A stretch of 63,284 nucleotides of DNA, the filler included, from Stramenopiles sp. TOSAG23-3 (taxonomy: Eukaryota): NCBI GenBank assembly GCA_900128585.1. It is 8 parts of 8 records of this genome, joined end to end, with 100 filler letters (N's around TTAATTAATTAA, not from the genome) between each part and the next. Parts side by side here need not be neighbours in the genome. Positions count along the whole stretch, not along the records: positions 26,530 to 35,258 come from LT642990.1; 7 more parts are not named here. One strand, given 5' to 3'. The notes beneath the pieces were generated by a model. That model searched no databases and was not told the origin of the DNA. It saw nothing but the letters and a program-made list of their open reading frames with translations. The translations under genes were made by a program, and so were the position numbers. Shown piece by piece: positions 1 through 63,284 of this stretch; position 1 is the first letter of the stretch, and the number at the start of each line of letters is the position of its first letter.

Positions 1-1005
1 GCACAGGGAATACGGGGTTTAACGGTGGAGTCGTGCCAGCGTGTGAGTGCGAAGGGGTTGGATTCCGGGTGCGTGCGTGTAAAGATAAAAGCGGCGGCCA
101 TAAATTACCCAGATTTGCTAATGACATGTGGGGCCTATCAGTACAAGCCCAAATTACCGTACGTGCCCGGGACAGAAGCGTGTGGTATCGTAGTTGAAGT
201 TGGGGGGAAGGTGACAAAAACAAAGGTGGGCGACCGTGTCGTATGTTACGGTCGTGAAGGAATGATGCAAAGCTACGTTACTGTGCAAGAGAAGGCTTGC
301 AGGCCTATGCCAAACGAGTTGTCGTTTCGGGAAGCCGCGGCATTCAATGTGGCGTACTCAACAGCATACCATTGTTTAGTGGAACGTGCGGGGCTGAAGC
401 CAGGAGACTCCCTGCTTGTAAATGGGTCTACGGGTGGGGTAGGATCCGCTGCGGTCCAGATTGCCTTGGCGATGGGGTGCAGAAAAGTAATTGCGACCGG
501 GGCATCGAAGAAAAAAATGGACCTGGTAAAGGCCACATTATGTCCTCACCACGTTATAGATTTTGAAAGCATCAGCCTCGACAGTATGCCAGCAGTGGTG
601 AAGGGGTTGACTGGCGGGCAAGGGGTTGACGTTGTGTATGATCCAGTTGGTGGAGATATTTGGACCAAGAGTTTGCAATCGACGGCGTACGGCGCGCGAG
701 TGTGCATAGTCGGCTGGGCAAGCAACGTGCAACCAACGGTTAGGACCAATTACATTTTGATAAAAGGGTTAACGGTCTTAGGGTGCCGCGCAGGAGAGAG
801 TGCCCGACGCGGGATGGTCGATAGAGAACAGCGCGCCTCGGCGCTGTACAAGATGGTCGAAGACGGGCTGCTAAGGCCGACGGTATCGCATGCCTTCCAT
901 GTTTCGGACGTGAGGAAAGCCTTTTCGGCAGTGCACGAGAGGCAGGTGATAGGAAAAGCCGTAATAACCTTTGAGGGCGACGGTCTGACCAGGAGTAAAA
1001 TGTAG
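1..1005 (+). CDS. Zinc-independent MDR family NADPH:quinone oxidoreductase (zeta-crystallin-like), 5'-partial, peroxisomal PTS1
   Basis: Motifs AAAINYPDLL, PYVPGTEACG, nucleotide-binding GSTGGVGSAAVQIA, GVDVVYDPVGG and GKAVI. Ends in SKM (PTS1-like). The frame is open back to base 1. Confidence 0.9.
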   Translation, partial: AQGIRGLTVESCQRVSAKGLDSGCVRVKIKAAAINYPDLLMTCGAYQYKPKLPYVPGTEACGIVVEVGGKVTKTKVGDRVVCYGREGMMQSYVTVQEKACRPMPNELSFREAAAFNVAYSTAYHCLVERAGLKPGDSLLVNGSTGGVGSAAVQIALAMGCRKVIATGASKKKMDLVKATLCPHHVIDFESISLDSMPAVVKGLTGGQGVDVVYDPVGGDIWTKSLQSTAYGARVCIVGWASNVQPTVRTNYILIKGLTVLGCRAGESARRGMVDREQRASALYKMVEDGLLRPTVSHAFHVSDVRKAFSAVHERQVIGKAVITFEGDGLTRSKM

Positions 1006-1018
1006 CCTTTGCTTTTTT

Positions 1019-1550
1019 TAATTTAAAAAAAAAAATATGTAGTATGCTTTAAGACTCTCATTTTAAATCAATTACTATTTCAGTTTATTCAGTTATCACG
1101 TGTTTACCTCTTACGAATTTTAAGCCCTAAGGTATGTAAGTGCTTGACAAACTTTAGTGGACGAAAACTTTAGATTTGCAGATCGAAGTTATAAAGCACC
1201 CAAAATATACGCCGCTGTTTTTATTTAGATTTACGAACTCCAAATCATTGAATAGGGGTCATTTTCGCGGTACACGAAGACCGATAAATTTTAATTTGTG
1301 TATCATACTTAATAAAAACAAAAAATTGGCTGTTATTTAAGTATCATATCATATAATATCATAATTTTATTTTAATCTTCCTCATGTACCGCGAAAATGA
1401 ATCTGCTCCTTTTGTCCATTAAATGTTTTAAGGTTACGTTCCTTCATGTACTGCGAACTTATCTCTGCTCTTGTGGTTTTACTAAATCAACAGTCAACTC
1501 TTTGTTTTTAATTTCGATAAACTGAATAATTAGTTTTTTTTTAAATTTAC
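1019..1550. repeat. Dispersed modular AT-rich repeat with internal inverted repeats, between convergent genes
   Basis: Perfect 16-bp inverted repeat at 1259-1274/1385-1400. Core AAAATTGGCTGTTATTTAAGTA at ~1322. 26-bp exact inverted match of 1040-1065 to 45036-45061, and 17/18 inverted match of 1509-1526 to 44901-44918. Confidence 0.7.
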
Positions 1551-1565
1551 ATGATCAAGGACTTG

Positions 1566-4322
1566 CTAACGGTACTTCCCTTTCCCTCGTTTCCGTTTGT
1601 ACATTTTCCAATAGTCGTAGGCGGTAGCTTGCCCCCTCTCTTTGTCCGTCGTTGGAAGTAGCTGCTTCATCATACACCACTGTGCATCCTCGGCAGCCGT
1701 AGACTCGTCCGACATCAACATCATGACGCGCTCATGGTACTTTCGAACATTTATCCACTCGTAACCCCCGTCCAGGGAGGGGTAAACAAATCGATGCTTG
1801 CCTTTGACGGGGTTGAATTTGGTGATTCCTGCCTGGATCCACTGGCCGTCGCGGTTGTTCCGAACGCGGGCTTTCATGCCGACCAAGCTGCGCTCCCATT
1901 CCTTTTCCATGTATGGGTTGTCGAAGCGCTTTCGGTTCTCTTTGAGACTCCACCAGAACTTCGTGCCGTCCTCTTCGTCGTAATATTCTTCCCAGTCCTC
2001 ATCGCTTTCGCTGGCGCTATCCCCTTGCATGCCGCGCAAATACAGTCTATTGTCCGCCCGCCCTCGCGCTACAGTACTTTCCATCATCCTCTTATGCATG
2101 ACCGCTCGTCGAAACGGCAAATCTTTCAAAATCTTCCAGTGTTGGATCTTGCTCCCACGGTACAACGCCTGGATCTGGGACGCGGCGTCGAACTGTCGCT
2201 TGTACTCGAACGGGTCATCCTTTTTCAGCTCACTTTGGGTCTTCCACATAGATCCAATCTTTGCAACGGCCAGATTGCGTTGCATGCCCTCCACTCGCTG
2301 TCGCAACCTTTCTTCGTGCACAATGCGCCTGCAAATCATGATCCTGACCTGGCACTGTATCTTTTCAGCAGCTTTATTTTCTGTCCACCATTTCTGGTAC
2401 CATGCCGCGTACAGGCGACGACGCAATACTATCGCATTGGCCATTCGAATGAAGCACTGGCATCGAAGCACGGCGTGCTGAACATCACTCTCACGGTGCC
2501 GATCTTCTTCCGATTTTCCACCAGCAAACCTTCGCCCAAGGTGGCCGCGGTACATTCTTTGTATACACGTTGCCGACCGCGCCCTGCGGCGACGACGGAG
2601 CAGTTCGCGAAGGGCCAAAATCGACCGGTAAGCGGCACTGCAGTCACTGTCGTAGAACCTACCGAAATAACCCCGGTACAATCCCTGGATTCTTGCAGCA
2701 GCATCGTTAAGCCTTTTCACCAGCTGTCTGAAGACAGCAGTCCGCTTCATCTTTTGCCTTGCTAAAAACACGCGCGCGTTACCGTTGATCACTTGGGCAG
2801 CCGCAAACTTGCGCCTGTACTCGCAGGCCCACCCCGCTGTCCTCTTCTTCAATATGTACAGTCGGGCACAGCGTCCTATCCTGCTTGACATGCTGTTTTT
2901 AAAATCCCTCTTTTTCCGCTCGTGCATCTTCTTTGCAAAATTCACACGCAGCATGCACTGTATGTGGGTCGCTGCCCCGTCCTTGAAGAACCTTGTTTGA
3001 GCTTTCAGCTTCTCGTATATTATATGGTCCATTGGTTTAAGCCCATAAAACTCATCGGCCACCCGCGCATACGTTAGTACGTTCCGAAGGGAGACTAATG
3101 TCGTCACCTTAAATCGAGACTGGCAGTTTTCAAGCACCAACAAACACAAGACAGTGCAGTTCTTGCTCACCGCAAGCATCATGTGCTCATTCACTAACCG
3201 CACGCTTGTTAAATTGAGCGCTTGCAGTCCCGGGGTACCCTCTGACAGCAGAACGATTCCACGGTTGGTGATCTTGTAACACCTTGTTAAATTTAAACTT
3301 AGTAATTTTGGGCAATGGATGCCTATTGCGGACATCGCCACATCCCCCACATTCCAGCAGTCTGTTAAGTTCAAAACCTGAAGGTTTGGCGAACCCTTTG
3401 CCAGCGCAACGACCGCCAAGTCGGACAATCGTTTCAACCCCTCCAGGTTAATAAAGCGCAATTTGTGCACCGCGTTGCCTACCTCCACGAACCCCCTGCA
3501 CTTCATCTTGGTGCAGTAACTTGCGTCGAGCGATTCCAGCGACCTGCACGACGTCTTCATTTGTCCAGTGGTCACAATTCCAGCAATCGACATGAGCGTT
3601 TGGGTGGTGAGCCGCTTTGCGCGCGATATGCACAAATACTTCATGACCTCGCTGCTGTGCGCAATCAAGTGTCTCATCGAGGCATCTTCGATGTTTTTGC
3701 AGCTGCTCAGGTCGCAATATACTAGCGGGTGGAGCCGCGTTGCAATCAACTTCATCGTCACCGTGTACAGCGATGCACACTTCTTTGCAACCAAATGTGT
3801 AACGTTCTTCCCGAAAGGCCCCAGGGTGAGCACGCGCACCCCATCGGGCGTCAAGTTTTGCAGGTACGATATGTCCAAATAAGTGCATTTGACGCACCTG
3901 TTACCGACGTGCCATAAAACTCCTTCCATTTCCTCGTGTGTCAGCTGTTTTGCAACGCTCAGGTCTATTTTCTCGCGATGCAGCGAGTCTTTCATTGGCT
4001 CGAACTTTTCTTGCACAAAGTCGTCGTTTTTTTTCTGTTTTTTCATCAGTGCAAAAAAATGTTTCCAGTACTTTTTCGCAGCTTCTGCGTTGTATTTGTA
4101 AACATCCTCCGGTATGTTTAATTTTGGCGAACCCCACGGGTAATGTATTTTCACCGGTTTCTTTACATGTGGGGACTTTGGCGATTGTTTGTCGTGGTCG
4201 AATATGGGCCTTTTAACTTTAGTATTAACTGGTGAGCAACGGTCGTAGTCGTGCACCAGCGCTTCAATGGTTCGTTGAAACGCGCGGTCTTTCAACTTTG
4301 CCTCTCGCTTCGCATTGATCAT
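1566..4322 (-). CDS. Leucine-rich repeat (AMN1/FBXL-type) protein with IQ motifs, WW domain and C-terminal Tudor-like segment
   Basis: Cys-containing LRRs (LQVLNLTDCWNVGD, LLSLNLTRCYKITN), several IQ motifs (IQGLYRGYFGR, IQRMYRGHLGR, IQALYRG) and WW-like DWEEYYDEEDGTKFWWS...P. Confidence 0.8.
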   Translation of the reverse strand: MINAKREAKLKDRAFQRTIEALVHDYDRCSPVNTKVKRPIFDHDKQSPKSPHVKKPVKIHYPWGSPKLNIPEDVYKYNAEAAKKYWKHFFALMKKQKKNDDFVQEKFEPMKDSLHREKIDLSVAKQLTHEEMEGVLWHVGNRCVKCTYLDISYLQNLTPDGVRVLTLGPFGKNVTHLVAKKCASLYTVTMKLIATRLHPLVYCDLSSCKNIEDASMRHLIAHSSEVMKYLCISRAKRLTTQTLMSIAGIVTTGQMKTSCRSLESLDASYCTKMKCRGFVEVGNAVHKLRFINLEGLKRLSDLAVVALAKGSPNLQVLNLTDCWNVGDVAMSAIGIHCPKLLSLNLTRCYKITNRGIVLLSEGTPGLQALNLTSVRLVNEHMMLAVSKNCTVLCLLVLENCQSRFKVTTLVSLRNVLTYARVADEFYGLKPMDHIIYEKLKAQTRFFKDGAATHIQCMLRVNFAKKMHERKKRDFKNSMSSRIGRCARLYILKKRTAGWACEYRRKFAAAQVINGNARVFLARQKMKRTAVFRQLVKRLNDAAARIQGLYRGYFGRFYDSDCSAAYRSILALRELLRRRRRARSATCIQRMYRGHLGRRFAGGKSEEDRHRESDVQHAVLRCQCFIRMANAIVLRRRLYAAWYQKWWTENKAAEKIQCQVRIMICRRIVHEERLRQRVEGMQRNLAVAKIGSMWKTQSELKKDDPFEYKRQFDAASQIQALYRGSKIQHWKILKDLPFRRAVMHKRMMESTVARGRADNRLYLRGMQGDSASESDEDWEEYYDEEDGTKFWWSLKENRKRFDNPYMEKEWERSLVGMKARVRNNRDGQWIQAGITKFNPVKGKHRFVYPSLDGGYEWINVRKYHERVMMLMSDESTAAEDAQWCMMKQLLPTTDKERGQATAYDYWKMYKRKRGKGKYR

Positions 4323-5104
4323 TTTCCACAGGACGCCGCACAGCCGTTATTGTACACCTTGCATTTGCCTTTCTATTCTACGAACGGATGATCGGTTTCA
4401 ATGGATTTAATGAAGGTTTTCTTTCGGGGGTGCAACAGAACACTTTTGGTTTCAGCGCATAAGCCGCAATTTGTAAAGATTTGAAATCTAATCAAAAGAC
4501 AAACTAATAATACGTACTGAACATATTCCTTTCTTTCTCACAAATATAAACTATGGTGGTTGCTTCGCTAAATTCCAATTATTAAGGGTATTATATATAT
4601 GAGTGGAATGAATGAGGGAATGCTATTTTTGTTCCCAATATAAATATTAATTAGTGAATACATCACAAAGTGAAAAATTAACACTAATACATATCCTTAA
4701 TTCTCGAAAAGGGACGAACTGCCCACTAACGGTAACGATGTTTCCGACAATGTAATATTATTTATTATTATTATGGAAATAATATGATGAATGATGAGGT
4801 AATTTATAAATACCATATTTATATGGAGCACAGTATAACACTATTATATGGTGTTAGAAGTTATAATAATATAGACTAATAATACGATAAAGCTGTAAAG
4901 TGTAGAGAGGAGAGAGGACTATTTTACTAAAAATACTGATTTTTTTAGGGGCATCGATCGAGTACGAGCAGGACTTTATAATATTGTAATTCTTAGATTT
5001 TAAATTTAACGTCACGTAAGAAGTACCGGTGCCCGCTATTTCTAGTTTGAAGTTTCAAGGGGACCACTTAAGTTGCCCCCGATAAGCAGTAATCGGTGAT
5101 TGAT

Positions 5105-6268
5105 TTACCTACTTGGTGCAACAGCCTTGGCGAAACCAACCTGACTGTTGACTGGGTCGAAGGACGAGTAGTACGCTCGAAGGAATGGGTCCCCTAAGAT
5201 CCAAAGGCCAAGTTGGTCCATTGCTTGCATGCCTAGCTGGCACTCCTCTGGTCCACCAGGGGATACGGGCGCCTTGATGACGTAGAATTCAGGCCCTAGA
5301 TCAAAATCCTTTCCAGCGAACGTAAAGGTTATCGTTGGTAGGCTTTTGACGTTCGAACAATCGGACGAGACGTTGCCGATTTTTGCGATGATGGGCGCAA
5401 GTTTCTTTGACGGTCCCGTAAGCACACTCGTTCCTGTATCGACGACCATTTTGCACTTGTTTCCCGACAAAAAACCTTTGCAAGACCCGAGCGAGGTACC
5501 ATCGATCTTAATGTCGTCTCCGTTGATGAGCCAATAGCCAGCGTTCCCGAGGAACTTTTGCGTAGGAATGTACGTGAAGTCTCCCTCGTAGAAGTGTGAA
5601 TTGGTGCCACCCAAAGTTAACACCGAAGTCGGTTTCTCCTCGGAGCTCAAATAGAAACCGTAAATGTTCGATTCCAATACTTTTTCCTTCATCAGGTAGC
5701 TGAACGGGGTTGGCACTTGGTCCACGGCAATGCCAGGCAGGCCCATCCCACAAATTCCATCAAAGGGGACTTCCTCCCAGACTGCACCAGGCTCGTTGGT
5801 CACTTCTCCGAACGTGGCGTTATGCACTGTAAAGTTTCCCCACGACATCGAGTCATCCGATAAGAAACCGCTGCATACACCACTGCCATACGGCAAAGTG
5901 AATGCTTTGCCGTTCGGGGAGTACGTAGACGACTTTGTGTGGTCGTAAAGGGAGTGGTTTGCGCAGGACGGATACTTTGACTTGTCACAAGTCGAACTGG
6001 GAACCCACAAGTTGCTGGAACCGGTGTCGAAAATGGTGAGGAATTCCTGGGGCGGGGTTCCCATGGCGATTGGACCATAGTATTCACTGTCTTGAAGGTT
6101 TCGCATGACAATATTTCCATTCCCATCCTTTGCATGCTTCAGATTTCCCCTCCACTCCCGTAACTCTTTGTGTTTGGAAACCGTCTTTTTCTTTCGCGTC
6201 AATGGTACGTGGACCATCGCGAACGACGACGTGACAAGAGCCAGAAGGCACAGTACGGTGGCTTTCAT
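5105..6268 (-). CDS. Secreted/lysosomal aspartic protease, pepsin A1 family (cathepsin D-like)
   Basis: Two catalytic DTG motifs (FDTGSSNLWV, VDTGTS), flap YGSG and WILGDPFLR. Signal peptide MKATVLCLLAL begins at ATG 6268. Confidence 0.95.
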   Translation of the reverse strand: MKATVLCLLALVTSSFAMVHVPLTRKKKTVSKHKELREWRGNLKHAKDGNGNIVMRNLQDSEYYGPIAMGTPPQEFLTIFDTGSSNLWVPSSTCDKSKYPSCANHSLYDHTKSSTYSPNGKAFTLPYGSGVCSGFLSDDSMSWGNFTVHNATFGEVTNEPGAVWEEVPFDGICGMGLPGIAVDQVPTPFSYLMKEKVLESNIYGFYLSSEEKPTSVLTLGGTNSHFYEGDFTYIPTQKFLGNAGYWLINGDDIKIDGTSLGSCKGFLSGNKCKMVVDTGTSVLTGPSKKLAPIIAKIGNVSSDCSNVKSLPTITFTFAGKDFDLGPEFYVIKAPVSPGGPEECQLGMQAMDQLGLWILGDPFLRAYYSSFDPVNSQVGFAKAVAPSR

Positions 6269-6831
6269 TGTTGTGTGTTTGGGGTTTGTAAATATTTCGT
6301 TGTTGAATGTTTTTTGCAATGGTACAAGAATTATTCTGTGCTGATATAAAATTTTTTTTTTAATCTACAAAGATTTCTCAGTGTCTTCGAACTCCCATCT
6401 AATGAAAGAAGTAATAACCTTTGTTCCCGAGCAAACGTATTTTTCCAATGTCAATTAAATGTCGAATTTAAAAGTTTTTGGCGCGCTCTTCTATTTATCT
6501 TTTTTTCTTCTTTTTTTTTTTTTTCCATCATCACCATTCATCTCTTCCAAGAAGTAAGGTAAAGAATATCTATCTTTACAAAATGGATGTATTTATTTAC
6601 CACTTCGTAATACATTATATATTATTCTTATATTTCTAATACAAAACAATATTAAATATAAAACATATTCAATTTAAAATGAATACAAATACTTAATTAG
6701 TCTATACAATTTGTGGGGCAAAGTAGTCAAGTCAAGATTTCTATTTTTTTTTTGATTATTTTATTATTATTCCAATTAGTAAGTATATACCATCTATTAT
6801 TTTTATTAATTCGGCCTCTCCTCCTCCTCTT

Positions 6832-6863
6832 TTCTTCTTCTTCTTCTTCTTCTTCTTCTTCTT
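6832..6863. repeat. (TTC)n microsatellite
   Basis: Uninterrupted TTC run in a divergent intergenic region. Confidence 0.9.
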
Positions 6864-7339
6864 GCCGTGCAATACGTACACCACAAAATAGACGACGAAA
6901 AAATATAGAGAAGAGCTCTTCTTATTTTATCTATACACACTATGAAAAGAAAGTGTGTATAGATAATAAAGATATTATTTTTTCTTCTTCTCCTCTCCTC
7001 TCCTCTTCTTCTTCTTCTGTGTTGTCTTTTTTTTTTTTTTAAATAAAAAAAATTATTAATTTTTTATTACTGTATTAATTATTTATATTCGTATCTTTTT
7101 TGGTGACGCGGAATTGAAAAGTGGCAACGGAGTTTGTGTTAACCTGTGAAAAGTCAGTACACAAACAAACCGATTATTATGAATTACAAATAGGAGGTAC
7201 CAGATTAAGAATTAAATAGATCCATGCACTTACAAGAAAAGAAGATAAGCATTTAAGGACGTAAGAGATAGTAGACAAAAGTGCCATCAACTGCAAATTG
7301 CAATTTTATTGAAAGCATATTTATTCTATTCAAGATTAA

Positions 7340-7774
7340 ATGTCCTCTTCGAATTTCGCAATAGCAACCGTCGCGGCGTGCGGAATGATGTTGTTCCTTT
7401 CCACCCTGCGGAAGAACAATGCCTCCCTTGTCAGTGGCGGGGGTCTGGGGGAGGGGGGGGAATTTGTAATTTTGTACGTGACTGTTCCGAATAAAGAAGT
7501 TGGAGAAAAAATAGCAACTCACTTGGTCAATGAAAAGCGTGCAGCTTGTGTTAATGTAATTGATGGGGTAAAAAGTTATTACAGATGGCAGGGGAAGGTG
7601 GAAATTGACAACGAGCAACTTCTAGTTATCAAGAGTAGAAAAACCCTCTTTTCCCTGATTCAGGAAAGTGTTGAGAAATTGCATCCTTACGATACCCCCG
7701 AGATTGTATCGTTCCCGCTTCATGATATTTCTCCAAAATACAGGAAATGGCTTGGGGATAGCACGGACATCTAA
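7340..7774 (+). CDS. CUTA: Divalent-cation tolerance protein CutA with hydrophobic N-terminal extension
   Basis: Motifs LYVTVP, AACVNVI, SYYRWQGKVE and HPYDTPEI. Confidence 0.93.
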   Translation: MSSSNFAIATVAACGMMLFLSTLRKNNASLVSGGGLGEGGEFVILYVTVPNKEVGEKIATHLVNEKRAACVNVIDGVKSYYRWQGKVEIDNEQLLVIKSRKTLFSLIQESVEKLHPYDTPEIVSFPLHDISPKYRKWLGDSTDI

Positions 7775-7925
7775 AGGCAATTTTTGGCGTAGTATTATAT
7801 AGTACGAATATATTTTTCAAACATTTTTAATTTTAAGTTTTAAAAGCAAAACATTTGGCTGCTATTTAAAAAACAAATTATGGCTGCTATTTAAGTTTTA
7901 TAATTCTTAAAATATTTAAAAACCT

Positions 7926-8750
7926 TTAAAAGGTAAAGTCTTGCAGGCGCAGGGCCGATAAAAAAATGTCGACGCTCGCTTTCTGATTACACTTAAAGAC
8001 TGCCGTCAGGTGCCTTGTTTTTGAGTCGAATCTAATCTCTCCGTAAAAGTGGGCGTCTTCGTAGTAATTTTTTGCAAAAAAGTAAACCGTAAATTTGCAG
8101 CCTTTGACCCCTTGGGCAACGACGTGAAAGCCTTTGCTGGCAATATTTTCGGTGACCATTTCTGGGCTTGGAACGGTATTCAACTCGAGCATAACTGTTG
8201 AGTAAACATTCATTTGCGCCCAGGAAAACTCAAAATCCTGCGCTTCAATGTGGCTGCTGTTTGACAGCACGCGGTATTCTACATCGGGTGCCGCGCCTGT
8301 CAGGTCGGCAGAGTGATTGGCCTCGGTGCTCTCCGCCCAACCGTTGCCCTGGTCATCAGTGGTGGTTGCTTCCTGCCCCACTGGCTTTTCCCAAACGCTT
8401 TCAAACGTGACTCTGTGTATAAAGTACTGATTCCCGTGCTCGTCAACATGACGGTCCCAAGGGTCATCGACCGTGTGGTCTTCGTATTCTTCGTGGATGG
8501 AGGCCAAGTTATCGTTCCCCTGGGCATTGTCTTGGTATCCATACTGGTCATGCTAGTTCACCGAGTCGTATCCCCCACTATGGTGCTGAACCGACGTGAA
8601 CGTAGACTCAGCCGGGGCAGATTGCTGGGTGGACGATGCCCCTTTGCCGAATTTTGGCATCCCAGACAAATGACTCTTTTTCTGCTTGGTTGACCCTTTC
8701 GAAGCAAGCGAAAGTTTTGGGACAAACGCCGGTCGGTTGTGGTCTCGTTC
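7926..8750 (-). CDS. WW-domain protein with C-terminal beta-adaptin appendage-like domain; 5'-partial, one in-frame TAG at 8553-8555
   Basis: WW motif PWDRHVDEHGNQYFIHRVTFESVWEKP. The C-terminus (DFEFSW...VVAQG...YFFA...FKC) resembles the B2-adaptin appendage C-subdomain. The frame is open to the contig end except for one TAG. Confidence 0.6.
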
Positions 8751-8850
8751 NNNNNNNNNNNNNNNNNNNNNNNNNNNNNNNNNNNNNNNNNNNNTTAATT
8801 AATTAANNNNNNNNNNNNNNNNNNNNNNNNNNNNNNNNNNNNNNNNNNNN
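8751..8850. other. Artificial contig-joining spacer (N44-TTAATTAATTAA-N44); also at 17599-17698, 26430-26529, 35259-35358, 44066-44165, 52859-52958, 61652-61751
   Basis: The same 100-bp linker with stops in all six frames recurs, and flanking contig lengths decrease or stay equal along the window. Confidence 0.97.
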
Positions 8851-11800
8851 CAGGAATGCACTGTCTTTGATGGATGCCTTTGAAAAAGCAATTTTCCAAA
8901 GCAGTCCTGGAAGTGGAGTAAACCTAAACAGATGTTTTGAGTATGGATATGATGGTCTCTTGGCTGCGCATATTTCGGAAGAAGATCGGGAGTTTTTGCA
9001 TTACAGTGCTCAATGTTTTTACAGCAATTATTTCAATTTCAAGCGTTACCGGCCAATGCAGATTCACCACTTAATATTTCATCGACTGTTGGAAACAACT
9101 AATCTTCACAATTCGACATCGAACAGGTATGTCTCAAAGCGGACTTCTAGTGTGAATAGTGTTAACAATTATCTCGTTAGTGGCAAAGGCATAAGTGTAA
9201 ATACGTACCAAAATTGTTATGGGGACAGAGTGGTTTGTCATGGTGAGTACGATGCCGAAAGCATTCGCACAAAATGCAAAACTCGTCAACACACGAACGT
9301 GCCGAAACCGTCGTTGCTAATGACCATAAATGATGTTAACTTTTCGCGTGCAGTATCATTTTCTGATATGCAGTGCCGTTCCCAAACAATGGTGTCAAAT
9401 TTTTTTGATGCTCGTTCTTTTTATGGGACTTTACACGGAAAAAACAACGTTTTAATGGCATTGACATTGATGAACATCCGTGCCCGCGTTTCCCATGAAA
9501 ACCCTAAAGGTGGCCTTAATAAACCTAAAAAATCGCATGGTTTGAAACCGACGGAGCCCAGTATAGATAGCAAATCTCTTGCAAATGGAACGATAGATTC
9601 CCTTAATGCCGTAGTTGCAAATGACACCAGCTCTCCAGCAATTTTGTTTGGAATTACAAAAGAGTTTGTGGATGCCTTTGAATCCTTATACGCAATATCA
9701 AACTTGGTTTTTCTGAGAAAACAAGCAAGGGTGTTGTGCTTAGGAAATTACATTTTAGATCGTGCTGAAGTTTTTGAATCCAACCAAGAAAAAATATACC
9801 ACAGGGTTTCAGAAGAAATTTTGAAGAACGCAAAATCGTATAATGCCAGAGAGTTTGATAATGCACGGAACAGAAAAAAGAAAGGATATTCCAACAATGC
9901 TGCAGCGGCTCTGCAAAGGGCCCATTTACTGAGGGATATTTTAAGGCAGTACCGTCTACCCGATAAGGATGGAGTAAGAAATGGATCTCCTTATGACATA
10001 GGTAAAGGTTCACCTGTGTTAACTCCCGATCAGTTGGCGAAAATAATAGTAATGGCTAACAACAGCAAATCTAAGGATCGTATCGTGAATGTAATCCAAA
10101 CGCTATTAAGTCACGGGCAAGTCATCAATAAAATCTTGAATACACGGTTGGTGAAATTGTGCACGTCAACTTACAACGGGAAACAATCGACTGGAGAAAG
10201 TAAAAACATAATGGGGGAAGCGTTCCGCTTTTTTATTTGCAATGGTTTAAACAATGGATTTGTACGACGTTTGCACGAAAATGGGCAAGGCCATGTTAAG
10301 TCAACGTTTCATGCATTTAAACATGCACTTAAGGATGCATCATCAGGACTGCTCAGTAATTTTGTAGTTAGGAACGGGTCTCATGTAGAAAAGTTCTTCT
10401 CTAGTGACGCTAGGCTTGGGGCCACGCAGGGCTCGTGGAGTACTTCTGCGTGGCAGGCAATTTCAGGCATTTGTTGTAAGAATTCTTTTTCGACCATATT
10501 TCGCAGTCACCAGGACATTGTTAATGACAAAACCTCATCCAAGGCCGAGCGGTGTTGTCGCGAACGGAAACAGTTCCACAGCAGCCTCAACATTCAAAAC
10601 GCTGACATTAAAGTTGTTGCCAATCGGAAAATTTATGGGCGGCACGAAGTAGACATTCTTTTCCATCTTCGTTCTGAAAGCACCAAAATAAATACGTTGG
10701 TGTACACTAAAACGGAAATAACACAGCCCTCTCGTAAATCAACAGAACGCCACCATGTAGGACAACGGAAAAGAAGCCAAAAACTGCGGTTTAAGACTCC
10801 CGCAGACGAGGTGGAAGACGAAGTTACCAATAAGTCAAAAGCACAGTTCCGAACAGAAAATCGTGACGGAAAACGCAATGTGATGAACATTCTTCATAAA
10901 AATGTATATTCGTGCACAACAAATGTGAACAAAACTATAGTGAAAGTTATGGTCACTTGCGCTCCCATGTTTAAAGCATTTCTAGATGGTGTCGATGTTG
11001 TTTGTGAGGCATCACACGGCGAAAGAAGCGAAGAACCAAATAGTCACTCTCTCGGCGCTGGAATTGACAAAAACGCCAGCAAATATTTAAAAGTAACAGA
11101 AGGAGAAATGGACTCCGAAAATGAGTCTTCGTTTTCGTCTAGCAGCACCGATATTTCAAATATAAGCGAGGGCGACTCTGATTCCGTTAATGAAACTTAT
11201 TTTGACGACATGGGCCATATGGAAACAGCACGTAATATTGATCAAATGATTGGGGCACAGAATCCGCGACAGGGAGGATCGATAACTAAACGGCACACAT
11301 CCCACGTTCGGAGTGCGACAGCATCTTTAGCGGTTGGCGGGACTGGGAACGGTAATGTACGAGCAACTGAGGAACACACAATGCCGACTCGAAGTCAGCT
11401 GGACTCGATTCGAAAAGAATACCACAACAAGAAAAAAGAAAGGGGGGGCTATCAGAAGTCTATTAGCTTCTCGCATTGAAGAGCATGTTGAAACCCATTT
11501 TTGTGCCCAGACTTGTTTTTCTACGTTGGAAATGGAAGCTACAGGTGCAAACACAATGGACCCCTTTCATTTAGCTTTTCGCGATTTATCATTAATAAAT
11601 GGTGGTGCAGCGCCAACTGGGGAAACGCTTAATTTCGGTAGTAATGTGGGCGACGAAAGTACAACAATACGCGCTTTTCATAGTATTAAGACGAAACAAA
11701 TGAAGTTTTTTCTTCTTCATCGTGGTATGGACGAGCGAAATACTATCGTCATTACCAAACCAACGATTGTAATGGACGATATTCTGTTGCATCTATCCAC

Positions 11801-14800
11801 GAATGGGACGGAAGCGTCAAACCCAAGAAACGATATTCACCAATCGAACCAGCATCACGTTGCGCAAGCAGGACAAAAATCGGGCGCTCTTGTCACAGTA
11901 GGTGTCATTTCAGCTGATTTTCCGTTAGACAAGTTTAACCACAAACGCCTAGAAACTACTTTGCAGGAATGGATTAGCGCACTAGCGTTTGTGCGCCGGA
12001 AAAACGATACCCATAAGGCATTTTCATCTAATAACCCTGCTAATGTAAAACAGAGTAAAACAGGGAAAATTGGTAGCGGCACGCTTCCAAAAAATAGTAC
12101 TATTGGACTTAGCTTTGCAGTTACTGACCGACTTGTGTTTAGTGCGTCTCCTATATCTAGTGTATACGTACAGTATATGTTAGGCCCAACGAATATTCAT
12201 GGACATATACCGTTGGAGGCGCTGACAGATGTGTCCAGTGAAGGTAGCGTGCGGCTCATGCTTGGCCACAGCCATTTGTGTGTTTTAACGGGGCTGAGTG
12301 CAAGTCAATTTCGCGCGTCAAGACTGGCCAAAGGCGTTCGCCACTTGGTGGTAAAGCAGGATAGTCTGAATACACAGACAAATGATGGGGAAGATGTAAA
12401 CATTAAAAAATCAAATACCCCAACTCAAGATCACGGAGTTCCCCAATCTGCGAAATTCCTACCCCGAAGCAAGTATCAATGGAGCACCACATTTCCAACG
12501 AGAAGGACTGAAGCTGTTTATCAGACATTTCCGTCCTTGCATGTACATGCCCAACTCTGTAGTGGTTCTCCAATTAATTCTTCTATATCACCGGGTGACA
12601 TCCCTTCAAAACGCAGTATAAACGTGCAATTAGTTGTGCCTAAAGTGAAACATCGGTTTACACCAGAAATTTTAGAGAGCTTCTTAGTGTTACAGCAACA
12701 GATGGGGGAAGAGCTGACAATGTTATTGGGCGCGCTAGAAAAGTTCATTGAAGAATCTAACGCACCCCCTAGCGCCACCAAGGGCAATGTTTACAAGGAC
12801 ACGTCTGAGCTTCAAATGCCAATTTTTGAATATACATGGCTGTTTCAATTTGAGGGAATGGAAATTGTTGCAGGTCTCGACATTGCAGATGATATACCAT
12901 CACTAAGTCTGTCTCTAAATACTGGCGATTTTAGCTTGACCAAACGGGATTCCGAAGGTGTGGGGAAAGTTGAGTTCACGGATCTTACTGTCCAATTTTC
13001 AAGTGGCCAGGGGCACATTACAGACGAAGAAGTTTTAGGTTTGATGCAAACAAATATATTTGTAGAGACCCGTTATAAATCAGGGAATATTGTGGCATCA
13101 AAATCACAGTCAGTAAGCAATGTCGTTATCAATCAAACAGGGTTTGTTTTGCGAGCTGGTTTTTTTTTGAGATTACAATACATGATATCACAGTACAGGT
13201 ACCATATTAATCGTTACTCAGAGCGCTCTCAGTTCTTGCAACCCATGGTGCAAGCAGTGCTGAATGCAAGCAGCAGTAATATAATGAGGAGTGTTGGCTT
13301 ACAACCTGGAAAAAATATTTCGAGCGACAACACAGTTGGGGAAAATAGCGAGTTTGGGAATTCAGACTTTGCGTATACGGGTGAACTAAATTCAGGTCAA
13401 AGTAGACAGGAAGATCAACCAGGAATCAAACAAGTTGTGAAAATTGATATAAAGGAAACAAGCGTAGTTTTTTGCAATCGTCTTCGACGAGTTACAAATG
13501 ACAATGACGATAAAGAAAGTGGGTTGGTGATAACGTTAGGAAATATTTGCCTTGAGGGTCATGAGGAAAAAATCAGGAAGGCGCAGTCTCCGCATTTAAG
13601 TTCAAATTGGTACGGGCAATGTGCAATAACTAAATTGCAAACTTCTTTTGTACTAAAAGTGGAGGGAAAACTGTCTTCAGGAAGACATCATTCTGCAGCC
13701 GGGACAGTTGTACTAGAACCGAACGACGAAGGAGCAGTCGGGTCCAGCACTGGTTTAGCGCCACTTATCTCGGCTTGGTTTGATGCAAAGAATCATAATA
13801 AAAGTGTGACGTGGCAAATTCCAGGAGTGCAATCACTTGTTCTGTGGGATAGTCATCGAAAAGAAGGCAAGATTCGTGTGACAATTGAGCGCATCCACAT
13901 GCAGCTTAATGCGTCTATAATTCGCCTATTGTTAAGCACCCATACAACTTGGTCAGCCTCAGAGTCCCAAAAAATTAAATGGCGGCAAGTGCAGCCAAGT
14001 CATAATTCTGCAGCGCCTGGACAAAGGAAAAACTTTCTTTATCGAAATGGTGTTGAAGAAGATGCATTTAGCAATGCATCTTCAAAGGGGGACAGTTTCA
14101 GCGACCATAGTATGAGCGAGGATGAGCAAGAAACGGGTGATGACAATTTTACTTGCCCTGTAATTGCTTCATTTGAATATGTATTAATCAGTGCTCCTGG
14201 GCAGTGCCTTGTATATGATCACAATGGATCTAAACAGTTGTTTGGTTTGGCGTTTCCCAAAATACATAGTGGAGGGCTAATTAATGTAAACAAAAGACAC
14301 CAGTTAGACATAATGTCACAGTCCAACTTTATTTGCACAAAATTTCAAATCACCCCTGAATTAATGGTGTTTTTATCGGAATTAGTAAACGAAATTCGTG
14401 AAATAAGGACCGATATTGTAGCAATTAAGCAGAAATATGTTCGCCACAAAATATTGAAACAGCAGAATAAGGGGGGAAGCGGGGGCACATACCGTAGACC
14501 AGCCAATGGGAAAATACGCCGCAAACATAAATCAAGCCGCAAGAAATCAAGGAAAGGCAAAACCGTAAATAACCGAAATCGGGGCAAAACAAACGACCCA
14601 TTTGAAGGAGACAATATTGACGATAGCGGGCCAGGGGACATGGATTACATGAGCCAGGACAGCTCTATAGACGCCGATAGTGTCAGTGATTGGGAAAATG
14701 ACTCTGACGACTTTTCAGAAACTGACAGTGAAGACGAGGATTCATTTTCTGTTTCAGGCGCGTTTGAGTCTTCATTTTTATCAGTGATTAAATCAGTTGT

Positions 14801-17351
14801 ACTTTTTCGAGTGACATCTTTACAGTTTGTGGTAGGTTGTTTGCCTGTAACGGAAGAAAGTATCATGATATCTTTCAATAAGCCGATAGACATCGTGTTG
14901 TCAACCGATTCTGTGGATCCGAGAGAGTACCAGGTTAAAGATCGCCAACTTAATCTAATGTCAATGACTGTAACAATCCCTATAGTTCGCGCAACTCTGC
15001 AAGAAGCTTACCAAGCTTCAAATATTGAGTTAACAGTGTCCGACATAAAGGCACAACTGAATATGCTATTTGGTTTACGTGTTGATGCACCAGTTGAACT
15101 AGCCTACATTGATGTTGGCAGCATGGATGCGTTTTTTAGCATGACATCGTTGGAGCGTATACACACGTTTATAGCGGCATGGGCTAGTATATTAAACAAT
15201 GCAAAAGTAGTGATGGCGGAAGAAGCTGTGCATTTTTGGGGCGAAGATGGTAAAACTTCCCGCAGTGCGCAAGTACCCGATGGCCCAAAATCCAACGATG
15301 GATATACCGAAACGGATGGCGCCCAAATGGTTTTGTCCACAGCTACAAGAATTTTGTGCGGGGCAGTGACGAAAATTAAGTTGAAAATACGGAAAGTGCC
15401 CTTGCACACATTAGAACATACAGAAATTGAAGCAGTCATGCGAGATGTTGAGTATAGAGCAATGGAACCTGGAATTGTGTATGGAAAACGCGCGATGGTT
15501 TCTTCCTTTTTTGGAAGCATCTCTGATACGAAAGTAAGTATTTTCCCAGCTCGTGGACGACACAGCAGTGGGGCTTTAGATGGTGTCTTTGTTTGCGAAC
15601 GAGTGTGCACTATGGTGCTGCAAGATTATTCTCAGAACACTTTCATCAGTGCGTACGATCCGGACACCTGGGCTTCATGGCAAGGGAAATGGATGCACAA
15701 AAAGAAAGCCGTTAATACTTTCGGTTTACTTGTTGGCCCTTCAAGTGGTCGCCTAATGTTAACCGAGCGCAGCGGTGCACCGACAACCCTGCTGACGTTA
15801 GACCCAATGCTATGGACATTTATCCTGACGGAAAGGTTAGAGAAAACGGAAAAAAAGAAATTTAATGTGTGTAGTTTGGATGGGCAAATTGTTTCTGATC
15901 ACGTACTAAAAATGCGGATTAGTCATCAGACAGCCCCTTTTCTGATAAAATGGTTTGCAGAAGTTATGCGCGTTATTGCAGCAAGCAAAGCTCAGGCCAT
16001 ACGCTCTTTAACTGACCAGGGGTATGTATACTCTTCCACCATGTTCACCAAGCAGAGGAAGGATATGGGTTTTTGGGGGAATGACGACATGTCGAGGTTT
16101 GAACCTAACACGTATAGTGGGAAAGGGGAAACTCTTGCGTCTTCGTCGGATAATGATTTATTGGATTATCAAGCACACGGTGTGATCACTCTTTATATCT
16201 CTCAAATGAATTTCATATTTCCTGCCGAACGGAGTTACGGGGCATCTCGCGGTTCTATGTCCCCTTACGTCGGATTCTATGCGAAACAGGTATTTCATAG
16301 GTTTGTCCAGCAGCTGGATGACCAGGGCGATGATGTTTCTAGGAGTCTTAGCATGAACATTGGCATTGCAGCAGTCGTTATTGGTAAGATCAAGGATAAG
16401 GATGGCTCAATTTCTGGGCGAGATGAAAAAGATCTAGTAGTTTTTCCGACATCCCATTTTACTTTTCAGACAAAACATCGTGTAACGCGCAGCGTGGGCC
16501 GTGAATACCAACGCTCCAGCAAGCGTAATCGCCAGGAAAAGCTCATCGTTTATTATACTCTGCGCTCAGCATTTACAGATGCGCACACCGGTACAGCAAA
16601 TTCGACTAGGTCTTCAGCAATGGCTGAATCAATGGGCATGCCATCAAATGGAAAGCTAGACAATTCGCCTTTCAGCGACAACAAACGTTTAGGGCGCTGG
16701 GACGGGGTTTCAAATGATGAGACAGGGTCAACAGGGGATAATAAGACAGGGAGTAAGAAGCCTGGCGCAATCAAAGTTAGTAATGAGTTCGACGACTACC
16801 ACATTTTAACCCAAGTGCAGCAAAGCTATGTAAAATGGTACAGTAAAGCAAACATAGAAACAGGGCGATCGGCTAGTAGTGACAAAAAACTTCTTCTGGG
16901 AAGGAAAGATGCATACGAGCGGCGTCGAAATATTAAGCGCATACTTCATTTAGATTCCGATGGTCGAAAATTTCATAACGTGGTTCATGCATTTCAATTT
17001 GCGCCCAAGCTCAAGATACATGGCCTTGATGAATATGAAATCAAACTAAGCACTTACTTGTCAAAGTTCACATCGGTGGAACGAAACAAGGATACGGGGG
17101 AAATTGAATCACTAAGTAGAGTCATGGATACTTATTTTATCGGTTTCTTTAAACGTTTCATTGTTGGTGCAATTGCTGCCAGTCACACCTTAGATGTAAC
17201 CGAAGCTAAGCTGAATAATGCACTTTCAAAGAAAAGGCGTTCCATTGTTCATCGTGACAGGAAAGCAAAAGTCCAAAATGATGATTTTGAAGGCGACGGT
17301 AAGCCCAACAGAAGAACGAGAAGAAGACAACGGAAACATAAAGGAGAATAG
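8851..17351 (+). CDS. Giant bridge-like lipid transfer protein (BLTP1/KIAA1109/Csf1-like), 5'-partial, split by a 1-bp frameshift at the G7 run 11442-11448
   Basis: ORFs 8867-11479 and 11334-17351 join if one G is removed (E-R-G-A-I-R-S). Long beta-rich segments. The C-terminal YYTLRSAFTD...IKVSNEFDDYHIL...FAPKLK resembles the BLTP1/Csf1 C-terminus. Confidence 0.6.
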
Positions 17352-17450
17352 CCAATGGAAGTAGCATGGATGGACGAGGAAGATTTAAACTGAGTAATTC
17401 TGCATAGCGGAAAATAATGATTTAAAACGCGAAGAAAAAACATAAATTTA

Positions 17451-17598
17451 AAAACAAGAAAATTGGCTGTTATTTAAGTAATTAAAATTAATGTACTGCG
17501 AACTGAAATCTAGATTTATACATTCTAGGTTTGCATTCCTTCATGAACTGCGAACTTAACTATCATTCTCAGATGTACTCCATTGATGATCTGAATCA
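17451..17598 (+). repeat. Copy of the dispersed 3'-associated repeat family
   Basis: AAAATTGGCTGTTATTTAAGTAATTAAAATT, CTGCGAACT twice, and AACTATCATTCTC shared with 48361-48373. The contig ends inside the repeat. Confidence 0.75.
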
Positions 17599-18350
17599 NN
17601 NNNNNNNNNNNNNNNNNNNNNNNNNNNNNNNNNNNNNNNNNNTTAATTAATTAANNNNNNNNNNNNNNNNNNNNNNNNNNNNNNNNNNNNNNNNNNNNGC
17701 ACCTGACTTTTCGGCAGGGAGAGCCACTCGACCAGTACACTGTTGAACCCTTTCACCTGCTCCTTTAAATATGCTTTTACCCAATCTCGCTTTTTAACTT
17801 TATGCTATCCCATCACCATAAATATTTTGTTTATTGTATTTTATGCTCACTCCAAAAAAAGATACTGCATTCAATATATTATTATTCCACAACTTGTTGT
17901 AAGTAATAAGGACCCGTTACCTAGGTACCTGATGGTATTATACCGTAGTAGTAGTACGGAAGAAGTTGTTCAACAAAATTCCCAAGTTGGTGGTTGTTGT
18001 ATTGTATTATTATGTATAGTAATAGTTCATTTTTTTATTTATTATTTTTTTTATTATTTTATATAATAAAATTTTCTATTAATATTCCATTCTCTCCTTG
18101 TATTATCATATTGTTGTTGTTGTATTTAATATTTTTATTTATTATCTTCTTCACAACTTATACTAAAACAAGATAAATAATGATGCCATTATATAATATT
18201 ATTATTCTAAAAAACTAATGATATCTAATATACGCGCCTGTTATATTTAGATTATGAATACTTCCTTGCTTTATTTATTACAAGGAACAAATCAATACAC
18301 CGCACCCTGACTAAAAGTACGCCACCAGTGTGGCTTTTACTCCTTAACTC

Positions 18351-20525
18351 TCATGCCTCAGCGTCATTTTCGCCTTCTGCAGCCTTTGCCGCCGCGCCCT
18401 GTTCAACAGACCAGTTCACAATTTTGTCCCGGTACTCCTCAAAGTTTTGTGGGGTCAATTTGATAAGCTGCCGCCGGTTCAACGTTTGTTTCGTGAAAGG
18501 GCATGTGTTCTTTGTCTTCACGACGCCGCGCTCTAGGTCTTCGTCGTCATCCAATTGAAAATTTAACAACGTTCGCATCCAAGAGTCGTAAGACATTACA
18601 TGGCCAAACGGACTGATCGCAGGATCGTAGACTCGATCTTGCGTCATCGGGTCTCGAAACCCGGGCAACAATTCTGGGCGGCCATTTGCCTTCACTTTCG
18701 GGCGCGGCCTTTCCTTTTTTTTCCTTGGCTTCTTCTCCCTCGGGGCTCGGGGCGCTCGGGGGGCTTTCGGTTTCTTCGGCCGAGGTGCGCGAGGCTTCGG
18801 CGCGACATCGCTGTATTCCCCGCTGATGTTGGACGGCCGCGTCGTCTTGTGGTTCTTTGGACGGGTGAATTTTAGTTTCTTTTCTGGCTTTCCTGTTTTC
18901 GCATTGACCGTTTCTATTAACTGATAGTTCGGGTCGGTAATCGCCCCTTTCTCGATTAGCAAACGGTAATAGTTGGAGCACTGGTACCCGACTCGGCCAG
19001 GGACGTTCATGGACAAAATTCCCCAACGGTAATCGACCCCGTCTTTAATCAACTCAATAAATCTATCGTGCTCCTCTTTGCTCCAGTTCCCGGTGCTTTG
19101 CGCTTCGCCCAAATCGTTGAATCGGTAATAGTAGGCATTTGGGTTATTTTTCCGGTTTAAAAACGCTTTGACGCGGGCTTCGGACCAGCCCATCTCAAGA
19201 AGCTTCTTCCCGTCGTCTGTTCCCAGGCAGTTGTTCATGTTGGAACCTCTGTACTGGATCTTCTTCTTTACTTGCATGGCTCCTTCCGCTTTTGCGACAA
19301 TAGCCAAGGGGGAGTCGGTCGCCAACTCTACGGGTGCACTTTTCTTCTTCGACTTCCGCTTTTCTGCCCGTTTGATGGCCGCCTTCGCCTCTCTCAACGT
19401 CAGGTCCTCTTCGTCGCCATCTTCCATCCGAAACCGGAAAAACGGTTCATCGTCGTCCTCGTCATCCTCGTCAGGCGGCTGCCATGCGTAAATTATCCCT
19501 TCATAACAGTCCTTATCAAAGTTACGAAGCCCTATTTTGCCAAGCAAGCCATGGCCGTCGCAGAGGTACCCTTTCGGCACTCGGGCCCCTTTCAAATTGG
19601 GCTGCAGGTCGACGAAACGTTTGGGCACGGCCGAACGCGCCTTTTTGGGGGTCGGGCTTTTGGCCTTCGATTTCCCCGGGGTTTCTTTTCTCTTTTTGCT
19701 AGCGCTTGAAGAAGGGGTGACCGCCTTGCTCGCGCTCGCTGCCTTTGGGGTGCTATCCTTCTTACGGCTGCTGGGGGAGGCCCCCGCTTTTTTTGTGGCC
19801 TTCTGCGGGGTTTGGGACTTTTTGCTCGCGCTTGCCGTGGGTGCAGGAGCCGATGCTGCAGATGTCGATGGGCCCGAGCTGGACGACGACCCTAGGGAAA
19901 CGCCATCGGGGACTTCGTCTTGGCTCAGTCCAACACCAGCCGCCATTGCCATCTCCAGGGCATTCCGCATCTGTTCCCGCATGCCAGCTTTCGCCTTATA
20001 CTTTTGCGTATATTTCTTCTTTGCCTGCTCCACGGGCGTGCCGTCCTCGTTGAGCTTCACGGGGGTCTTCTTGCGAACGGAGCGCCGCTTCGGGCGATGC
20101 CGTGCCGCAACGGTCTCTTTTACTACTTCCAGGAATGCTGGCTGGGTTCTTAGCTGTTCCTGTGCTTCTAAATCGTTTTCGTTGCAAAGTTCAAGTGCCA
20201 AGATCGCTTCCTCGTCGGTCAGGCCCGGTACTATGTCTTTCAAGTCCTGGAGCTTGCTAAGTTCTTGCTTTTCAACGTGCGATTTAAATTTCTCCTGCAT
20301 CGCTTTGATCCTTTCCTGCATCATGCGCTGCTGCTCTTCCGTCAGCTCATCGTCCGAGTCCGATTCAGAACCGCTACCAGACGACCCCGAATCTGATCCA
20401 GAACTGCTCGAACCTTCCGCATCATCTGGGCGTTTCCCAACAGAATTCGCATCAGCGAGGGGGGCACCACCACCTCTACTCCCACTACTACTACTACTAC
20501 CACTACTAGGGGCCAACGAGGTCAT
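18351..20525 (-). CDS. Myb-like DNA-binding protein with UBA/CUE-like, Tudor-like and C-terminal U-box-like domains
   Basis: Myb GNWSKEEHDRF...WGILSMNVPGRVGYQCSNYYR. U-box-like DPMTQDRVYDPAISPFGHV...CPFTKQTL. Tudor-like YEGII...FRMEDGDEEDL. Confidence 0.75.
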   Translation of the reverse strand: MTSLAPSSGSSSSSGSRGGGAPLADANSVGKRPDDAEGSSSSGSDSGSSGSGSESDSDDELTEEQQRMMQERIKAMQEKFKSHVEKQELSKLQDLKDIVPGLTDEEAILALELCNENDLEAQEQLRTQPAFLEVVKETVAARHRPKRRSVRKKTPVKLNEDGTPVEQAKKKYTQKYKAKAGMREQMRNALEMAMAAGVGLSQDEVPDGVSLGSSSSSGPSTSAASAPAPTASASKKSQTPQKATKKAGASPSSRKKDSTPKAASASKAVTPSSSASKKRKETPGKSKAKSPTPKKARSAVPKRFVDLQPNLKGARVPKGYLCDGHGLLGKIGLRNFDKDCYEGIIYAWQPPDEDDEDDDEPFFRFRMEDGDEEDLTLREAKAAIKRAEKRKSKKKSAPVELATDSPLAIVAKAEGAMQVKKKIQYRGSNMNNCLGTDDGKKLLEMGWSEARVKAFLNRKNNPNAYYYRFNDLGEAQSTGNWSKEEHDRFIELIKDGVDYRWGILSMNVPGRVGYQCSNYYRLLIEKGAITDPNYQLIETVNAKTGKPEKKLKFTRPKNHKTTRPSNISGEYSDVAPKPRAPRPKKPKAPRAPRAPREKKPRKKKERPRPKVKANGRPELLPGFRDPMTQDRVYDPAISPFGHVMSYDSWMRTLLNFQLDDDEDLERGVVKTKNTCPFTKQTLNRRQLIKLTPQNFEEYRDKIVNWSVEQGAAAKAAEGENDAEA

Positions 20526-21983
20526 ATATATAAAGTAGAATTCTGTTCCGAATTTCCCTCTTCCCTTTTATTTATAAATTACAAATGTTTTACACAATCC
20601 TAATTCTTTAATTCTTTAATTCTTTAATTGATTAACCATGAAATTCATCCTTTTTTACTTTCTTTCTATCATTCTTTCTCTCTCTTCTATTTCAATTCTC
20701 TTCTTCCTAAATAAAATTTTCTTCTTACTTATTGTACGAGGAGTAGGAGTAGTAGTAGAGCTTAATAATAATAGTATAGCAGCAGTAGTATTTTTTACAA
20801 TAATTAATAATAAAAAATAATATATAATAAAAATTGTTTTTGATTGTTGCATGATGTGGTGGTGTGATGATGAATGATGAATGATGTACCTTTTGGGAAT
20901 AATTAATTGTTATTTCTTCTTCTCTCTCCTCTTCTTCTTCTTCTTCTTTTTTTCTTTTTTTATTATTTCCAGAGTGTTATAAATAAGGGTATTTTATTAT
21001 ATTAGAAAAAAAAGGCGCGAAACAATTCAACAATAAGGACATAGCATTACAACAATTGTTTTGGGGGGAAGAAAGAATAATAGAAGTACAAACACGCGCT
21101 GTTGTTAAGGCTTTTATGTTGATAAAGTATAAGGTATAATCATACTATAAATATTATTATACCTATTTATGATATTTCAGATTATCATTAATATGGTATA
21201 ATTGTTTATTTATTTCCTATATGATACTACCAATACTGATGAAAGAAAGAAAATGAATCAATAAAAAAAAGGGAACGCTACCTTTGTTGTTACTAATTGA
21301 TAATGTTAACAATATAAACACAGTATACATGGAATGTAGGAAATTCTTACTTCATCTTTCTTCATCTTAAATAGTATACGTACGTATAGTCATAGTCGTC
21401 TTCTGCTTAGAAGTTCTTCTTCGGAAAAAAAAAAAGAAGAAGGAATAATGAAGCTTTTGGCTTTTGATGAACCTTTGTTTTTTTATTAACTATATGCTAT
21501 GTAATGTATTTTAAATAGATAAGCCTCATACTACACTACGAAAATCTTGTGCTATTTCTATGTTGTTCCAACTATATTGTACAGCGCCAGTATAAATCTA
21601 GTAATCAATTCAATGATGATTATTACGATCCTATATTATTTAATAAAAAGTAGTAATGCTGTATATATATATAGTTATTATTATTTTATTATTTTTTTCA
21701 TTCACCACAGAACAAAAAAAAAACTACTAAATAAAAAACAACTCAACAAACTCTGTAACTAAAAAGTATTTTTCAAATAAAATAATACAGGAACAGAATA
21801 AATTTCGACCCAAAGACACCAGCGAAGACATCGACTCAATATTTTTTAAAAGATCACCATTGAACATTGACTACCGTTCGCTTTCATTACGAATCTGTCT
21901 CTGGCCGTCTGTACAAACATAGGTTTTGATTGATCATCCCCTTTTGCCAGGAAGGACGCATCAACCAAATAGATCAAGGAACC

Positions 21984-24900
21984 ATGGGGAGAATATCTCG
22001 ACTAGAGTGTTTTAATTTTAAGTCCTACGCGGGCCACCAAGTCCTCGGTCCTTTCAAAGAGTTTACGGCTGTTATTGGGCCAAACGGTGCTGGAAAATCG
22101 AACCTGATGGACGCGATATCCTTTGTGCTGGGCGTCCGGGCGGCGCATCTGCGAGGAAACCACTTGAAAGACTTGATCCACCGAAGTTTGACGCTCGACG
22201 AAAGTGGTGCCCCTTTGACCCCGCCACGCACTGGAGAAGTGCCGCCCCCTGAAGATGGAGAGACCTTCGTCACCATGGTGTATGTTGTGGATGAGCGCGA
22301 TCACCTGCCAGGGAAGCGCACAGGAGACGAGTTGCCGTTCCGCCGCTCTGTCTCTTACAACGCGGCCGACGGCACCACGAGCTCCACGTACCAAATTGAC
22401 GGGACGACGGTCACGAAGGGCGCGTACGAAGACGAGCTGATGGCGATCGGTATCGTTGTGAAGGCCAGAAATTCCCTTGTCTTTCAAGGCGACGTTGAAT
22501 CCATTGCACAAAAGAAACCCGAGGATTTGACGAAGTTCTTTGAGCAAATCAGCGGTTCGATTCGGTTCAAACGGGACTACGATTCGTTGAAAACGCGCAA
22601 AGTCGCAGCCGAGGACAATGTCATCCACTGCCACAAAATGAGAAAGAACCTTCAAAACGAGTCGAAGCAAATGGAAGCCCAGCGAGAGGAGGCCTCCCAG
22701 TTCGAGGCTAAAGAGAAGGAGCTGGCAAAGTTAAACCAAAAGTACTTCCTGTGGCAACTGTTCCACGTCGACAAAGAGATCCACGAGCAAGCCGAGCTGG
22801 TCGCCCTTTCGGAGAAGAAGATAGAGGGGGCAATCGAAAACGAAGCCGCCGCCGCCGAGCTGTACGGGAAGCAGAAGCAAGAGTACCACGGCCTCCATTT
22901 GCAGGAGACAAAAGTAGCAGGGGATTTGAACGCATCCATGAACGCCTTGGCAAAGTTGGTTCCCCAAGAAATCGAAATTCATGAAAAGGTCAAGCGAACA
23001 AAGGAGGCAATAGTTGCGGACGGCGCGAAAGTCGTGCAAGTGGAAAAATCGTTAGGACAGCAAGAGGACGACATTCGCCAATTAAACGAAAACGTCACAG
23101 TGCTTCAAAAGCAGCTGAAGGACCTGGAGATCGCGGCAAGCAATAGGCCGCAGCAGAAGGCGATGGAGCTGCTAGCTCAGCACACGGAAGAGTACGAGGC
23201 CCTGGACGTTGAGTTTCGAAAAGCGACCGTCGATCAGAGGCACGAACTTGAAGGGCTAAAGCGTGTTGCCATGGAAGAGCAAAGCGTTTTGGACCAGATC
23301 AAGGGAGAAATGGCCTCTTTGAACGAGCAGAAGCAGACTCTCAAACTTAGCGTCGCAAATAGGGAGAGCGATATCGGGGGTTTCCAAGAGAAAGAAAAGA
23401 AGCTTAGGGTGGGACTAGAAAGCTGCGAGAAACGCCTGGAGGCATTCCACGTCGTCAAGAAGGAGAAGGAAGGGAAAAAGCTCAATTTTGCCCGAAAGTT
23501 AGAGGACACGGGGAAGCGGTTGCGGGATGCCAAAATACACCGCCGGGAAGATGCAAGGGAAAAGCGTATCGCCGACATCGTTGAAAGCTTGAAGCGACTC
23601 TTTCCTGGCGTACACGGGCGCGTCTCTGACCTTTGCGAACCGACGCAGCGCAAGTACCGAATGGCAGTGACAGTTGCGATGGGGAGCCACATGGATTCCG
23701 TTATAGTCGATAGTAGCAGCGTAGCGATAGAATGCATCAAGTACATGAAGGAACAAAGGCTGGGCGTGGCGCAGTTTATTCCACTGGACAGTGTGAAAGT
23801 GAAAGCAGTCCCAGAGCAGTACCGTGTCCTTGGGGGTTCGTATAAGTTGATCCTTGATGTCTTGAAATTCCCGTCCCTCGTCAAAGTGGCCATCCAGTAC
23901 GTTGTCGGCGACTCCATCGTTTGCGATACCTTCAATGAAGCCAGGGCGTTGCGCTACAGTCGTCAAATCCGCGTTCGCGTGATCACGTTGAAAGGCCAGA
24001 TAATTCATAGAAATGCCAACATTACTGGTGGGATTGACGCCAACACCAGCGATAAAGCCCGGCGTTGGGACGACAAAGAGTTTGACAAGATTGTGCGAGA
24101 GCGCGAGGAGTACGAAAAGGCCTACAAACAGCTGGAGCGGGAGCTTGCGAACGGGCGGCTTAAGCTTGAGGGAAGCCTCATTCCACAGACGGAGGAAGAA
24201 ATTTCTCTCGGGATCAGAGACTACAAAAAGCGCCTGAACATTGCCCTTAGCGACATTACCGACGCGGATGCGAAGATCGAGTCACATTTGAAAGAGATCG
24301 AAAAGATCAGCAAAGTCCTCAAAGAGCTCAAGCCCAAGTTTGTTCTGGCAGATGCCCGGCTGGAAGAAAAGCAAGAGTTGGTTGAAAAATGCATGGCTAG
24401 TATTCAGGAAGTTGAGAAGACCATTTATGCAGAGCTGAGCGCAAAGGTTGGTGTTGAAAACGTCCGACGCTTGAAAGAGCAAATGCAGAAGGAGGCAAAA
24501 GAACACGATTTGCAGCGTGAAATGCTGAGCACGCAGTTGATGCACATGAAACAAGAAATAGCCCTTAAAAGCAAGCGCGACCTGGCGTCCTCTCTGGGGG
24601 CCTCGAAGGAATCTGTCGTTACGGCCAACCAAAATTTGCTTGGGCTGGAGAAGAAAGAGAAATCGATTGCTAAGAGTATTGCCAAAGCTCGTAAAACGGT
24701 TGCGGGGCTGGAAGTGCAACATAAGAAACTGAAAGAACAGGCGTTCTTTGCAGATGCTGCTGCTAAGCAGGCAATGAAAAAGCAAAAGGAAGTTTCCGAT
24801 ATCGTGAAGGGGTATGAGAACGAGCAAGCAGCGCAGGATATTGTACGAGAGCAGTTGCGGGCAAAACGCCACCGAATTTTTCGAAATGCCCAGTTGGAAC

Positions 24901-25799
24901 AAGTGAGCGTTCCCCAGTTAAGTAGCAAGCCTACCGAAGCAACCGCAGACGAAGGCACGGAAATGGACTCCGACAACGAACAACCTGAAGTTGAATCGCC
25001 GCCAGGTGGGGGGTTCAAAAAGGACGAGGACGATACCGCACAAGTAGACTTTTCATCGTTGAAGAAAGCCGACAAAAAATCGCTCTCGGACGAAGAGAAA
25101 AGGATACGGCGCGAAGAGTACAAAGACAGTATCGAGGGTTTGAAAGCATACATGGCAAAGGTTCAGCCAAATCACCGGGCAATGAATCAACTGCAGGAGA
25201 CCAACCAACGGCTGTCCGACAGCGAGACTGCTCTGAAACAGGCGAAAGAGAGAAGCCGTGCGATAACAGAACAGTTTGAAGCGGTGAAGAATCAGCGGAC
25301 CAGGGCATTTCTGAACATGTTTCGGAAAGTTAGCAGCGTTATCGATGGGGTCTACAAAGACCTTACTCGCAGTAGCAAGCACCAGGCCGGTGGGACTGCA
25401 AACCTTTACACCGAAAACGACACAGAGCCGTACGAGGGTGGCATCAAGTACAACGCGCAGCCCCCGTCCAAGCGTTTTCGGGACATGGACCAACTGAGTG
25501 GAGGGGAGAAGACCGTCGCTGCGCTCGCCCTGCTGTTCGCTGTTTACGAATTTCGACCTTCGCCCTTTTTTGTCATGGATGAAATTGATGCTGCCCTGGA
25601 CAATGTGAATGTCAACAAAGTATCTTCGTACATACGCAACCGGGTCGATGCCCCGGGCTCTCACTTTCAGGCCATCGTCATTTCCCTCAAAGACGCTTTC
25701 TATGGGAAAGCTGACGGGCTTGTGGGGATCTATCGTGAGAAAGATGTTTCCAAAACTGTCACGATGGACTTGACTCAGTTTGATGACGTGCCGGCATAA
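21984..25799 (+). CDS. SMC1: Cohesin subunit SMC1
   Basis: FNFKSY, Walker A GPNGAGKSN, LVFQGDVE, hinge GVHGRVSDLC, PPSKRFRDMDQLSGGEKT and Walker B FFVMDEIDAALD. Likely ATG at 21984. Confidence 0.97.
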   Translation: MGRISRLECFNFKSYAGHQVLGPFKEFTAVIGPNGAGKSNLMDAISFVLGVRAAHLRGNHLKDLIHRSLTLDESGAPLTPPRTGEVPPPEDGETFVTMVYVVDERDHLPGKRTGDELPFRRSVSYNAADGTTSSTYQIDGTTVTKGAYEDELMAIGIVVKARNSLVFQGDVESIAQKKPEDLTKFFEQISGSIRFKRDYDSLKTRKVAAEDNVIHCHKMRKNLQNESKQMEAQREEASQFEAKEKELAKLNQKYFLWQLFHVDKEIHEQAELVALSEKKIEGAIENEAAAAELYGKQKQEYHGLHLQETKVAGDLNASMNALAKLVPQEIEIHEKVKRTKEAIVADGAKVVQVEKSLGQQEDDIRQLNENVTVLQKQLKDLEIAASNRPQQKAMELLAQHTEEYEALDVEFRKATVDQRHELEGLKRVAMEEQSVLDQIKGEMASLNEQKQTLKLSVANRESDIGGFQEKEKKLRVGLESCEKRLEAFHVVKKEKEGKKLNFARKLEDTGKRLRDAKIHRREDAREKRIADIVESLKRLFPGVHGRVSDLCEPTQRKYRMAVTVAMGSHMDSVIVDSSSVAIECIKYMKEQRLGVAQFIPLDSVKVKAVPEQYRVLGGSYKLILDVLKFPSLVKVAIQYVVGDSIVCDTFNEARALRYSRQIRVRVITLKGQIIHRNANITGGIDANTSDKARRWDDKEFDKIVREREEYEKAYKQLERELANGRLKLEGSLIPQTEEEISLGIRDYKKRLNIALSDITDADAKIESHLKEIEKISKVLKELKPKFVLADARLEEKQELVEKCMASIQEVEKTIYAELSAKVGVENVRRLKEQMQKEAKEHDLQREMLSTQLMHMKQEIALKSKRDLASSLGASKESVVTANQNLLGLEKKEKSIAKSIAKARKTVAGLEVQHKKLKEQAFFADAAAKQAMKKQKEVSDIVKGYENEQAAQDIVREQLRAKRHRIFRNAQLEQVSVPQLSSKPTEATADEGTEMDSDNEQPEVESPPGGGFKKDEDDTAQVDFSSLKKADKKSLSDEEKRIRREEYKDSIEGLKAYMAKVQPNHRAMNQLQETNQRLSDSETALKQAKERSRAITEQFEAVKNQRTRAFLNMFRKVSSVIDGVYKDLTRSSKHQAGGTANLYTENDTEPYEGGIKYNAQPPSKRFRDMDQLSGGEKTVAALALLFAVYEFRPSPFFVMDEIDAALDNVNVNKVSSYIRNRVDAPGSHFQAIVISLKDAFYGKADGLVGIYREKDVSKTVTMDLTQFDDVPA

Positions 25800-26645
25800 C
25801 AAGTGTGAGGACATCCAGTTTTGTACGTGTAATAGAAAAGCAAAGAAAAGACAGGCGAGTGCGAGACAATAGTGTGCGTGTGCGCGTTGAACCTCCCCGC
25901 AGAATCAACCCGATCCCACATTCGGTAAGACTTAAGAATTAGATTTTTAACGTTTGTACATAGTTTTCAATCAGTTTCTATATCACAGTTCTTACACACG
26001 TACCTTTTAAAACTAAAATCACACTTTTTATTTCAAATTGGAATCTTGACCAGAAATTAAGGAAGGGTGTGTGCAGTGCAATAGGAGGCAGCATCTACAT
26101 TTGGAGTCAGTGTAACTCAGTCTTTAACTCTTATAGATTTATTAGAACGACACAAATGTTTCAATAACATTCATTGCGTCCAAATCTTGCATTCAAGATT
26201 TATGATAACACTTAATGCTGTGACCATATTCTTTCTGATTAACACGTAGTAGTTTTCTATGACAAAAATATTACTTTTTTAGACGACTATATAAATTATT
26301 AAAATGTATGCTACAATTGTTGTCCAACTGTGCATTTCGGCAGTCTATTTGGACTCCCAGCAACGTATCCTAAGTCACAATTTTGTGACCCTCCTTTACA
26401 AGCACTACCATCGCCGTAACGCGATAGACNNNNNNNNNNNNNNNNNNNNNNNNNNNNNNNNNNNNNNNNNNNNTTAATTAATTAANNNNNNNNNNNNNNN
26501 NNNNNNNNNNNNNNNNNNNNNNNNNNNNNAGACAATTCTCTTTCGAAATATGTTTGAAACATCATTGTTACACATAGAAACGCAAGATAGAATGCAAAAA
26601 GGGGCGGTCATTGACAGAGTTCACATATAATTGCCTCGTTATAAG

Positions 26646-28040
26646 ATGCCTTATGATGGCCGTATCACAGACGGAAGTGAGCATGCAGAGTGCTGCGGGT
26701 ATAATATGAACAATGTTACTTGGAAGCGATGGAGTGGGAGAAATTTTGAATACAATGAAGGCCAAAAATACGCTGGAAACGGAATCTTAATAAGAATGGT
26801 AGGAAAACGTAAGTTTTTCCATCTCTCTACATATCCAAATGAAGATGCGTTTACTGAATTGTCTGAAAGAATGGAAGGACGAGCAACAACTGGTGGTTCT
26901 GGTAACTTAGCGTACCAGCGATGTGAATGTGGAAAGACGTTTAAACCATTTATAGGACAAGACTGTTGTGCAAGATGTCTCCTACAGCAAAAAACAAAAG
27001 TAGAAATGGAAAAAAAGAAGTTGGAGACAGATGCAGAAAATCATAGAAAGAAAGTGGAGTTGCTTTCACAGGAGTTAATGGCTCTCCAATCAGATTATGA
27101 TTTTACAAAGTCAAAGGCAGCTGAAATAGATAATCAATGGAAGATGCAACAGTTATTGCTGGATGCAGAAAAGGCCAAATCAAAAAGTTTATATAAAAAG
27201 ATTGCATCTCTGAAAGATGGCTGTACAAAACAACGATCGTTATCACGGTTAACAAAAGCCTTAGCACTCAACAGTGACGCACTATCTAACGTTCTTTCAG
27301 GGGAAGAAAAAATAAAAGGTGAGGTGGCAAACCTGAAGATCCAGTTGGATAGTTACAGGTCAGAGTTAGCTGCCGTAATTGCAAAACAACAGTTGTTGAC
27401 CACCGAGGGAAATACATCTATTATAACGTTTCTGCAGGAGACCATTTACGAAGATTCCGTTCGTTTTTTTACGGGTGTGTTTGGTGTGAGTGGCCCTTTG
27501 AACAAGAACATTAGGAAGAATTGTGTGGAGAAAAATTTAAGAGAGTTTCCAAAGCAATTTCACGGTATATTAGCATCTTCTGGTTTCTCAAACATGTCAT
27601 TTTCGTTTCGTAAAGGAGAAACATTAGAGTCTGATTTTGCGATCAAAGTACAAGATCTCCTTAATTTTGGCTGTTATATAAATGAAGAAAGTGAGACAGT
27701 ATCTGTAGGCCATATGAGGGTTGGTGATATATTTGATCTTGTAGGAAGGAAAGACATTCTTCAACCGGGGGAAATCCAACACAGTGATCGGATAGACACA
27801 GATACCCTGCAGCAATGGAGAAGAATTTCCCGTAAACGGCTGGCTTCAATGGTCATTGAGCATTTGTTCAAAAAAAACTTTTTGACCAAATACAAACGAA
27901 TAACTGCTGCCAGAATCCGATTGGACGAGACAACGTATGGCGTAATGTTGATTATAGAAGTTACGATGGCAAGTTATCGAAAAATAGGACAAAGAATGGT
28001 CCTTGATAGAGGATTGGAAACGTGGCAATCCTTGTTTTAA
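26646..28040 (+). CDS. Hypothetical protein with Cys cluster (CECG...CCARC) and central coiled coil
   Basis: Open frame of ~464 aa from ATG 26646, with a heptad-rich E/K/L segment. No family recognised. Confidence 0.6.
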   Translation: MPYDGRITDGSEHAECCGYNMNNVTWKRWSGRNFEYNEGQKYAGNGILIRMVGKRKFFHLSTYPNEDAFTELSERMEGRATTGGSGNLAYQRCECGKTFKPFIGQDCCARCLLQQKTKVEMEKKKLETDAENHRKKVELLSQELMALQSDYDFTKSKAAEIDNQWKMQQLLLDAEKAKSKSLYKKIASLKDGCTKQRSLSRLTKALALNSDALSNVLSGEEKIKGEVANLKIQLDSYRSELAAVIAKQQLLTTEGNTSIITFLQETIYEDSVRFFTGVFGVSGPLNKNIRKNCVEKNLREFPKQFHGILASSGFSNMSFSFRKGETLESDFAIKVQDLLNFGCYINEESETVSVGHMRVGDIFDLVGRKDILQPGEIQHSDRIDTDTLQQWRRISRKRLASMVIEHLFKKNFLTKYKRITAARIRLDETTYGVMLIIEVTMASYRKIGQRMVLDRGLETWQSLF

Positions 28041-28486
28041 CTCACAGCAGTTTTTGTGTATCGTTGGATATACGTCCTCTGTTTTTATCTTTTCGTCTAT
28101 GTACCATTGATAGGGTAACCAATAGTACCAAATATGTATATTAAAATCATAATTTTGTAGCTAGATTGGCCTAGAGCTACCTCCCCCCCGTTTTTTTTAT
28201 ACCTATTAAAAGTATCCTTATTAGTATTACGAATCGTAGTCTTTTAACAAAATACGGTACAGCCATTCATTTACAAGTTTTTATTAAATTTTCTGTATCG
28301 TACAAGTTTTTTATTATTTATTATTATTAATATTACTAGCAGTTTCTTTGAAACTTTTGCAAGCTAAACAAAATTGCTATGGAAGAAAACTTTGAGCATA
28401 TTATTTAACAAACTGTTTATTCTTCGGTTTATAATTCGAATTATATTACTGTGCATGACAATTATTATACATTTAATTTGTTTTGA

Positions 28487-30307
28487 ATGAGTTCTGAAGC
28501 ATTGTGGCGTGGTAGTGACTCGCAATTTGGGTACTCCCCATTTGTCAACCGTAACTTTCAATTCAAGGTGTGTAGTTCATATCGAGTGCGTGACTTTGTC
28601 CTGTCAAATTCCCGCGCTTACACCTGTCATATTATCAACAGTTGCACCAGCGCACTGTTGGAATTGATTATAAGAAGGGGGGGGGTGCATCTTGGCGACG
28701 CAGGAGGGTTCTGTGACCAGTGGGAGATTGGATGGTCAGACCCAAAAACTGAAAGGGGATTTCACAAGCGATCTGTTATAAAGCTACTTGGGGAGGGGAC
28801 GGATTATCTGGAACAAATTTCAAAAGGAGTAACCCAAAAGGAGTTCCTGGATGCAGCAAAAAAGTATATCGAAAAGGAAAGGGAAGAAAGGTCAATATCG
28901 TTTGTTATATGCTCGACCTTCATGGCGTACACCAACAATGTCGTAAATGGGGCGACCTTGAGAGCTTTGTGTGCATGGTGTGAGGCCAAAGACCTGCACC
29001 TGATCATGGATGACACGCTTGGTTCTTTTAGGTTGAGTGGCGATCTCTGCAGTTGGAACGGCGTGATTAATTTTTATCCCCATGGATATATTCTTGGCTC
29101 AAAAACATTTGGATGTGCGTCCTTATGGATAAAGTCAAATTTGGTAGAAATGTTTTCTGTCTTGGTACCAAACTTTTCTGGTAGTCATGTCTTGCAAGAT
29201 TGTCTGGGTCGGTTTAAAAGGACATATCAATACGTGGCAAAGCTAGCCAGAAAAAGATATTCGGATGCAGAAACTGTTAGGAAATACTATAAATTCTGCG
29301 GGGGGGCGTTCTTTTGGTGGGTTGGAGAGCCAGTCACTGAGAAATGCAAATGGATTCTAAACTTGATGAAAACTTGGAGGTACGACAAGAGGATTTTAGT
29401 ACCTTTCGATTACGATTTCAAACCGGTTCTGAAAAGAATCAGAGAGGAAAAGAAAAAAGGGTTAAAAGTGGAAAAAGAAAGAGCGAAAAACCGAAAAAGA
29501 AAGCGAGAGCAAAGGGCAACGAACGCCCTGCTACCGAAGTTTGAAATGGTGAAAGTAAATTCAACACTGCTGGTTCCATTCGGGATGGCAAATCTGGAAT
29601 CGAGTAATTATATCAATGGATCCGTAGTGGGTGTAAACAAACAAGGCCGGGTGATAAAGAGATTGGGACAGCTTTTGCACCAAGAAATTGAAATCATCCG
29701 CAAAAAATGCCGTATAAGAGGAGAAGTGGAGTCGCCAGTTGCAATATGGAATGATGTTTCTAATCCACCAGCCCCACAATTTCTTCACAGTGATGGGGCA
29801 GCAATGAGTGTGTTCATACCTGTAAGTGAGTTTGGGCGTCAATTGGATGTGCTGGCCTTGTTTGGAGGAAAATTTTTGCGCGTACGGGTACATATACCAT
29901 ATGGAACTGTGTTAAAGTTCAATGCATCTGTGTTCCACGGGGGTTCACCAGGGAATGATCATTCGCCTAACCCTTGCATCCACTTTTATGTGGACATAAG
30001 TGCAGATGAAGAAACATTCCTACATAGGAGATTACGATGCTTTCGGCTACCAGAGGCACAAAATTATATGCCGGCTGACATGGTTTGTAACAATGGCACA
30101 CTGAATATGGCTATTGTTAGAAAGAATGGCGTTTTGCCCTTGGAACACTTCAAAGATATAATGGTTGGTTGGTATCCAGGATGCAATGAGTGGGATGTAA
30201 CTTCGACTGATGCCAGTATGGACGAATCCAAAATGAATGATTCCAGTACGTACGAATTCAAAGAATGTTCATATGATGAATTTGTAGTTGCTGCAGATAA
30301 AACTTAA
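28487..30307 (+). CDS. Fusion of PLP-dependent aminotransferase-like (fold I, class III-like) domain and 2OG-Fe(II) oxygenase (PhyH-like) domain
   Basis: LRALCAWCEAKDLHLIMDDTLGSFR (D175) and PHGYILGSKTFG (K206) mirror the class III LIxDE...PD...K pattern. PQFLHSD (H434, D436), MSVFIPV and GTVLKFNASVFHGG (H484) give the HxD...H triad. A basic NLS-like linker separates the two domains. Confidence 0.6.
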   Translation: MSSEALWRGSDSQFGYSPFVNRNFQFKVCSSYRVRDFVLSNSRAYTCHIINSCTSALLELIIRRGGVHLGDAGGFCDQWEIGWSDPKTERGFHKRSVIKLLGEGTDYLEQISKGVTQKEFLDAAKKYIEKEREERSISFVICSTFMAYTNNVVNGATLRALCAWCEAKDLHLIMDDTLGSFRLSGDLCSWNGVINFYPHGYILGSKTFGCASLWIKSNLVEMFSVLVPNFSGSHVLQDCLGRFKRTYQYVAKLARKRYSDAETVRKYYKFCGGAFFWWVGEPVTEKCKWILNLMKTWRYDKRILVPFDYDFKPVLKRIREEKKKGLKVEKERAKNRKRKREQRATNALLPKFEMVKVNSTLLVPFGMANLESSNYINGSVVGVNKQGRVIKRLGQLLHQEIEIIRKKCRIRGEVESPVAIWNDVSNPPAPQFLHSDGAAMSVFIPVSEFGRQLDVLALFGGKFLRVRVHIPYGTVLKFNASVFHGGSPGNDHSPNPCIHFYVDISADEETFLHRRLRCFRLPEAQNYMPADMVCNNGTLNMAIVRKNGVLPLEHFKDIMVGWYPGCNEWDVTSTDASMDESKMNDSSTYEFKECSYDEFVVAADKT

Positions 30308-30437
30308 TATAGGTAATTAAAAAAATATACAGTACCAATAATAAAATATTTTACGAATTAAAACCATCTACCCCGACGCGAAGAATGCCTTCAACTCACA
30401 AGACCGCCGCCCTCAAGCACTGCCCGGCCGAATATTT

Positions 30438-33400
30438 TTAACGAGAAACAGTAATTCCTTTCATAAAGATATATTTTGTACGCTGTTTTACCCTTTTTGC
30501 CATTACTTTCACATCCTTTGCAGTTGCATTTCCGTTTGCAAGAAACCCTACTGCATCTTGGATTAGCTGATCTAACGCCGATATATTAGCGTACGAGCAG
30601 TACATACAGTCCTCATTCTCTATGCACCGACCGCAAATGCACCCTACACCGTCATAATCGTGAAATGTTTTTATGTATGAACTTTTGCTTTCTCGCGTCA
30701 GAGTGTTGCTTTTATGGTGTACGTATTGTGCTCTAATCTCTTTTAATGGCTGTGGGTCAACCATCTCACCGTAAGTGTGAGTCAGTAAAATTTTGATCAG
30801 CTTAGACAAACAAGAACTCTTGTTTGTACTGGAGCTTACAATTGAGCGATATACTGGAAGTGATTTCACATATTGATGATAAGATTCCATAACTTCCAAT
30901 AAGCCTACTTCCCCTAGGGAAAATCCGTGAGACACCAGCTTATCCATGACATCTGGACCAACAGTTGTTGCAATCAAATCATATGGTCGAAATAAATCTG
31001 GAAAGCAGTAAACTTGCAGAAACTCCAATTTAGCAGCTGCTCTTCGATACCCTTCAGCTATCTCCGTTAATTCTTTTGCTTTCGTTTCCTTGTCTTCAGC
31101 ATGAGTGGAGGCACTCATATAATATACAAGTTCCCTGCTGTAGATTCCCATTAAATAAATTGATGAGAATATATCTTGCATTCCCTTCTCTGTTTTCGGT
31201 TTTCCTGTTTTCTTATGTACCTTTATTGCTTCCTGGAGAACACGAAGTAATTCCTCAACATGAATTAGAACCTGATTTGCCTGCTCTCCTATCAATCGCC
31301 TTGAGCATATATCATCCTTTCCTAAAAACGATTCCAAGTGCTTCCGAGATTCACTATATATTGCAAAGTTAGCTTTTGCGGCAGTTTTCAAAAATAGTAT
31401 TTCTGTTTTCTCAGCGTACACTATCAGCTTTGAGCGAAAGATTGGCCTGTGGAGCGCTTTTAGAAAATAGTCCAACGAGGGCCCCAGCTCCTTCTTGTCT
31501 GCAATTTTGTGACCCATGTGCTCATCATACATGGCTAAACTATTTGTGCACAGTGCAAGCAAATCAGCCACTTTTGTAGTCTTATAATGCAATGCGCATA
31601 GAGCAACCATCGCCCATGTTACTTCACTGCCAAACAAAGGCTCTGGGTTCACTAGACCTATGCCCATCGATTTTGCAAATGCAGCTCGATCGGTTTCCGG
31701 GGTCTTTTTTACCTCCTCACGTAAAAATTGCAAAATCTCAGGTGTCATTTGCACAGGCTTCGGCAGATTTTCTTCAGAAAATGGTCTAACTTCAGTTGCT
31801 CTCCTACGCTTCTTTCTGCCTTTCCGCACTGAATACGTTTCTTCGTGTTTTCTAAGGGCCTCTTTTCTTTTACGGAAGACAACTTTCAGTTCCTCTAATG
31901 TTAGTTGTCGTGCAGCAAAAATAGAGAAAGGGTTTTCACTGTTTCGTCCAATAGTCCCGTACCCTGAATTTTGCTTGCACATAAAAACTGCTGAAGGGTA
32001 ACAGAACGGGCTACGATGGTCTGCAAATCCAAACAACTTATTCAAAGCCTTCATATCACACGCCGGAATGTATGCAACATCGGTATGGTAGTCAATGGTA
32101 CCATCAGATCTGACAGTTTCTAACTTGTGTCTTGCAACGTCTTTCTGAAACGATAGCATCGACTCCGCAATTTGTCCACACAGTATATGTGCTTCTGCAG
32201 AATCTTCTTTAACATTTGCGATCAAAATTGGAATCATCTGCTCACGAGTTTGTGAAATATTCTCATTTAATATACGCACTAGGACAATCAGCTGATCTTT
32301 CTGTTGCCCTGATTTTGTCCTTGGTGCCCCGTCAAAGTGGATGGTAATATACAAGGTTCCCCCATGTATGTATGACTCCTTGCGCATATAATGGTTTATG
32401 GCCATTTTGATTCGATAATTCATTAATTGTCCAAACTCTTTGACGTATGCATGGTCTTTCAGCACAGTTTCGGATTGAGCAAGAAAATGCTCAATGCCAG
32501 ATTCACGAAGCATCTCCTTTGCAGTTTCACTATCTAAATTTGTTGACAACTCACTCATTTTTATTGGATACGTTTCATTTCCGACTGGTACATACCAAGT
32601 AGCATTAACAAAGCGCCAGTGAACCAATTTCTTTTGAGTTCTACTTAAAATCTTTTGTTGTGCTACTGTCACATTTGCTCTCCACCGATTTAAGAGCTCC
32701 TTTATTCGCTTCTCTTCATTCATTGCTTTAATCTCGAACTCAATAATTTCGATCAGATCCTTAACAATATCTGCTTTTGTTCTTTCATCGACAAGCCCCT
32801 TTCGTTGATTTGAAGTGAGGTTCTCCTGGAACTTTCCAAACAAACCAATAACGTTTTGAACACACTCATCTTGTTCGGTAGCAAATTCTATTTCATCAAC
32901 AGAACTAGAAGAATGGACTAAATCGTCCAGTGTTGATACACAATTGTTATCATTCTCGCAATGTATAAAGACAGACTTACTTGTCCCACTAAATGGACAC
33001 TTTGCGCATTCAAAGGAATTATGAACATTCAGAACTGTTCCTATTACATCATTGCGCTCATTAACGTCCTGCACTATATCAATTTTTTCGAAAAACTCTT
33101 TGCAAATGTCATCCCTGCTGACAATCATCATATTAGCCTTTGCATTAATTTTTGCATACAGACTCTTTTCTTCTGCAGTCATTCCAGTTAGAGCACTACG
33201 CAAAACCATCTGCGCCCATTTGTGTCCTCCAGAGCAAAACCAATTCGAGTCCATATAAAGTCCAACTGCCTTTGACACAATTTTTTTCAATTCATCAGCA
33301 TCATGTGTATGTGTGAACTCCATAACATGCCATCGTGTTGGAAGGCCAGAACATGTGTACGGTGTTTTCATGACTATGAAATACTGCATAGCTGCTAAAG

Positions 33401-35258
33401 TGATAACACTGGATTTACTCTTAGTGCGCTTCCACAAATCTATCCATCTAGATTTGGTTAGGTCCACAGGTGGCCGCATAGACAAAAGACAATCCTTGAT
33501 GCCATAATCAGCCAGGTCGTTTCTAATCAAAGAACGGCGAATAAAGAATACACCTTGCATGCGGTCATTGCCAGCTGCCATTTGTACTGTTAGAGTACGA
33601 AACGCAATAAACTGCTGATGCCAATGTGGTTTATTGCTGTTTAAAATGGCCAACTTTTCTTCTGTTGGAAACTTTGAAGTACGATCAGCAAGAAAAGCAA
33701 TATTTACTTTTGACATCCGTATGCAATTTATTGCAACAATTTTATGTTCCGGAGACCATCCCTCCCAAAATGCAAAAAATATCATATTATTGCTATTGTA
33801 AATTCTTTTGGATGCTCCCAACTGTTTTAATTTCTCCTTTAAATTTCCAGCTTTGTTCAACGCAACTCCAAAGTTGTACTCAAACTCGCCAAACGATTTT
33901 AGGCCTATACATGTATGTGCTGAAACTGCTGCATTTAGATTTCTTATAGCAGTTCCTAATGCATGTAAATCATGGAAAACCCCCGCAAAATAGTTTTTTA
34001 AATCATACCCAAAAGAATTCATTTGGGGAAATGCAATACGAAGAGCTTTTTGAGCATCCAGTACACCACATCCTGCTTCAATAATGCTGAAGGCAGAGGT
34101 CTTTAAACCTGACAGTTTCACAAGATACGCAAGCGTGCCCAGTACTTGTGCTAAGGACCGATCACACATGGTACCTGAGTGCCCATTGTCTGCATTGTGT
34201 GATAGTGCTTCCCATACAGCTTTCCACCCTGGAATTCGTCTTAAAGAAACCAGTAATGCTTCCATTTCCCGCTCCATTTCGCGAACGCGTTCCTTGTTAA
34301 TGTTTATTCGACGTTTAAATTGTTTGAAATTTTTGAAGAATCGTCTCCTTATATGGGACGGGTCAAGAGTACGATTCAACTTTAACTGGCGCTGAAGTTT
34401 CCGTATTGTTTTTACAGGAGTATAATGCTGACGTTTCTTTCTACCAGAATTTGGTATGCCGAGTTTTTTTCGATAAAAATTTGTAGCCTGTGCTGCAAAA
34501 GGAGCACGTTTGCTCTTCTTCTTCCTTAGCCGGTCTTTTTTCTTCTTCTTCATGTGACGTTCTAGTACAACTTTAACACGCCTTAAATAGTTTGTTTGTT
34601 TGAAGTACCCTGCCTTATGAAGTTGATTAAATACTGCTTTACGCCGTTCTGGTTGTCTATTAATATTGTGTTTTGAATGTACCTGCAGAATAAGCAATGC
34701 CTCAAAAGAAGTAATGGTTCGTTCTGGGTTACAAAGACAAAATTTTTTGTGCAAATCAAGAGATCTCCAACTAATTTCAGTACAAAAGTCACAATAACAG
34801 CATTTCCACTTGTGAGTGCCAGACTGTCTGCGCTGCACAGATTTCTGTTGCTTTAAAAGATAGTTTTGTAGTGATGCGAAACTGGACTCACCCAATATGG
34901 AGGCAACTGCACTATTAGTCATTGTGTCGTCGGAGGCAACTTCACTATTAGTCATTGTGTCGTCATTTTTGGAATTTTGATGTTGGGTGGGATGACGGCG
35001 GCGCCGACGTCGCCTACGGTGCCTACGGTGGTGCACCTTTTTTCCTGGGTCCTCTTTGCTACTATCTGAACCTGACGTAGATAATGATACGCTAGAAGCA
35101 TTCGATTCGGGTCCTGGCATAAATAATGATACGCTAGCAGCATTCGATTCGGGTACTGCCACAGATAATGATACGCTAGAAGCATTCGATTCGGGTACTG
35201 CCACAGATAATGATACGCTAGAAGCATTCGATTTGAGTCCTGCCATAGATAATGATAC
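30438..35258 (-). CDS. RAG1/Transib-like DDE transposase fused to class I SAM-methyltransferase-like domain and Zn fingers (>=1602 aa, possibly 5'-partial)
   Basis: Ordered motifs IHFDG (D972), PILIANVKED (E1014), ACDMKALNKLFG (D1064), CALH (H1220), LIGEQA and FRPY...SLGEVGLLEVMESYH (E1451/E1454) match RAG1 D600/E662/D708/H795/E959-E962. IIEAGCG...FGYDL is MTase motif I/II. CCYC...H...C is a Zn finger. Numbering is from ATG 35246. Confidence 0.75.
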   Translation of the reverse strand, partial: VSLSMAGLKSNASSVSLSVAVPESNASSVSLSVAVPESNAASVSLFMPGPESNASSVSLSTSGSDSSKEDPGKKVHHRRHRRRRRRRRHPTQHQNSKNDDTMTNSEVASDDTMTNSAVASILGESSFASLQNYLLKQQKSVQRRQSGTHKWKCCYCDFCTEISWRSLDLHKKFCLCNPERTITSFEALLILQVHSKHNINRQPERRKAVFNQLHKAGYFKQTNYLRRVKVVLERHMKKKKKDRLRKKKSKRAPFAAQATNFYRKKLGIPNSGRKKRQHYTPVKTIRKLQRQLKLNRTLDPSHIRRRFFKNFKQFKRRININKERVREMEREMEALLVSLRRIPGWKAVWEALSHNADNGHSGTMCDRSLAQVLGTLAYLVKLSGLKTSAFSIIEAGCGVLDAQKALRIAFPQMNSFGYDLKNYFAGVFHDLHALGTAIRNLNAAVSAHTCIGLKSFGEFEYNFGVALNKAGNLKEKLKQLGASKRIYNSNNMIFFAFWEGWSPEHKIVAINCIRMSKVNIAFLADRTSKFPTEEKLAILNSNKPHWHQQFIAFRTLTVQMAAGNDRMQGVFFIRRSLIRNDLADYGIKDCLLSMRPPVDLTKSRWIDLWKRTKSKSSVITLAAMQYFIVMKTPYTCSGLPTRWHVMEFTHTHDADELKKIVSKAVGLYMDSNWFCSGGHKWAQMVLRSALTGMTAEEKSLYAKINAKANMMIVSRDDICKEFFEKIDIVQDVNERNDVIGTVLNVHNSFECAKCPFSGTSKSVFIHCENDNNCVSTLDDLVHSSSSVDEIEFATEQDECVQNVIGLFGKFQENLTSNQRKGLVDERTKADIVKDLIEIIEFEIKAMNEEKRIKELLNRWRANVTVAQQKILSRTQKKLVHWRFVNATWYVPVGNETYPIKMSELSTNLDSETAKEMLRESGIEHFLAQSETVLKDHAYVKEFGQLMNYRIKMAINHYMRKESYIHGGTLYITIHFDGAPRTKSGQQKDQLIVLVRILNENISQTREQMIPILIANVKEDSAEAHILCGQIAESMLSFQKDVARHKLETVRSDGTIDYHTDVAYIPACDMKALNKLFGFADHRSPFCYPSAVFMCKQNSGYGTIGRNSENPFSIFAARQLTLEELKVVFRKRKEALRKHEETYSVRKGRKKRRRATEVRPFSEENLPKPVQMTPEILQFLREEVKKTPETDRAAFAKSMGIGLVNPEPLFGSEVTWAMVALCALHYKTTKVADLLALCTNSLAMYDEHMGHKIADKKELGPSLDYFLKALHRPIFRSKLIVYAEKTEILFLKTAAKANFAIYSESRKHLESFLGKDDICSRRLIGEQANQVLIHVEELLRVLQEAIKVHKKTGKPKTEKGMQDIFSSIYLMGIYSRELVYYMSASTHAEDKETKAKELTEIAEGYRRAAAKLEFLQVYCFPDLFRPYDLIATTVGPDVMDKLVSHGFSLGEVGLLEVMESYHQYVKSLPVYRSIVSSSTNKSSCLSKLIKILLTHTYGEMVDPQPLKEIRAQYVHHKSNTLTRESKSSYIKTFHDYDGVGCICGRCIENEDCMYCSYANISALDQLIQDAVGFLANGNATAKDVKVMAKRVKQRTKYIFMKGITVSR
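34899..34964. repeat. 33-bp tandem duplication (DDTMTNSxVAS x2)
   Basis: GGAGGCAACT(G/T)CACTATTAGTCATTGTGTCGTC occurs twice with one mismatch. Confidence 0.9.
35079..35258. repeat. 42-bp coding minisatellite (SNASSVSLSVAVPE-like), >=4.3 copies, runs off contig end
   Basis: ATAATGATAC recurs at 35081, 35123, 35165, 35207 and 35249. Confidence 0.92.
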
Positions 35259-35358
35259 NNNNNNNNNNNNNNNNNNNNNNNNNNNNNNNNNNNNNNNNNN
35301 NNTTAATTAATTAANNNNNNNNNNNNNNNNNNNNNNNNNNNNNNNNNNNNNNNNNNNN

Positions 35359-35713
35359 GATGTCTTCTTCCAGTGCTGCCGAAGGACTTCGGCGCATGCA
35401 GGAAGATCCTGATATTCGCGGCGAGGCTTTGGCAGCGGCGACGACGGTGCCCCAAGGAGGGACCCGTGGAGCAGCTCGGGCGTACCATAGTAGCGTGTGC
35501 ATGAAACTATCGTGTATTCCTTCCTTATCAGTCGAGTGTTTTCCCATGTCCGCAAACATCATGCTTCTCGACCCCGGCACTAGAAACACGTACCAGAATG
35601 CGATGGCAAAGCAGGCAGCTGGAGTAAACGCGTCCAACTATCAAGCGCATGGACGCACATATTCTACAGTACGGAGAAAAATCACTGGCCCCCGAGTCTT
35701 CCTCAAATGCTGA
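35359..35713 (+). CDS. Possible 3' fragment of an unknown gene
   Basis: GC-richer open frame from the contig start to TGA 35713. No motif recognised, and the opposite strand is also open. Confidence 0.3.
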
Positions 35714-35855
35714 TTGATTCGTTGTGTTTTCTAATCGTGATACATTTGAGTCAGTGTTTTATGTGTGGAATTTAAAATATATTTGTGAACTCGTAGGGAT
35801 TTCAAACCGCTAGAGATGAAAATTGAGTGTTATTTGAAATTTAAGCAACGCGTCG

Positions 35856-36668
35856 CTATCTATTTTGATTTCTCCGCCTATGGCGACGAAACGCTTTCTG
35901 CAAGGTCCAAACTGCATGCAATGCGGGTGCCATTTCATATTCCCCACCACTTTCCTCGACATGTTCTACCCATGCAGCAGGCTCATCCCATTGGGATTCA
36001 CCAGTGTTTTCCTCATAATAATAATACGATTGGGATGCTTCGTCCCATAATCTAAACCATCGGGGTTGGTATTCTTGCAACGCGGCACTTTGCCACCAAG
36101 AGTTGAGATTACTTTGCCATTCCTGGAGGTATTCCACCGTTTTCTCCGAGTACTCGGCCATTTCTTCATTGTATTTCTTCCAATACTTCTCAACTTCGGA
36201 AGAATAGTTTGCTACGTCGGCCTTTGTCTGCTGCTGCAACTGCTCCCATGCGGCCGCTTTCTTGCGCCACTCTTCTATGGCATTCGCTATTTCGAAAGCA
36301 GAATCTAAGTGAGAGAGAACGGGGGGCCGAGGTGGACCGTCGGCTTCATCAGTTTGTTCATTCGCGTTGGGCAGGAATTGCCTTCCTACAGATTCAATAT
36401 TGCATCTGCAAAGCGGACAAGTAATTAATTGTGACGCACAGCTGCGGCATATATTTTGGTGCGCGCACGGGTGTAAAACTGCGTCTGCGCGCCTATCGTA
36501 GCATATAACACACAGCTCTTCTTGGTCAGAATCGTCGCCTGTTCCATACGCAGTAACAGTTGGTTGCTGTTGTACTGCCACATCTCTCGCATGAGACGCC
36601 GAGTGCACTCGCAAGTGCACCGAATTTTTGAAGGAGCGGGCGCAAGTCGGACATATGAACCGTGCCAT
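35856..36668 (-). CDS. C2H2 zinc finger / RING finger / WW / IQ protein (putative E3 ligase)
   Basis: C2H2 FICPTCARSFKNSVHLRVHSASH, RING CVICYD...PCAHQNICRSC...CPLCR, WW WFRLWDEASQSYYYYEENTGESQWDEP and IQ-like LQKAFRRH. ATG at 36668. Confidence 0.85.
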   Translation of the reverse strand: MARFICPTCARSFKNSVHLRVHSASHARDVAVQQQPTVTAYGTGDDSDQEELCVICYDRRADAVLHPCAHQNICRSCASQLITCPLCRCNIESVGRQFLPNANEQTDEADGPPRPPVLSHLDSAFEIANAIEEWRKKAAAWEQLQQQTKADVANYSSEVEKYWKKYNEEMAEYSEKTVEYLQEWQSNLNSWWQSAALQEYQPRWFRLWDEASQSYYYYEENTGESQWDEPAAWVEHVEESGGEYEMAPALHAVWTLQKAFRRHRRRNQNR

Positions 36669-37870
36669 ACCGGAAGTCAGCTTGACTGTACAAAACTGTT
36701 TATTTTTCAGGTTCCCCAGAGAAGCCGAAGCGAACGACGAGCACTTTGCTGAATTGTCTGTCACGCCAAAGGCATCAAAATGCGGATGAAATTAGCTTTA
36801 AGGTGGTAAAGGCAAACTCAAGACTCCAGAGGGCAGGTGGATATTATTCTTTGCTATTTTAGTCGTCTACTCCGTTCTTCTTCTTCGTGCAGTTGTTTTT
36901 AGTCGTACCAGGTATTTGATTATAATATAATATTTAGGAATATTTAGGAAAAATATTATACAGTAGCATCATAATTGTTGTTTTTATTTTTTTTTATATT
37001 ATTATTTTAGATAGAAGGATCTAGAAAGAAGACGACGACTTATTTTTAATAGTCTATAATATATTGACTAATAATAGATAATAAAAATAACTTATTTGAC
37101 GACTACCACCCCAGCGGGTTTACCTTTTGTATAGACTTATAAAAAATAATAATTAAAAATGACAACAACCACAGCAGTACATCTCATTATTATTATTATT
37201 ATTATGAAATTGGAAGAAGTGGTTCAGTATTAAATATTAATTAATACAAACACCACCACTTTGGAAGGAAAAGAAAAAACCAAGAAGGAAAGAAGTTCGG
37301 GTTTCAGTATTAATATTTTAGCTAATAAATATTTATTAAAATGATGTACGACGAGGACAAGGAATTATCAATGGATTAAATTATAAAAAAGTTTTTTTGA
37401 CAAATCAGAGGGATGGAGGAGGAGGAGGAGAGGAGGAATTCATTCAGAAAAAAAGAAGAAGAGAGAAGAAAGAAGAAGGCCGTTGAGAGTTATTATAAGG
37501 CAAATAGCGGGGAAAAAACGTTGTTCAATTAAATAAAAATATTATTATTATAATTTTTTATTATTATTATTTATTAGTCGTCTCTTATTATACCTGGTAC
37601 ATAATAATACACAAAAAAATAATAATATATAATAATTAATAATAAAGAGAATCGATCGGCGGGGAATTGTACGACAGTTGTTATAGAGTGGACTATACAG
37701 TAGTTTAAAATAATAAAGAAAGAAGAATAGAAGAGGGGAAAAAAGTTCTTCTTCGTTTAAATAGATATGTCATTTGAAGAGAGTGTTGCTGTTTGATTTC
37801 TCAAGGAGTGTCCGTTGCCGTTTGGTGGAGGACTTTGAGACCACGCGGTTTATTGGCGAGGTAGAAAAGT

Positions 37871-38983
37871 ATGGGTTGTGCAGGCTCTAGTACCCGGCCC
37901 GCCGTGCAGGACGAGAAAAATGCAGGTAACGACGAGGGGGGAGGGAAGGCGAGACGAAATATAAGCCGGAGAAATACAATCAATGGGCCCTTGGGAATTG
38001 ACATGGAAGGGTCAAAATACGCAGTAAAGGTAGATGCAAGTAAGCCGAATTACGGTGAAATAGACAGTGAAGGGGCGCAGCCAGCGGGGGGCACGGTGGC
38101 AACGGGCTTGCCGATCGTTTATGGTAGCAGAAGCCGCCCTGGTTTCAACCCGACAAAGCGCCGAAAAAAGAACCAGGACTGCTTCGTGGTACAAGAGAAG
38201 TTTTGTGAGAGGGACGACCAGATTTTTGTTGGGGTGTTTGATGGCCATGGAGTCAATGGAAAAAATGCGTCTCATTTTTGTAGAAAATCCCTTCCCAAAA
38301 ACTGCCGCAGGGGTTTGGAGAAGTTCGATGGTAACGCCGAGGCGTGCGCGAACGAGGGGCGGTTGCGGGACGTGGTCAAGACAGGTTGCGCTAATACTAG
38401 CAGTGCGCTGGCGAACAGTTCTATTGACGTGTACGTTAGCGGGACCACCTGCATATCTAGCATAATTTGTGGTAGAAAAATGTGGACCATGAACGTGGGG
38501 GATAGCCGAGCGGTTATGGGGAAGTCCATCAACGGGCGGGTGAAAGCGGTGGATTTGTCGACAGACCAAAAGCCCGATCGAAAAGACGAAGAAGTCCGTA
38601 TTTTGAAAAAGGGTGGAAGAGTTTTTGAGTGGGGGGTGCCGCGTGTGTGGCTTAAAGACGTAGATATGCCCGGCTTGGCCATGTCACGGTCGTTTGGGGA
38701 TTTAGCAGCAGAATCAGTAGGCGTTCACGCCATCCCAGAGATTAAGGAGACGTTTTTGGGGTTGGGCTGTAAGTTTTTAATATTTGCCTCTGACGGAGTT
38801 TGGGAATTCATCAGTTCGCAGGAGGCGGTCGATATTGTTTCGACGTGTTACAAGAACTCCAAGAGTCCGCAAGAGGCCTGCAAGGTATTGGTTGATGAAA
38901 GCGTCAGCCGTTGGAAACGCAACGACGATAGCATTGACGATACCACAGCGGTGGTCATGTACTTGAATTTTGACGAGCGGTAA
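37871..38983 (+). CDS. Protein phosphatase 2C (PPM family), N-terminally acylated
   Basis: NQD, VFDGHG, NVGDSRA, GLAMSRSFGD, ASDGVWE and DDTT motifs. MGCAGS is a myristoylation/palmitoylation motif. Confidence 0.95.
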   Translation: MGCAGSSTRPAVQDEKNAGNDEGGGKARRNISRRNTINGPLGIDMEGSKYAVKVDASKPNYGEIDSEGAQPAGGTVATGLPIVYGSRSRPGFNPTKRRKKNQDCFVVQEKFCERDDQIFVGVFDGHGVNGKNASHFCRKSLPKNCRRGLEKFDGNAEACANEGRLRDVVKTGCANTSSALANSSIDVYVSGTTCISSIICGRKMWTMNVGDSRAVMGKSINGRVKAVDLSTDQKPDRKDEEVRILKKGGRVFEWGVPRVWLKDVDMPGLAMSRSFGDLAAESVGVHAIPEIKETFLGLGCKFLIFASDGVWEFISSQEAVDIVSTCYKNSKSPQEACKVLVDESVSRWKRNDDSIDDTTAVVMYLNFDER

Positions 38984-39368
38984 ATAGAGAAGAAAAAGGC
39001 GCGCGGTGGACAGCGGTGTATAAGATGTCACGATGTTAAAATTTATAAAAAAAACAAAAATTATATAGTATAATAAATCATTCGCGTAAAAATTAGAGAG
39101 AGACAATGATAATCAATAAGAATAATTTAAACTTCGTGCCCGCCATATTGTTATATTTTCAAACAGAACAAAGTGCACTACCAAAAGCGGACTGTTGTGC
39201 GTTCAACATTTACTCGCGTCGGCAAAAACATTTTTACGAACTCTCTCTGCTTCGTACTGAAATGCATATCAGAAGAGGCACTATCTTATATTTACAGATT
39301 TGTAACACGGTCAAACAAAACGGTGTGGTTGGTGCGTTTGGAGAGTGCGAGTGGCACAAAAAGCCGTT

Positions 39369-40226
39369 TCAGCTGGTGGCATTGTCCAAGAAATCGTTTT
39401 GCATTTCTGCCATGTGTTTCATGGCGTTTTTATACATTTCTTCGTTTACGTTTTTGATGGAAAAATACAGGTGATACTTTCGTAAGTGGTTCTGAAGCTC
39501 TATTTTTCTCATTACTACGAAGCCAGCCTCCGACAGAAGCGCCGAGCGATTATCACTGTGAGAAATCAGAAAGAAAATATTGCTGGTGACCCTATATATT
39601 TCGTTCAAAATTTTCAACACCTCCGGATGCTGCTGTTTCAGCTGCTCAAGTGAAACGTCATCGTTAACCCCTGTCAAAAGGGCGTCTAGGGTGCCCTTGT
39701 CAATAGAAACATCAAACGATTTTTCATTAAAAGTCATTTCACACGCGTCCATTTTCAAAAACTTAAGCCGTTTCTCGCCCACATACTTTTCGTTCAGTAC
39801 TCGAACGGCGGATTCGGAAATGTCGATTCCAGTGACCCTGCCGTAGTTGGCCTCGCATATACTCCAAGGAAGCAGACTCATGCCACAGCCTACGTCCAAA
39901 AATGATAAATCTGCTGGTGGATCTGGCAAGAATCGCGTAAAACTAGGTGCAATCATGGCAAAATCAACGAACCATTCGTTCCGCTCAACACCCACGTCAC
40001 TCAACGACGACTTGGCATAGCGGTCCTCCCAATACCTTGCAGAGGAGTAGAAGGATTTGTTCCCTCTTTTCGTCATATTCCTCCGACTGCGCTTACAGCA
40101 CACGTCACACTCTCCTGCATCATGCTCAACCTTCAAGTGAATGCACTGTTTGCGGGAGTGGCCGTTTACTCCACAGTATTTACAAGTTTCTTCTGCACTA
40201 GCGGCCGTCGTTGTGAGCGTGGCCAT
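39369..40226 (-). CDS. EEF1AKMT4/METTL13-like SAM methyltransferase with N-terminal CCHC zinc knuckle
   Basis: YWEDRY, EWF, LDVGCG, GIDIS, MDA and DKGTLDAL motifs. CKYCGVNGHSRKQC knuckle. Confidence 0.85.
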   Translation of the reverse strand: MATLTTTAASAEETCKYCGVNGHSRKQCIHLKVEHDAGECDVCCKRSRRNMTKRGNKSFYSSARYWEDRYAKSSLSDVGVERNEWFVDFAMIAPSFTRFLPDPPADLSFLDVGCGMSLLPWSICEANYGRVTGIDISESAVRVLNEKYVGEKRLKFLKMDACEMTFNEKSFDVSIDKGTLDALLTGVNDDVSLEQLKQQHPEVLKILNEIYRVTSNIFFLISHSDNRSALLSEAGFVVMRKIELQNHLRKYHLYFSIKNVNEEMYKNAMKHMAEMQNDFLDNATS

Positions 40227-40857
40227 ATACTTTCAATCGGACCACCGCCCTGTTAATGGTAAGTTAAACTTTCTTTCTTAGAACGAGGGTAAGTATTACA
40301 TTGGAGGAAACGTATAAGTTAAATGACTTTTCACACGCCTTTGTTCAATTCCATCACTATTTTATTCAAACATGCTATAAATTGAATTGCCTTTTGCTTT
40401 TTTTATCGTAATAAATAATAATAATTATTATTTTATTATTATTATTATATTATTAAATTCAACAAAAAAAATACAAACAACACCACAACAATATACACAA
40501 AAATAATAAAAAAAAATAATAATAAAATATCGATTTTATAATTTGATAATAATGTTACATTACTTGGTATTACACTACCAGGTACCAGGGTTATAGTTAC
40601 ATTTAATAATTTAAATAAATAAAGTGCATTGGTCATTATTATTGTACATAAATATTCGTATTCTACTAATATAGAAATACCATTGAGAACAAAACAAACG
40701 TTGACTTTCTTATCATCTCCTACGAGGATACCTTCGTATACCTTCCTTCCTCCTTTCCGACTCTTATTAAAAATTATGAATGTGTAATTTAAAATTTTCA
40801 TCTGTATTCTATTTTGACTGTATCCCCCCCCCCCCCTCTAAATCATTCTTTCCCATC

Positions 40858-42399
40858 TTACTTTTTCGTAGAGTTGCCGTCACCACCCAATCCTTCGTAA
40901 CAAGTGGATCCTTGATGGTTCTTAACCGCTGGGTCTGCACCCTTCGAGATCAAATACTGCCCGAGTGTGTCACCATAACCGTACGTAAAGCAAAAATGAA
41001 GCGGCGTGTTGCCTTTGTAATTTCGCGCGTTTATATCCGCACCACGACGCAGCGCTAACTTTGCCATCTTTTTCAAGCCGTTCTGGCACGCTATCGCGAG
41101 AATGGTGTTTCCAAACTTGTCACGAATGTTCACGGGGATGCCGTGATCCAAATACGCCGACACCTCTGGGACTCTCCCATGCCTCGCGGCACTAATAACG
41201 CCCTGGATGTCCTCTTCGCTCGGGGTGGCAGTCAACAGGGAGCTCCCAGGACCTACGGTGCTGATGCTGCTCCCGCCGCTTTCCACCCGCTTTCTCCCTT
41301 TTGCGGCGCCGGGGCTGGGCTCTCCATGATATACAGGGGGGGGATGTCCGCCGTGGTCACTCCCGTCGTGGTACGCGTGCTGCTGTTGGCCCTGGGCCGA
41401 TGGGTGCACCTCGCTGTGGTAGGCGTGCCCTTCGTGGGCCGCGTACTGCAGCCCTGCCACCGGCTCGCCATACTTTGTCCCGTAGTCCGACCCCGCAGAT
41501 TGGTACCCGTCCTGCCTCGGGCGCGGCTGGCCTCGCGGGTACGGTTGCGCGGGTTGGTGGTGAACCCCGCCCCCCCCATTGGGATAGTACTGCCCGGGGG
41601 GCTGCTGGTGCTGTGCCTGCGGGTGCGGTCGGTGATGCGCCGCCGGCCGTGGTTGCGGATGGTACCCTGGTCCGCCGTGGTAGTGGTGGCTGCCTCTTGG
41701 GGCAGCCGCACGCGGCTGTTGGTGGTAATGTTGCGGGTCCAACGGGTGGCCGCCGTAGGAGGGGCTTGGCCCGTAGTAGCCGTTGCTCGAGGGGGGTTGC
41801 TGGTGGTGGGGGTTTGGTGGAGCCCCCCCCCCGTAATGCGGTTGCTGGTAATGTTGTTGTGGGGCACCACGGCTGGGTGGGTATCCGCCGCCGTAAGGGG
41901 GGGCGTGCTGCGGCCCTGCGTACGCCCCCTGCGGGTGGCTCGGCGGCGGCTGCTGGTACGTATAGCCAGGGTGACCCTGGTGTTGCTGTGGTGGGTACTG
42001 TACAGGGTGGGGGGGCTGCTGTTGCTGGTAATGGCCATACGGCGGCCCGCCTTCCGCGCTCTTGTACCCGTAGGACTCCTGCGCGTGCGGCACGTGCCCG
42101 CCCGCGACGAACGGCATTTGAACCGATCGGTTGTGCCCCCCCTGCGCGCCATACTCTCCCTCGCGCCCGGAGTAAGCCTCCCTGCCGGAGTAGAAACCCT
42201 CCATTTCACTGTCGGAGCCCATTGGAGTAACGTTCCCCCCCCTCGGCGTTATGTACTCGGTGTCGGACGTGAACGACCTCGCGGAACTATATCCGCGGGC
42301 GCCCTCGCCCTCGTTGTCCGACGCGCTGGAGTACCCCGCCGCCCGAGCGTTTGCTCGCGGTGTGGAAAACTGCCCTTCGTCCGATCTATCCGTGTCCAT
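40858..42399 (-). CDS. Ankyrin-repeat protein with long P/Q/Y/H/G-rich low-complexity region
   Basis: C-terminal ANK repeats (GNTILAIACQNG, GADINARNYKGNTPLHFC, GADP). Confidence 0.85.
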   Translation of the reverse strand: MDTDRSDEGQFSTPRANARAAGYSSASDNEGEGARGYSSARSFTSDTEYITPRGGNVTPMGSDSEMEGFYSGREAYSGREGEYGAQGGHNRSVQMPFVAGGHVPHAQESYGYKSAEGGPPYGHYQQQQPPHPVQYPPQQHQGHPGYTYQQPPPSHPQGAYAGPQHAPPYGGGYPPSRGAPQQHYQQPHYGGGAPPNPHHQQPPSSNGYYGPSPSYGGHPLDPQHYHQQPRAAAPRGSHHYHGGPGYHPQPRPAAHHRPHPQAQHQQPPGQYYPNGGGGVHHQPAQPYPRGQPRPRQDGYQSAGSDYGTKYGEPVAGLQYAAHEGHAYHSEVHPSAQGQQQHAYHDGSDHGGHPPPVYHGEPSPGAAKGRKRVESGGSSISTVGPGSSLLTATPSEEDIQGVISAARHGRVPEVSAYLDHGIPVNIRDKFGNTILAIACQNGLKKMAKLALRRGADINARNYKGNTPLHFCFTYGYGDTLGQYLISKGADPAVKNHQGSTCYEGLGGDGNSTKK

Positions 42400-42838
42400 C
42401 CCCTAAAACTATTCAAACAAAAATTAACCCCCCAGGCCTCCCGCCAACCAGCCCCCACGCCGAGCAATCCCTTTGTACCCGGCCCCCGTCTTTCCTCCCC
42501 AACTACGGCCCGCTCGCTCAGAGACCGATTCCAACCCTCTCTCCTCTTATCTAAACGGCCAAGCCAAAGTAAACCAAACTACTTTCCAATTCAAACCTGG
42601 GCTATCCTAATAGACTAAGGCATGCAACGAAAAATCACAATGCCGTTCGAAACTAAAAGGATAAAGAAAGAAAGAAACCTTTCCATCATTTAACAAATTA
42701 ATGACAAACACCCGCCCGTACATATATAATAAATTATTATATTATTGAAATATTATTATTATTATATATTAATAAAAAAATAATAGTAGTAAAAAATAAA
42801 CAACCAACCGTACTACCCCACCTGTATAATACCTCCTT

Positions 42839-42865
42839 TTCCTTCCTTCCTTCCTTCCTTCCTTC
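42839..42865. repeat. (TTCC)n microsatellite
   Basis: Perfect CCTT run. Confidence 0.85.
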
Positions 42866-43940
42866 TCTTCTTCTTCTTTCTTCATTTTTTTATAAAAAAA
42901 ATAATAATAAAATTAAAAAAAAATCATAAAAAATATTATTTTTAGATTATTATTTATTTATTGTAATTATAATAATAATAAGATAGGGTGAAATACAAAA
43001 TCAATACTCTCTTGACGACTATTTATTATAGGTACAGTTGGTATTAATATTTATACCAGGTACCTACCAACCTACCTGTACTGTAGGAAGACTGTAGGAA
43101 ATTTCCAAATTAATACTTTGAAGTCACTTCGCCTCGTACTGTACTGTTTAAATTATTAATAGTTTAAGCTTTGAGCTATTATTTATGTCATTTTATATAG
43201 TCCGTTCTAAGCTAATAGTATTTCGTTATATATTTTACATTTTAAGTCGTCTTTCATAGAGAAACTCACATTTATTAAGACTAGAACGACTATAATCTAA
43301 AATACGTACATATCCTATTTGTAATTGTACTTGTATAGCTTTCGGCTGACCTTTGTTTTTGATCTCTTTCTCTCTAACGAACGTTAGTCCTTTTTGTCAT
43401 ACTGTAGTAACAAGACAACACAAGACAAAACAAGACAAAACAAAGACGCCTAGCCATGATGGCCGCCTAGACGCCTGCCTACCTAGCCTAGCCTATTTGA
43501 ACTCTTAATGACAAATAAATACAAATGACAGCTGATTGGTGAATTTTATATGGACATGAGAATACTAAATTAAATAGGCAATATTGGCATGACGACTGTG
43601 CATTTTGTTTTTTATAGTAGTCAGGTAGGTATAAGATAATTGGTAGTTAGTTTTACGAGGAGTCGTATAATAGGTAGAAACGAATAAAGACTACTGTAGT
43701 AACTAGTAAAGAGCCTCTATATTTGAAATCAAATATTTATTTTATTATTTATATTATTTAATAATTAATATACAACACCACCTTATGATATCCAATGTAT
43801 TTAAAAGAAGAAAATAAAATCAGAAGAAGAAGAAATAAATGTACACTGTAGAAGGTAGAAGCTTGCATTTGAAGTAATTTTATTTAAATTTGTTTTTTAC
43901 ATGTTATAGGCAGAGTATAATATCTTTTTCAAAAACATCC

Positions 43941-44065
43941 ATTCTCTACTTCTTTTTTATAATTAAATGAATAATTAGACTATAAATATTAGTTCTATTA
44001 AAATCAAAATCAATTCTCTACTTCTTTTTTATAATTAAATGAATAATTAGACTATAAATATTAGT
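43941..44065. repeat. 53-bp direct repeat with 72-bp period at contig end
   Basis: 43941-43993 is identical to 44013-44065. Confidence 0.85.
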
Positions 44066-44165
44066 NNNNNNNNNNNNNNNNNNNNNNNNNNNNNNNNNNN
44101 NNNNNNNNNTTAATTAATTAANNNNNNNNNNNNNNNNNNNNNNNNNNNNNNNNNNNNNNNNNNNN

Positions 44166-45345
44166 ATCTGTAGGACCCGGTGATGCGGTGTGTGAACGCA
44201 CATGTGAAGCCTTCGTTGGATAGTCCTGTGGATTGGTTGAGCACGGGGTCTGGCAATTTGTAACCCTAACCCTGCCGCACTTTGTCCAAACTCGGTTGTG
44301 TCCTTATCCAGCTGGTTGACATCGAGGACTTGGAAGGGTGAGTGGTGCGCCATTAGGTATCGCAAGGGGAGTTTTGACACGGGGTACACGATTCCTTTCG
44401 CCCATAGTTTGCGGGTGGTGGATGCGCCGAGGGAATTCGCGTTTTGTTGCATGGTTAGAGTAAACGTGCGGAAGAAGCCCACCTTTGTCTCAAGGACTGC
44501 CCTGTTGAAGTCTCGCTGTAGGCGGCGCCGGCTTACCGGTAGATTGCATCCATAGCCAATGTTGCGCCAGTCAACCGGGTCGCGGGACGAGCCGGCTGCG
44601 AGGATGAGGACTAGGGCGGCGCCTGTGTTGAGGGCTTCCGGTGTTGCGGCGTCCCGTTCACTTAGCCCGCGTCTGGTGATAATGCCATCCTTTGTTTGTG
44701 TCAGGATCTGCGTTGTGATTTGGTCGCTGCTGGCCTGCGGGTCTAGCTTGGCATTCAGCTCGTCCTCGCTTATACCTTTCAATGCAGGATCGTCGTGTGA
44801 CACCTGTTCGTACATGAGTGAATTTGTTCCGAATACCATACTGTTGCCTGGCAGGTTGTTTTCCACGCGCCCATATTTTTAGAATTCAAAAAAAATCTAG
44901 TTCAGTTTATCTAAATTATAAAAAGGATATAAATGTTTCAATTGATGATTAAACCACTCAAGGTTAATTTGATGTTAAAATCATTCAGGTTAATTTTTCT
45001 AATATATCACATAACTTCTGAAATTGAAATTGATATAAAATGAGAGTCTTAAAGCATACTAATATAATTTTGTTTTCATAACGTATAACTTCTCTTCACC
45101 ATCGGAACAGAACCCACAAACGCATCGAACTTGGCGTGCTCGGCGTTGTACGGCCCCAGTGCACGGGGGATGGATGTAACAAGGTTCCCAATTGCCCTGG
45201 GGCGTTTGTCCTCATTTAGACATACAGCCAGTTTCTGGGTTCTGTTGCGGTTGTAAAGGTTCGGTGGGCGGTGGGTCAGTTGGTATCTCGTCCTGCTGGC
45301 GGGGGGCTTGAACTTCGCCGTCGTGTACTAGGGCATGGGCGCAAA
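44166..45345 (-). pseudogene. Degenerate GC-rich ORF remnant, possibly non-LTR retrotransposon-derived, interrupted by an AT-rich repeat at ~44876-45075
   Basis: Open frame 44866 to contig start. SLGASTTRKLWAKGIVYPVSKLPLRY loosely resembles the LINE post-RT region. A second GC-rich piece at 45076-45345 contains stops. Confidence 0.3.
44876..45075 (-). repeat. Short copy of the 1019-1550 repeat family (both ends retained, inverted)
   Basis: 44901-44918 and 45036-45061 match the two ends of 1019-1550 in reverse orientation. Confidence 0.65.
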
Positions 45346-46618
45346 CTAACTAATAAATAGGAAATAGTTTACACAATTTTCCTATAGCTGTGGGGGTCTC
45401 CTGAGTATCCATGAACTCACTCAACGGCTCTCATATAAATACTATCATGTAAATACCAGTAAACGTTCGTGTTTAAGGTGTAGCCCCCCATCAAGATATT
45501 GAAGATAACATTCCGATTAATTTAACACTACTGTATTTGGTAAAATTAAGTATGCCATTTTTTGGGGGGGAATATGATAGGAAAATTCTACCGCTAACAA
45601 GTACATCCAAGAAAACGCAGATTTGTTGACTGCTCAGGAAATATATATGGGTGTAATTGCAAGTCACTCAAAATATTCTTTATATGTATTACAATATTTC
45701 TATTTCAAACAGAACCTGTGTCTTAAAATTAATCAAAATCGTATACTTCAATGGGGCCTTGTTCGTACACAGTGATGGGCCATAAAAATTAGTATAGAGG
45801 CATGCAGCGGACGTCCAATGGCAAAGTTAAGAGTGTTCCATTTCTTTCAAAATCGCCGTTTAGCGGCGATTTCCCCAATTTTCAACACAACCATCAAGAG
45901 ACTCACAATCTAGAAGAGAGACGTATGGTCGCTGAATTATAGTAAAGTGTAATAAAATGTTGTCAAAGGCTTTTTTTTCGGGGGGCAATCTGGAGTGGTT
46001 GTTCGGGTTCCTGTTTCCCCAATTTAAAAATATAGCAATACGTATTAATTAAAATATAGAGGGGAATAAGAAGAGAAGAAGACGAGGTTCGAGAGGTTCG
46101 ATGTTTGGAAAAAGTACAATTCAAGGTCGGTCCTTATTGCGGTATTAATTTAAATTGTACACAATACATAAAATTATAGACACTAATATAATATTAATGT
46201 CATTATTCCAGGTACTACCGGAAACCAATAAAAACAACACTAGCAGTCAGTGTGAGGGCGAGGGCTCAATGAGAAGAAGAGGAATATTATAATAGACGAC
46301 GACTATTTATTAAATATACATTTTAATACAATAATACTAAGACGACTATTACCTGGAAACAAATGATGGGAAGCCGCCAAGCACACCACCACACTACTTC
46401 AAGCAATCTCTTTTAGAATAGTAAATTAACAACAGCAGTACGGGGCAGTAATGCCTCTTGCTGCGTAGAAACCTCATCAACTGCCAGGGCGGTTTCTATT
46501 TCCAGAGTCAGGCATAATATTTTGAGAATATCGGTGCGCGCTCACCAACGTAAACATATCAACTTTAACTAATGGGAAGCATACGTTTTTATTCACATCG
46601 CCAAGTCTATACAATACA

Positions 46619-48187
46619 ATGAGCAAAGAAGCGGGATCGAACCGTGCGAACGGTGCTAGTTCAGACTTCAATGAAATCTCAAAGTCGTTATTTGAGATGG
46701 ACAAAATTATCAACATGCTGTGGAAACGTAAGGGCGTTTCTCTTGATGATACAAACGTGGTAGGTTTACAGCTTAATCGCCTAGAGAGCAAATGCAACGA
46801 AGCACTTATGACTTTGCACAACGCGGAAAAGACAGCTGTGTTGCTGTCCGAAACAAGGTTTTCGCTTGTTTCCAAATACCGAGGTGCCACAGAAACCATT
46901 ATGGGCAAAATCGAAGTGTTGCGAAAAGATTTTATTAAGGCGCTTGTGTATTTTAAAGAGGCCCAAATCGACCTCATGAATGGACATTATCACAAAAAAG
47001 AAATCGAGGCTATAAAATTATACATGCAGGTTGCACCTAATTTTTTCAACCTCACGAAGGCTGCTCACAGGGCGAAGAATATTTCAACATTATGCAAACT
47101 GTGTGTCAGGGCAAAAAAGCTAGTTTCTTCCGGTGTTGATGTCCGTGTTTTAAAGCATAACTGCGCACTCCTTGATCGCGTAAAAAGCCATTTGTCTATA
47201 GAAATTGTTATCAGCGACGAGCAGACTGAAAGCATGTTTCCGTTATACAGTTGGGGAGTTCAAGTAAGCACCAGCAAGCAGATTACTTTGCCAAAGCAAG
47301 CGACATTAGTTTGTGATCATTTGGACAAAAGTACTGACAAAACAGAATTATTGCCTCTTTTCCCAAATCATGGGAAAATAGGAAACCTAATCAATGATGG
47401 TATACATCGCTCCGCTTTGGCATGTAGTAGTTTGGTTGCAAAGCCCTTTCTCGCAGAAGGCAATATAGAAAACTCTAGTTTTGAAGACAAAAATGCGTCA
47501 ACTGAAGAGAATAAAATAAGAAAACGGGTGAGTGAATTTTCGACCCGTTTCAGATCGAAGCGGGAAAACCAGGTTTCGAAGATGCACTCAAGAAAAGTAA
47601 AACCCCTCACGGAGAATGATGAAACAGGCATATTCTATTGGAAAGATACCGGCAAACAGCAAAATTTTACAGTTAGTTCGTTTAAGGATTGTCGCTCCTA
47701 CGGTATTCTTCTTGGGAATTTGGGTGAACATAACGTTGATATGTTTGTCGATATTTCTCCCATTGATTACGCCCGGTTTTCACTTGTCATCGAACAATCA
47801 GAGGCAGCAAAAGCATTGCTGATGATGAAACGGATCGGGCTGAAAAATACTGTAACAACTTATCGTTCTGAGAAAGCTTTGCTACTTTTCCGGGAGAACA
47901 CGACCAGTTTTCTTACTGAATTAGACTCTGTGCTGACATTTTCTCAATTAGAGTCGATGCGCAGGCATATTGCCCCAGGTGAATGCGATCGTAAAGAAGT
48001 CACACCCCAGTGTGATGTGCAGACTACAGGTGAAGGGGGAAATTACGGTAACCATGACGATGCGCGCGGTTCAAATGCCGAAGAATTCGGTCATTTTGGT
48101 ATGTGTTCTGGTATTCGGCCCACAAATCACGGCGAGGAAGTCATTTCCAATACCGAAGAAGAAACCTCAGGGTGCATTGTACAGTAA
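46619..48187 (+). CDS. Hypothetical protein, N-terminal coiled coil, C-terminal CaaX box (CIVQ)
   Basis: 522-aa ATG-initiated ORF ending GCIVQ*. Confidence 0.7.
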   Translation: MSKEAGSNRANGASSDFNEISKSLFEMDKIINMLWKRKGVSLDDTNVVGLQLNRLESKCNEALMTLHNAEKTAVLLSETRFSLVSKYRGATETIMGKIEVLRKDFIKALVYFKEAQIDLMNGHYHKKEIEAIKLYMQVAPNFFNLTKAAHRAKNISTLCKLCVRAKKLVSSGVDVRVLKHNCALLDRVKSHLSIEIVISDEQTESMFPLYSWGVQVSTSKQITLPKQATLVCDHLDKSTDKTELLPLFPNHGKIGNLINDGIHRSALACSSLVAKPFLAEGNIENSSFEDKNASTEENKIRKRVSEFSTRFRSKRENQVSKMHSRKVKPLTENDETGIFYWKDTGKQQNFTVSSFKDCRSYGILLGNLGEHNVDMFVDISPIDYARFSLVIEQSEAAKALLMMKRIGLKNTVTTYRSEKALLLFRENTTSFLTELDSVLTFSQLESMRRHIAPGECDRKEVTPQCDVQTTGEGGNYGNHDDARGSNAEEFGHFGMCSGIRPTNHGEEVISNTEEETSGCIVQ

Positions 48188-48225
48188 ATTAACTGATATG
48201 AATTTTATAACTTGTACATTAGTAG

Positions 48226-48405
48226 AAAACAAAAAATTGGCTGTTATTTTAAGTAATGATGAAAATTAATGTAATCCGAACTTATCTCTACGTAAACACT
48301 GCGAACTTACCTCTGGTATCTCAGCTCCTGTGATTTTACTAAAATCAATTTACTCTTGTCGCTTAGTCTTAACTATCATTCTCTGATGTGCTCCATATTT
48401 GATGG
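48226..48405 (+). repeat. Copy of the dispersed 3'-associated repeat family
   Basis: AAAAAATTGGCTGTTATTTTAAGTAA, CTGCGAACTTA, GTGATTTTACTAAAATCAA and CTTAACTATCATTCTC blocks are shared with the copies at 1322-1490 and 17461-17590. Confidence 0.75.
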
Positions 48406-48428
48406 TCGTCAGCCTGCCTTCGTGAAAT

Positions 48429-48696
48429 TAGGGATAGGATTTTAAGGGGCTAGGGGCAACGCCCCTATTTTTCTTGTCTCGAAACCAAAAAAGGGGCGGA
48501 ATCTTTNNNNNNNNNNNNNNNNNNNNNNNNNNNNNNNNNNNNNNNNNNNNNNNNNNNNNNNNNNNNNNNNNNNNNNNNNNNNNNNNNNNNNNNNNNNNNN
48601 NNNNNNNNNNNNNNNNNGTTCATAGCAGGTGATTAGCAAAGCCCCTTTTTTCGCCCCTTTTTTTTTGTTTTTGCGCCTCTTAAAATCCTTAGCCTA
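48429..48696. mobile_element. hAT-like TIR element (MITE or collapsed longer element) with 8-bp TSD CGTGAAAT
   Basis: TSD at 48421-48428 and 48697-48704. The 22-bp TIRs TAGGGATAGGATTTTAAGGGGC and revcomp TAGGCTAAGGATTTTAAGAGGC match 18/22. There are subterminal AAAAAAGGGGCG/CGCCCCTTTTTT inverted repeats and an internal N gap at 48507-48617. Confidence 0.8.
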
Positions 48697-49429
48697 CGTG
48701 AAATCGGAAAGGAGATGATGAAGAAGACGCCAATCAGTACTTTTAAAAATATCCTATTAATAGTTAGTATTCTTTTACGTATTTCAACTATGGTTGAATG
48801 GACACTATTTATATTAGAACAGCTCAATTTAATGAATCAATTCAATAATCAACAATTTTTAGGGGAAACGTGAGAAAATCATTATACAGGCAATGGGTAC
48901 TTGTATTATCTTTTAGAGATAAAGGACAGCAAGATCAAAACTTTTCTTCTTCTTACAATTGTAGTGTAGAGTATTTTACAAGTACGTAAACAAGCAAATA
49001 TTAAATAGGAAAATATGTTCGAAAATAACATCTCAAAACTATTACAGGTAATAGCATGCAAAATAAGAAGAATAACAAATATATTTAGGTTTTTTTCTTT
49101 CTTCCGATTTAAATGACTTCTACTCTAGACTCTAGACGTTCAAATCATTGCATTCAAATTTGTCCTTCCTCAGTACTATTCAATGAGCTAGGTGGCACAT
49201 TTGTCTCGTCTTCATTGACCGACCAGTACAACAACACCCCGCAACCAGTATAACTTTAATAATTCTGGGCATTTCGAAACTTGCAGAAGCTTTTCTCGCC
49301 TAACTAACATTTTCGCCCTAACCACATTTTCTTATTCCACGACGGTTTGAGGTACCCGTGGCATTACCTTGAGGGAAACAACGTGGGCACGAACGTGTTT
49401 GCCAAACAAACTGTTTTCAAGTCATTTAT

Positions 49430-51856
49430 ATGCGTTTTTTCCTTGGTGAATTAGAAGTGTACTTTCCGTACAGCAAAATTTATCCAGAACAATATGCTTA
49501 CATGAACCACTTAAAACAAGCACTAGATGTTGGTATTGGGAAGAAAAGGCACTGTTTACTGGAAATGCCCACTGGAACTGGGAAAACTGTTTGTCTGTTG
49601 TCGCTCATTACATCATATCAAGCTTCACACAGCAATAAAGTCGGGAAACTGATATATTGTACTCGCACTGTGCCCGAAATGACCAAATGCATCGAAGAGA
49701 TGAAGTTAGTAATAAATTACCGTCGTGCGCAAGATGCAAACCAATGTGCTAATACAATCGGTCTTTGCCTGAGTTCTCGGAAAAATATGTGCATTCACCC
49801 GCGTGTTTCCCTTGAAATTGATGGGGACTCTGTGGACGCTGCTTGTCGTTCACTGACAGCTCCATGGGCGAGAAAGAACAAAACTAGACCAACTGATCCT
49901 GGTGGTAGAGGTGATGCTGATACCTGTTGCAGCTTCTTTGAAAACATTTGTCGTACAGAAACAGACTATTTGCTTGATAGCGGGGTTTATACTTTAGAGA
50001 ACCTCCGAACTGTTGGGAAAGAAAAAGGCTTGTGTCCATATTTTATGGCTCGCCAAACAGTTGCAAGTGCCAATGTTCTTGTATTTAATTATCAGTATTT
50101 GTTAGATCCAAAAGTATCAACAATAGTATCGAAAGAACTGGCGAAAGACAGTATTGTAGTATTTGACGAAGCCCACAACATAGATAGCATTTGCACAGAA
50201 GCTTTAAGTGTGTATCTAGACAAAAGGCGATTAAAAGTTGCGTCAAAAAATATTAAGAAATTAAAAGATCGAATTAAGGAAGTTAAAGAAACAGATACAA
50301 AGAGACTGAACGAAGAGTATAATCGATTAGTTGAGGGGCTGTCTACAAGGAGTTCCACAGATAACTATGAATTTTCGCAAGGTTACGTTGAGGAAATTGC
50401 TGTGCCGGGGAATCCCGTCGAAGGGAACCCTATACCTGCGGTATTACCAAATGACATAATAAAAGAGTCGATGCCCCCAGCAATTCGCCGGGCAGACTTA
50501 TTTTTGAATTTCCTCAGCAGTATAATAAATTACTTTCGCCGAAGGATTCGATCTACAAAAAGTGTTGTTAAGGAAACTCCGGCAAAGTGTTTTCACCATT
50601 TGAACGAGAAAACCGGAATTTCAAAAAAATACTTAAAGTTTTCCCACGCTCGTCTGAAGTCTTTATTACACACTCTGAAAATAACGAATTTAAGGGAATT
50701 CAACCCTTTGACTCTTGTCGCCGATTTCGTGACCATCTTAGCAACGTTCGATCAAGGATTTGTATGTATTATAGAACCAAGAGATACAAAAATTGAGAAC
50801 AGTGATTGCATTTTGCAGCTATCATGCCTAGATGCTTCAATCGCAATGAAGCATGTCTTTGACCGGTTTCGATCGGTTATAATAACGTCTGGAACTCTGT
50901 CCCCACTTTCATTTTACCCTAAGGTTCTGGGATTTGACCCCGTAATAAGTCGAAGTTTCCCCATGTCGTCTTCGAGGAAGGTAATCTGTCCAATGGTTGT
51001 TACCCGGGGAGACGACAACAACCCCATTAGCTCTGCTTACAACAAACGTAATGACGCTAGTGTAATTTTCAATTATGGCAAATTGCTTGGTGGTTTGTGC
51101 AACAGTGTTCCAGATGGAATAGTCTGCTTCTTTACTAGTTATGCGTTTATGGAGAATGTGATTTTAAGTTGGAATGAACAAGGCATTCTTCAAGATATTC
51201 AACGAAAAAAATTAATATTCATAGAAACAAAAAATGTTGTTGAAACGACAATAGCTCTTCAAAACTTCAAATGCGCATGTGATCGTGGTCGCGGCGCTGT
51301 GTTTTTATCTATTGCACGTGGCAAAGTTGCTGAAGGGATTGATTTTGACCGCCAATATGGACGTTGTGTGATCATGTTTGGTATTCCTTTCCAATATACG
51401 AAAAGCCATTCACTTGAGTCTCGTCTAGAATTTTTGAGATCGGAGCATAACATTCAGGCTAGCGAATTCCTTTCATTTGATGCTTTGCGCCAGACTTCAC
51501 AATGCATAGGGCGTGTAGTGCGCAGTAAGACCGATTACGGAGTTGTGATTTTAGCTGATTGTCGTTACAATACTAAAGAAAAACGAGACAAACTGCCGCC
51601 TTGGGTTACAAGCTTTCTTGAGAAAGGTTATTTAAACCTTTCTACTTCCAATGCCATTCACTTATCTAAAAACTTTTTGGGCCAGTCATCTCAACCCATG
51701 AGCACATTGGAGTTGAACAAATCTTTATTGTCTGAATCTGATATCAGAAGTAAAGATATTGACATGCCATCCATTAGTGTAAGAAACTTATCTGGTTGTT
51801 TTGATTGGTCAAACTCTGTCCATGATTTAACCATTGAAGTGGCACGCTTGGATTAA
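49430..51856 (+). CDS. ERCC2: TFIIH Fe-S DNA helicase XPD (Rad3/ERCC2)
   Basis: VYFPY..IYPEQ, EMPTGTGKT, four Fe-S Cys, FDEAHNID, TSGTLSP, ARGKVAEGIDF and QCIGRVVRSKTDYG. Confidence 0.96.
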   Translation: MRFFLGELEVYFPYSKIYPEQYAYMNHLKQALDVGIGKKRHCLLEMPTGTGKTVCLLSLITSYQASHSNKVGKLIYCTRTVPEMTKCIEEMKLVINYRRAQDANQCANTIGLCLSSRKNMCIHPRVSLEIDGDSVDAACRSLTAPWARKNKTRPTDPGGRGDADTCCSFFENICRTETDYLLDSGVYTLENLRTVGKEKGLCPYFMARQTVASANVLVFNYQYLLDPKVSTIVSKELAKDSIVVFDEAHNIDSICTEALSVYLDKRRLKVASKNIKKLKDRIKEVKETDTKRLNEEYNRLVEGLSTRSSTDNYEFSQGYVEEIAVPGNPVEGNPIPAVLPNDIIKESMPPAIRRADLFLNFLSSIINYFRRRIRSTKSVVKETPAKCFHHLNEKTGISKKYLKFSHARLKSLLHTLKITNLREFNPLTLVADFVTILATFDQGFVCIIEPRDTKIENSDCILQLSCLDASIAMKHVFDRFRSVIITSGTLSPLSFYPKVLGFDPVISRSFPMSSSRKVICPMVVTRGDDNNPISSAYNKRNDASVIFNYGKLLGGLCNSVPDGIVCFFTSYAFMENVILSWNEQGILQDIQRKKLIFIETKNVVETTIALQNFKCACDRGRGAVFLSIARGKVAEGIDFDRQYGRCVIMFGIPFQYTKSHSLESRLEFLRSEHNIQASEFLSFDALRQTSQCIGRVVRSKTDYGVVILADCRYNTKEKRDKLPPWVTSFLEKGYLNLSTSNAIHLSKNFLGQSSQPMSTLELNKSLLSESDIRSKDIDMPSISVRNLSGCFDWSNSVHDLTIEVARLD

Positions 51857-52277
51857 AAGAACACAGATCAATAACCATTGTTTACCGGCAATTTGTTTCA
51901 CACTTGACACAGATTTCTACACGGAAACGAAGCATATTAGTGAACAGAGCTTGTCGTAGAGAAAAACTATAATGAAGTAATGACAGAATAAAACGATAAA
52001 TATTTTTTCTTGAATGGCGACCAGTATTTATTGATAGGCGAGGAATCTTACGCAGTTCTCGTCATGGTGTAATGTCCCTGGTAAAACACAATAAAACTCG
52101 GCCGGATTAGAAAAAGTTCCACACCCTATCGCATTACAGGGTTGAGAAATTTAATCATTTGTTGTTGCAGAAATCCCTATCATTAAGTACAAAAATGACG
52201 AACTTTTGGATGTCTTAAATTACTACTCTCTAATAAGTAGACCCCAATTTGTATAATTATTAATTAGGGGGTACATA

Positions 52278-52727
52278 ATGGACGTCCCGAGAGACGGACA
52301 CTGTCTATTCTTAGCATGCATCGAGGCAATGGCGCACAACCGCCTAAAACTCCCGCCCACATGTTTGTCGACACCACGAAAAGACCAACAGAGGAGGATG
52401 CGTGCGGCCCTGCATGCGCGAACGAATTTCTCACCGACCCGAAATATTCAATCTTGTACGGAGGTCTCTTTGGAGCATCTGTACTAAATAAAGGACAAAC
52501 TTTATTCCAAGACATGTGCAACAGAATCCAAGGGGTGAGTATGGACAGGAGAGTGAACTCGCACTAATAGCTTGCAAATACATATTTTTAGTATTCATGT
52601 TCTGGGGATTTGGGCGTGTGGAATGGAATATACCAGCATCATCAATTATTTGTATGGTAATATTCGCCATTACAATGGTTTCGTTTACATGTGTACGAAT
52701 TTATTACTACGCAATAAAATGTAATTT
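52278..52727 (+). pseudogene. Frameshifted OTU-family deubiquitinase/cysteine protease remnant
   Basis: DVPRDGHCLFLA (catalytic Cys motif) near 52281, GEYGQESELALIA near 52534 and YLYGNIRHYN (His at 52668) lie in order but cannot be read in one open frame. Confidence 0.65.
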
Positions 52728-53001
52728 TAACCGAGATGCATTTGAACATTTATATTTTGGTTCAGATTCAAAGTGTCCAGTGAATCGAGTTTATTTGATG
52801 TGTTTGACATGCGATAAACCACCAGCTGAAGAGAAACCCATGGTTGGAGTGAATGTGGNNNNNNNNNNNNNNNNNNNNNNNNNNNNNNNNNNNNNNNNNN
52901 NNTTAATTAATTAANNNNNNNNNNNNNNNNNNNNNNNNNNNNNNNNNNNNNNNNNNNNTTGCAAAATTAGATCAGGTTTACAAGATTGGGATAATCTTGA
53001 G

Positions 53002-53105
53002 AATTTAATTACTTAAATAACAGCCAATTTTCTTGTTCTTAAAAAACAATACTATATCTCACTAGTTTTTTTTAAAACCAAATTATATTCTAGTTTTTTT
53101 TTAAA
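53002..53105 (-). repeat. Copy of the dispersed 3'-associated repeat family
   Basis: The reverse complement reads ACAAGAAAATTGGCTGTTATTTAAGTAATTAAA, identical to the copy starting at 17454. Confidence 0.75.
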
Positions 53106-53128
53106 GAGTGTACTGGTACAACACCACC

Positions 53129-53854
53129 CTAATGTTCCTCTGCGAGGCTCAGATTTTTACTGCTGTAATACACAAACCCCTGGTGGTTGTACTTTTCATA
53201 TTTCCTCACTTTGTCTTCTTTCAATTGGTGATACTTTTTTCTCTGCTTGAGGGCAGAATTTTTGTAAATCCTTTGGGACGCCCTTATGGACTTACTAAGG
53301 GGTGAATTTCTAGGCCTAGGACTCATCTTTCTACGAGGGGTTATGCTGCCGTTGGTGTTTCTATGGTTTGAACGCCTGACTCGGACAGGACTAGCCATGG
53401 TTTGCTTCCGAATAACAGAAGAAGTGGCGGGACGTTTCATCGCGCCGATGGCCCGTGCTCTCGGCGAGTTCTGCCGTCGTTGCCTCGGAGAGAACTTGGA
53501 AGACGCTACATACGCCCGCTTCCGCGCAGGTGAACGTGTGTTGAGGCGCCTAGGCGACGGTTTTTTATTGCCCTGAAAGACACTCTCCGACGCCGTAGAT
53601 GGACGTCGCATCGTAATCGTCCTCGGCAACGGAGGTGGACGCGGGGGTGAAAATACGCTTGGGTTCCATTTGTGTTTATTTTCTAGCGCCAATGTATCCA
53701 AGCCTTCAATGAGCATGATATTCGTGTTTGTTTCCACATTAAATATATTTCGTTTCACATCTTCCAACGTCATTTCCTCACTATTCTCGGACAAATTTAG
53801 TATTTGCAAAATTCTATCCGCGATTGCTTCAGCAGACTCATCGAGTGACGCCAT
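53129..53854 (-). CDS. Hypothetical basic, SP/RP-rich protein
   Basis: 241-aa ATG ORF with coding-like GC content and repeated RPxT/SPR motifs. Confidence 0.65.
   Translation of the reverse strand: MASLDESAEAIADRILQILNLSENSEEMTLEDVKRNIFNVETNTNIMLIEGLDTLALENKHKWNPSVFSPPRPPPLPRTITMRRPSTASESVFQGNKKPSPRRLNTRSPARKRAYVASSKFSPRQRRQNSPRARAIGAMKRPATSSVIRKQTMASPVRVRRSNHRNTNGSITPRRKMSPRPRNSPLSKSIRASQRIYKNSALKQRKKYHQLKEDKVRKYEKYNHQGFVYYSSKNLSLAEEH

Positions 53855-63284: not shown

What the first reader, a model, noticed from the sequence alone, without database searches (positions are those of the whole stretch)
28487..30307. Unusual PLP-aminotransferase-like / 2OG-Fe(II) oxygenase fusion with NLS-like linker
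The N-half has the fold-I PLP signature (D175 in LIMDD, K206 in GSKTFG, 31 aa apart). The C-half has H434-x-D436...H484 in a DSBH-like strand pattern. They are joined by a K/R-rich linker (RAKNRKRKREQR) that suggests nuclear import. The usual 2OG-binding Arg after the distal His appears to be Cys (NPCIHFY), so activity is uncertain. Oxidation followed by transamination is chemically coherent for making an amino-modified base or residue (inference).
Basis: partly seen in the sequence, partly recalled or inferred. Interest (0 to 1): 0.72.

Follow-up and report, generated by a model that had tools for sequence, protein, structure and literature searches.

The report
Aminotransferase-like / iron-oxygenase fusion protein
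A marine protist gene encodes a rare, conserved protein that joins a very divergent vitamin-B6 aminotransferase-type domain to an iron/2-oxoglutarate oxygenase-type domain through a strongly basic linker; the architecture is real but its substrate is unknown.

Summary
Pfam finds nothing at E<=1. Three full-length metagenomic homologues at 36-39% identity keep both halves and the basic linker.

The N-half models as a compact class-III (fold-I) PLP aminotransferase: Foldseek E 2e-7, VIA Z 12-13.6, pLDDT only 68. D175 and K206 are invariant. A standalone relative gives weak class-III hits.

The C-half models as a double-stranded beta-helix Fe(II)/2OG oxygenase. HxD...H is kept in every homologue that covers it. 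The Arg-to-Cys remark holds: three distant standalone homologues have R-x-H where this clade has C/A/S-x-H. The fused clade instead has an Arg at 451, possibly a relocated 2OG binder (inference).

The window is eight contigs joined by N-linkers. The true neighbours are only a coiled-coil ORF and a giant protein whose full form carries a Ulp1 protease domain.

Best reading: a two-step oxidation/transamination enzyme. A nuclear target and mobile-element cargo status are untested. PLP/2OG-oxygenase chimeras are already known (FlvA), so this is a new variant of a known kind.

The parts
28487..30307 (+). ORF B: 606-aa fusion protein (the finding), single exon
   Evidence: Colinear over 86-98% of its length with three homologues of 581-643 aa. 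A ~97% identical 599-aa copy (P0042) sits on another, 36-kb contig.
28619..29422 (+). N-domain (about residues 45-312): compact class-III-aminotransferase-like PLP fold-I domain. D175 codon 29009-29011, K206 codon 29102-29104.
   Evidence: AF2 model pLDDT 68.3. Foldseek top hits are all class-III transaminases, E 1.9e-7, TMq about 0.5. VIA Z 12.2-13.6 over 244-293 aligned residues. D175 and K206 are invariant. The standalone relative P0032 hits Aminotran_3 at E 2.7e-4, below the cut-off, and gives 13 weak NCBIfam class-III hits.
29423..29521 (+). K/R-rich linker (residues 313-345), NLS-like by composition
   Evidence: 16 K/R in 33 residues here; 25/41, 19/35 and 16/37 in the homologues. It is modelled as one long helix. 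No localisation test was possible.
29522..30001 (+). C-domain core (residues 346-505): DSBH Fe(II)/2OG-oxygenase-like. Codons: H434 29786-29788, D436 29792-29794, R451 29837-29839, H484 29936-29938, C497 29975-29977, H499 29981-29983.
   Evidence: AF2 model pLDDT 78.7, pTM 0.80 for the best of five; the others score 40-61. Foldseek PDB gives 242 hits at E<=1e-3, led by P4H, KanJ, PHD2 and SnoN. In the VIA wide search, 49 of the 50 rows shown are named Fe/2OG oxygenases and one is uncharacterised, Z 8.0-9.8. The second look reaches Z up to 10.6. BFVD hits are cyanophage and giant-virus 2OG oxygenases.
30002..30304 (+). C-terminal tail (residues 506-605), conserved at 28-31%, with no fold assigned
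   Evidence: The structural matches end near model residue 165-197.
26646..28040 (+). ORF A: 464-aa coiled-coil protein with an N-terminal Cys cluster; upstream neighbour on the same contig
   Evidence: Only weak coiled-coil-type Pfam/NCBIfam hits.
30438..35246 (-). ORF C: giant protein, 5'-truncated here by the contig end inside a 42-nt tandem repeat; convergent with ORF B
   Evidence: The full form P0034 (1892 aa) has an N-terminal Peptidase_C48 (Ulp1) domain, E 4.3e-33. Homologues at 42-54% identity exist. An E-x-G-x-G methyltransferase-like motif was seen by eye only.
26530..26600 (+). 5' segment of the contig that, in other public contigs, is followed by the start codon of the full-length ORF C type gene
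   Evidence: In one search, table 7, loose ends at 26600 in runs X2 and X4 read on into a sequence that translates as MRVLTAE. That is the N-terminus of P0034.
30372..30410 (.). Short segment between the convergent stop codons of ORF B and ORF C, where contigs of three metagenome studies branch into other sequence
   Evidence: table 7 (X3, X4, X6).
26430..26529 (.). Artificial contig linker (N44-TTAATTAATTAA-N44); its twin lies at 35259-35358

Best explanation
ORF B is a genuine, selectively maintained two-domain enzyme of an uncultured marine protist lineage. Residues ~45-312 form a shrunken class-III (omega-type) PLP aminotransferase fold. It keeps the pyridine-binding Asp (D175), the Schiff-base Lys (K206), a phosphate-loop-like NS[CS]TSA motif and a C-terminal R-I-L-x-P motif. 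Residues ~346-505 form a double-stranded beta-helix of the Fe(II)/2-oxoglutarate oxygenase type with an intact HxD...H iron triad. The two are tied by a 33-residue Lys/Arg-rich helix. Most likely mechanism (inferred): the oxygenase oxidises a C-H or an N-methyl/amine-bearing carbon of a substrate to a carbonyl or hydroxyl. The omega-type transaminase then interconverts that carbonyl with an amine, or does the reverse. This is a two-step oxidation/transamination carried out on one polypeptide. The canonical 2OG-binding Arg on strand VIII has been lost in this clade (C497), but an Arg at the start of strand IV (R451) appeared with that loss. I therefore expect the oxygenase still uses 2OG, or a related 2-oxo acid, bound as in FIH/JmjC enzymes. 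The basic linker is also present as a basic N-terminal extension in standalone C-domain relatives, one relative carries a zinc finger, and the neighbouring gene has a Ulp1 protease domain. From these I lean, weakly, to a nuclear, polyanion-associated target (chromatin or nucleic acid) rather than a free metabolite. Shown: the ORF, its conservation, both folds at model level and the motif conservation. Inferred: cofactor binding, reaction order, the role of R451, localisation and substrate.
For: - ORF and residues.
- Conservation of the whole architecture at 36-39% identity in P0001-P0003. Both halves are about equally conserved: N 41-42%, C core 35-37%.
- N-domain fold: the first 50 listed Foldseek hits are PLP fold-I enzymes, nearly all class-III transaminases, E from 1.9e-7. 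VIA gives Z 13.6 for SapH and 13.2 for BioA, with 244-293 residues aligned.
- N-domain sequence echoes, none individually significant: 12 of 20 hits and about 41 of 49 hits in PDB profile searches are class-III enzymes centred on the LIxDE motif, best E 0.015-0.06.
- The standalone relative P0032 is linked to ORF B by phmmer at E 9.9e-5 against 1.84 billion proteins. It hits Aminotran_3 at E 2.7e-4 and 13 NCBIfam class-III models, best E 6.3e-5. It keeps the Asp (VVDDV) and the Lys (TGTKALG).
- C-domain fold: Foldseek gives 242 PDB hits at E<=1e-3, the listed ones all Fe/2OG oxygenases. In the Foldseek-independent VIA search, 49 of the 50 rows shown are named Fe/2OG oxygenases, Z up to 9.8. 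The second look gives SnoN Z 10.6, PHD2 10.3 and AndA 10.1. BFVD hits are viral 2OG oxygenases. ESM-Atlas nearest clusters include '2OG-Fe(II) oxygenase family protein' at 0.93 (a lead only).
- Motifs sit where the fold expects them: HxD just before strand III, H484 in strand VII, C497/H499 in strand VIII (DSSP string).
- Arg swap: position 497 is R in 3 of 3 standalone-clade sequences and in 0 of 9 fused-clade sequences. Position 451 is R in 8 of 9 fused-clade sequences and A in 3 of 3 standalone ones.
- Chemical precedent: SapB oxidase makes pseudouridine 5'-aldehyde, and the class-III enzyme SapH transaminates it (abstract of PMC10127198).
Against: - No curated family model recognises either half. 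Pfam gives 0 hits at E<=1 for ORF B, and none of the 12 C-domain family members hits an oxygenase family at E<=10. A C-domain profile finds no oxygenase in the PDB by sequence.
- Both models rest on shallow alignments (14 and 21 rows, many of them fragments). Only one of five C-domain models is confident (78.7 against 40-61), and the N-domain reaches only 68.3. TM-scores are modest (0.35-0.53), and the VIA notes say Z 7-8 is common background.
- The N-domain is about 95 residues shorter than class-III enzymes, and its Lys lies one residue further from the conserved Pro than I recall for canonical members.
- The Arg 497/451 swap is one evolutionary contrast between two clades, not repeated covariation. 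I could not inspect model coordinates.
- P0013 has neither Arg, and P0010 lacks H499.
- Nothing here shows PLP, Fe or 2OG binding, expression (no RNA run was listed) or localisation.
- A known PLP-lyase/2OG-dioxygenase chimera, FlvA, makes a free amino acid, which favours the small-molecule rival.
Confidence: 0.5

Rival explanations
1. Small-molecule biosynthetic enzyme. The fusion makes or tailors a free metabolite (an unusual amino acid, polyamine, amino sugar or nucleoside) in the cytosol. The K/R-rich stretch is only a charged spacer, and the neighbours are irrelevant.
For: Every characterised close structural neighbour acts on small molecules or peptides: SapH, BioA and omega-transaminases; SnoN/SnoK, KanJ, AndA and AsqJ. 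FlvA is a documented chimera of a PLP-dependent lyase and an aKG dioxygenase that builds a free amino acid (passage in PMC8902786). Earlier scan notes describe giant-virus 2OG-oxygenase/DegT-aminotransferase fusions read as amino-sugar enzymes (unchecked).
Against: The basic region directly before the DSBH is kept in all four fused proteins and recurs as a basic N-terminus in the standalone relatives P0022, P0028 and P0030. P0008 has a Cys/His finger in front of the same domain. No other metabolic gene lies on the contig; the neighbours are a coiled-coil protein and a Ulp1-domain giant protein. PHD2, P4H and AlkB-type macromolecule-modifying enzymes score as well as the small-molecule ones.
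Confidence: 0.27
2. Partly or wholly non-catalytic protein. One or both domains are pseudo-enzymes kept as binding or scaffold modules, for example a DSBH that no longer binds 2OG after losing the strand-VIII Arg, or a truncated aminotransferase fold unable to dimerise.
For: C497 replaces the Arg that the standalone relatives keep. The N-domain is about 95 residues shorter than class-III enzymes. No family model recognises either half.
Against: The residues a dead enzyme would be free to lose are exactly the invariant ones at 36-39% identity: D175, K206, H434, D436 and H484. A compensating Arg (R451) is present in 8 of 9 fused-clade sequences.
Confidence: 0.13
3. Co-substrate coupling rather than sequential chemistry. 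The aminotransferase domain does not touch the oxygenase's substrate. Instead it makes or regenerates the 2-oxo acid that the oxygenase consumes, for example glutamate to 2OG, or another 2-oxo acid suited to the altered pocket.
For: Many class-III aminotransferases use the 2OG/glutamate pair (general knowledge; names, such as taurine:2-oxoglutarate and 4-aminobutyrate transaminases). The altered strand-VIII position could reflect a changed 2-oxo-acid specificity.
Against: No precedent was found in the searches I ran. 2OG is abundant, so a dedicated supply domain seems unnecessary. There is no direct evidence either way.
Confidence: 0.08
4. Chance ORF or assembly artefact.
For: The window is an artificial concatenation of short contigs.
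Against: The ORF lies wholly inside one contig. It has full-length homologues from several sources and a 97% copy on a 36-kb contig. The contig's DNA is held by runs of 15 studies, two of them at 78-93% of its words.
Confidence: 0.01

Closest known systems
Class-III (subgroup II, omega-type) PLP aminotransferases, Pfam PF00202: BioA, SapH (PDB 7qzj), GABA/ornithine aminotransferases, omega-transaminases
   Same: Overall fold-I architecture in the model (Z 12-13.6). The Asp in a hydrophobic-strand LIxD(D/E)xxxGxxRxG motif and the Lys about 30 residues later are kept. The NS[CS]TSA and R-I-L-x-P motifs resemble the family's SGSEA and R-x-x-PPL motifs (resemblance recalled, not computed).
   Different: About 330 instead of about 425 residues. 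It falls below every curated threshold. The Lys is offset by one residue from the Pro-Asp landmark. It is fused to an oxygenase. Dimerisation is unverified.
Fe(II)/2-oxoglutarate oxygenases of the prolyl-hydroxylase (PHD2/P4H) and PhyH-like (SnoN/SnoK, KanJ, AndA, AsqJ) groups
   Same: DSBH core with HxD before strand III and the distal His on strand VII.
   Different: No sequence-level family match. The strand-VIII Arg of the R-x-S type is replaced by Cys/Ala/Ser in this clade, and an invariant His follows two residues later. There is an extra ~100-residue conserved tail. No subfamily stands out, since the Z values are tied within 1.
FlvA of the fungal flavunoidine pathway: chimera of a PLP-dependent lyase and an aKG-dependent dioxygenase
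   Same: One polypeptide joins a PLP fold-I enzyme to a 2OG oxygenase (passage read in PMC8902786).
   Different: The FlvA PLP part is described as a lyase, not a class-III aminotransferase. It sits in a fungal secondary-metabolite cluster and has no basic linker as far as I know (recalled). No sequence comparison was made here.
SapB/SapH (PumI/PumG-type) steps of pseudouridimycin biosynthesis
   Same: The same chemical logic as proposed here: an oxidase makes an aldehyde and a class-III PLP enzyme turns it into an amine, on a nucleoside (abstract of PMC10127198). SapH is the top VIA match of the N-domain, though tied with BioA.
   Different: Two separate bacterial proteins. The oxidase is a flavoenzyme, not a DSBH.
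Transposon-borne TET/JBP dioxygenases of fungi (KDZ, hAT, EnSpm and others)
   Same: An analogy only: a DSBH oxygenase carried beside a large transposase-type gene, thought to counter silencing (abstract of PMC12730594). ORF B sits beside a Ulp1-domain giant protein, and a shared 5' segment suggests inverted ends.
   Different: TET/JBP did not appear among the listed structural matches, which is inconclusive. ORF C has no recognisable transposase domain. Mobility is not shown.

Membership tests
Class-III PLP aminotransferase (Pfam PF00202 Aminotran_3) | Scores above the curated family threshold | tested here: not met
   ORF B has no Pfam hit at E<=1 and no NCBIfam hit at E<=0.1. Its standalone relative P0032 scores 20.2 bits against a cut-off of 30.5.
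Class-III PLP aminotransferase (Pfam PF00202 Aminotran_3) | Fold-type-I architecture (large alpha/beta domain plus small domain) | tested here: met
   The model (pLDDT 68.3) matches class-III enzymes: Foldseek E 1.9e-7, TMq about 0.5; VIA Z 12.2-13.6, 244-293 residues aligned, rmsd 4.4-8.1. The model is of moderate confidence.
Class-III PLP aminotransferase (Pfam PF00202 Aminotran_3) | Pyridine-N Asp and Schiff-base Lys in register | tested here: met
   D175 and K206 are invariant in 4 of 4 full-length proteins and present in P0032. HMM alignments place D175 on the DE motif of GSA aminomutase and taurine:2OG aminotransferase. The Lys register is inferred and is offset by one residue.
Class-III PLP aminotransferase (Pfam PF00202 Aminotran_3) | Obligate homodimer with shared active sites | tested here: inconclusive
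   Not established. See Tried and rejected for the one attempt.
Class-III PLP aminotransferase (Pfam PF00202 Aminotran_3) | PLP binding and transaminase activity | not testable with these tools
   Needs purified protein.
Fe(II)/2-oxoglutarate-dependent oxygenase superfamily | Double-stranded beta-helix core | tested here: met
   The model (pLDDT 78.7) gives 242 Foldseek PDB hits at E<=1e-3. In the unbiased VIA search, 49 of the 50 rows shown are named oxygenases of this superfamily, Z 8.0-9.8. The second look reaches Z up to 10.6.
Fe(II)/2-oxoglutarate-dependent oxygenase superfamily | HxD/E...H facial triad | tested here: met
   H434 and D436 are present in 11 of 11 sequences covering them, and H484 in 12 of 12. 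Their positions fit strands II/III and VII of the model. The geometry could not be inspected.
Fe(II)/2-oxoglutarate-dependent oxygenase superfamily | Basic residue (Arg/Lys) on strand VIII binding the 2OG C5 carboxylate | tested here: not met
   C497 occupies this place in ORF B, and 0 of 9 fused-clade sequences have Arg there. Three of 3 standalone relatives have R-x-H. R451 on strand IV is a candidate substitute (inference, as in FIH/JmjC, recalled).
Fe(II)/2-oxoglutarate-dependent oxygenase superfamily | Scores above a curated family threshold (for example PF13640, PF05721, PF03171) | tested here: not met
   No such hit for ORF B or for any of the 12 C-domain family members at E<=10.
TET/JBP dioxygenases | Structural or sequence match to TET/JBP | tested here: inconclusive
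   There is no Pfam hit. The listed rows name other subfamilies, but a family that is not listed is not excluded.
Cargo gene of a eukaryotic DNA transposon | Recognisable transposase, terminal inverted repeats, target-site duplication, multiple copies | tested here: inconclusive
   ORF C has a Ulp1 domain but no transposase hit. A shared 5' segment (26530-26600) precedes both ORF A and, in other contigs, the start of ORF C. A second copy at ~97% exists. The ends of the unit are outside the contig, and no other copy lies in the window.

The most novel reading that the evidence does not exclude
ORF B is the enzymatic cargo of a previously undescribed three-gene, inverted-repeat-bounded selfish element of marine protists: coiled-coil protein, AT-oxygenase fusion, and a Ulp1 / methyltransferase-like / possible transposase giant protein. 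It chemically rewrites a chromatin mark by oxidation followed by omega-transamination. One possibility is converting a methylated or free lysine epsilon-amine to an aldehyde or back. Another is turning a 5-methyl/5-formyl pyrimidine into a 5-aminomethyl base. Either would give the element a new way to escape or impose silencing.
Probability: 0.08. Interest if true: 0.88.

Novelty: new variant of a known kind. Interest (0 to 1): 0.5.

Why it matters
If both halves are active, this is a compact natural oxidase-plus-omega-transaminase on one chain, built from sequence families so divergent that no curated model sees them. It comes from an uncultured marine protist lineage. It would enlarge the known sequence space of class-III transaminases by showing that a ~330-residue minimal version can exist. 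It would also give a natural example of the 2OG-binding Arg migrating within the DSBH. If its target is chromatin or nucleic acid, and if the three-gene unit is mobile, it would be a new kind of epigenetic tool carried by a eukaryotic element, alongside transposon-borne TET/JBP and SET enzymes. If it is an ordinary small-molecule enzyme, it is a modest addition to the known PLP/2OG-oxygenase chimeras.

Tried and rejected
- Whole-genome search: no genome is held for this window.
- Pfam, PHROGs and NCBIfam on ORF B: nothing.
- Pfam on all 12 C-domain relatives at E<=10: no oxygenase family.
- PDB sequence profile of the C-domain: two irrelevant hits.
- Profile search of the 5.8-billion-protein set with the C-domain alignment: only 3 proteins, one of them new (P0043). 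The family stays tiny.
- Loci: IMG/VR scans for relatives of ORF B and ORF C found none. The one metagenome scan gave a single 2.4-kb contig holding only a fragment, with no usable context.
- Zinc-finger link between P0008 and ORF C: BLASTP E 0.81, not significant.
- ORF C: the ESM Atlas gave no usable hit. A PDB profile search gave only two spurious spike-protein hits.
- Terminal repeats inside the contig: the only long 'inverted repeat' is the pair of artificial N-linkers.
- Composition: GC3 of ORFs A/B/C (0.36-0.43) is low, but it matches XPD (0.36) and other ORFs of the window. There is no clear foreign signature.
- Expression: no RNA holder was listed for the contig, so nothing can be said.
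- Homodimer of the N-domain with PLP: complex prediction returned 'no answer' (score 0.00, controls not run, alignment not used). This is no evidence either way.
- Literature: a search for aminotransferase + 2OG-Fe + fused + JBP + DNA base modification found 0 papers. A looser search gave nothing describing this fusion; the aminotransferase passages in PMC2938197 concern bacterial gene neighbourhoods, not fusions.
- Earlier scan notes by sequence for ORF B and ORF C: none.
Full report
**Setting.** The window is not a continuous piece of genome. Seven 100-nt linkers (N44-TTAATTAATTAA-N44) split it into eight contigs of about 8.7 kb in descending length. The only long 'inverted repeat' around the finding is a pair of these linkers. 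The finding lies on the contig 26530..35258. Earlier notes of this scan call the source an uncultured marine protist (unchecked). The other contigs carry ordinary intron-poor eukaryotic genes: SMC, XPD, PP2C, an aspartyl protease and a teneurin-type EGF protein. Only three ORFs are true neighbours:
- ORF A, 26646..28040 (+), a coiled-coil protein.
- ORF B, 28487..30307 (+), the finding.
- ORF C, 30438..35246 (-), convergent with ORF B and cut at its 5' end by the contig end inside a 42-nt tandem repeat.

The Pfam-recognisable methyltransferase at 39369-40226 is on another contig, so its adjacency is not shown.

**Observation.** ORF B is a 606-codon ATG-initiated frame. The linker has 16 K/R in 31 residues.

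**Homologues.** Pfam finds nothing at E<=1.
- A word-indexed search of 5.8 billion proteins gave three full-length homologues (643, 607 and 581 aa; 36-39% identity; 86-98% coverage; E 1e-102 to 1e-118).
- An exhaustive phmmer search of 1.84 billion representatives gave 30 hits at E<=1e-3, mostly fragments.
- A ~97% identical 599-aa copy (P0042) lies on a different, 36-kb contig.
- The four full-length proteins are colinear. D175, K206, H434, D436, H484 and H499 are invariant.
- Both halves are about equally conserved: N 41-42%, C core 35-37%, tail 28-31%. The linker is K/R-rich in all four: 16/33, 25/41, 19/35 and 16/37.

The gene is therefore real, single-exon and under selection over its whole length.

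**N-half.** An AF2 model from a 21-row alignment reached mean pLDDT 68.3.
- Foldseek against the PDB returned at least 500 hits at E<=1e-3. The listed ones are PLP fold-I enzymes, almost all class-III transaminases (best E 1.9e-7, TMq about 0.5).
- VIA-align gave Z 13.6 for SapH, 13.2 for BioA and 12.2-13 for omega-transaminases, GABA and ornithine aminotransferases, over 244-293 aligned residues. These are ties, so no subfamily can be named.
- Sequence evidence is weak but one-directional. Profile searches of the PDB gave 12 of 20 hits and about 41 of 49 hits to class-III enzymes. All centre on the LIxD(D/E)xxxGxxRxG stretch, with best E 0.015-0.06.
- P0032 is a 351-aa standalone relative of the N-half (phmmer E 9.9e-5 library-wide). 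It hits Aminotran_3 at E 2.7e-4, which is 20.2 bits against a cut-off of 30.5. It also hits 13 NCBIfam class-III models, best E 6.3e-5 and far below their cut-offs. It keeps the Asp and the Lys.
- From memory of the family's motifs, NS[CS]TSA resembles SGSEA (the phosphate loop), HLGD resembles (Y/F)HG, and R302-I-L-V-P resembles the C-terminal R-x-x-PPL with its substrate-carboxylate Arg.
- The domain is about 95 residues shorter than canonical members, and K206 sits one residue further from the Pro landmark.

I file it as 'works like, and probably descends from, class-III aminotransferases'. It is not a threshold-passing member.

**C-half.** An AF2 model from 14 rows gave pLDDT 78.7 and pTM 0.80 for the best model; the other four scored 40-61.
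- Foldseek found 242 PDB hits at E<=1e-3. The list is led by bacterial P4H, KanJ, PHD2 and SnoN, with E about 1e-5 and TMq 0.35-0.43.
- The Foldseek-independent VIA search of 48,161 chains showed 50 rows. Forty-nine are named Fe/2OG oxygenases and one is uncharacterised (Z 8.0-9.8, 128-179 residues aligned).
- The second look gave SnoN Z 10.6, PHD2 10.3 and AndA 10.1.
- BFVD hits are cyanophage and giant-virus 2OG oxygenases.
- The ESM Atlas listed a '2OG-Fe(II) oxygenase family protein' cluster at 0.93 (a lead only).
- By the model's strand order, HxD precedes strand III, H484 opens strand VII and C497-I-H499 lie on strand VIII. This is the canonical layout.
- No sequence model sees the domain. 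The assignment therefore rests on a single confident model plus motif conservation.

**The missing Arg.** The 12-row C-domain alignment separates two clades.
- Nine sequences are of the fused type. This group includes P0008, where a Cys/His finger replaces the aminotransferase half. At the strand-VIII position they have C, A or S, so Arg is present in 0 of 9. Eight of 9 have Arg at position 451, in the G-R-x-L-D motif at the start of strand IV.
- Three standalone proteins (P0022, P0028, P0030) have R-x-H on strand VIII and Ala at position 451.

The pattern also suggests that the 2OG C5-carboxylate binder moved to strand IV, as in FIH/JmjC enzymes (recalled). This is one contrast between two clades, not repeated covariation. 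P0013 has neither Arg, and I could not inspect coordinates. It remains an inference with a clear mutational test.

**Context.**
- The full-length form of ORF C (P0034, 1892 aa, near-identical) has an N-terminal Ulp1/C48 protease domain, E 4.3e-33. Three homologues at 42-54% identity share a very conserved ~1300-residue body with Cys clusters and an E-x-G-x-G methyltransferase-like motif. There is no Pfam, PDB or Atlas match for that body.
- I laid public contigs on the finding's contig. In two runs (X2, X4) the segment ending at 26600 continues into a sequence that translates as MRVLTAE. That is the start of P0034. So the same 5' segment precedes ORF A and, elsewhere, ORF C. Because A and C face inward from opposite ends, this is what terminal inverted repeats of a three-gene unit would look like. 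The ends themselves are outside the contig, so this is a lead only.
- Contigs of three metagenome studies (X3, X4, X6) branch at 30372/30410, between the convergent stop codons.
- GC3 of ORFs A-C (0.36-0.43) is low but is shared by XPD and other ORFs.
- No relatives of ORF B or ORF C were found in IMG/VR.
- No RNA run was listed, so expression is untested.

**Mechanism.** I commit to a two-step enzyme. The DSBH oxidises a carbon of the substrate, and the omega-type transaminase interconverts the resulting carbonyl with an amine, or acts in the reverse order.
- The logic has precedent: SapB oxidase followed by the SapH class-III transaminase on pseudouridine (abstract of PMC10127198).
- The architecture has precedent: FlvA is a PLP-lyase/aKG-dioxygenase chimera (passage in PMC8902786).
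- Earlier scan notes describe 2OG-oxygenase/DegT-aminotransferase fusions in giant viruses (unchecked).
- A nuclear or polyanion-bound target is suggested only by three things: the conserved basic region before the DSBH, which is also present in standalone relatives; the finger in P0008; and the Ulp1-domain neighbour.
- Transposon-borne TET/JBP and SET enzymes are an analogy for the boldest reading (abstract and passages of PMC12730594).

**Verdict.** This is a new, very divergent variant of known kinds: a class-III-like aminotransferase, a 2OG oxygenase, and PLP/oxygenase chimeras. The substrate, localisation and mobility remain open. Confidence is high that the two folds are as stated (about 0.8), moderate that both are catalytically active and act in tandem (about 0.5), and low for a chromatin or nucleic-acid target.

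Noticed in passing
window 8751-8850, 17599-17698, 26430-26529, 35259-35358, 44066-44165, 52859-52958, 61652-61751: The window is eight contigs of ~8.7 kb in descending length, joined by N44-TTAATTAATTAA-N44 linkers. Any 'neighbourhood' argument across these points is invalid. A separate run of 111 N lies at 48507-48617.
   Followed up: yes
window 30438-35246 (-): ORF C belongs to a small family of ~1300-2000-aa proteins at 42-54% identity. The full form has an N-terminal Ulp1/C48 protease. It also has an E-x-G-x-G methyltransferase-like motif, several invariant Cys clusters, and conserved H-x-D-G-A-P-R and C-D-M-K-A-L-N motifs that could be a DDE-type core. No known family matches the body.
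   Followed up: partly
window 26530-26600: In public contigs of two runs this segment is followed, 8 nt later, by the start codon of the full-length ORF C type gene (MRVLTAE...). The same 5' segment therefore heads ORF A here and ORF C elsewhere. This may reflect terminal inverted repeats of a ~10-kb three-gene unit.
   Followed up: partly
window 30372-30410: Contigs from three metagenome studies diverge on either side of this ~39-nt stretch between the convergent stop codons of ORF B and ORF C. This suggests a short dispersed repeat at the gene ends.
   Followed up: no
window 34899-35258: 42-nt and 33-nt tandem repeats encode SNASSVSLS-type Ser-rich repeats in ORF C. The contig breaks inside them.
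   Followed up: no
whole window: The large ORFs fall into two GC3 groups. One is about 0.36-0.43 (ORFs A-C, XPD, and the 870-, 2005- and 522-aa ORFs). The other is about 0.53-0.71 (SMC, Myb, PP2C, ankyrin, EGF, ADH). This is either strong compositional heterogeneity or a mixed bin.
   Followed up: no
P0008 (411 aa, metagenomic): A relative carries the same DSBH domain behind a C-x2-C...H-x3-C finger and a basic region instead of the aminotransferase half. The oxygenase domain is therefore a module that recombines with different N-terminal parts.
   Followed up: partly

What the first reader, a model, noticed from the sequence alone, without database searches (positions are those of the whole stretch)
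30790..32400. RAG1/Transib-type catalytic core with intact D-D-E in a protist
The motifs occur in RAG1 order. TIHFDG (D972, codon 32331-32333) corresponds to D600. IPILIANVKEDS (E1014) corresponds to PLCLMLADESD/E662. ACDMKALNKLFG (D1064, 32055-32057) corresponds to YDEKLVREVEG/D708. CALH (H1220) corresponds to DALH/H795, and RLIGEQA to RMNGNFA. SLGEVGLLEVMESYH (E1451-x-x-E1454-S) corresponds to SIGAWASEGNES/E962. RAG1L/Transib transposases are known mainly from animals, so an intact homologue in a stramenopile-like genome would bear on RAG ancestry.
Basis: partly seen in the sequence, partly recalled or inferred. Interest (0 to 1): 0.85.

Follow-up and report, generated by a model that had tools for sequence, protein, structure and literature searches.

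The report
Divergent RAG1/Transib-fold transposase, methyltransferase-fused
A long intact gene from an intron-poor marine eukaryote encodes an enzyme whose predicted shape matches the RAG1/Transib DNA-cutting core with its three catalytic acids preserved, joined to a methyltransferase-like domain, which extends the known family tree of the machinery behind antibody gene rearrangement.

Summary
All six motifs lie in the stated order in one 1602-aa ORF (30438-35246, minus strand). The ORF runs off the end of an 8.7-kb contig.

HMMER finds no similarity to RAG1 or Transib. An AlphaFold2 model of aa 883-1602 (pLDDT 78, pTM 0.80) matches RAG1, amphioxus RAGL and HzTransib, and no other fold comes close:
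- Foldseek: all 47 hits with E<=1e-3.
- VIA-align: Z up to 17.6 over about 440 residues, spanning RAG1 460-1007.
- Foldseek-independent scan: top 6 of 48,161 chains.

D972, E1014, D1064 and E1454 are invariant across 10 homologues down to 23% identity. The three DDE residues (D972, D1064, E1454) sit at the canonical RNase H positions.

The family differs from known Transib/RAG1:
- No C(2)C or H(3-4)H zinc motifs.
- No kelch (RAG2-like) neighbour.
- A class-I methyltransferase-fold domain upstream, and a Ulp1 protease in the near-identical full-length homologue.

The element ends are not on the contig, so mobility is unproven. RAG-like elements are already known in a stramenopile and in bacteria (Tao 2022). 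I therefore rate this a new variant of a known kind.

The parts
30438..35246 (-). 1602-aa ORF (P0001), open at its 5' end because the contig ends at 35258. It is the window's copy of a methyltransferase-fold plus RAG1/Transib-fold protein.
30732..32600 (-). RAG1/Transib-like core (aa 883-1505). It aligns to RAG1 residues 459/460-1007/1008 and to HzTransib 36-494.
   Evidence: Model. Foldseek. VIA-align (Z 16.3-17.6 to RAG1, 14.7 to BbRAGL, 11.0-16.0 to HzTransib).
32331..32333 (-). D972, proposed first catalytic Asp. It lies on beta1 of the RNase H-like fold (model residue 90, strand 81-92).
   Evidence: 10 of 10 invariant
32205..32207 (-). E1014, an invariant acid just after beta3.
32055..32057 (-). 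D1064, proposed second catalytic Asp, directly after beta4 (model residue 182, strand 169-180).
31587..31598 (-). C1217-A-L-H1220, an invariant C(2)H motif. H1246 downstream is conserved in 9 of 10.
30876..30887 (-). E1454-x-x-H1457. E1454 is the proposed third catalytic residue, on helix 569-580 of the model. Both residues are invariant.
30597..30641 (-). C-terminal tail with invariant C1536-x-C1538-G-(R)-x6-C1547-x2-C1550. It is probably a zinc knuckle. It occupies the position of the RAG1L C-terminal tail but has a different pattern.
   Evidence: The RAG1L tail motif CX2CX3GHX4C is from PMC10629977 (passages).
32940..33008 (-). Conserved C747-x2-C750-x11-H762-x6-C769 zinc-finger-like motif between the methyltransferase-fold domain and the core.
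33522..34289 (-). Class-I SAM-methyltransferase-fold domain (aa 320-575). It has motif I E390-x-G392-x-G394, an acidic residue at 415 and invariant E495 in F-W-E-G-W.
   Evidence: Model. Foldseek (80 hits with E<=1e-3; every one of the 46 rows shown is a methyltransferase or a chain with that Rossmann-like fold). VIA (Z 11-13). Conservation.
35071..35258 (-). 42-bp tandem repeat coding 14-aa serine-rich repeats. The contig breaks here.
26530..26600 (+). 71-bp leader at the contig's left end. In contigs of runs X1, X2 and X4 the same 71 bp is followed not by ORF-A but by the start codon of the Ulp1-bearing long ORF (as in P0002). It is a candidate inverted terminal repeat or a shared promoter.
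   Evidence: (loose ends at 26600)
26646..28040 (+). ORF-A, 464 aa, with coiled-coil and Cys-rich parts and no family match. It may be cargo of the same unit.
28487..30307 (+). ORF-B, 606 aa, convergent with the long ORF (130 bp between the stops). It is not kelch or RAG2-like. A weak lead points to an aminotransferase/2OG-Fe dioxygenase fusion.
   Evidence: no Pfam match at E<=10; atlas score 0.81, a lead only

Best explanation
The ORF encodes a very divergent DDE transposase-type enzyme. Its C-terminal ~620 residues have the multi-domain architecture of the RAG1/RAGL/Transib core: a dimerisation/DNA-binding region, a pre-RNase H region, the RNase H catalytic domain, a helical insertion and a C-terminal domain.

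Shown here:
- The predicted fold match.
- The invariance of D972, D1064 and E1454, plus E1014.
- Their positions on beta1, after beta4 and on a late helix.

Inferred by analogy with RAG1 and HzTransib: the three carboxylates bind two divalent metal ions, the enzyme nicks DNA at specific element ends, and the freed 3'-OH attacks the opposite strand. This gives a hairpin on the flanking DNA and a cut-and-paste reaction.

The core is fused to three kinds of accessory module:
- A class-I SAM-methyltransferase-fold domain.
- Two Cys/His zinc-finger-like motifs, which are likely DNA binders.
- A Ulp1 (SUMO-type) protease domain, present in the near-identical full-length homologue P0002.

I infer that the methyltransferase-fold and Ulp1 domains act on chromatin or on the protein's own regulation. 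Other DNA transposons carry epigenetic modifiers in this way.

The family belongs with, or beside, the CACTA/Mirage/Chapaev/Transib (CMCT) group. It is not a standard Transib or RAG1L. It lacks their zinc-binding C(2)C and H(3-4)H motifs, and HMMER does not detect it as a relative. Whether this copy is part of an active mobile element is open.
For: Fold:
- The AlphaFold2 model of aa 883-1602 has pLDDT 78.3 and pTM 0.80 and was made without templates.
- All 47 Foldseek matches with E<=1e-3 are chains of RAG1, BbRAGL or HzTransib entries. The best has E 3.3e-8 over about 620 columns. The next unrelated hit has E 0.27.
- VIA-align to RAG1 6xnx_C gives Z 17.6, rmsd 4.0 A and 439 aligned residues, model 3-622 to RAG1 460-1007. 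HzTransib 6pqx_A gives Z 16.0 with 407 aligned residues of its 480. BbRAGL gives Z 14.7. The next best are the P element transposase (9.8), ISCth4 (7.1) and Hermes (5.8).
- In a Foldseek-independent scan of 48,161 chains, the top 6 are RAG1 (four chains), BbRAGL and HzTransib. Apart from the P element transposase (Z 9.8, 295 residues aligned), everything below is Z<=8.3 over about 85 helical residues.
- Against viral predicted structures, 0 hits reach E<=1e-3.
- The language-model search puts RAG1 clusters at ranks 1-3 (score 0.92, 166-170 of 256 features). 8 of 30 hits are in RAG1-family clusters.

Catalytic residues:
- D972, E1014, D1064 and E1454 are 10 of 10 invariant.
- The strand and helix positions fit the RNase H topology.

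Gene integrity and family:
- The ORF is open for 1602 codons.
- Homologues at 23-63% identity keep the same methyltransferase-plus-core layout.

Accessory domains.
Against: - No sequence-level link. Pfam gives nothing for the protein, and none of the 25 families listed (of 39 matched) for the 20 members at E<=10 is a RAG1 family. Neither phmmer nor a 20-sequence profile hits RAG1 or Transib chains in the PDB at E<=10.
- The C(2)C and H(3-4)H motifs are not conserved here. Kojima 2025 reports them as shared by RAG1, Transib and CMC lineages.
- The atlas query fell below the tool's recognition mark (2026 against 2300), so that evidence is weak.
- AlphaFold2 was trained on RAG1 structures.
- No terminal repeats or target-site duplication could be examined.
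- The family is rare: 25 representatives in 1.84 billion proteins, mostly one contig per cluster. That fits a low-copy or domesticated gene as well as it fits a transposon.
Confidence: 0.78

Rival explanations
1. It is a true member of the Transib/RAG1L superfamily, a deep eukaryotic branch sister to known Transib or RAG1L. Its specific kinship would then bear directly on RAG ancestry.
For: RAG1, RAGL and Transib are the best and only strong fold matches, and they cover nearly the whole RAG1 core. RAG1 clusters are the top language-model hits. Like Transib, the contig has no RAG2-like neighbour. A C-terminal Cys-rich tail sits where RAG1L and Transib have theirs (PMC10629977 passages).
Against: No sequence-detectable similarity. 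No conserved C(2)C or H(3-4)H. The tail pattern differs from CX2CX3GHX4C. No GRPR/K motif was seen. No 5-bp duplication or heptamer-like ends could be examined. Only RAG1, RAGL and Transib have solved structures within the wider CMCT group, so the fold match cannot separate Transib from Chapaev, EnSpm, ESTA or Lanisha.
Confidence: 0.2
2. It is a domesticated, low-copy host gene derived from such a transposase. It would be kept for a cellular DNA-cutting or chromatin function rather than for its own mobility.
For: The family is rare, and most clusters sit on one contig. Long intact ORFs with the same domain order persist at 23-63% identity. The copy in organism B (P0002) differs by only 7 substitutions and one indel in 1602 aa. 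I found no clear evidence of many copies.
Against: The N-terminal accessories vary between homologues: a Ulp1 domain in P0002, a Ulp1 remnant plus a thioredoxin domain in P0003, and none in P0004-P0006. Such variation is typical of mobile elements. The 71-bp leader is shared by two outward-placed genes, as expected of inverted terminal repeats. Alternative junctions occur in the intergenic region at 30372/30410 in three runs.
Confidence: 0.3
3. The RAG1 likeness is an artefact. The model would be a recall of RAG1 from AlphaFold2's training, or the protein is an unrelated helical protein with a generic RNase H domain, and the motif matches are chance.
For: There is no HMMER similarity. Identity in the structural alignments is only 10-12%. 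The alignment behind the model is shallow (20 sequences). The atlas recognition value was below the mark.
Against: No templates were used and pTM is 0.80. About 440 residues align across several domains with Z 16-17.6, against 9.8 for the next transposase and 8.3 or less for unrelated chains among 48,161. An independent sequence-based language model also points to RAG1. The proposed catalytic residues are the invariant ones.
Confidence: 0.05

Closest known systems
RAG1 core (mouse and zebrafish RAG1 structures, e.g. 6xnx, 4wwx) and amphioxus BbRAG1L (6b40)
   Same: The predicted architecture aligns over RAG1 459/460-1007/1008 (Z 16.3-17.6, 439-450 residues). Invariant acids sit at the RNase H positions. 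A Cys-rich C-terminal tail sits in the same place as in RAG1L.
   Different: Identity is 10-12% and HMMER finds no match. There are no conserved C(2)C or H(3-4)H zinc ligands. There is no RAG2-like kelch partner on the contig. [quoted passage not shown] The N-terminus is a methyltransferase-fold domain and a Ulp1 protease, not the RING/zinc-finger region.
HzTransib transposase (6pqx, 6pqn)
   Same: Z 11.0-16.0, with 357-407 of its 451-480 residues aligned. It is a single-protein transposase without RAG2.
   Different: The whole protein is about three to four times longer (1602 aa or more, against 451-480 residues in the solved chains). It has extra domains, no sequence similarity and unknown ends.
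AanRAGL of Aureococcus anophagefferens and bacterial, fungal and plant Transibs (Tao et al. 2022, PMC9435367, whole text read)
   Same: These are RAG1/Transib-type enzymes outside animals, including one in a marine protist.
   Different: Those were found by sequence search with RAG1/Transib and retain the recognised domains. AanRAGL has a linked RAG2L gene and defined inverted repeats with 5-bp duplications. None of this is shown here. I could not see that paper's supplementary list of 'fragments in other primitive eukaryotes'.
CMCT clade lineages (EnSpm/CACTA, Mirage, Chapaev, Plavaka, ESTA, Lanisha; Kojima 2025, PMC12730594, passages read)
   Same: These are divergent DDE transposases. Some (ESTA) are linked to RAG1 only by profile methods. 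Some carry epigenetic enzymes such as TET/JBP dioxygenases. An En/Spm-type cluster (Transposase_21) appears at rank 28 of the atlas list.
   Different: All of them are reported to share C(2)C and H(3-4)H, which this family lacks. Among the families shown, none is a CMC family. No CMC structure is solved, so the folds could not be compared.
DNA transposons that carry chromatin modifiers (SET-domain HarbingerS and MuDR of Phytophthora, as cited in PMC12730594) or Ulp1 proteases
   Same: A transposase is associated with a methyltransferase-type module and a Ulp1 domain.
   Different: Here the methyltransferase fold is class I (Rossmann-like), not SET. It is fused into the transposase polypeptide and conserved across the whole family.

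Membership tests
RAG1/Transib structural superfamily | Multi-domain core (dimerisation/DNA-binding, pre-RNase H, RNase H, insertion, C-terminal domain) that can be superposed on solved RAG1/Transib structures | tested here: met
   Z 16.3-17.6 (RAG1), 14.7 (BbRAGL) and 11.0-16.0 (HzTransib) over 357-450 residues. These are the top 6 of 48,161 chains.
RAG1/Transib structural superfamily | D-D-E triad on beta1, after beta4 and on a C-terminal helix, conserved in the family | tested here: met
   D972, D1064 and E1454 are 10 of 10 invariant. Their positions are read from the model's secondary structure.
RAG1/Transib structural superfamily | The three carboxylates converge in one metal-binding site | not testable with these tools
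Transib / RAG1L (sequence family) | Significant sequence similarity to RAG1/Transib profiles | tested here: not met
   Pfam: no RAG1 family for P0001 at E<=1 or among the 25 families listed (of 39 matched) for the 20 members at E<=10. PDB sequences: no RAG1 or Transib hit at E<=10 with a single sequence or a profile.
Transib / RAG1 / CMC (CMCT clade) | [quoted passage not shown] | tested here: not met
   No positionally conserved C(2)C; 3 of 10 sequences have one, at two different places. H(3-4)H occurs in 1 of 10. The only conserved Cys/His there are C1217, H1220 and H1246.
Transib / RAG1 / CMC (CMCT clade) | [quoted passage not shown] | tested here: inconclusive
C1217-x-x-H1220 is invariant.
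Transib | Terminal inverted repeats with heptamer-like CAC ends, and a 5-bp target-site duplication | not testable with these tools
   The contig ends inside the gene on one side and at 26530 on the other. Only a shared 71-bp leader hints at inverted repeats. No internal inverted repeat was found.
RAGL transposon | Adjacent RAG2-like kelch/PHD gene | tested here: not met
   The convergent neighbour ORF-B and ORF-A have no kelch or PHD match at E<=10. The atlas lead for ORF-B is an aminotransferase/2OG-dioxygenase fusion. Only this contig could be examined.
RAG1L / subgroup I Transib | C-terminal tail with CX2CX3GHX4C (PMC10629977, passages) | tested here: not met
   The tail instead has invariant C-x-C-G-x7-C-x2-C.
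CMC (EnSpm, Chapaev, Mirage) and KDZ/Zisupton | Match to their Pfam transposase families | tested here: inconclusive
   None appears among the 25 families shown of the 39 found for the 20 members at E<=10. There is no solved structure to compare.
Class I SAM-dependent methyltransferases (aa 320-575) | Seven-stranded Rossmann-like fold with a glycine-rich motif I and an acidic residue after beta2 | tested here: met
   Foldseek gives 80 hits with E<=1e-3; every one of the 46 rows shown is a methyltransferase or a chain with that Rossmann-like fold. VIA gives Z 11-13. E/D390-x-G392-x-G/S394 and D/E415 are conserved. No Pfam match, and SAM binding is untested.
Ulp1/C48 peptidase | Pfam Peptidase_C48 domain | tested here: inconclusive
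   It is present in the 99.6% identical homologue P0002 (E 4.3e-33). The window's copy is cut before it. A run-X1 contig continues upstream as in P0002.

The most novel reading that the evidence does not exclude
This is a previously unrecognised, deep-branching lineage of the RAG1/Transib-type transposases. It lives in marine protists and is visible only by structure. It has replaced or never had the C2/H2 zinc module, and it has permanently fused the cutting core to a SAM-methyltransferase (and in some members a SUMO-type protease). The result would be a transposon that carries its own chromatin-modifying arm. It would give an outgroup for reconstructing how the RAG1 core architecture arose.
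Probability: 0.4. Interest if true: 0.78.

Novelty: new variant of a known kind. Interest (0 to 1): 0.62.

Why it matters
The origin of RAG1 is traced through Transib and RAGL elements that were found by sequence similarity. This family shows the same multi-domain core in a form that sequence profiles miss, so surveys of RAG and Transib distribution probably undercount relatives. Its lack of the zinc-binding motifs can help decide which parts of the RAG1 core are ancestral. So can its fusion to a methyltransferase-fold domain that is conserved across the family. The family also adds a case to the theme of transposons that carry chromatin modifiers. If active, it would be a new hairpin-forming cut-and-paste enzyme from an under-sampled group of marine eukaryotes.

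Tried and rejected
- **Whole-genome search:** no genome is held for this window.
- **Wider homologue searches:** the profile search with A1 returned only the six known close relatives. The search from the most distant member, P0013, found only P0039 and P0040.
- **Related loci:** the first tries failed because alignment A1 was too diverse. With the closer alignment A3, the 144 candidate stretches in metagenome contigs and the 33 in viral contigs gave no confirmed relative.
- **Leader sequence:** an exact-pattern scan of metagenome contigs found 0 matches. In the window the leader occurs only once, and the start of the Ulp1 ORF is absent.
- **Inverted repeats:** none convincing within the contig.
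- **RNA evidence:** no RNA holder was listed among the sequencing runs.
- **Copy number:** the 385 contig pieces of run X2 laid on the stretch could reflect many copies. They could equally be error variants at a depth of several thousand, so I do not count them as evidence.
- **P0002 as a paralogue:** rejected. Six of its eight differences from the window (five substitutions and the insertion at aa 65) coincide with variants listed for run X2, that is organism B; the other two are not among the rows shown.
- **Homodimer prediction (aa 883-1382, two copies):** no verdict, score 0.00.
- **Viral structure library:** no match.
- **RAG2-like neighbour:** not found.
- **Yuan and Wessler 2011:** not held. 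The motif definitions therefore come from passages of Kojima 2025.
Full report
**1. What the window is**

The 63-kb window is not one locus. Seven N44-TTAATTAATTAA-N44 linkers join eight pieces. The pieces are 8750, 8748, 8731, 8729, 8707, 8693, 8693 and 1533 bp long, that is, short contigs of a fragmented assembly sorted by size. The finding lies on the contig at 26530-35258.

The other contigs carry ordinary eukaryotic genes as long uninterrupted ORFs:
- pepsin-type aspartyl protease
- SMC
- XPD-like helicase
- PP2C
- ankyrin repeats
- RING plus WW
- Myb
- teneurin-type EGF repeats

The source is therefore an intron-poor eukaryote. Marine metagenomes from several studies hold parts of the finding's contig at high identity. 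I did not test whether it is a stramenopile.

**2. The observation**

The ORF has no stop before the contig end. The contig breaks in a 42-bp tandem repeat that codes serine-rich 14-aa repeats.

A 1892-aa protein, P0002, is identical to the window's ORF except for 7 substitutions and one indel. It extends the N-terminus by a Ulp1/C48 protease domain (Pfam E 4.3e-33). Six of those eight differences (five substitutions and the insertion at aa 65) coincide with variants listed for run X2, labelled organism B; the other two are not among the rows shown. P0002 is therefore the version of a close relative and not a paralogue. A contig of run X1, the best holder of the window's contig, continues upstream of 35192 with the same linker sequence as P0002. 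The window's gene is thus almost certainly also Ulp1-bearing.

**3. Sequence searches**

HMMER sees no known family:
- Pfam gives only sub-threshold noise.
- The PDB sequence search gives nothing relevant with the single sequence or with a 20-sequence profile.
- None of the 25 families listed (of 39 matched) for the 20 family members at E<=10 is a RAG1 family.

An exhaustive phmmer scan of 1.84 billion representatives found only 25 relatives: 20 at E<=1e-10 and 11 at E<=1e-30. They come from JGI, ENA, Logan and EukProt records, mostly one contig per cluster. The family is small, looks eukaryotic, and spans 23-63% identity.

**4. Fold**

An AlphaFold2 model of aa 883-1602 was built on a 20-sequence alignment without templates. 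It has mean pLDDT 78.3 and pTM 0.80.

| Search | Result |
|---|---|
| Foldseek vs PDB | All 47 matches with E<=1e-3 are chains of RAG1, amphioxus RAGL or HzTransib entries. Best E 3.3e-8, about 620 columns, 10-12% identity. First unrelated hit E 0.27. |
| VIA-align, second look | RAG1 Z 17.6 (rmsd 4.0 A, 439 residues; model 3-622 to RAG1 460-1007). HzTransib Z 16.0 (407 aligned residues of its 480). BbRAGL Z 14.7. Then P element transposase 9.8, ISCth4 7.1, Hermes 5.8. |
| VIA-align, all 48,161 representative chains, no Foldseek | RAG1 (four chains), BbRAGL and HzTransib at ranks 1-6. Apart from the P element transposase (Z 9.8, 295 residues aligned), everything below is Z<=8.3 over short helical stretches. 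|
| Foldseek vs viral predicted structures | No hit with E<=1e-3. |

A protein-language-model search works from sequence and not from the model. It ranks RAG1 clusters first (score 0.92, 166-170 of 256 features; 8 of 30 hits). The query fell below the tool's recognition mark, so this is weak support.

**5. Catalytic residues**

In the model, D972 lies on the first strand of the RNase H-like sheet (strand 81-92). E1014 lies just after the third strand. D1064 lies directly after the fourth strand (169-180). E1454 lies on a late helix (569-580).

In a 10-sequence alignment that includes two members at 23-24% identity, D972, G973, E1014, D1064, C1217, H1220, E1454 and H1457 are all invariant. This is the layout of a DDE enzyme.

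I could not measure distances in the model, because coordinates are not provided. The convergence of the three acids is therefore inferred and not shown.

**6. How it differs from known relatives**

[quoted passage not shown] In this family neither motif is conserved. C(2)C occurs in 3 of 10 sequences at two different places, and H(3-4)H occurs in 1 of 10. The only conserved Cys/His there are C1217, H1220 and H1246.

The C-terminal tail has invariant C-x-C-G-x7-C-x2-C, not the CX2CX3GHX4C of RAG1L tails (PMC10629977, passages).

The convergent neighbour ORF-B (28487-30307) is not kelch-like. It has no Pfam match at E<=10. Its only lead is an aminotransferase/2OG-Fe dioxygenase fusion known from giant viruses (score 0.81, a lead only).

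Upstream of the core, a second model (aa 320-885, pLDDT 69) shows a class-I SAM-methyltransferase fold in aa 320-575:
- 80 Foldseek hits with E<=1e-3; every one of the 46 rows shown is a methyltransferase or a chain with that Rossmann-like fold.
- VIA Z of 11-13 to TrmR, DOT1A/DOT1L, RsmD-like and others. No single family stands out.
- A conserved E/D-x-G-x-G motif and an acidic residue after the second strand.

This domain is present in every full-length member, including the most distant ones. A conserved C-x2-C-x11-H-x6-C motif lies between the two domains.

The N-terminal accessories vary. P0002 has a Ulp1 domain. P0003 has a Ulp1 remnant plus a thioredoxin domain. P0004-P0006 have neither.

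**7. Is it mobile?**

This is open.

Evidence for mobility:
- The variable accessories listed above.
- The 71 bp at the contig's left end (26530-26600). In contigs of runs X1, X2 and X4 these are followed by the start codon of the Ulp1-bearing ORF and not by ORF-A (with the N-terminus of P0002). The same leader therefore precedes both outermost genes of a three-gene unit that reads inward. That is what inverted terminal repeats would give.
- Alternative junctions at 30372/30410, in the 130-bp spacer between the convergent genes, seen in runs X1, X3 and X4. These are unexplained.

Evidence against mobility:
- The family is rare.
- Clusters are mostly single-contig.
- I have no sound evidence of multiple copies.
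- The true ends and any target-site duplication are off the contig.

**8. What is known**

Tao et al. 2022 (PMC9435367, whole text read) described an active RAGL transposon in the stramenopile Aureococcus, RAG1L fragments in other protists, and Transib in bacteria, fungi, plants and ctenophores. A RAG-type enzyme in a protist is therefore not new in kind.

In the held library I found no description of a RAG1-fold transposase fused to a methyltransferase-fold domain or a Ulp1 domain, and none of this family.

**9. Verdict**

The gene most likely encodes a functional DDE enzyme of RAG1/Transib architecture. It belongs to a divergent, previously unplaced lineage with a new domain combination. Three things remain unshown:
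- Membership in Transib proper.
- Mobility.
- The exact geometry of the active site.

Noticed in passing
window 8751-8850, 17599-17698, 26430-26529, 35259-35358, 44066-44165, 52859-52958, 61652-61751: The window is a chain of eight short contigs joined by N44-TTAATTAATTAA-N44 linkers, in descending length. Neighbourhood across a linker means nothing. A further N111 gap lies at 48507-48617.
   Followed up: yes
window 28487-30307 (+): ORF-B (606 aa) reads like a fusion. Its first half is aminotransferase-like. Its second half has an H-x-D...H pattern typical of 2OG-Fe(II) oxygenases. The nearest atlas cluster is such a fusion from giant viruses (score 0.81, a lead only), and Pfam finds nothing. 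It is convergent with the long ORF and may be cargo.
   Followed up: partly
window 26646-28040 (+): ORF-A (464 aa) has a Cys-rich N-terminal part and a long coiled-coil-like middle, and matches no family. It shares its 71-bp upstream leader with the Ulp1-bearing ORF.
   Followed up: partly
window 30372-30410: Contigs from three runs (X1, X3, X4) leave the window's sequence at 30410 or join it at 30372. Both places are in the spacer between the two convergent genes. This points to a second arrangement or a diverged copy, and is unexplained.
   Followed up: partly
P0003 (homologue, residues 1-520): This homologue carries a Ulp1 remnant, a complete thioredoxin domain (E 6.8e-28) and many PVLAV-type short repeats ahead of the conserved part. 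It looks like gene capture.
   Followed up: partly
window 8867-11479 (+) and 11334-17351 (+): Two very long ORFs (870 and 2005 aa) on another contig have no Pfam match at E<=1e-4.
   Followed up: no
window 57654-61304 (-): A 1216-aa ORF is packed with teneurin/tenascin-type EGF repeats (E 2e-120) on a GC-richer contig (52-56% GC).
   Followed up: no
window 35856-36764 (-): A 302-aa ORF with C2H2, RING (C3HC4) and WW domains lies on the next contig. It is not linked to the finding.
   Followed up: no

Follow-up and report, generated by a model that had tools for sequence, protein, structure and literature searches.

A class I methyltransferase fold in the accessory region of a RAG1/Transib-like transposase from a stramenopile

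RAG1, which derives from Transib-like transposons, is a classic example of transposon domestication. Members of the RAG1/Transib superfamily are marked by a 5-bp target-site duplication and RSS-like terminal inverted repeats. The PHD finger of RAG2 reads histones, and in SETMAR, a domesticated primate gene, a mariner transposase is joined to a SET domain. According to Kapitonov and Jurka (2005), the RING of RAG1 is an E3 ligase, and how and why the enzymatic non-core N-terminal region of RAG1 arose is still debated. RAG1-like genes are already known from a stramenopile alga (Aureococcus AanRAG1L), and C-terminal tail domains have been described in RAG1-like and Transib proteins (Tao et al., 2022). 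Retrotransposons with captured DNA cytosine methyltransferases were described by de Mendoza et al. (2018), and Kojima and Jurka (2011) report an Ulp1 (C48) peptidase in Cryptons of oomycetes and diatoms.

An ORF scan of the window (the whole 63,284-nt stretch of Stramenopiles sp. TOSAG23-3 DNA that was analysed, filler included) revealed a 1602-codon ORF, P0001, whose product resembles RAG1, BbRAGL and HzTransib in the structure match of its C-terminal 743 aa, in the RAG1 clusters it retrieves, in two invariant, candidate catalytic Asp residues and perhaps in a C-terminal Cys cluster. As in RAG1, a long accessory region at the N-terminus contains an enzymatic module. In RAG1 this module is the RING E3, whereas the accessory modules here are a methyltransferase and an Ulp1 protease, which sets the protein apart from RAG1/Transib proteins, including BbRAG1L and AanRAG1L. 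A distant RAG1-like transposase has independently gained two other enzymatic modules. No published methyltransferase-Transib fusion was found in the literature. Known parallels are SETMAR and the DNMT-bearing retrotransposons, in which a methyl-transfer enzyme is likewise joined to a mobile-element protein or encoded alongside it, with a plausible link to chromatin or silencing. SETMAR, however, has a SET-fold domain, and the enzymes of the retroelements described by de Mendoza et al. are C5 DNA methyltransferases, whereas the domain described here is of the seven-beta-strand (7BS) type and is part of a DNA transposase of the RAG1/Transib type, from a microbial eukaryote. Cryptons share the Ulp1 protease but rely on a tyrosine recombinase; here, a RAG1-like DDE enzyme and a methyltransferase are fused to the protease.

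The transposase gene and its RAG1/Transib-like core

The reading frame of P0001 is open right up to a gap, where its 5' end is lost (Table 1). A second gap of the same kind lies at 26430-26529, and the element thus resides on an 8.7-kb contig piece (26530-35258). The missing part can be seen in P0002, a 99.5%-identical copy (1595 of 1603 positions match P0001), which aligns to window positions 35258-30441 starting at its residue 286 and carries Peptidase_C48 (Ulp1 protease) at its N-terminus (Pfam, E=4.3e-33). A Peptidase_C48 remnant in P0003 (E=6e-4, 20.2 bits) falls slightly below the cut-off of 20.7 bits. The full-length order is an Ulp1 (C48) protease, a low-complexity/basic region with a Cys/His cluster, the methyltransferase, a Cys2HisCys cluster, the RAG1-like core and a C-terminal Cys cluster. 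No Pfam family matches the N-terminal Cys/His-rich cluster. When the family is aligned, the C, C, H and C of the cluster that precedes the core are majority-consensus residues, and the C-terminal four-Cys cluster may correspond to the tail that ends RAG1-like and Transib proteins.

Table 1. Features of the transposase gene and its surroundings (window coordinates)
Feature	Coordinates	Strand	Basis or remark
Gap	35259..35358	.	N runs flanking the TTAATTAATTAA linker; takes away the 5' part of the transposase gene
P0001	30438..35246	-	accessory N-terminal region, methyltransferase domain, linker, RAG1/Transib-like core
N-terminal Cys/His-rich cluster, aa 145-175, then Lys/Arg-rich stretch	34722..34814	-	sequence reading only
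Conserved lead segment, aa 338-359 (IPGW...W-E...GT), upstream of fold	34170..34235	-	W341, W345, G355, G358, T359 invariant (10/10)
Class I (seven-beta-strand) SAM-methyltransferase fold, aa 362-570	33537..34163	-	AlphaFold2 model and Foldseek
Motif I: strand 1 and glycine loop, aa 386-396 (FSIIEAGCGVL)	34059..34091	-	alignment and model; loop directly after strand 1
Post I: strand 2 with acidic end, aa 410-415 (NSFGYD)	34002..34019	-	model and alignment
Strand 4 and Post II, aa 488-497 (MIFFAFWEGW)	33756..33785	-	F493, W494, E495 invariant (7/7); K502 invariant
Cys2-His-Cys cluster, aa 745-769, between methyltransferase and core	32940..33014	-	sequence reading; putative zinc finger
RAG1/Transib-like transposase core, aa 860-1602 (743 aa)	30441..32669	-	ESM Atlas and Foldseek
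D972, candidate first catalytic Asp (HFDG)	32331..32333	-	invariant (6/6); after modelled strand 963-971; putative assignment
D1064, candidate second catalytic Asp (CDMK)	32055..32057	-	invariant (6/6); 92 aa past D972; putative assignment
E1321, candidate catalytic Glu (IGEQAN)	31284..31286	-	E in 5/6, F in P0011; uncertain assignment
Four-Cys cluster at C-terminus, aa 1536-1552	30591..30641	-	C1536, C1538, C1547, C1550 invariant (6/6)
Convergent 606-aa ORF	28487..30307	+	stop codon 130 bp from transposase stop codon

The RAG1-like transposase that the original prediction assumed as context was borne out by two kinds of search. With the core, the ESM Atlas returned RAG1 clusters (0.95, 185 shared features). 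A Foldseek search of the PDB with a low-confidence model of the core (pLDDT 53.3) gave 26 matches at E<=1e-3, the best at 1.1e-5, with alignments of about 600-690 columns and TMq of 0.20-0.28; every match listed at ranks 1-48, and every listed one better than E=0.2, was RAG1, BbRAGL or HzTransib. At the sequence level, Pfam gave no RAG1 or Transib match for P0001, a family profile run against PDB sequences at E<=10 retrieved neither RAG1 nor HzTransib, and the sequence relatives of P0001 are limited to its own small family. The distance from the second candidate Asp to the candidate Glu is 257 aa (D1064-E1321), versus the 253 aa given for RAG1 by Kapitonov and Jurka (2005); E1408, E1446 and E1454 are invariant alternatives for the catalytic Glu. 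No convincing inverted repeat was found in the 8.7-kb contig piece, both ends of which are gaps.

Fold and conserved motifs of the methyltransferase domain

All four peptides quoted in the original prediction were found in the P0001 translation at the places given for them: HSGTMCDRSLAQVL at aa 356-369 (34140-34181), IIEAGCG at aa 388-394 (34065-34085, with the E390 codon at 34077-34079), SFGYDL at aa 411-416 (33999-34016), and IFFAFWEGWSPE at aa 489-500 (33747-33782). The span proposed for the domain, 33540-34230, corresponds to aa 340-569 and agrees with the predicted fold taken together with the conserved lead segment. The domain had been described as fused inside the transposase; it does share an ORF with the transposase, but it sits approximately 290 residues upstream of the catalytic core and not within it.

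An AlphaFold2 model of aa 330-620, built on an alignment of 10 sequences only, reached a pLDDT of 80.6 (74.9-80.6 for all five models) and a pTM of 0.79 and contained the seven-strand Rossmann fold that the original prediction called for. The modelled strands (P0001 numbering) are 387-391, 410-415, 455-459, 488-493, 514-521, 546-556 and 562-570, with helices separating strands 1-6 from one another and the last two strands pairing as the terminal beta6-beta7 hairpin; this alternating strand-helix order is that of the class I fold. When the model was compared with the PDB using Foldseek, 339 matches at E<=1e-3 were obtained (best 8.5e-6). The 40 matches listed from ranks 1-50 are SAM methyltransferases or methyltransferase-fold proteins, with a Foldseek probability of 1.00, and among them are RsmG (8.5e-6), MnmM, COMT, METTL5 (TMq 0.43), ChlM and NNMT. 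These best matches listed (RsmG/GidB, MnmM, METTL5, COMT-like, ChlM and NNMT; E 8.5e-6 to 1e-4) have the same seven-strand topology and SAM-motif positions as the domain. No methyltransferase subfamily can be assigned, because the TM-scores are no more than modest (TMq 0.30-0.43; E near 1e-5). A Foldseek search of BFVD gave 58 matches at E<=1e-3, of which the named ones are mostly methyltransferases, together with several unnamed or otherwise-named proteins. Identity to generic class I methyltransferases is 8-18%, and the F-W-E-G-W Post II motif and the W-rich lead segment are peculiar to the domain described here. The lead segment, which may cover the methionine end of SAM, is poorly modelled (mean pLDDT 49-61 over domain residues 1-30, and below 50 at residues 20-28).

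Sequence-profile searches for a methyltransferase were negative. None of the 10 family members matched any Pfam methyltransferase model at E<=10; PHROGs and NCBIfam searches with five proteins yielded nothing significant, with one sub-threshold match (P0010, sugar O-methyltransferase, E=0.025); phmmer and hmmsearch against PDB sequences gave no relevant match; and hhalign against a conventional methyltransferase encoded in the window returned a probability of 1.7%. In the ESM Atlas, methyltransferase clusters (MetW, DOT1) scored 0.87-0.90 among the matches listed, a level that the tool grades as a lead only.

The GCG motif is conserved in homologues: of the seven full-domain sequences, all have E390 and G392, six have G394 (S in P0011) and six have C393 (N in P0004). 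The acidic residue at the end of strand 2, likewise part of the original prediction, is D or E at position 415 in all seven; such a Post I residue contacts the ribose in class I methyltransferases. A single [DE]xGxG match in 1602 aa, with 0.36 expected from composition, is weak evidence when taken alone. The motif stands above chance because it directly follows strand 1 of a confident seven-strand model, is conserved down to 24% identity, and belongs to a model that matches solved SAM methyltransferases. The signature of N6-adenine or N4-cytosine amino-methyltransferases is absent, Post II reading F-W-E-G-W in six of the seven sequences and F-W-E-S-F in P0011.

The family is small, with nine representatives among 1.84 billion proteins. 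The collinear architecture is common to all full-length homologues (P0002-P0006 and P0011), and the truncated P0007 also bears the methyltransferase domain; the methyltransferase-transposase fusion is collinear in every homologue long enough to tell. Identity of P0001 to P0003, P0004, P0005, P0006 and P0011 was 62, 48, 48, 47 and 24%, respectively, in the methyltransferase domain and 61, 46, 48, 45 and 26% in the core, but just 42, 29, 31 and 34% to the first four of these in the linker, where P0011 had no match. At the N-terminus of P0001, P0003 was the sole match (35% over aa 171-316). Judging by these identities, a domain missed by Pfam, NCBIfam and PDB sequence searches is yet conserved as tightly as the catalytic core of the transposase. 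At least one member, P0011, may be inactive or domesticated, since its third Gly is replaced by Ser and its candidate catalytic Glu by Phe. That the domain has a methyltransferase fold and is fused to the transposase is, taken alone, highly probable.

Possible activity and substrate

On balance, we lean towards the view that window positions 33537-34235 (minus strand) encode a genuine, extremely divergent class I SAM-dependent methyltransferase, which a RAG1/Transib-like DDE transposase carries as a conserved accessory module and which may N-methylate its substrate. The domain probably binds SAM and is catalytically active. The step from activity to chemistry is more tentative. The end of strand 4 (Post II) is, according to the Falnes review, the substrate-positioning site of 7BS lysine methyltransferases; the invariant F-W-E found there could position a substrate nitrogen, and the domain would then N-methylate a protein, which we consider possible and somewhat short of an even chance.

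An artefact, in which AlphaFold drifted on a shallow alignment towards a common Rossmann-like topology and the motif arose by chance, would be in keeping with the 10 sequences in the alignment, the TMq of 0.30-0.43, the absence of sequence-level support and the fact that one [DE]xGxG match is not rare in a protein of this size. It is nevertheless hardly credible: the model scores well by both pLDDT and pTM, its five versions agree, the invariant motifs fall on topologically correct strand ends, an independent language-model search also yields methyltransferase clusters, and the Foldseek probability is 1.00 for the matches listed. A pseudoenzyme that keeps the fold as a structural, dimerisation or SAM/SAH-sensing module without catalysis is distinctly unlikely, since the SAM-binding residues are the most conserved (E390 and G392 invariant, D/E415 in 7/7), an invariant acidic residue occupies the substrate position, and the level of conservation equals that of the catalytic core; in its favour are a divergence so strong that no profile recognises the domain, a Post II motif that matches no nameable family, and G394S in P0011.

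As to the substrate, the original prediction had proposed a DOT1-like enzyme. A true DOT1-family histone lysine methyltransferase of the H3K79 type, marking nucleosomes at the element or at insertion sites, would share with the domain the class I fold, the acidic-x-G-x-G motif I, the acidic Post I, a small upstream motif (the conserved G-T ahead of motif I) and an aromatic-rich strand 4, and a Lys/Arg-rich stretch does precede the domain. Among human 7BS lysine methyltransferases, DOT1L alone has a histone as its substrate (Falnes review), and 7 of the 10 ESM Atlas matches listed carry Pfam DOT1 (0.87-0.89, 150-155 shared features). The Atlas matches, however, have 150-159 shared features, under the 170 typical for the same family, and the top ones (0.90) are unnamed or have a MetW share of about 20%. 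Pfam DOT1 (PF08123) matches none of the 10 family members at E<=10, the 40 PDB matches listed (ranks 1-50 of 339 at E<=1e-3) include neither DOT1 nor DOT1L, and none of the 50 viral (BFVD) matches listed is named DOT1. The domain also differs from DOT1L in being embedded in a transposase and in ending strand 4 with an invariant Glu (E495) in place of Asn241, which orients the target lysine in DOT1L (Falnes review). The DOT1-like label is not supported, and a true DOT1 enzyme appears quite improbable. Methylation of nucleic acid, be it transposon ends, target DNA or RNA, is unlikely as well. RNA is the substrate of many of the top structural neighbours (RsmG, MnmM, METTL5, TrmI, TrmN, KsgA, RmtB, Hen1 and the ASFV capping enzyme), but since RNA methyltransferases dominate the PDB, their ranking is poor evidence. 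Also in favour are the identity of the protein as a DNA-binding recombinase, its flanking basic and Cys/His segments, and the precedent of the DNMT retrotransposons; the strand-4 end, however, reads F-W-E-G-W and lacks the (D/N/S)PP(Y/F/W) motif usual in N6-adenine methyltransferases. C5-cytosine methyltransferases need a Cys at that site, and none is present. The Falnes review likewise places a DPPY motif at the strand-4 end of amino-methyltransferases.

If the domain is a protein N-methyltransferase, as we prefer, it could act either on the transposition complex itself or on a chromatin protein located at the element or at its target site. Together with the SUMO-type protease, it would make up a chromatin-modifying or anti-silencing N-terminal toolkit, which would be the analogue of the RING ubiquitin-ligase module in the N-terminal region of RAG1. 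The mobile element may chemically mark proteins or nucleic acids during its life cycle. The broadest version of the proposal, that RAG1/Transib-like transposons of microbial eukaryotes carry a chromatin-writing kit (a new 7BS N-methyltransferase family and a SUMO-type protease) with which histones or other chromatin proteins, at the element or at its target, are marked so that chromatin opens or silencing is blocked, we regard as speculative and rather doubtful. If true, the kit would be an independent parallel to the RAG1 RING ligase and the RAG2 PHD finger, suggesting that this transposase superfamily has repeatedly arrived at coupling chromatin chemistry to the cutting of DNA. An active domain would define a new family of methyltransferases, with F-W-E as its new Post II motif, and would be a tractable means of finding out whether transposition by cut-and-paste enzymes, or their escape from silencing, involves modification of chromatin or of the transposase itself; an inactive one would still be a clear case of a fold-level domain overlooked by annotation pipelines.

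A convergent neighbour

The 606-aa ORF that converges on the transposase gene matched no Pfam family at E<=0.1, and a PDB sequence search with its product gave nothing better than E=1.1. No RAG2-like (kelch/PHD) partner was detected, this neighbour being without a Pfam match. It has three homologues only, and may be cargo of the element.

The predicted methyltransferase fold and its motifs

A SAM methyltransferase-like domain had been proposed for part of P0001, the product of the transposase ORF. Sequence profiles do not detect one. No Pfam family scored above the cut-off on P0001, and no methyltransferase family was found at E<=10 in any of 10 aligned family members; PHROGs and NCBIfam, searched with five proteins, gave nothing significant. 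A phmmer search of PDB sequences with P0001 returned nothing relevant, and the sole match in a PDB hmmsearch with the family profile was an unrelated ABC-transporter binding protein (E=0.15).

Residues 330-620 were modelled with AlphaFold2 from a shallow alignment of 10 sequences (mean pLDDT 80.6, pTM 0.79; the five models span 74.9-80.6). The original prediction had made its case depend on a seven-strand Rossmann fold, and such a fold is predicted, with strands alternating with helices and a hairpin last. Foldseek comparison of this model with the PDB revealed 339 matches at E<=1e-3, and the 40 of them listed are all SAM methyltransferases or methyltransferase-fold proteins (probability 1.00). 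Among the matches listed are RsmG (8.5e-6), MnmM, catechol O-methyltransferases, METTL5-TRMT112 (TMq 0.43), ChlM and NNMT. Viral models gave 58 matches at E<=1e-3; the named ones are mostly methyltransferases, and several are nameless or otherwise named. We conclude that, on the predicted structure, the superfamily of the domain is clear, while its subfamily cannot be named.

All four peptide strings quoted in the original prediction occur in the P0001 translation where it had placed them, IIEAGCG with E390 included. The GCG motif had been expected to be conserved among homologues, and E390 and G392 are indeed invariant in the seven full-domain sequences, as is K502 in the helix after strand 4. 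The pattern [DE]xGxG occurs once in P0001, compared with 0.36 expected, which is unremarkable alone; the match carries weight because of its structural position and conservation. The conserved lead upstream of motif I was modelled poorly (mean pLDDT 49-61 over domain residues 1-30).

Amino acid identities of P0001 to the public homologues P0003, P0004, P0005, P0006 and P0011 are 62, 48, 48, 47 and 24%, respectively, in the methyltransferase domain, and 61, 46, 48, 45 and 26% in the RAG1-like core. In the linker they are 42, 29, 31 and 34% for the first four, with no match in P0011, and at the N-terminus only P0003 matches (35% over aa 171-316). Judged by these identities, selection on the methyltransferase domain looks as strong as that on the recombinase core.

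Coordinates of features in P0001 (aa) and in the window (nt)
Feature	Position	Strand	Observation
Ulp1 protease (part 1)			seen in P0002; sub-threshold remnant in P0003
Low-complexity repeats, Arg run, Cys/His cluster, Lys/Arg-rich stretch (part 2)	aa 145-175 (Cys/His cluster)		
Tandem low-complexity repeats	aa 1-60; 34950-35258	-	ESNASSVSLS-like units, then Arg/His run
Methyltransferase domain (part 3)	aa 338-570		
Upstream lead	aa 338-359		W341, W345, G355, G358, T359 invariant in all 10 aligned sequences
Model strands 1-7	aa 387-391, 410-415, 455-459, 488-493, 514-521, 546-556, 562-570		
Motif I, after strand 1	E390-A-G392-C-G394		7 full-domain sequences; E390 codon 34077-34079
Post I, strand 2 end	aa 415		D or E in 7/7
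Post II, strand 4 end	F493-W494-E495, then G/S, W/F		F-W-E invariant in 7 full-domain sequences
Linker with Cys2HisCys cluster (part 4)	aa 745-769 (cluster)		
RAG1-like core with C-terminal four-Cys cluster (part 5)	~aa 860-1560 (core)		four-Cys cluster invariant 6/6
Transposase ORF (P0001)	30438-35246	-	1602 codons, incomplete
Assembly gaps	26430-26529; 35259-35358		
469-aa ORF	26631-28040		no significant Pfam match
606-aa ORF	28487-30307	+	
C2H2/RING/WW protein, 302 aa	35859-36764	-	just past gap
Class I methyltransferase gene	39372-40226	-	Methyltransf_11/25/31, ~1e-11
Teneurin-type EGF repeat protein, 1216 aa	57657-61304	-	2e-120
Two very long ORFs, 870 and 2005 aa	8867-17351	+	no Pfam match at 1e-5

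The RAG1-like core and the family architecture

The original prediction assumed a RAG1-like transposase; this is supported by clusters of the ESM Atlas, a protein-language-model feature search, and by Foldseek, and no profile, those of Pfam included, confirms it for P0001. With aa 900-1560, the Atlas returned nameless clusters from cnidarians, fungi and arthropods as well as RAG1 clusters, the latter scoring 0.95 and sharing 185 features. The AlphaFold model of aa 860-1602, built from an alignment of six sequences, was poor (pLDDT 53.3, pTM 0.42). In the Foldseek comparison of this model with the PDB, the entries listed at ranks 1-48 were solely RAG1, lancelet RAGL and HzTransib chains (best 1.1e-5, 26 matches at E<=1e-3, alignments of ~600-690 columns), and the earliest unrelated match came at E=0.28.

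D972 and D1064 are invariant in all six sequences and each follows a predicted strand, as in an RNase H-like core. E1321 lies 257 residues past D1064; the spacing from the second Asp to the Glu is given as 253 residues in RAG1 and 206-214 in Transib (Kapitonov and Jurka 2005). Three further Glu residues of the core are invariant, and E1321 is a candidate only, the third catalytic residue being left without assignment. In P0011 (1459 aa), the most distant family member, which also has a long insertion within the methyltransferase domain and a Ser in place of the third motif I Gly, this Glu is replaced by Phe (IGEQAN to IGFQAN). These changes may mean that P0011 has become inactive or been domesticated, or the Glu may have been misassigned. 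Tao et al. (2022) describe RAG1-like and Transib genes from fungi, plants, bacteria and a stramenopile alga, so the presence of a RAG1-like core in microbial eukaryotes is not in itself new.

The methyltransferase had been placed inside the transposase. The two do share one ORF; the domain lies upstream of the core and is not an insertion in it. All full-length homologues (P0002-P0006 and P0011) have the same collinear architecture, and thus the fusion is older than the divergence of the family to ~25% identity. P0007 (575 aa) also has the methyltransferase domain. The family has very few members: 1,835,955,588 proteins scanned exhaustively with HMMER yielded nine representatives at E<=1e-3, word-indexed searches returned the same handful and none further, and a pattern scan of prokaryotic genomes gave 112 matches, none of which was confirmed by tblastn. 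Most members are on contigs of 4.7-7.9 kb.

The tandem repeats at the start of P0001 are directly downstream of the expected end of the Ulp1 domain. P0003 (1989 aa) has a thioredoxin domain (aa 310-409, 6.8e-28) between its Ulp1 remnant and its methyltransferase domain, amid proline/valine-rich repeats. The N-terminal accessory region therefore varies across the family, unless the thioredoxin domain is a gene-model fusion, as it may be.

Possible activity, substrate and role of the domain

C5-cytosine methyltransferases need a Cys, and no such Cys is present at the strand 4 end of the P0001 domain. The DPPY-type motif described for adenine-N6 enzymes (Falnes et al. 2023) is absent from that position as well. 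The acidic residue found there fits nitrogen methylation, and we consider it probable that the domain is an active SAM-dependent N-methyltransferase. Motif I admits substitutions (C393 to Asn in one of the seven full-domain sequences, G394 to Ser in P0011) and has its two invariant residues; that the domain is a non-catalytic fold appears rather doubtful. RNA-acting enzymes are numerous among the structural neighbours, which speaks for a nucleic-acid methyltransferase, but this class dominates the PDB, and we regard such an activity as unlikely. Foldseek TM-scores of the domain were modest (0.30-0.43 on query length), with identities of 8-18%; it is nonetheless hard to believe that the fold is a modelling artefact.

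The possible DOT1-like identity that was part of the original prediction is not supported. In the Atlas search, the top rows were giant-virus 'putative methyltransferase' clusters (MetW on ~20% of members, 0.90) and an unnamed cluster, followed by DOT1 clusters that scored 0.87-0.89 and shared 150-155 features; by the Atlas's own calibration, such DOT1 scores are a lead that either a distant relative or chance could produce. The DOT1 profile PF08123 of Pfam matches none of 10 family members, and no DOT1 chain is among the PDB or viral matches listed by Foldseek. Strand 4 ends in the invariant Glu of F-W-E, whereas DOT1L, PrmA and VCP-KMT have an Asn or Asp there, which orients the target lysine (Falnes et al. 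2023). DOT1 membership was therefore rejected and is retained as a lead from the Atlas search alone; a true DOT1-type histone enzyme is improbable.

For the putative N-methyltransferase, we tentatively favor a protein substrate, which could be either the transposition complex itself or a chromatin component close to the element or to its target. The methyltransferase and the SUMO-type protease would make up an N-terminal module acting on chromatin or against silencing, to which the N-terminal RING E3 ligase of RAG1 would be a parallel. Stramenopile transposons with Ulp1 peptidases are already known (Cryptons; Kojima and Jurka 2011), and so are retroelements with captured DNA methyltransferases (de Mendoza et al. 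2018).

The literature searched yielded no description of a methyltransferase fusion with a Transib or RAG1-like transposase, and the word 'methyltransferase' does not occur in a 2021 preprint on DDE transposons. RAG1-like fragments in 'primitive eukaryotes' are catalogued in the supplements of Tao et al. (2022), and the core may already be among them. What is new is the domain architecture, within a known transposase superfamily, and, on the predicted structure, a profile-invisible branch of class I methyltransferases.

The element and its neighbors in the window

The reading frame of the transposase ORF is open as far as the adjoining gap, which consists of N runs flanking a TTAATTAATTAA linker. 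A gap of the same type (N...TTAATTAATTAA...N) lies on the other side of the 8.7-kb contig piece, which contains the transposase gene and the 606-aa and 469-aa ORFs. P0002, a public protein of 1892 aa, matches P0001 exactly at 1595 of 1603 aligned positions; the alignment begins at residue 286 of P0002 (window 35258-30441), and the ~290 extra N-terminal residues of that protein include an Ulp1/Peptidase_C48 domain (4.3e-33). A gap-bounded piece with a 99.5%-identical second copy would be expected of an element that is repeated and was recently active, and the whole piece may be one such element positioned by scaffolding. Alternatively, P0002 may be an allele, or come from another assembly of the same locus. 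A search of 25800-37900 for inverted repeats at the element ends, which fall in assembly gaps, revealed only gap linkers and AT-rich chance pairs. Neither a second copy of the transposase gene nor an Ulp1-coding segment was found within the window.

The 606-aa ORF and the transposase gene are convergent, with stop codons 130 bp apart, a layout shared with the tail-to-tail RAG1L/RAG2L genes of RAG-like transposons. The ORF matched no Pfam family at E<=0.1, hence neither kelch nor PHD, and no PDB sequence better than E=1.1, and it was not classed as a RAG2-like partner. Its only three homologues are unannotated (36-39% identity), some on 8-9 kb contigs; it may be cargo of the element.

The conventional class I methyltransferase gene 4 kb off is unrelated to the domain of the transposase (hhalign of the family alignment against it gave an uninformative probability of 1.7%). 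The 302-aa protein contains a C2H2 finger, a C3HC4 RING (6.7e-12) and a WW domain (8.8e-7), and is probably encoded by a host gene. Apart from the other features tabulated, the window genes are ordinary eukaryotic ones, mostly long uninterrupted ORFs, among them those for SMC, PP2C, an XPD-like helicase, an aspartyl protease, an ankyrin protein and a Myb protein.
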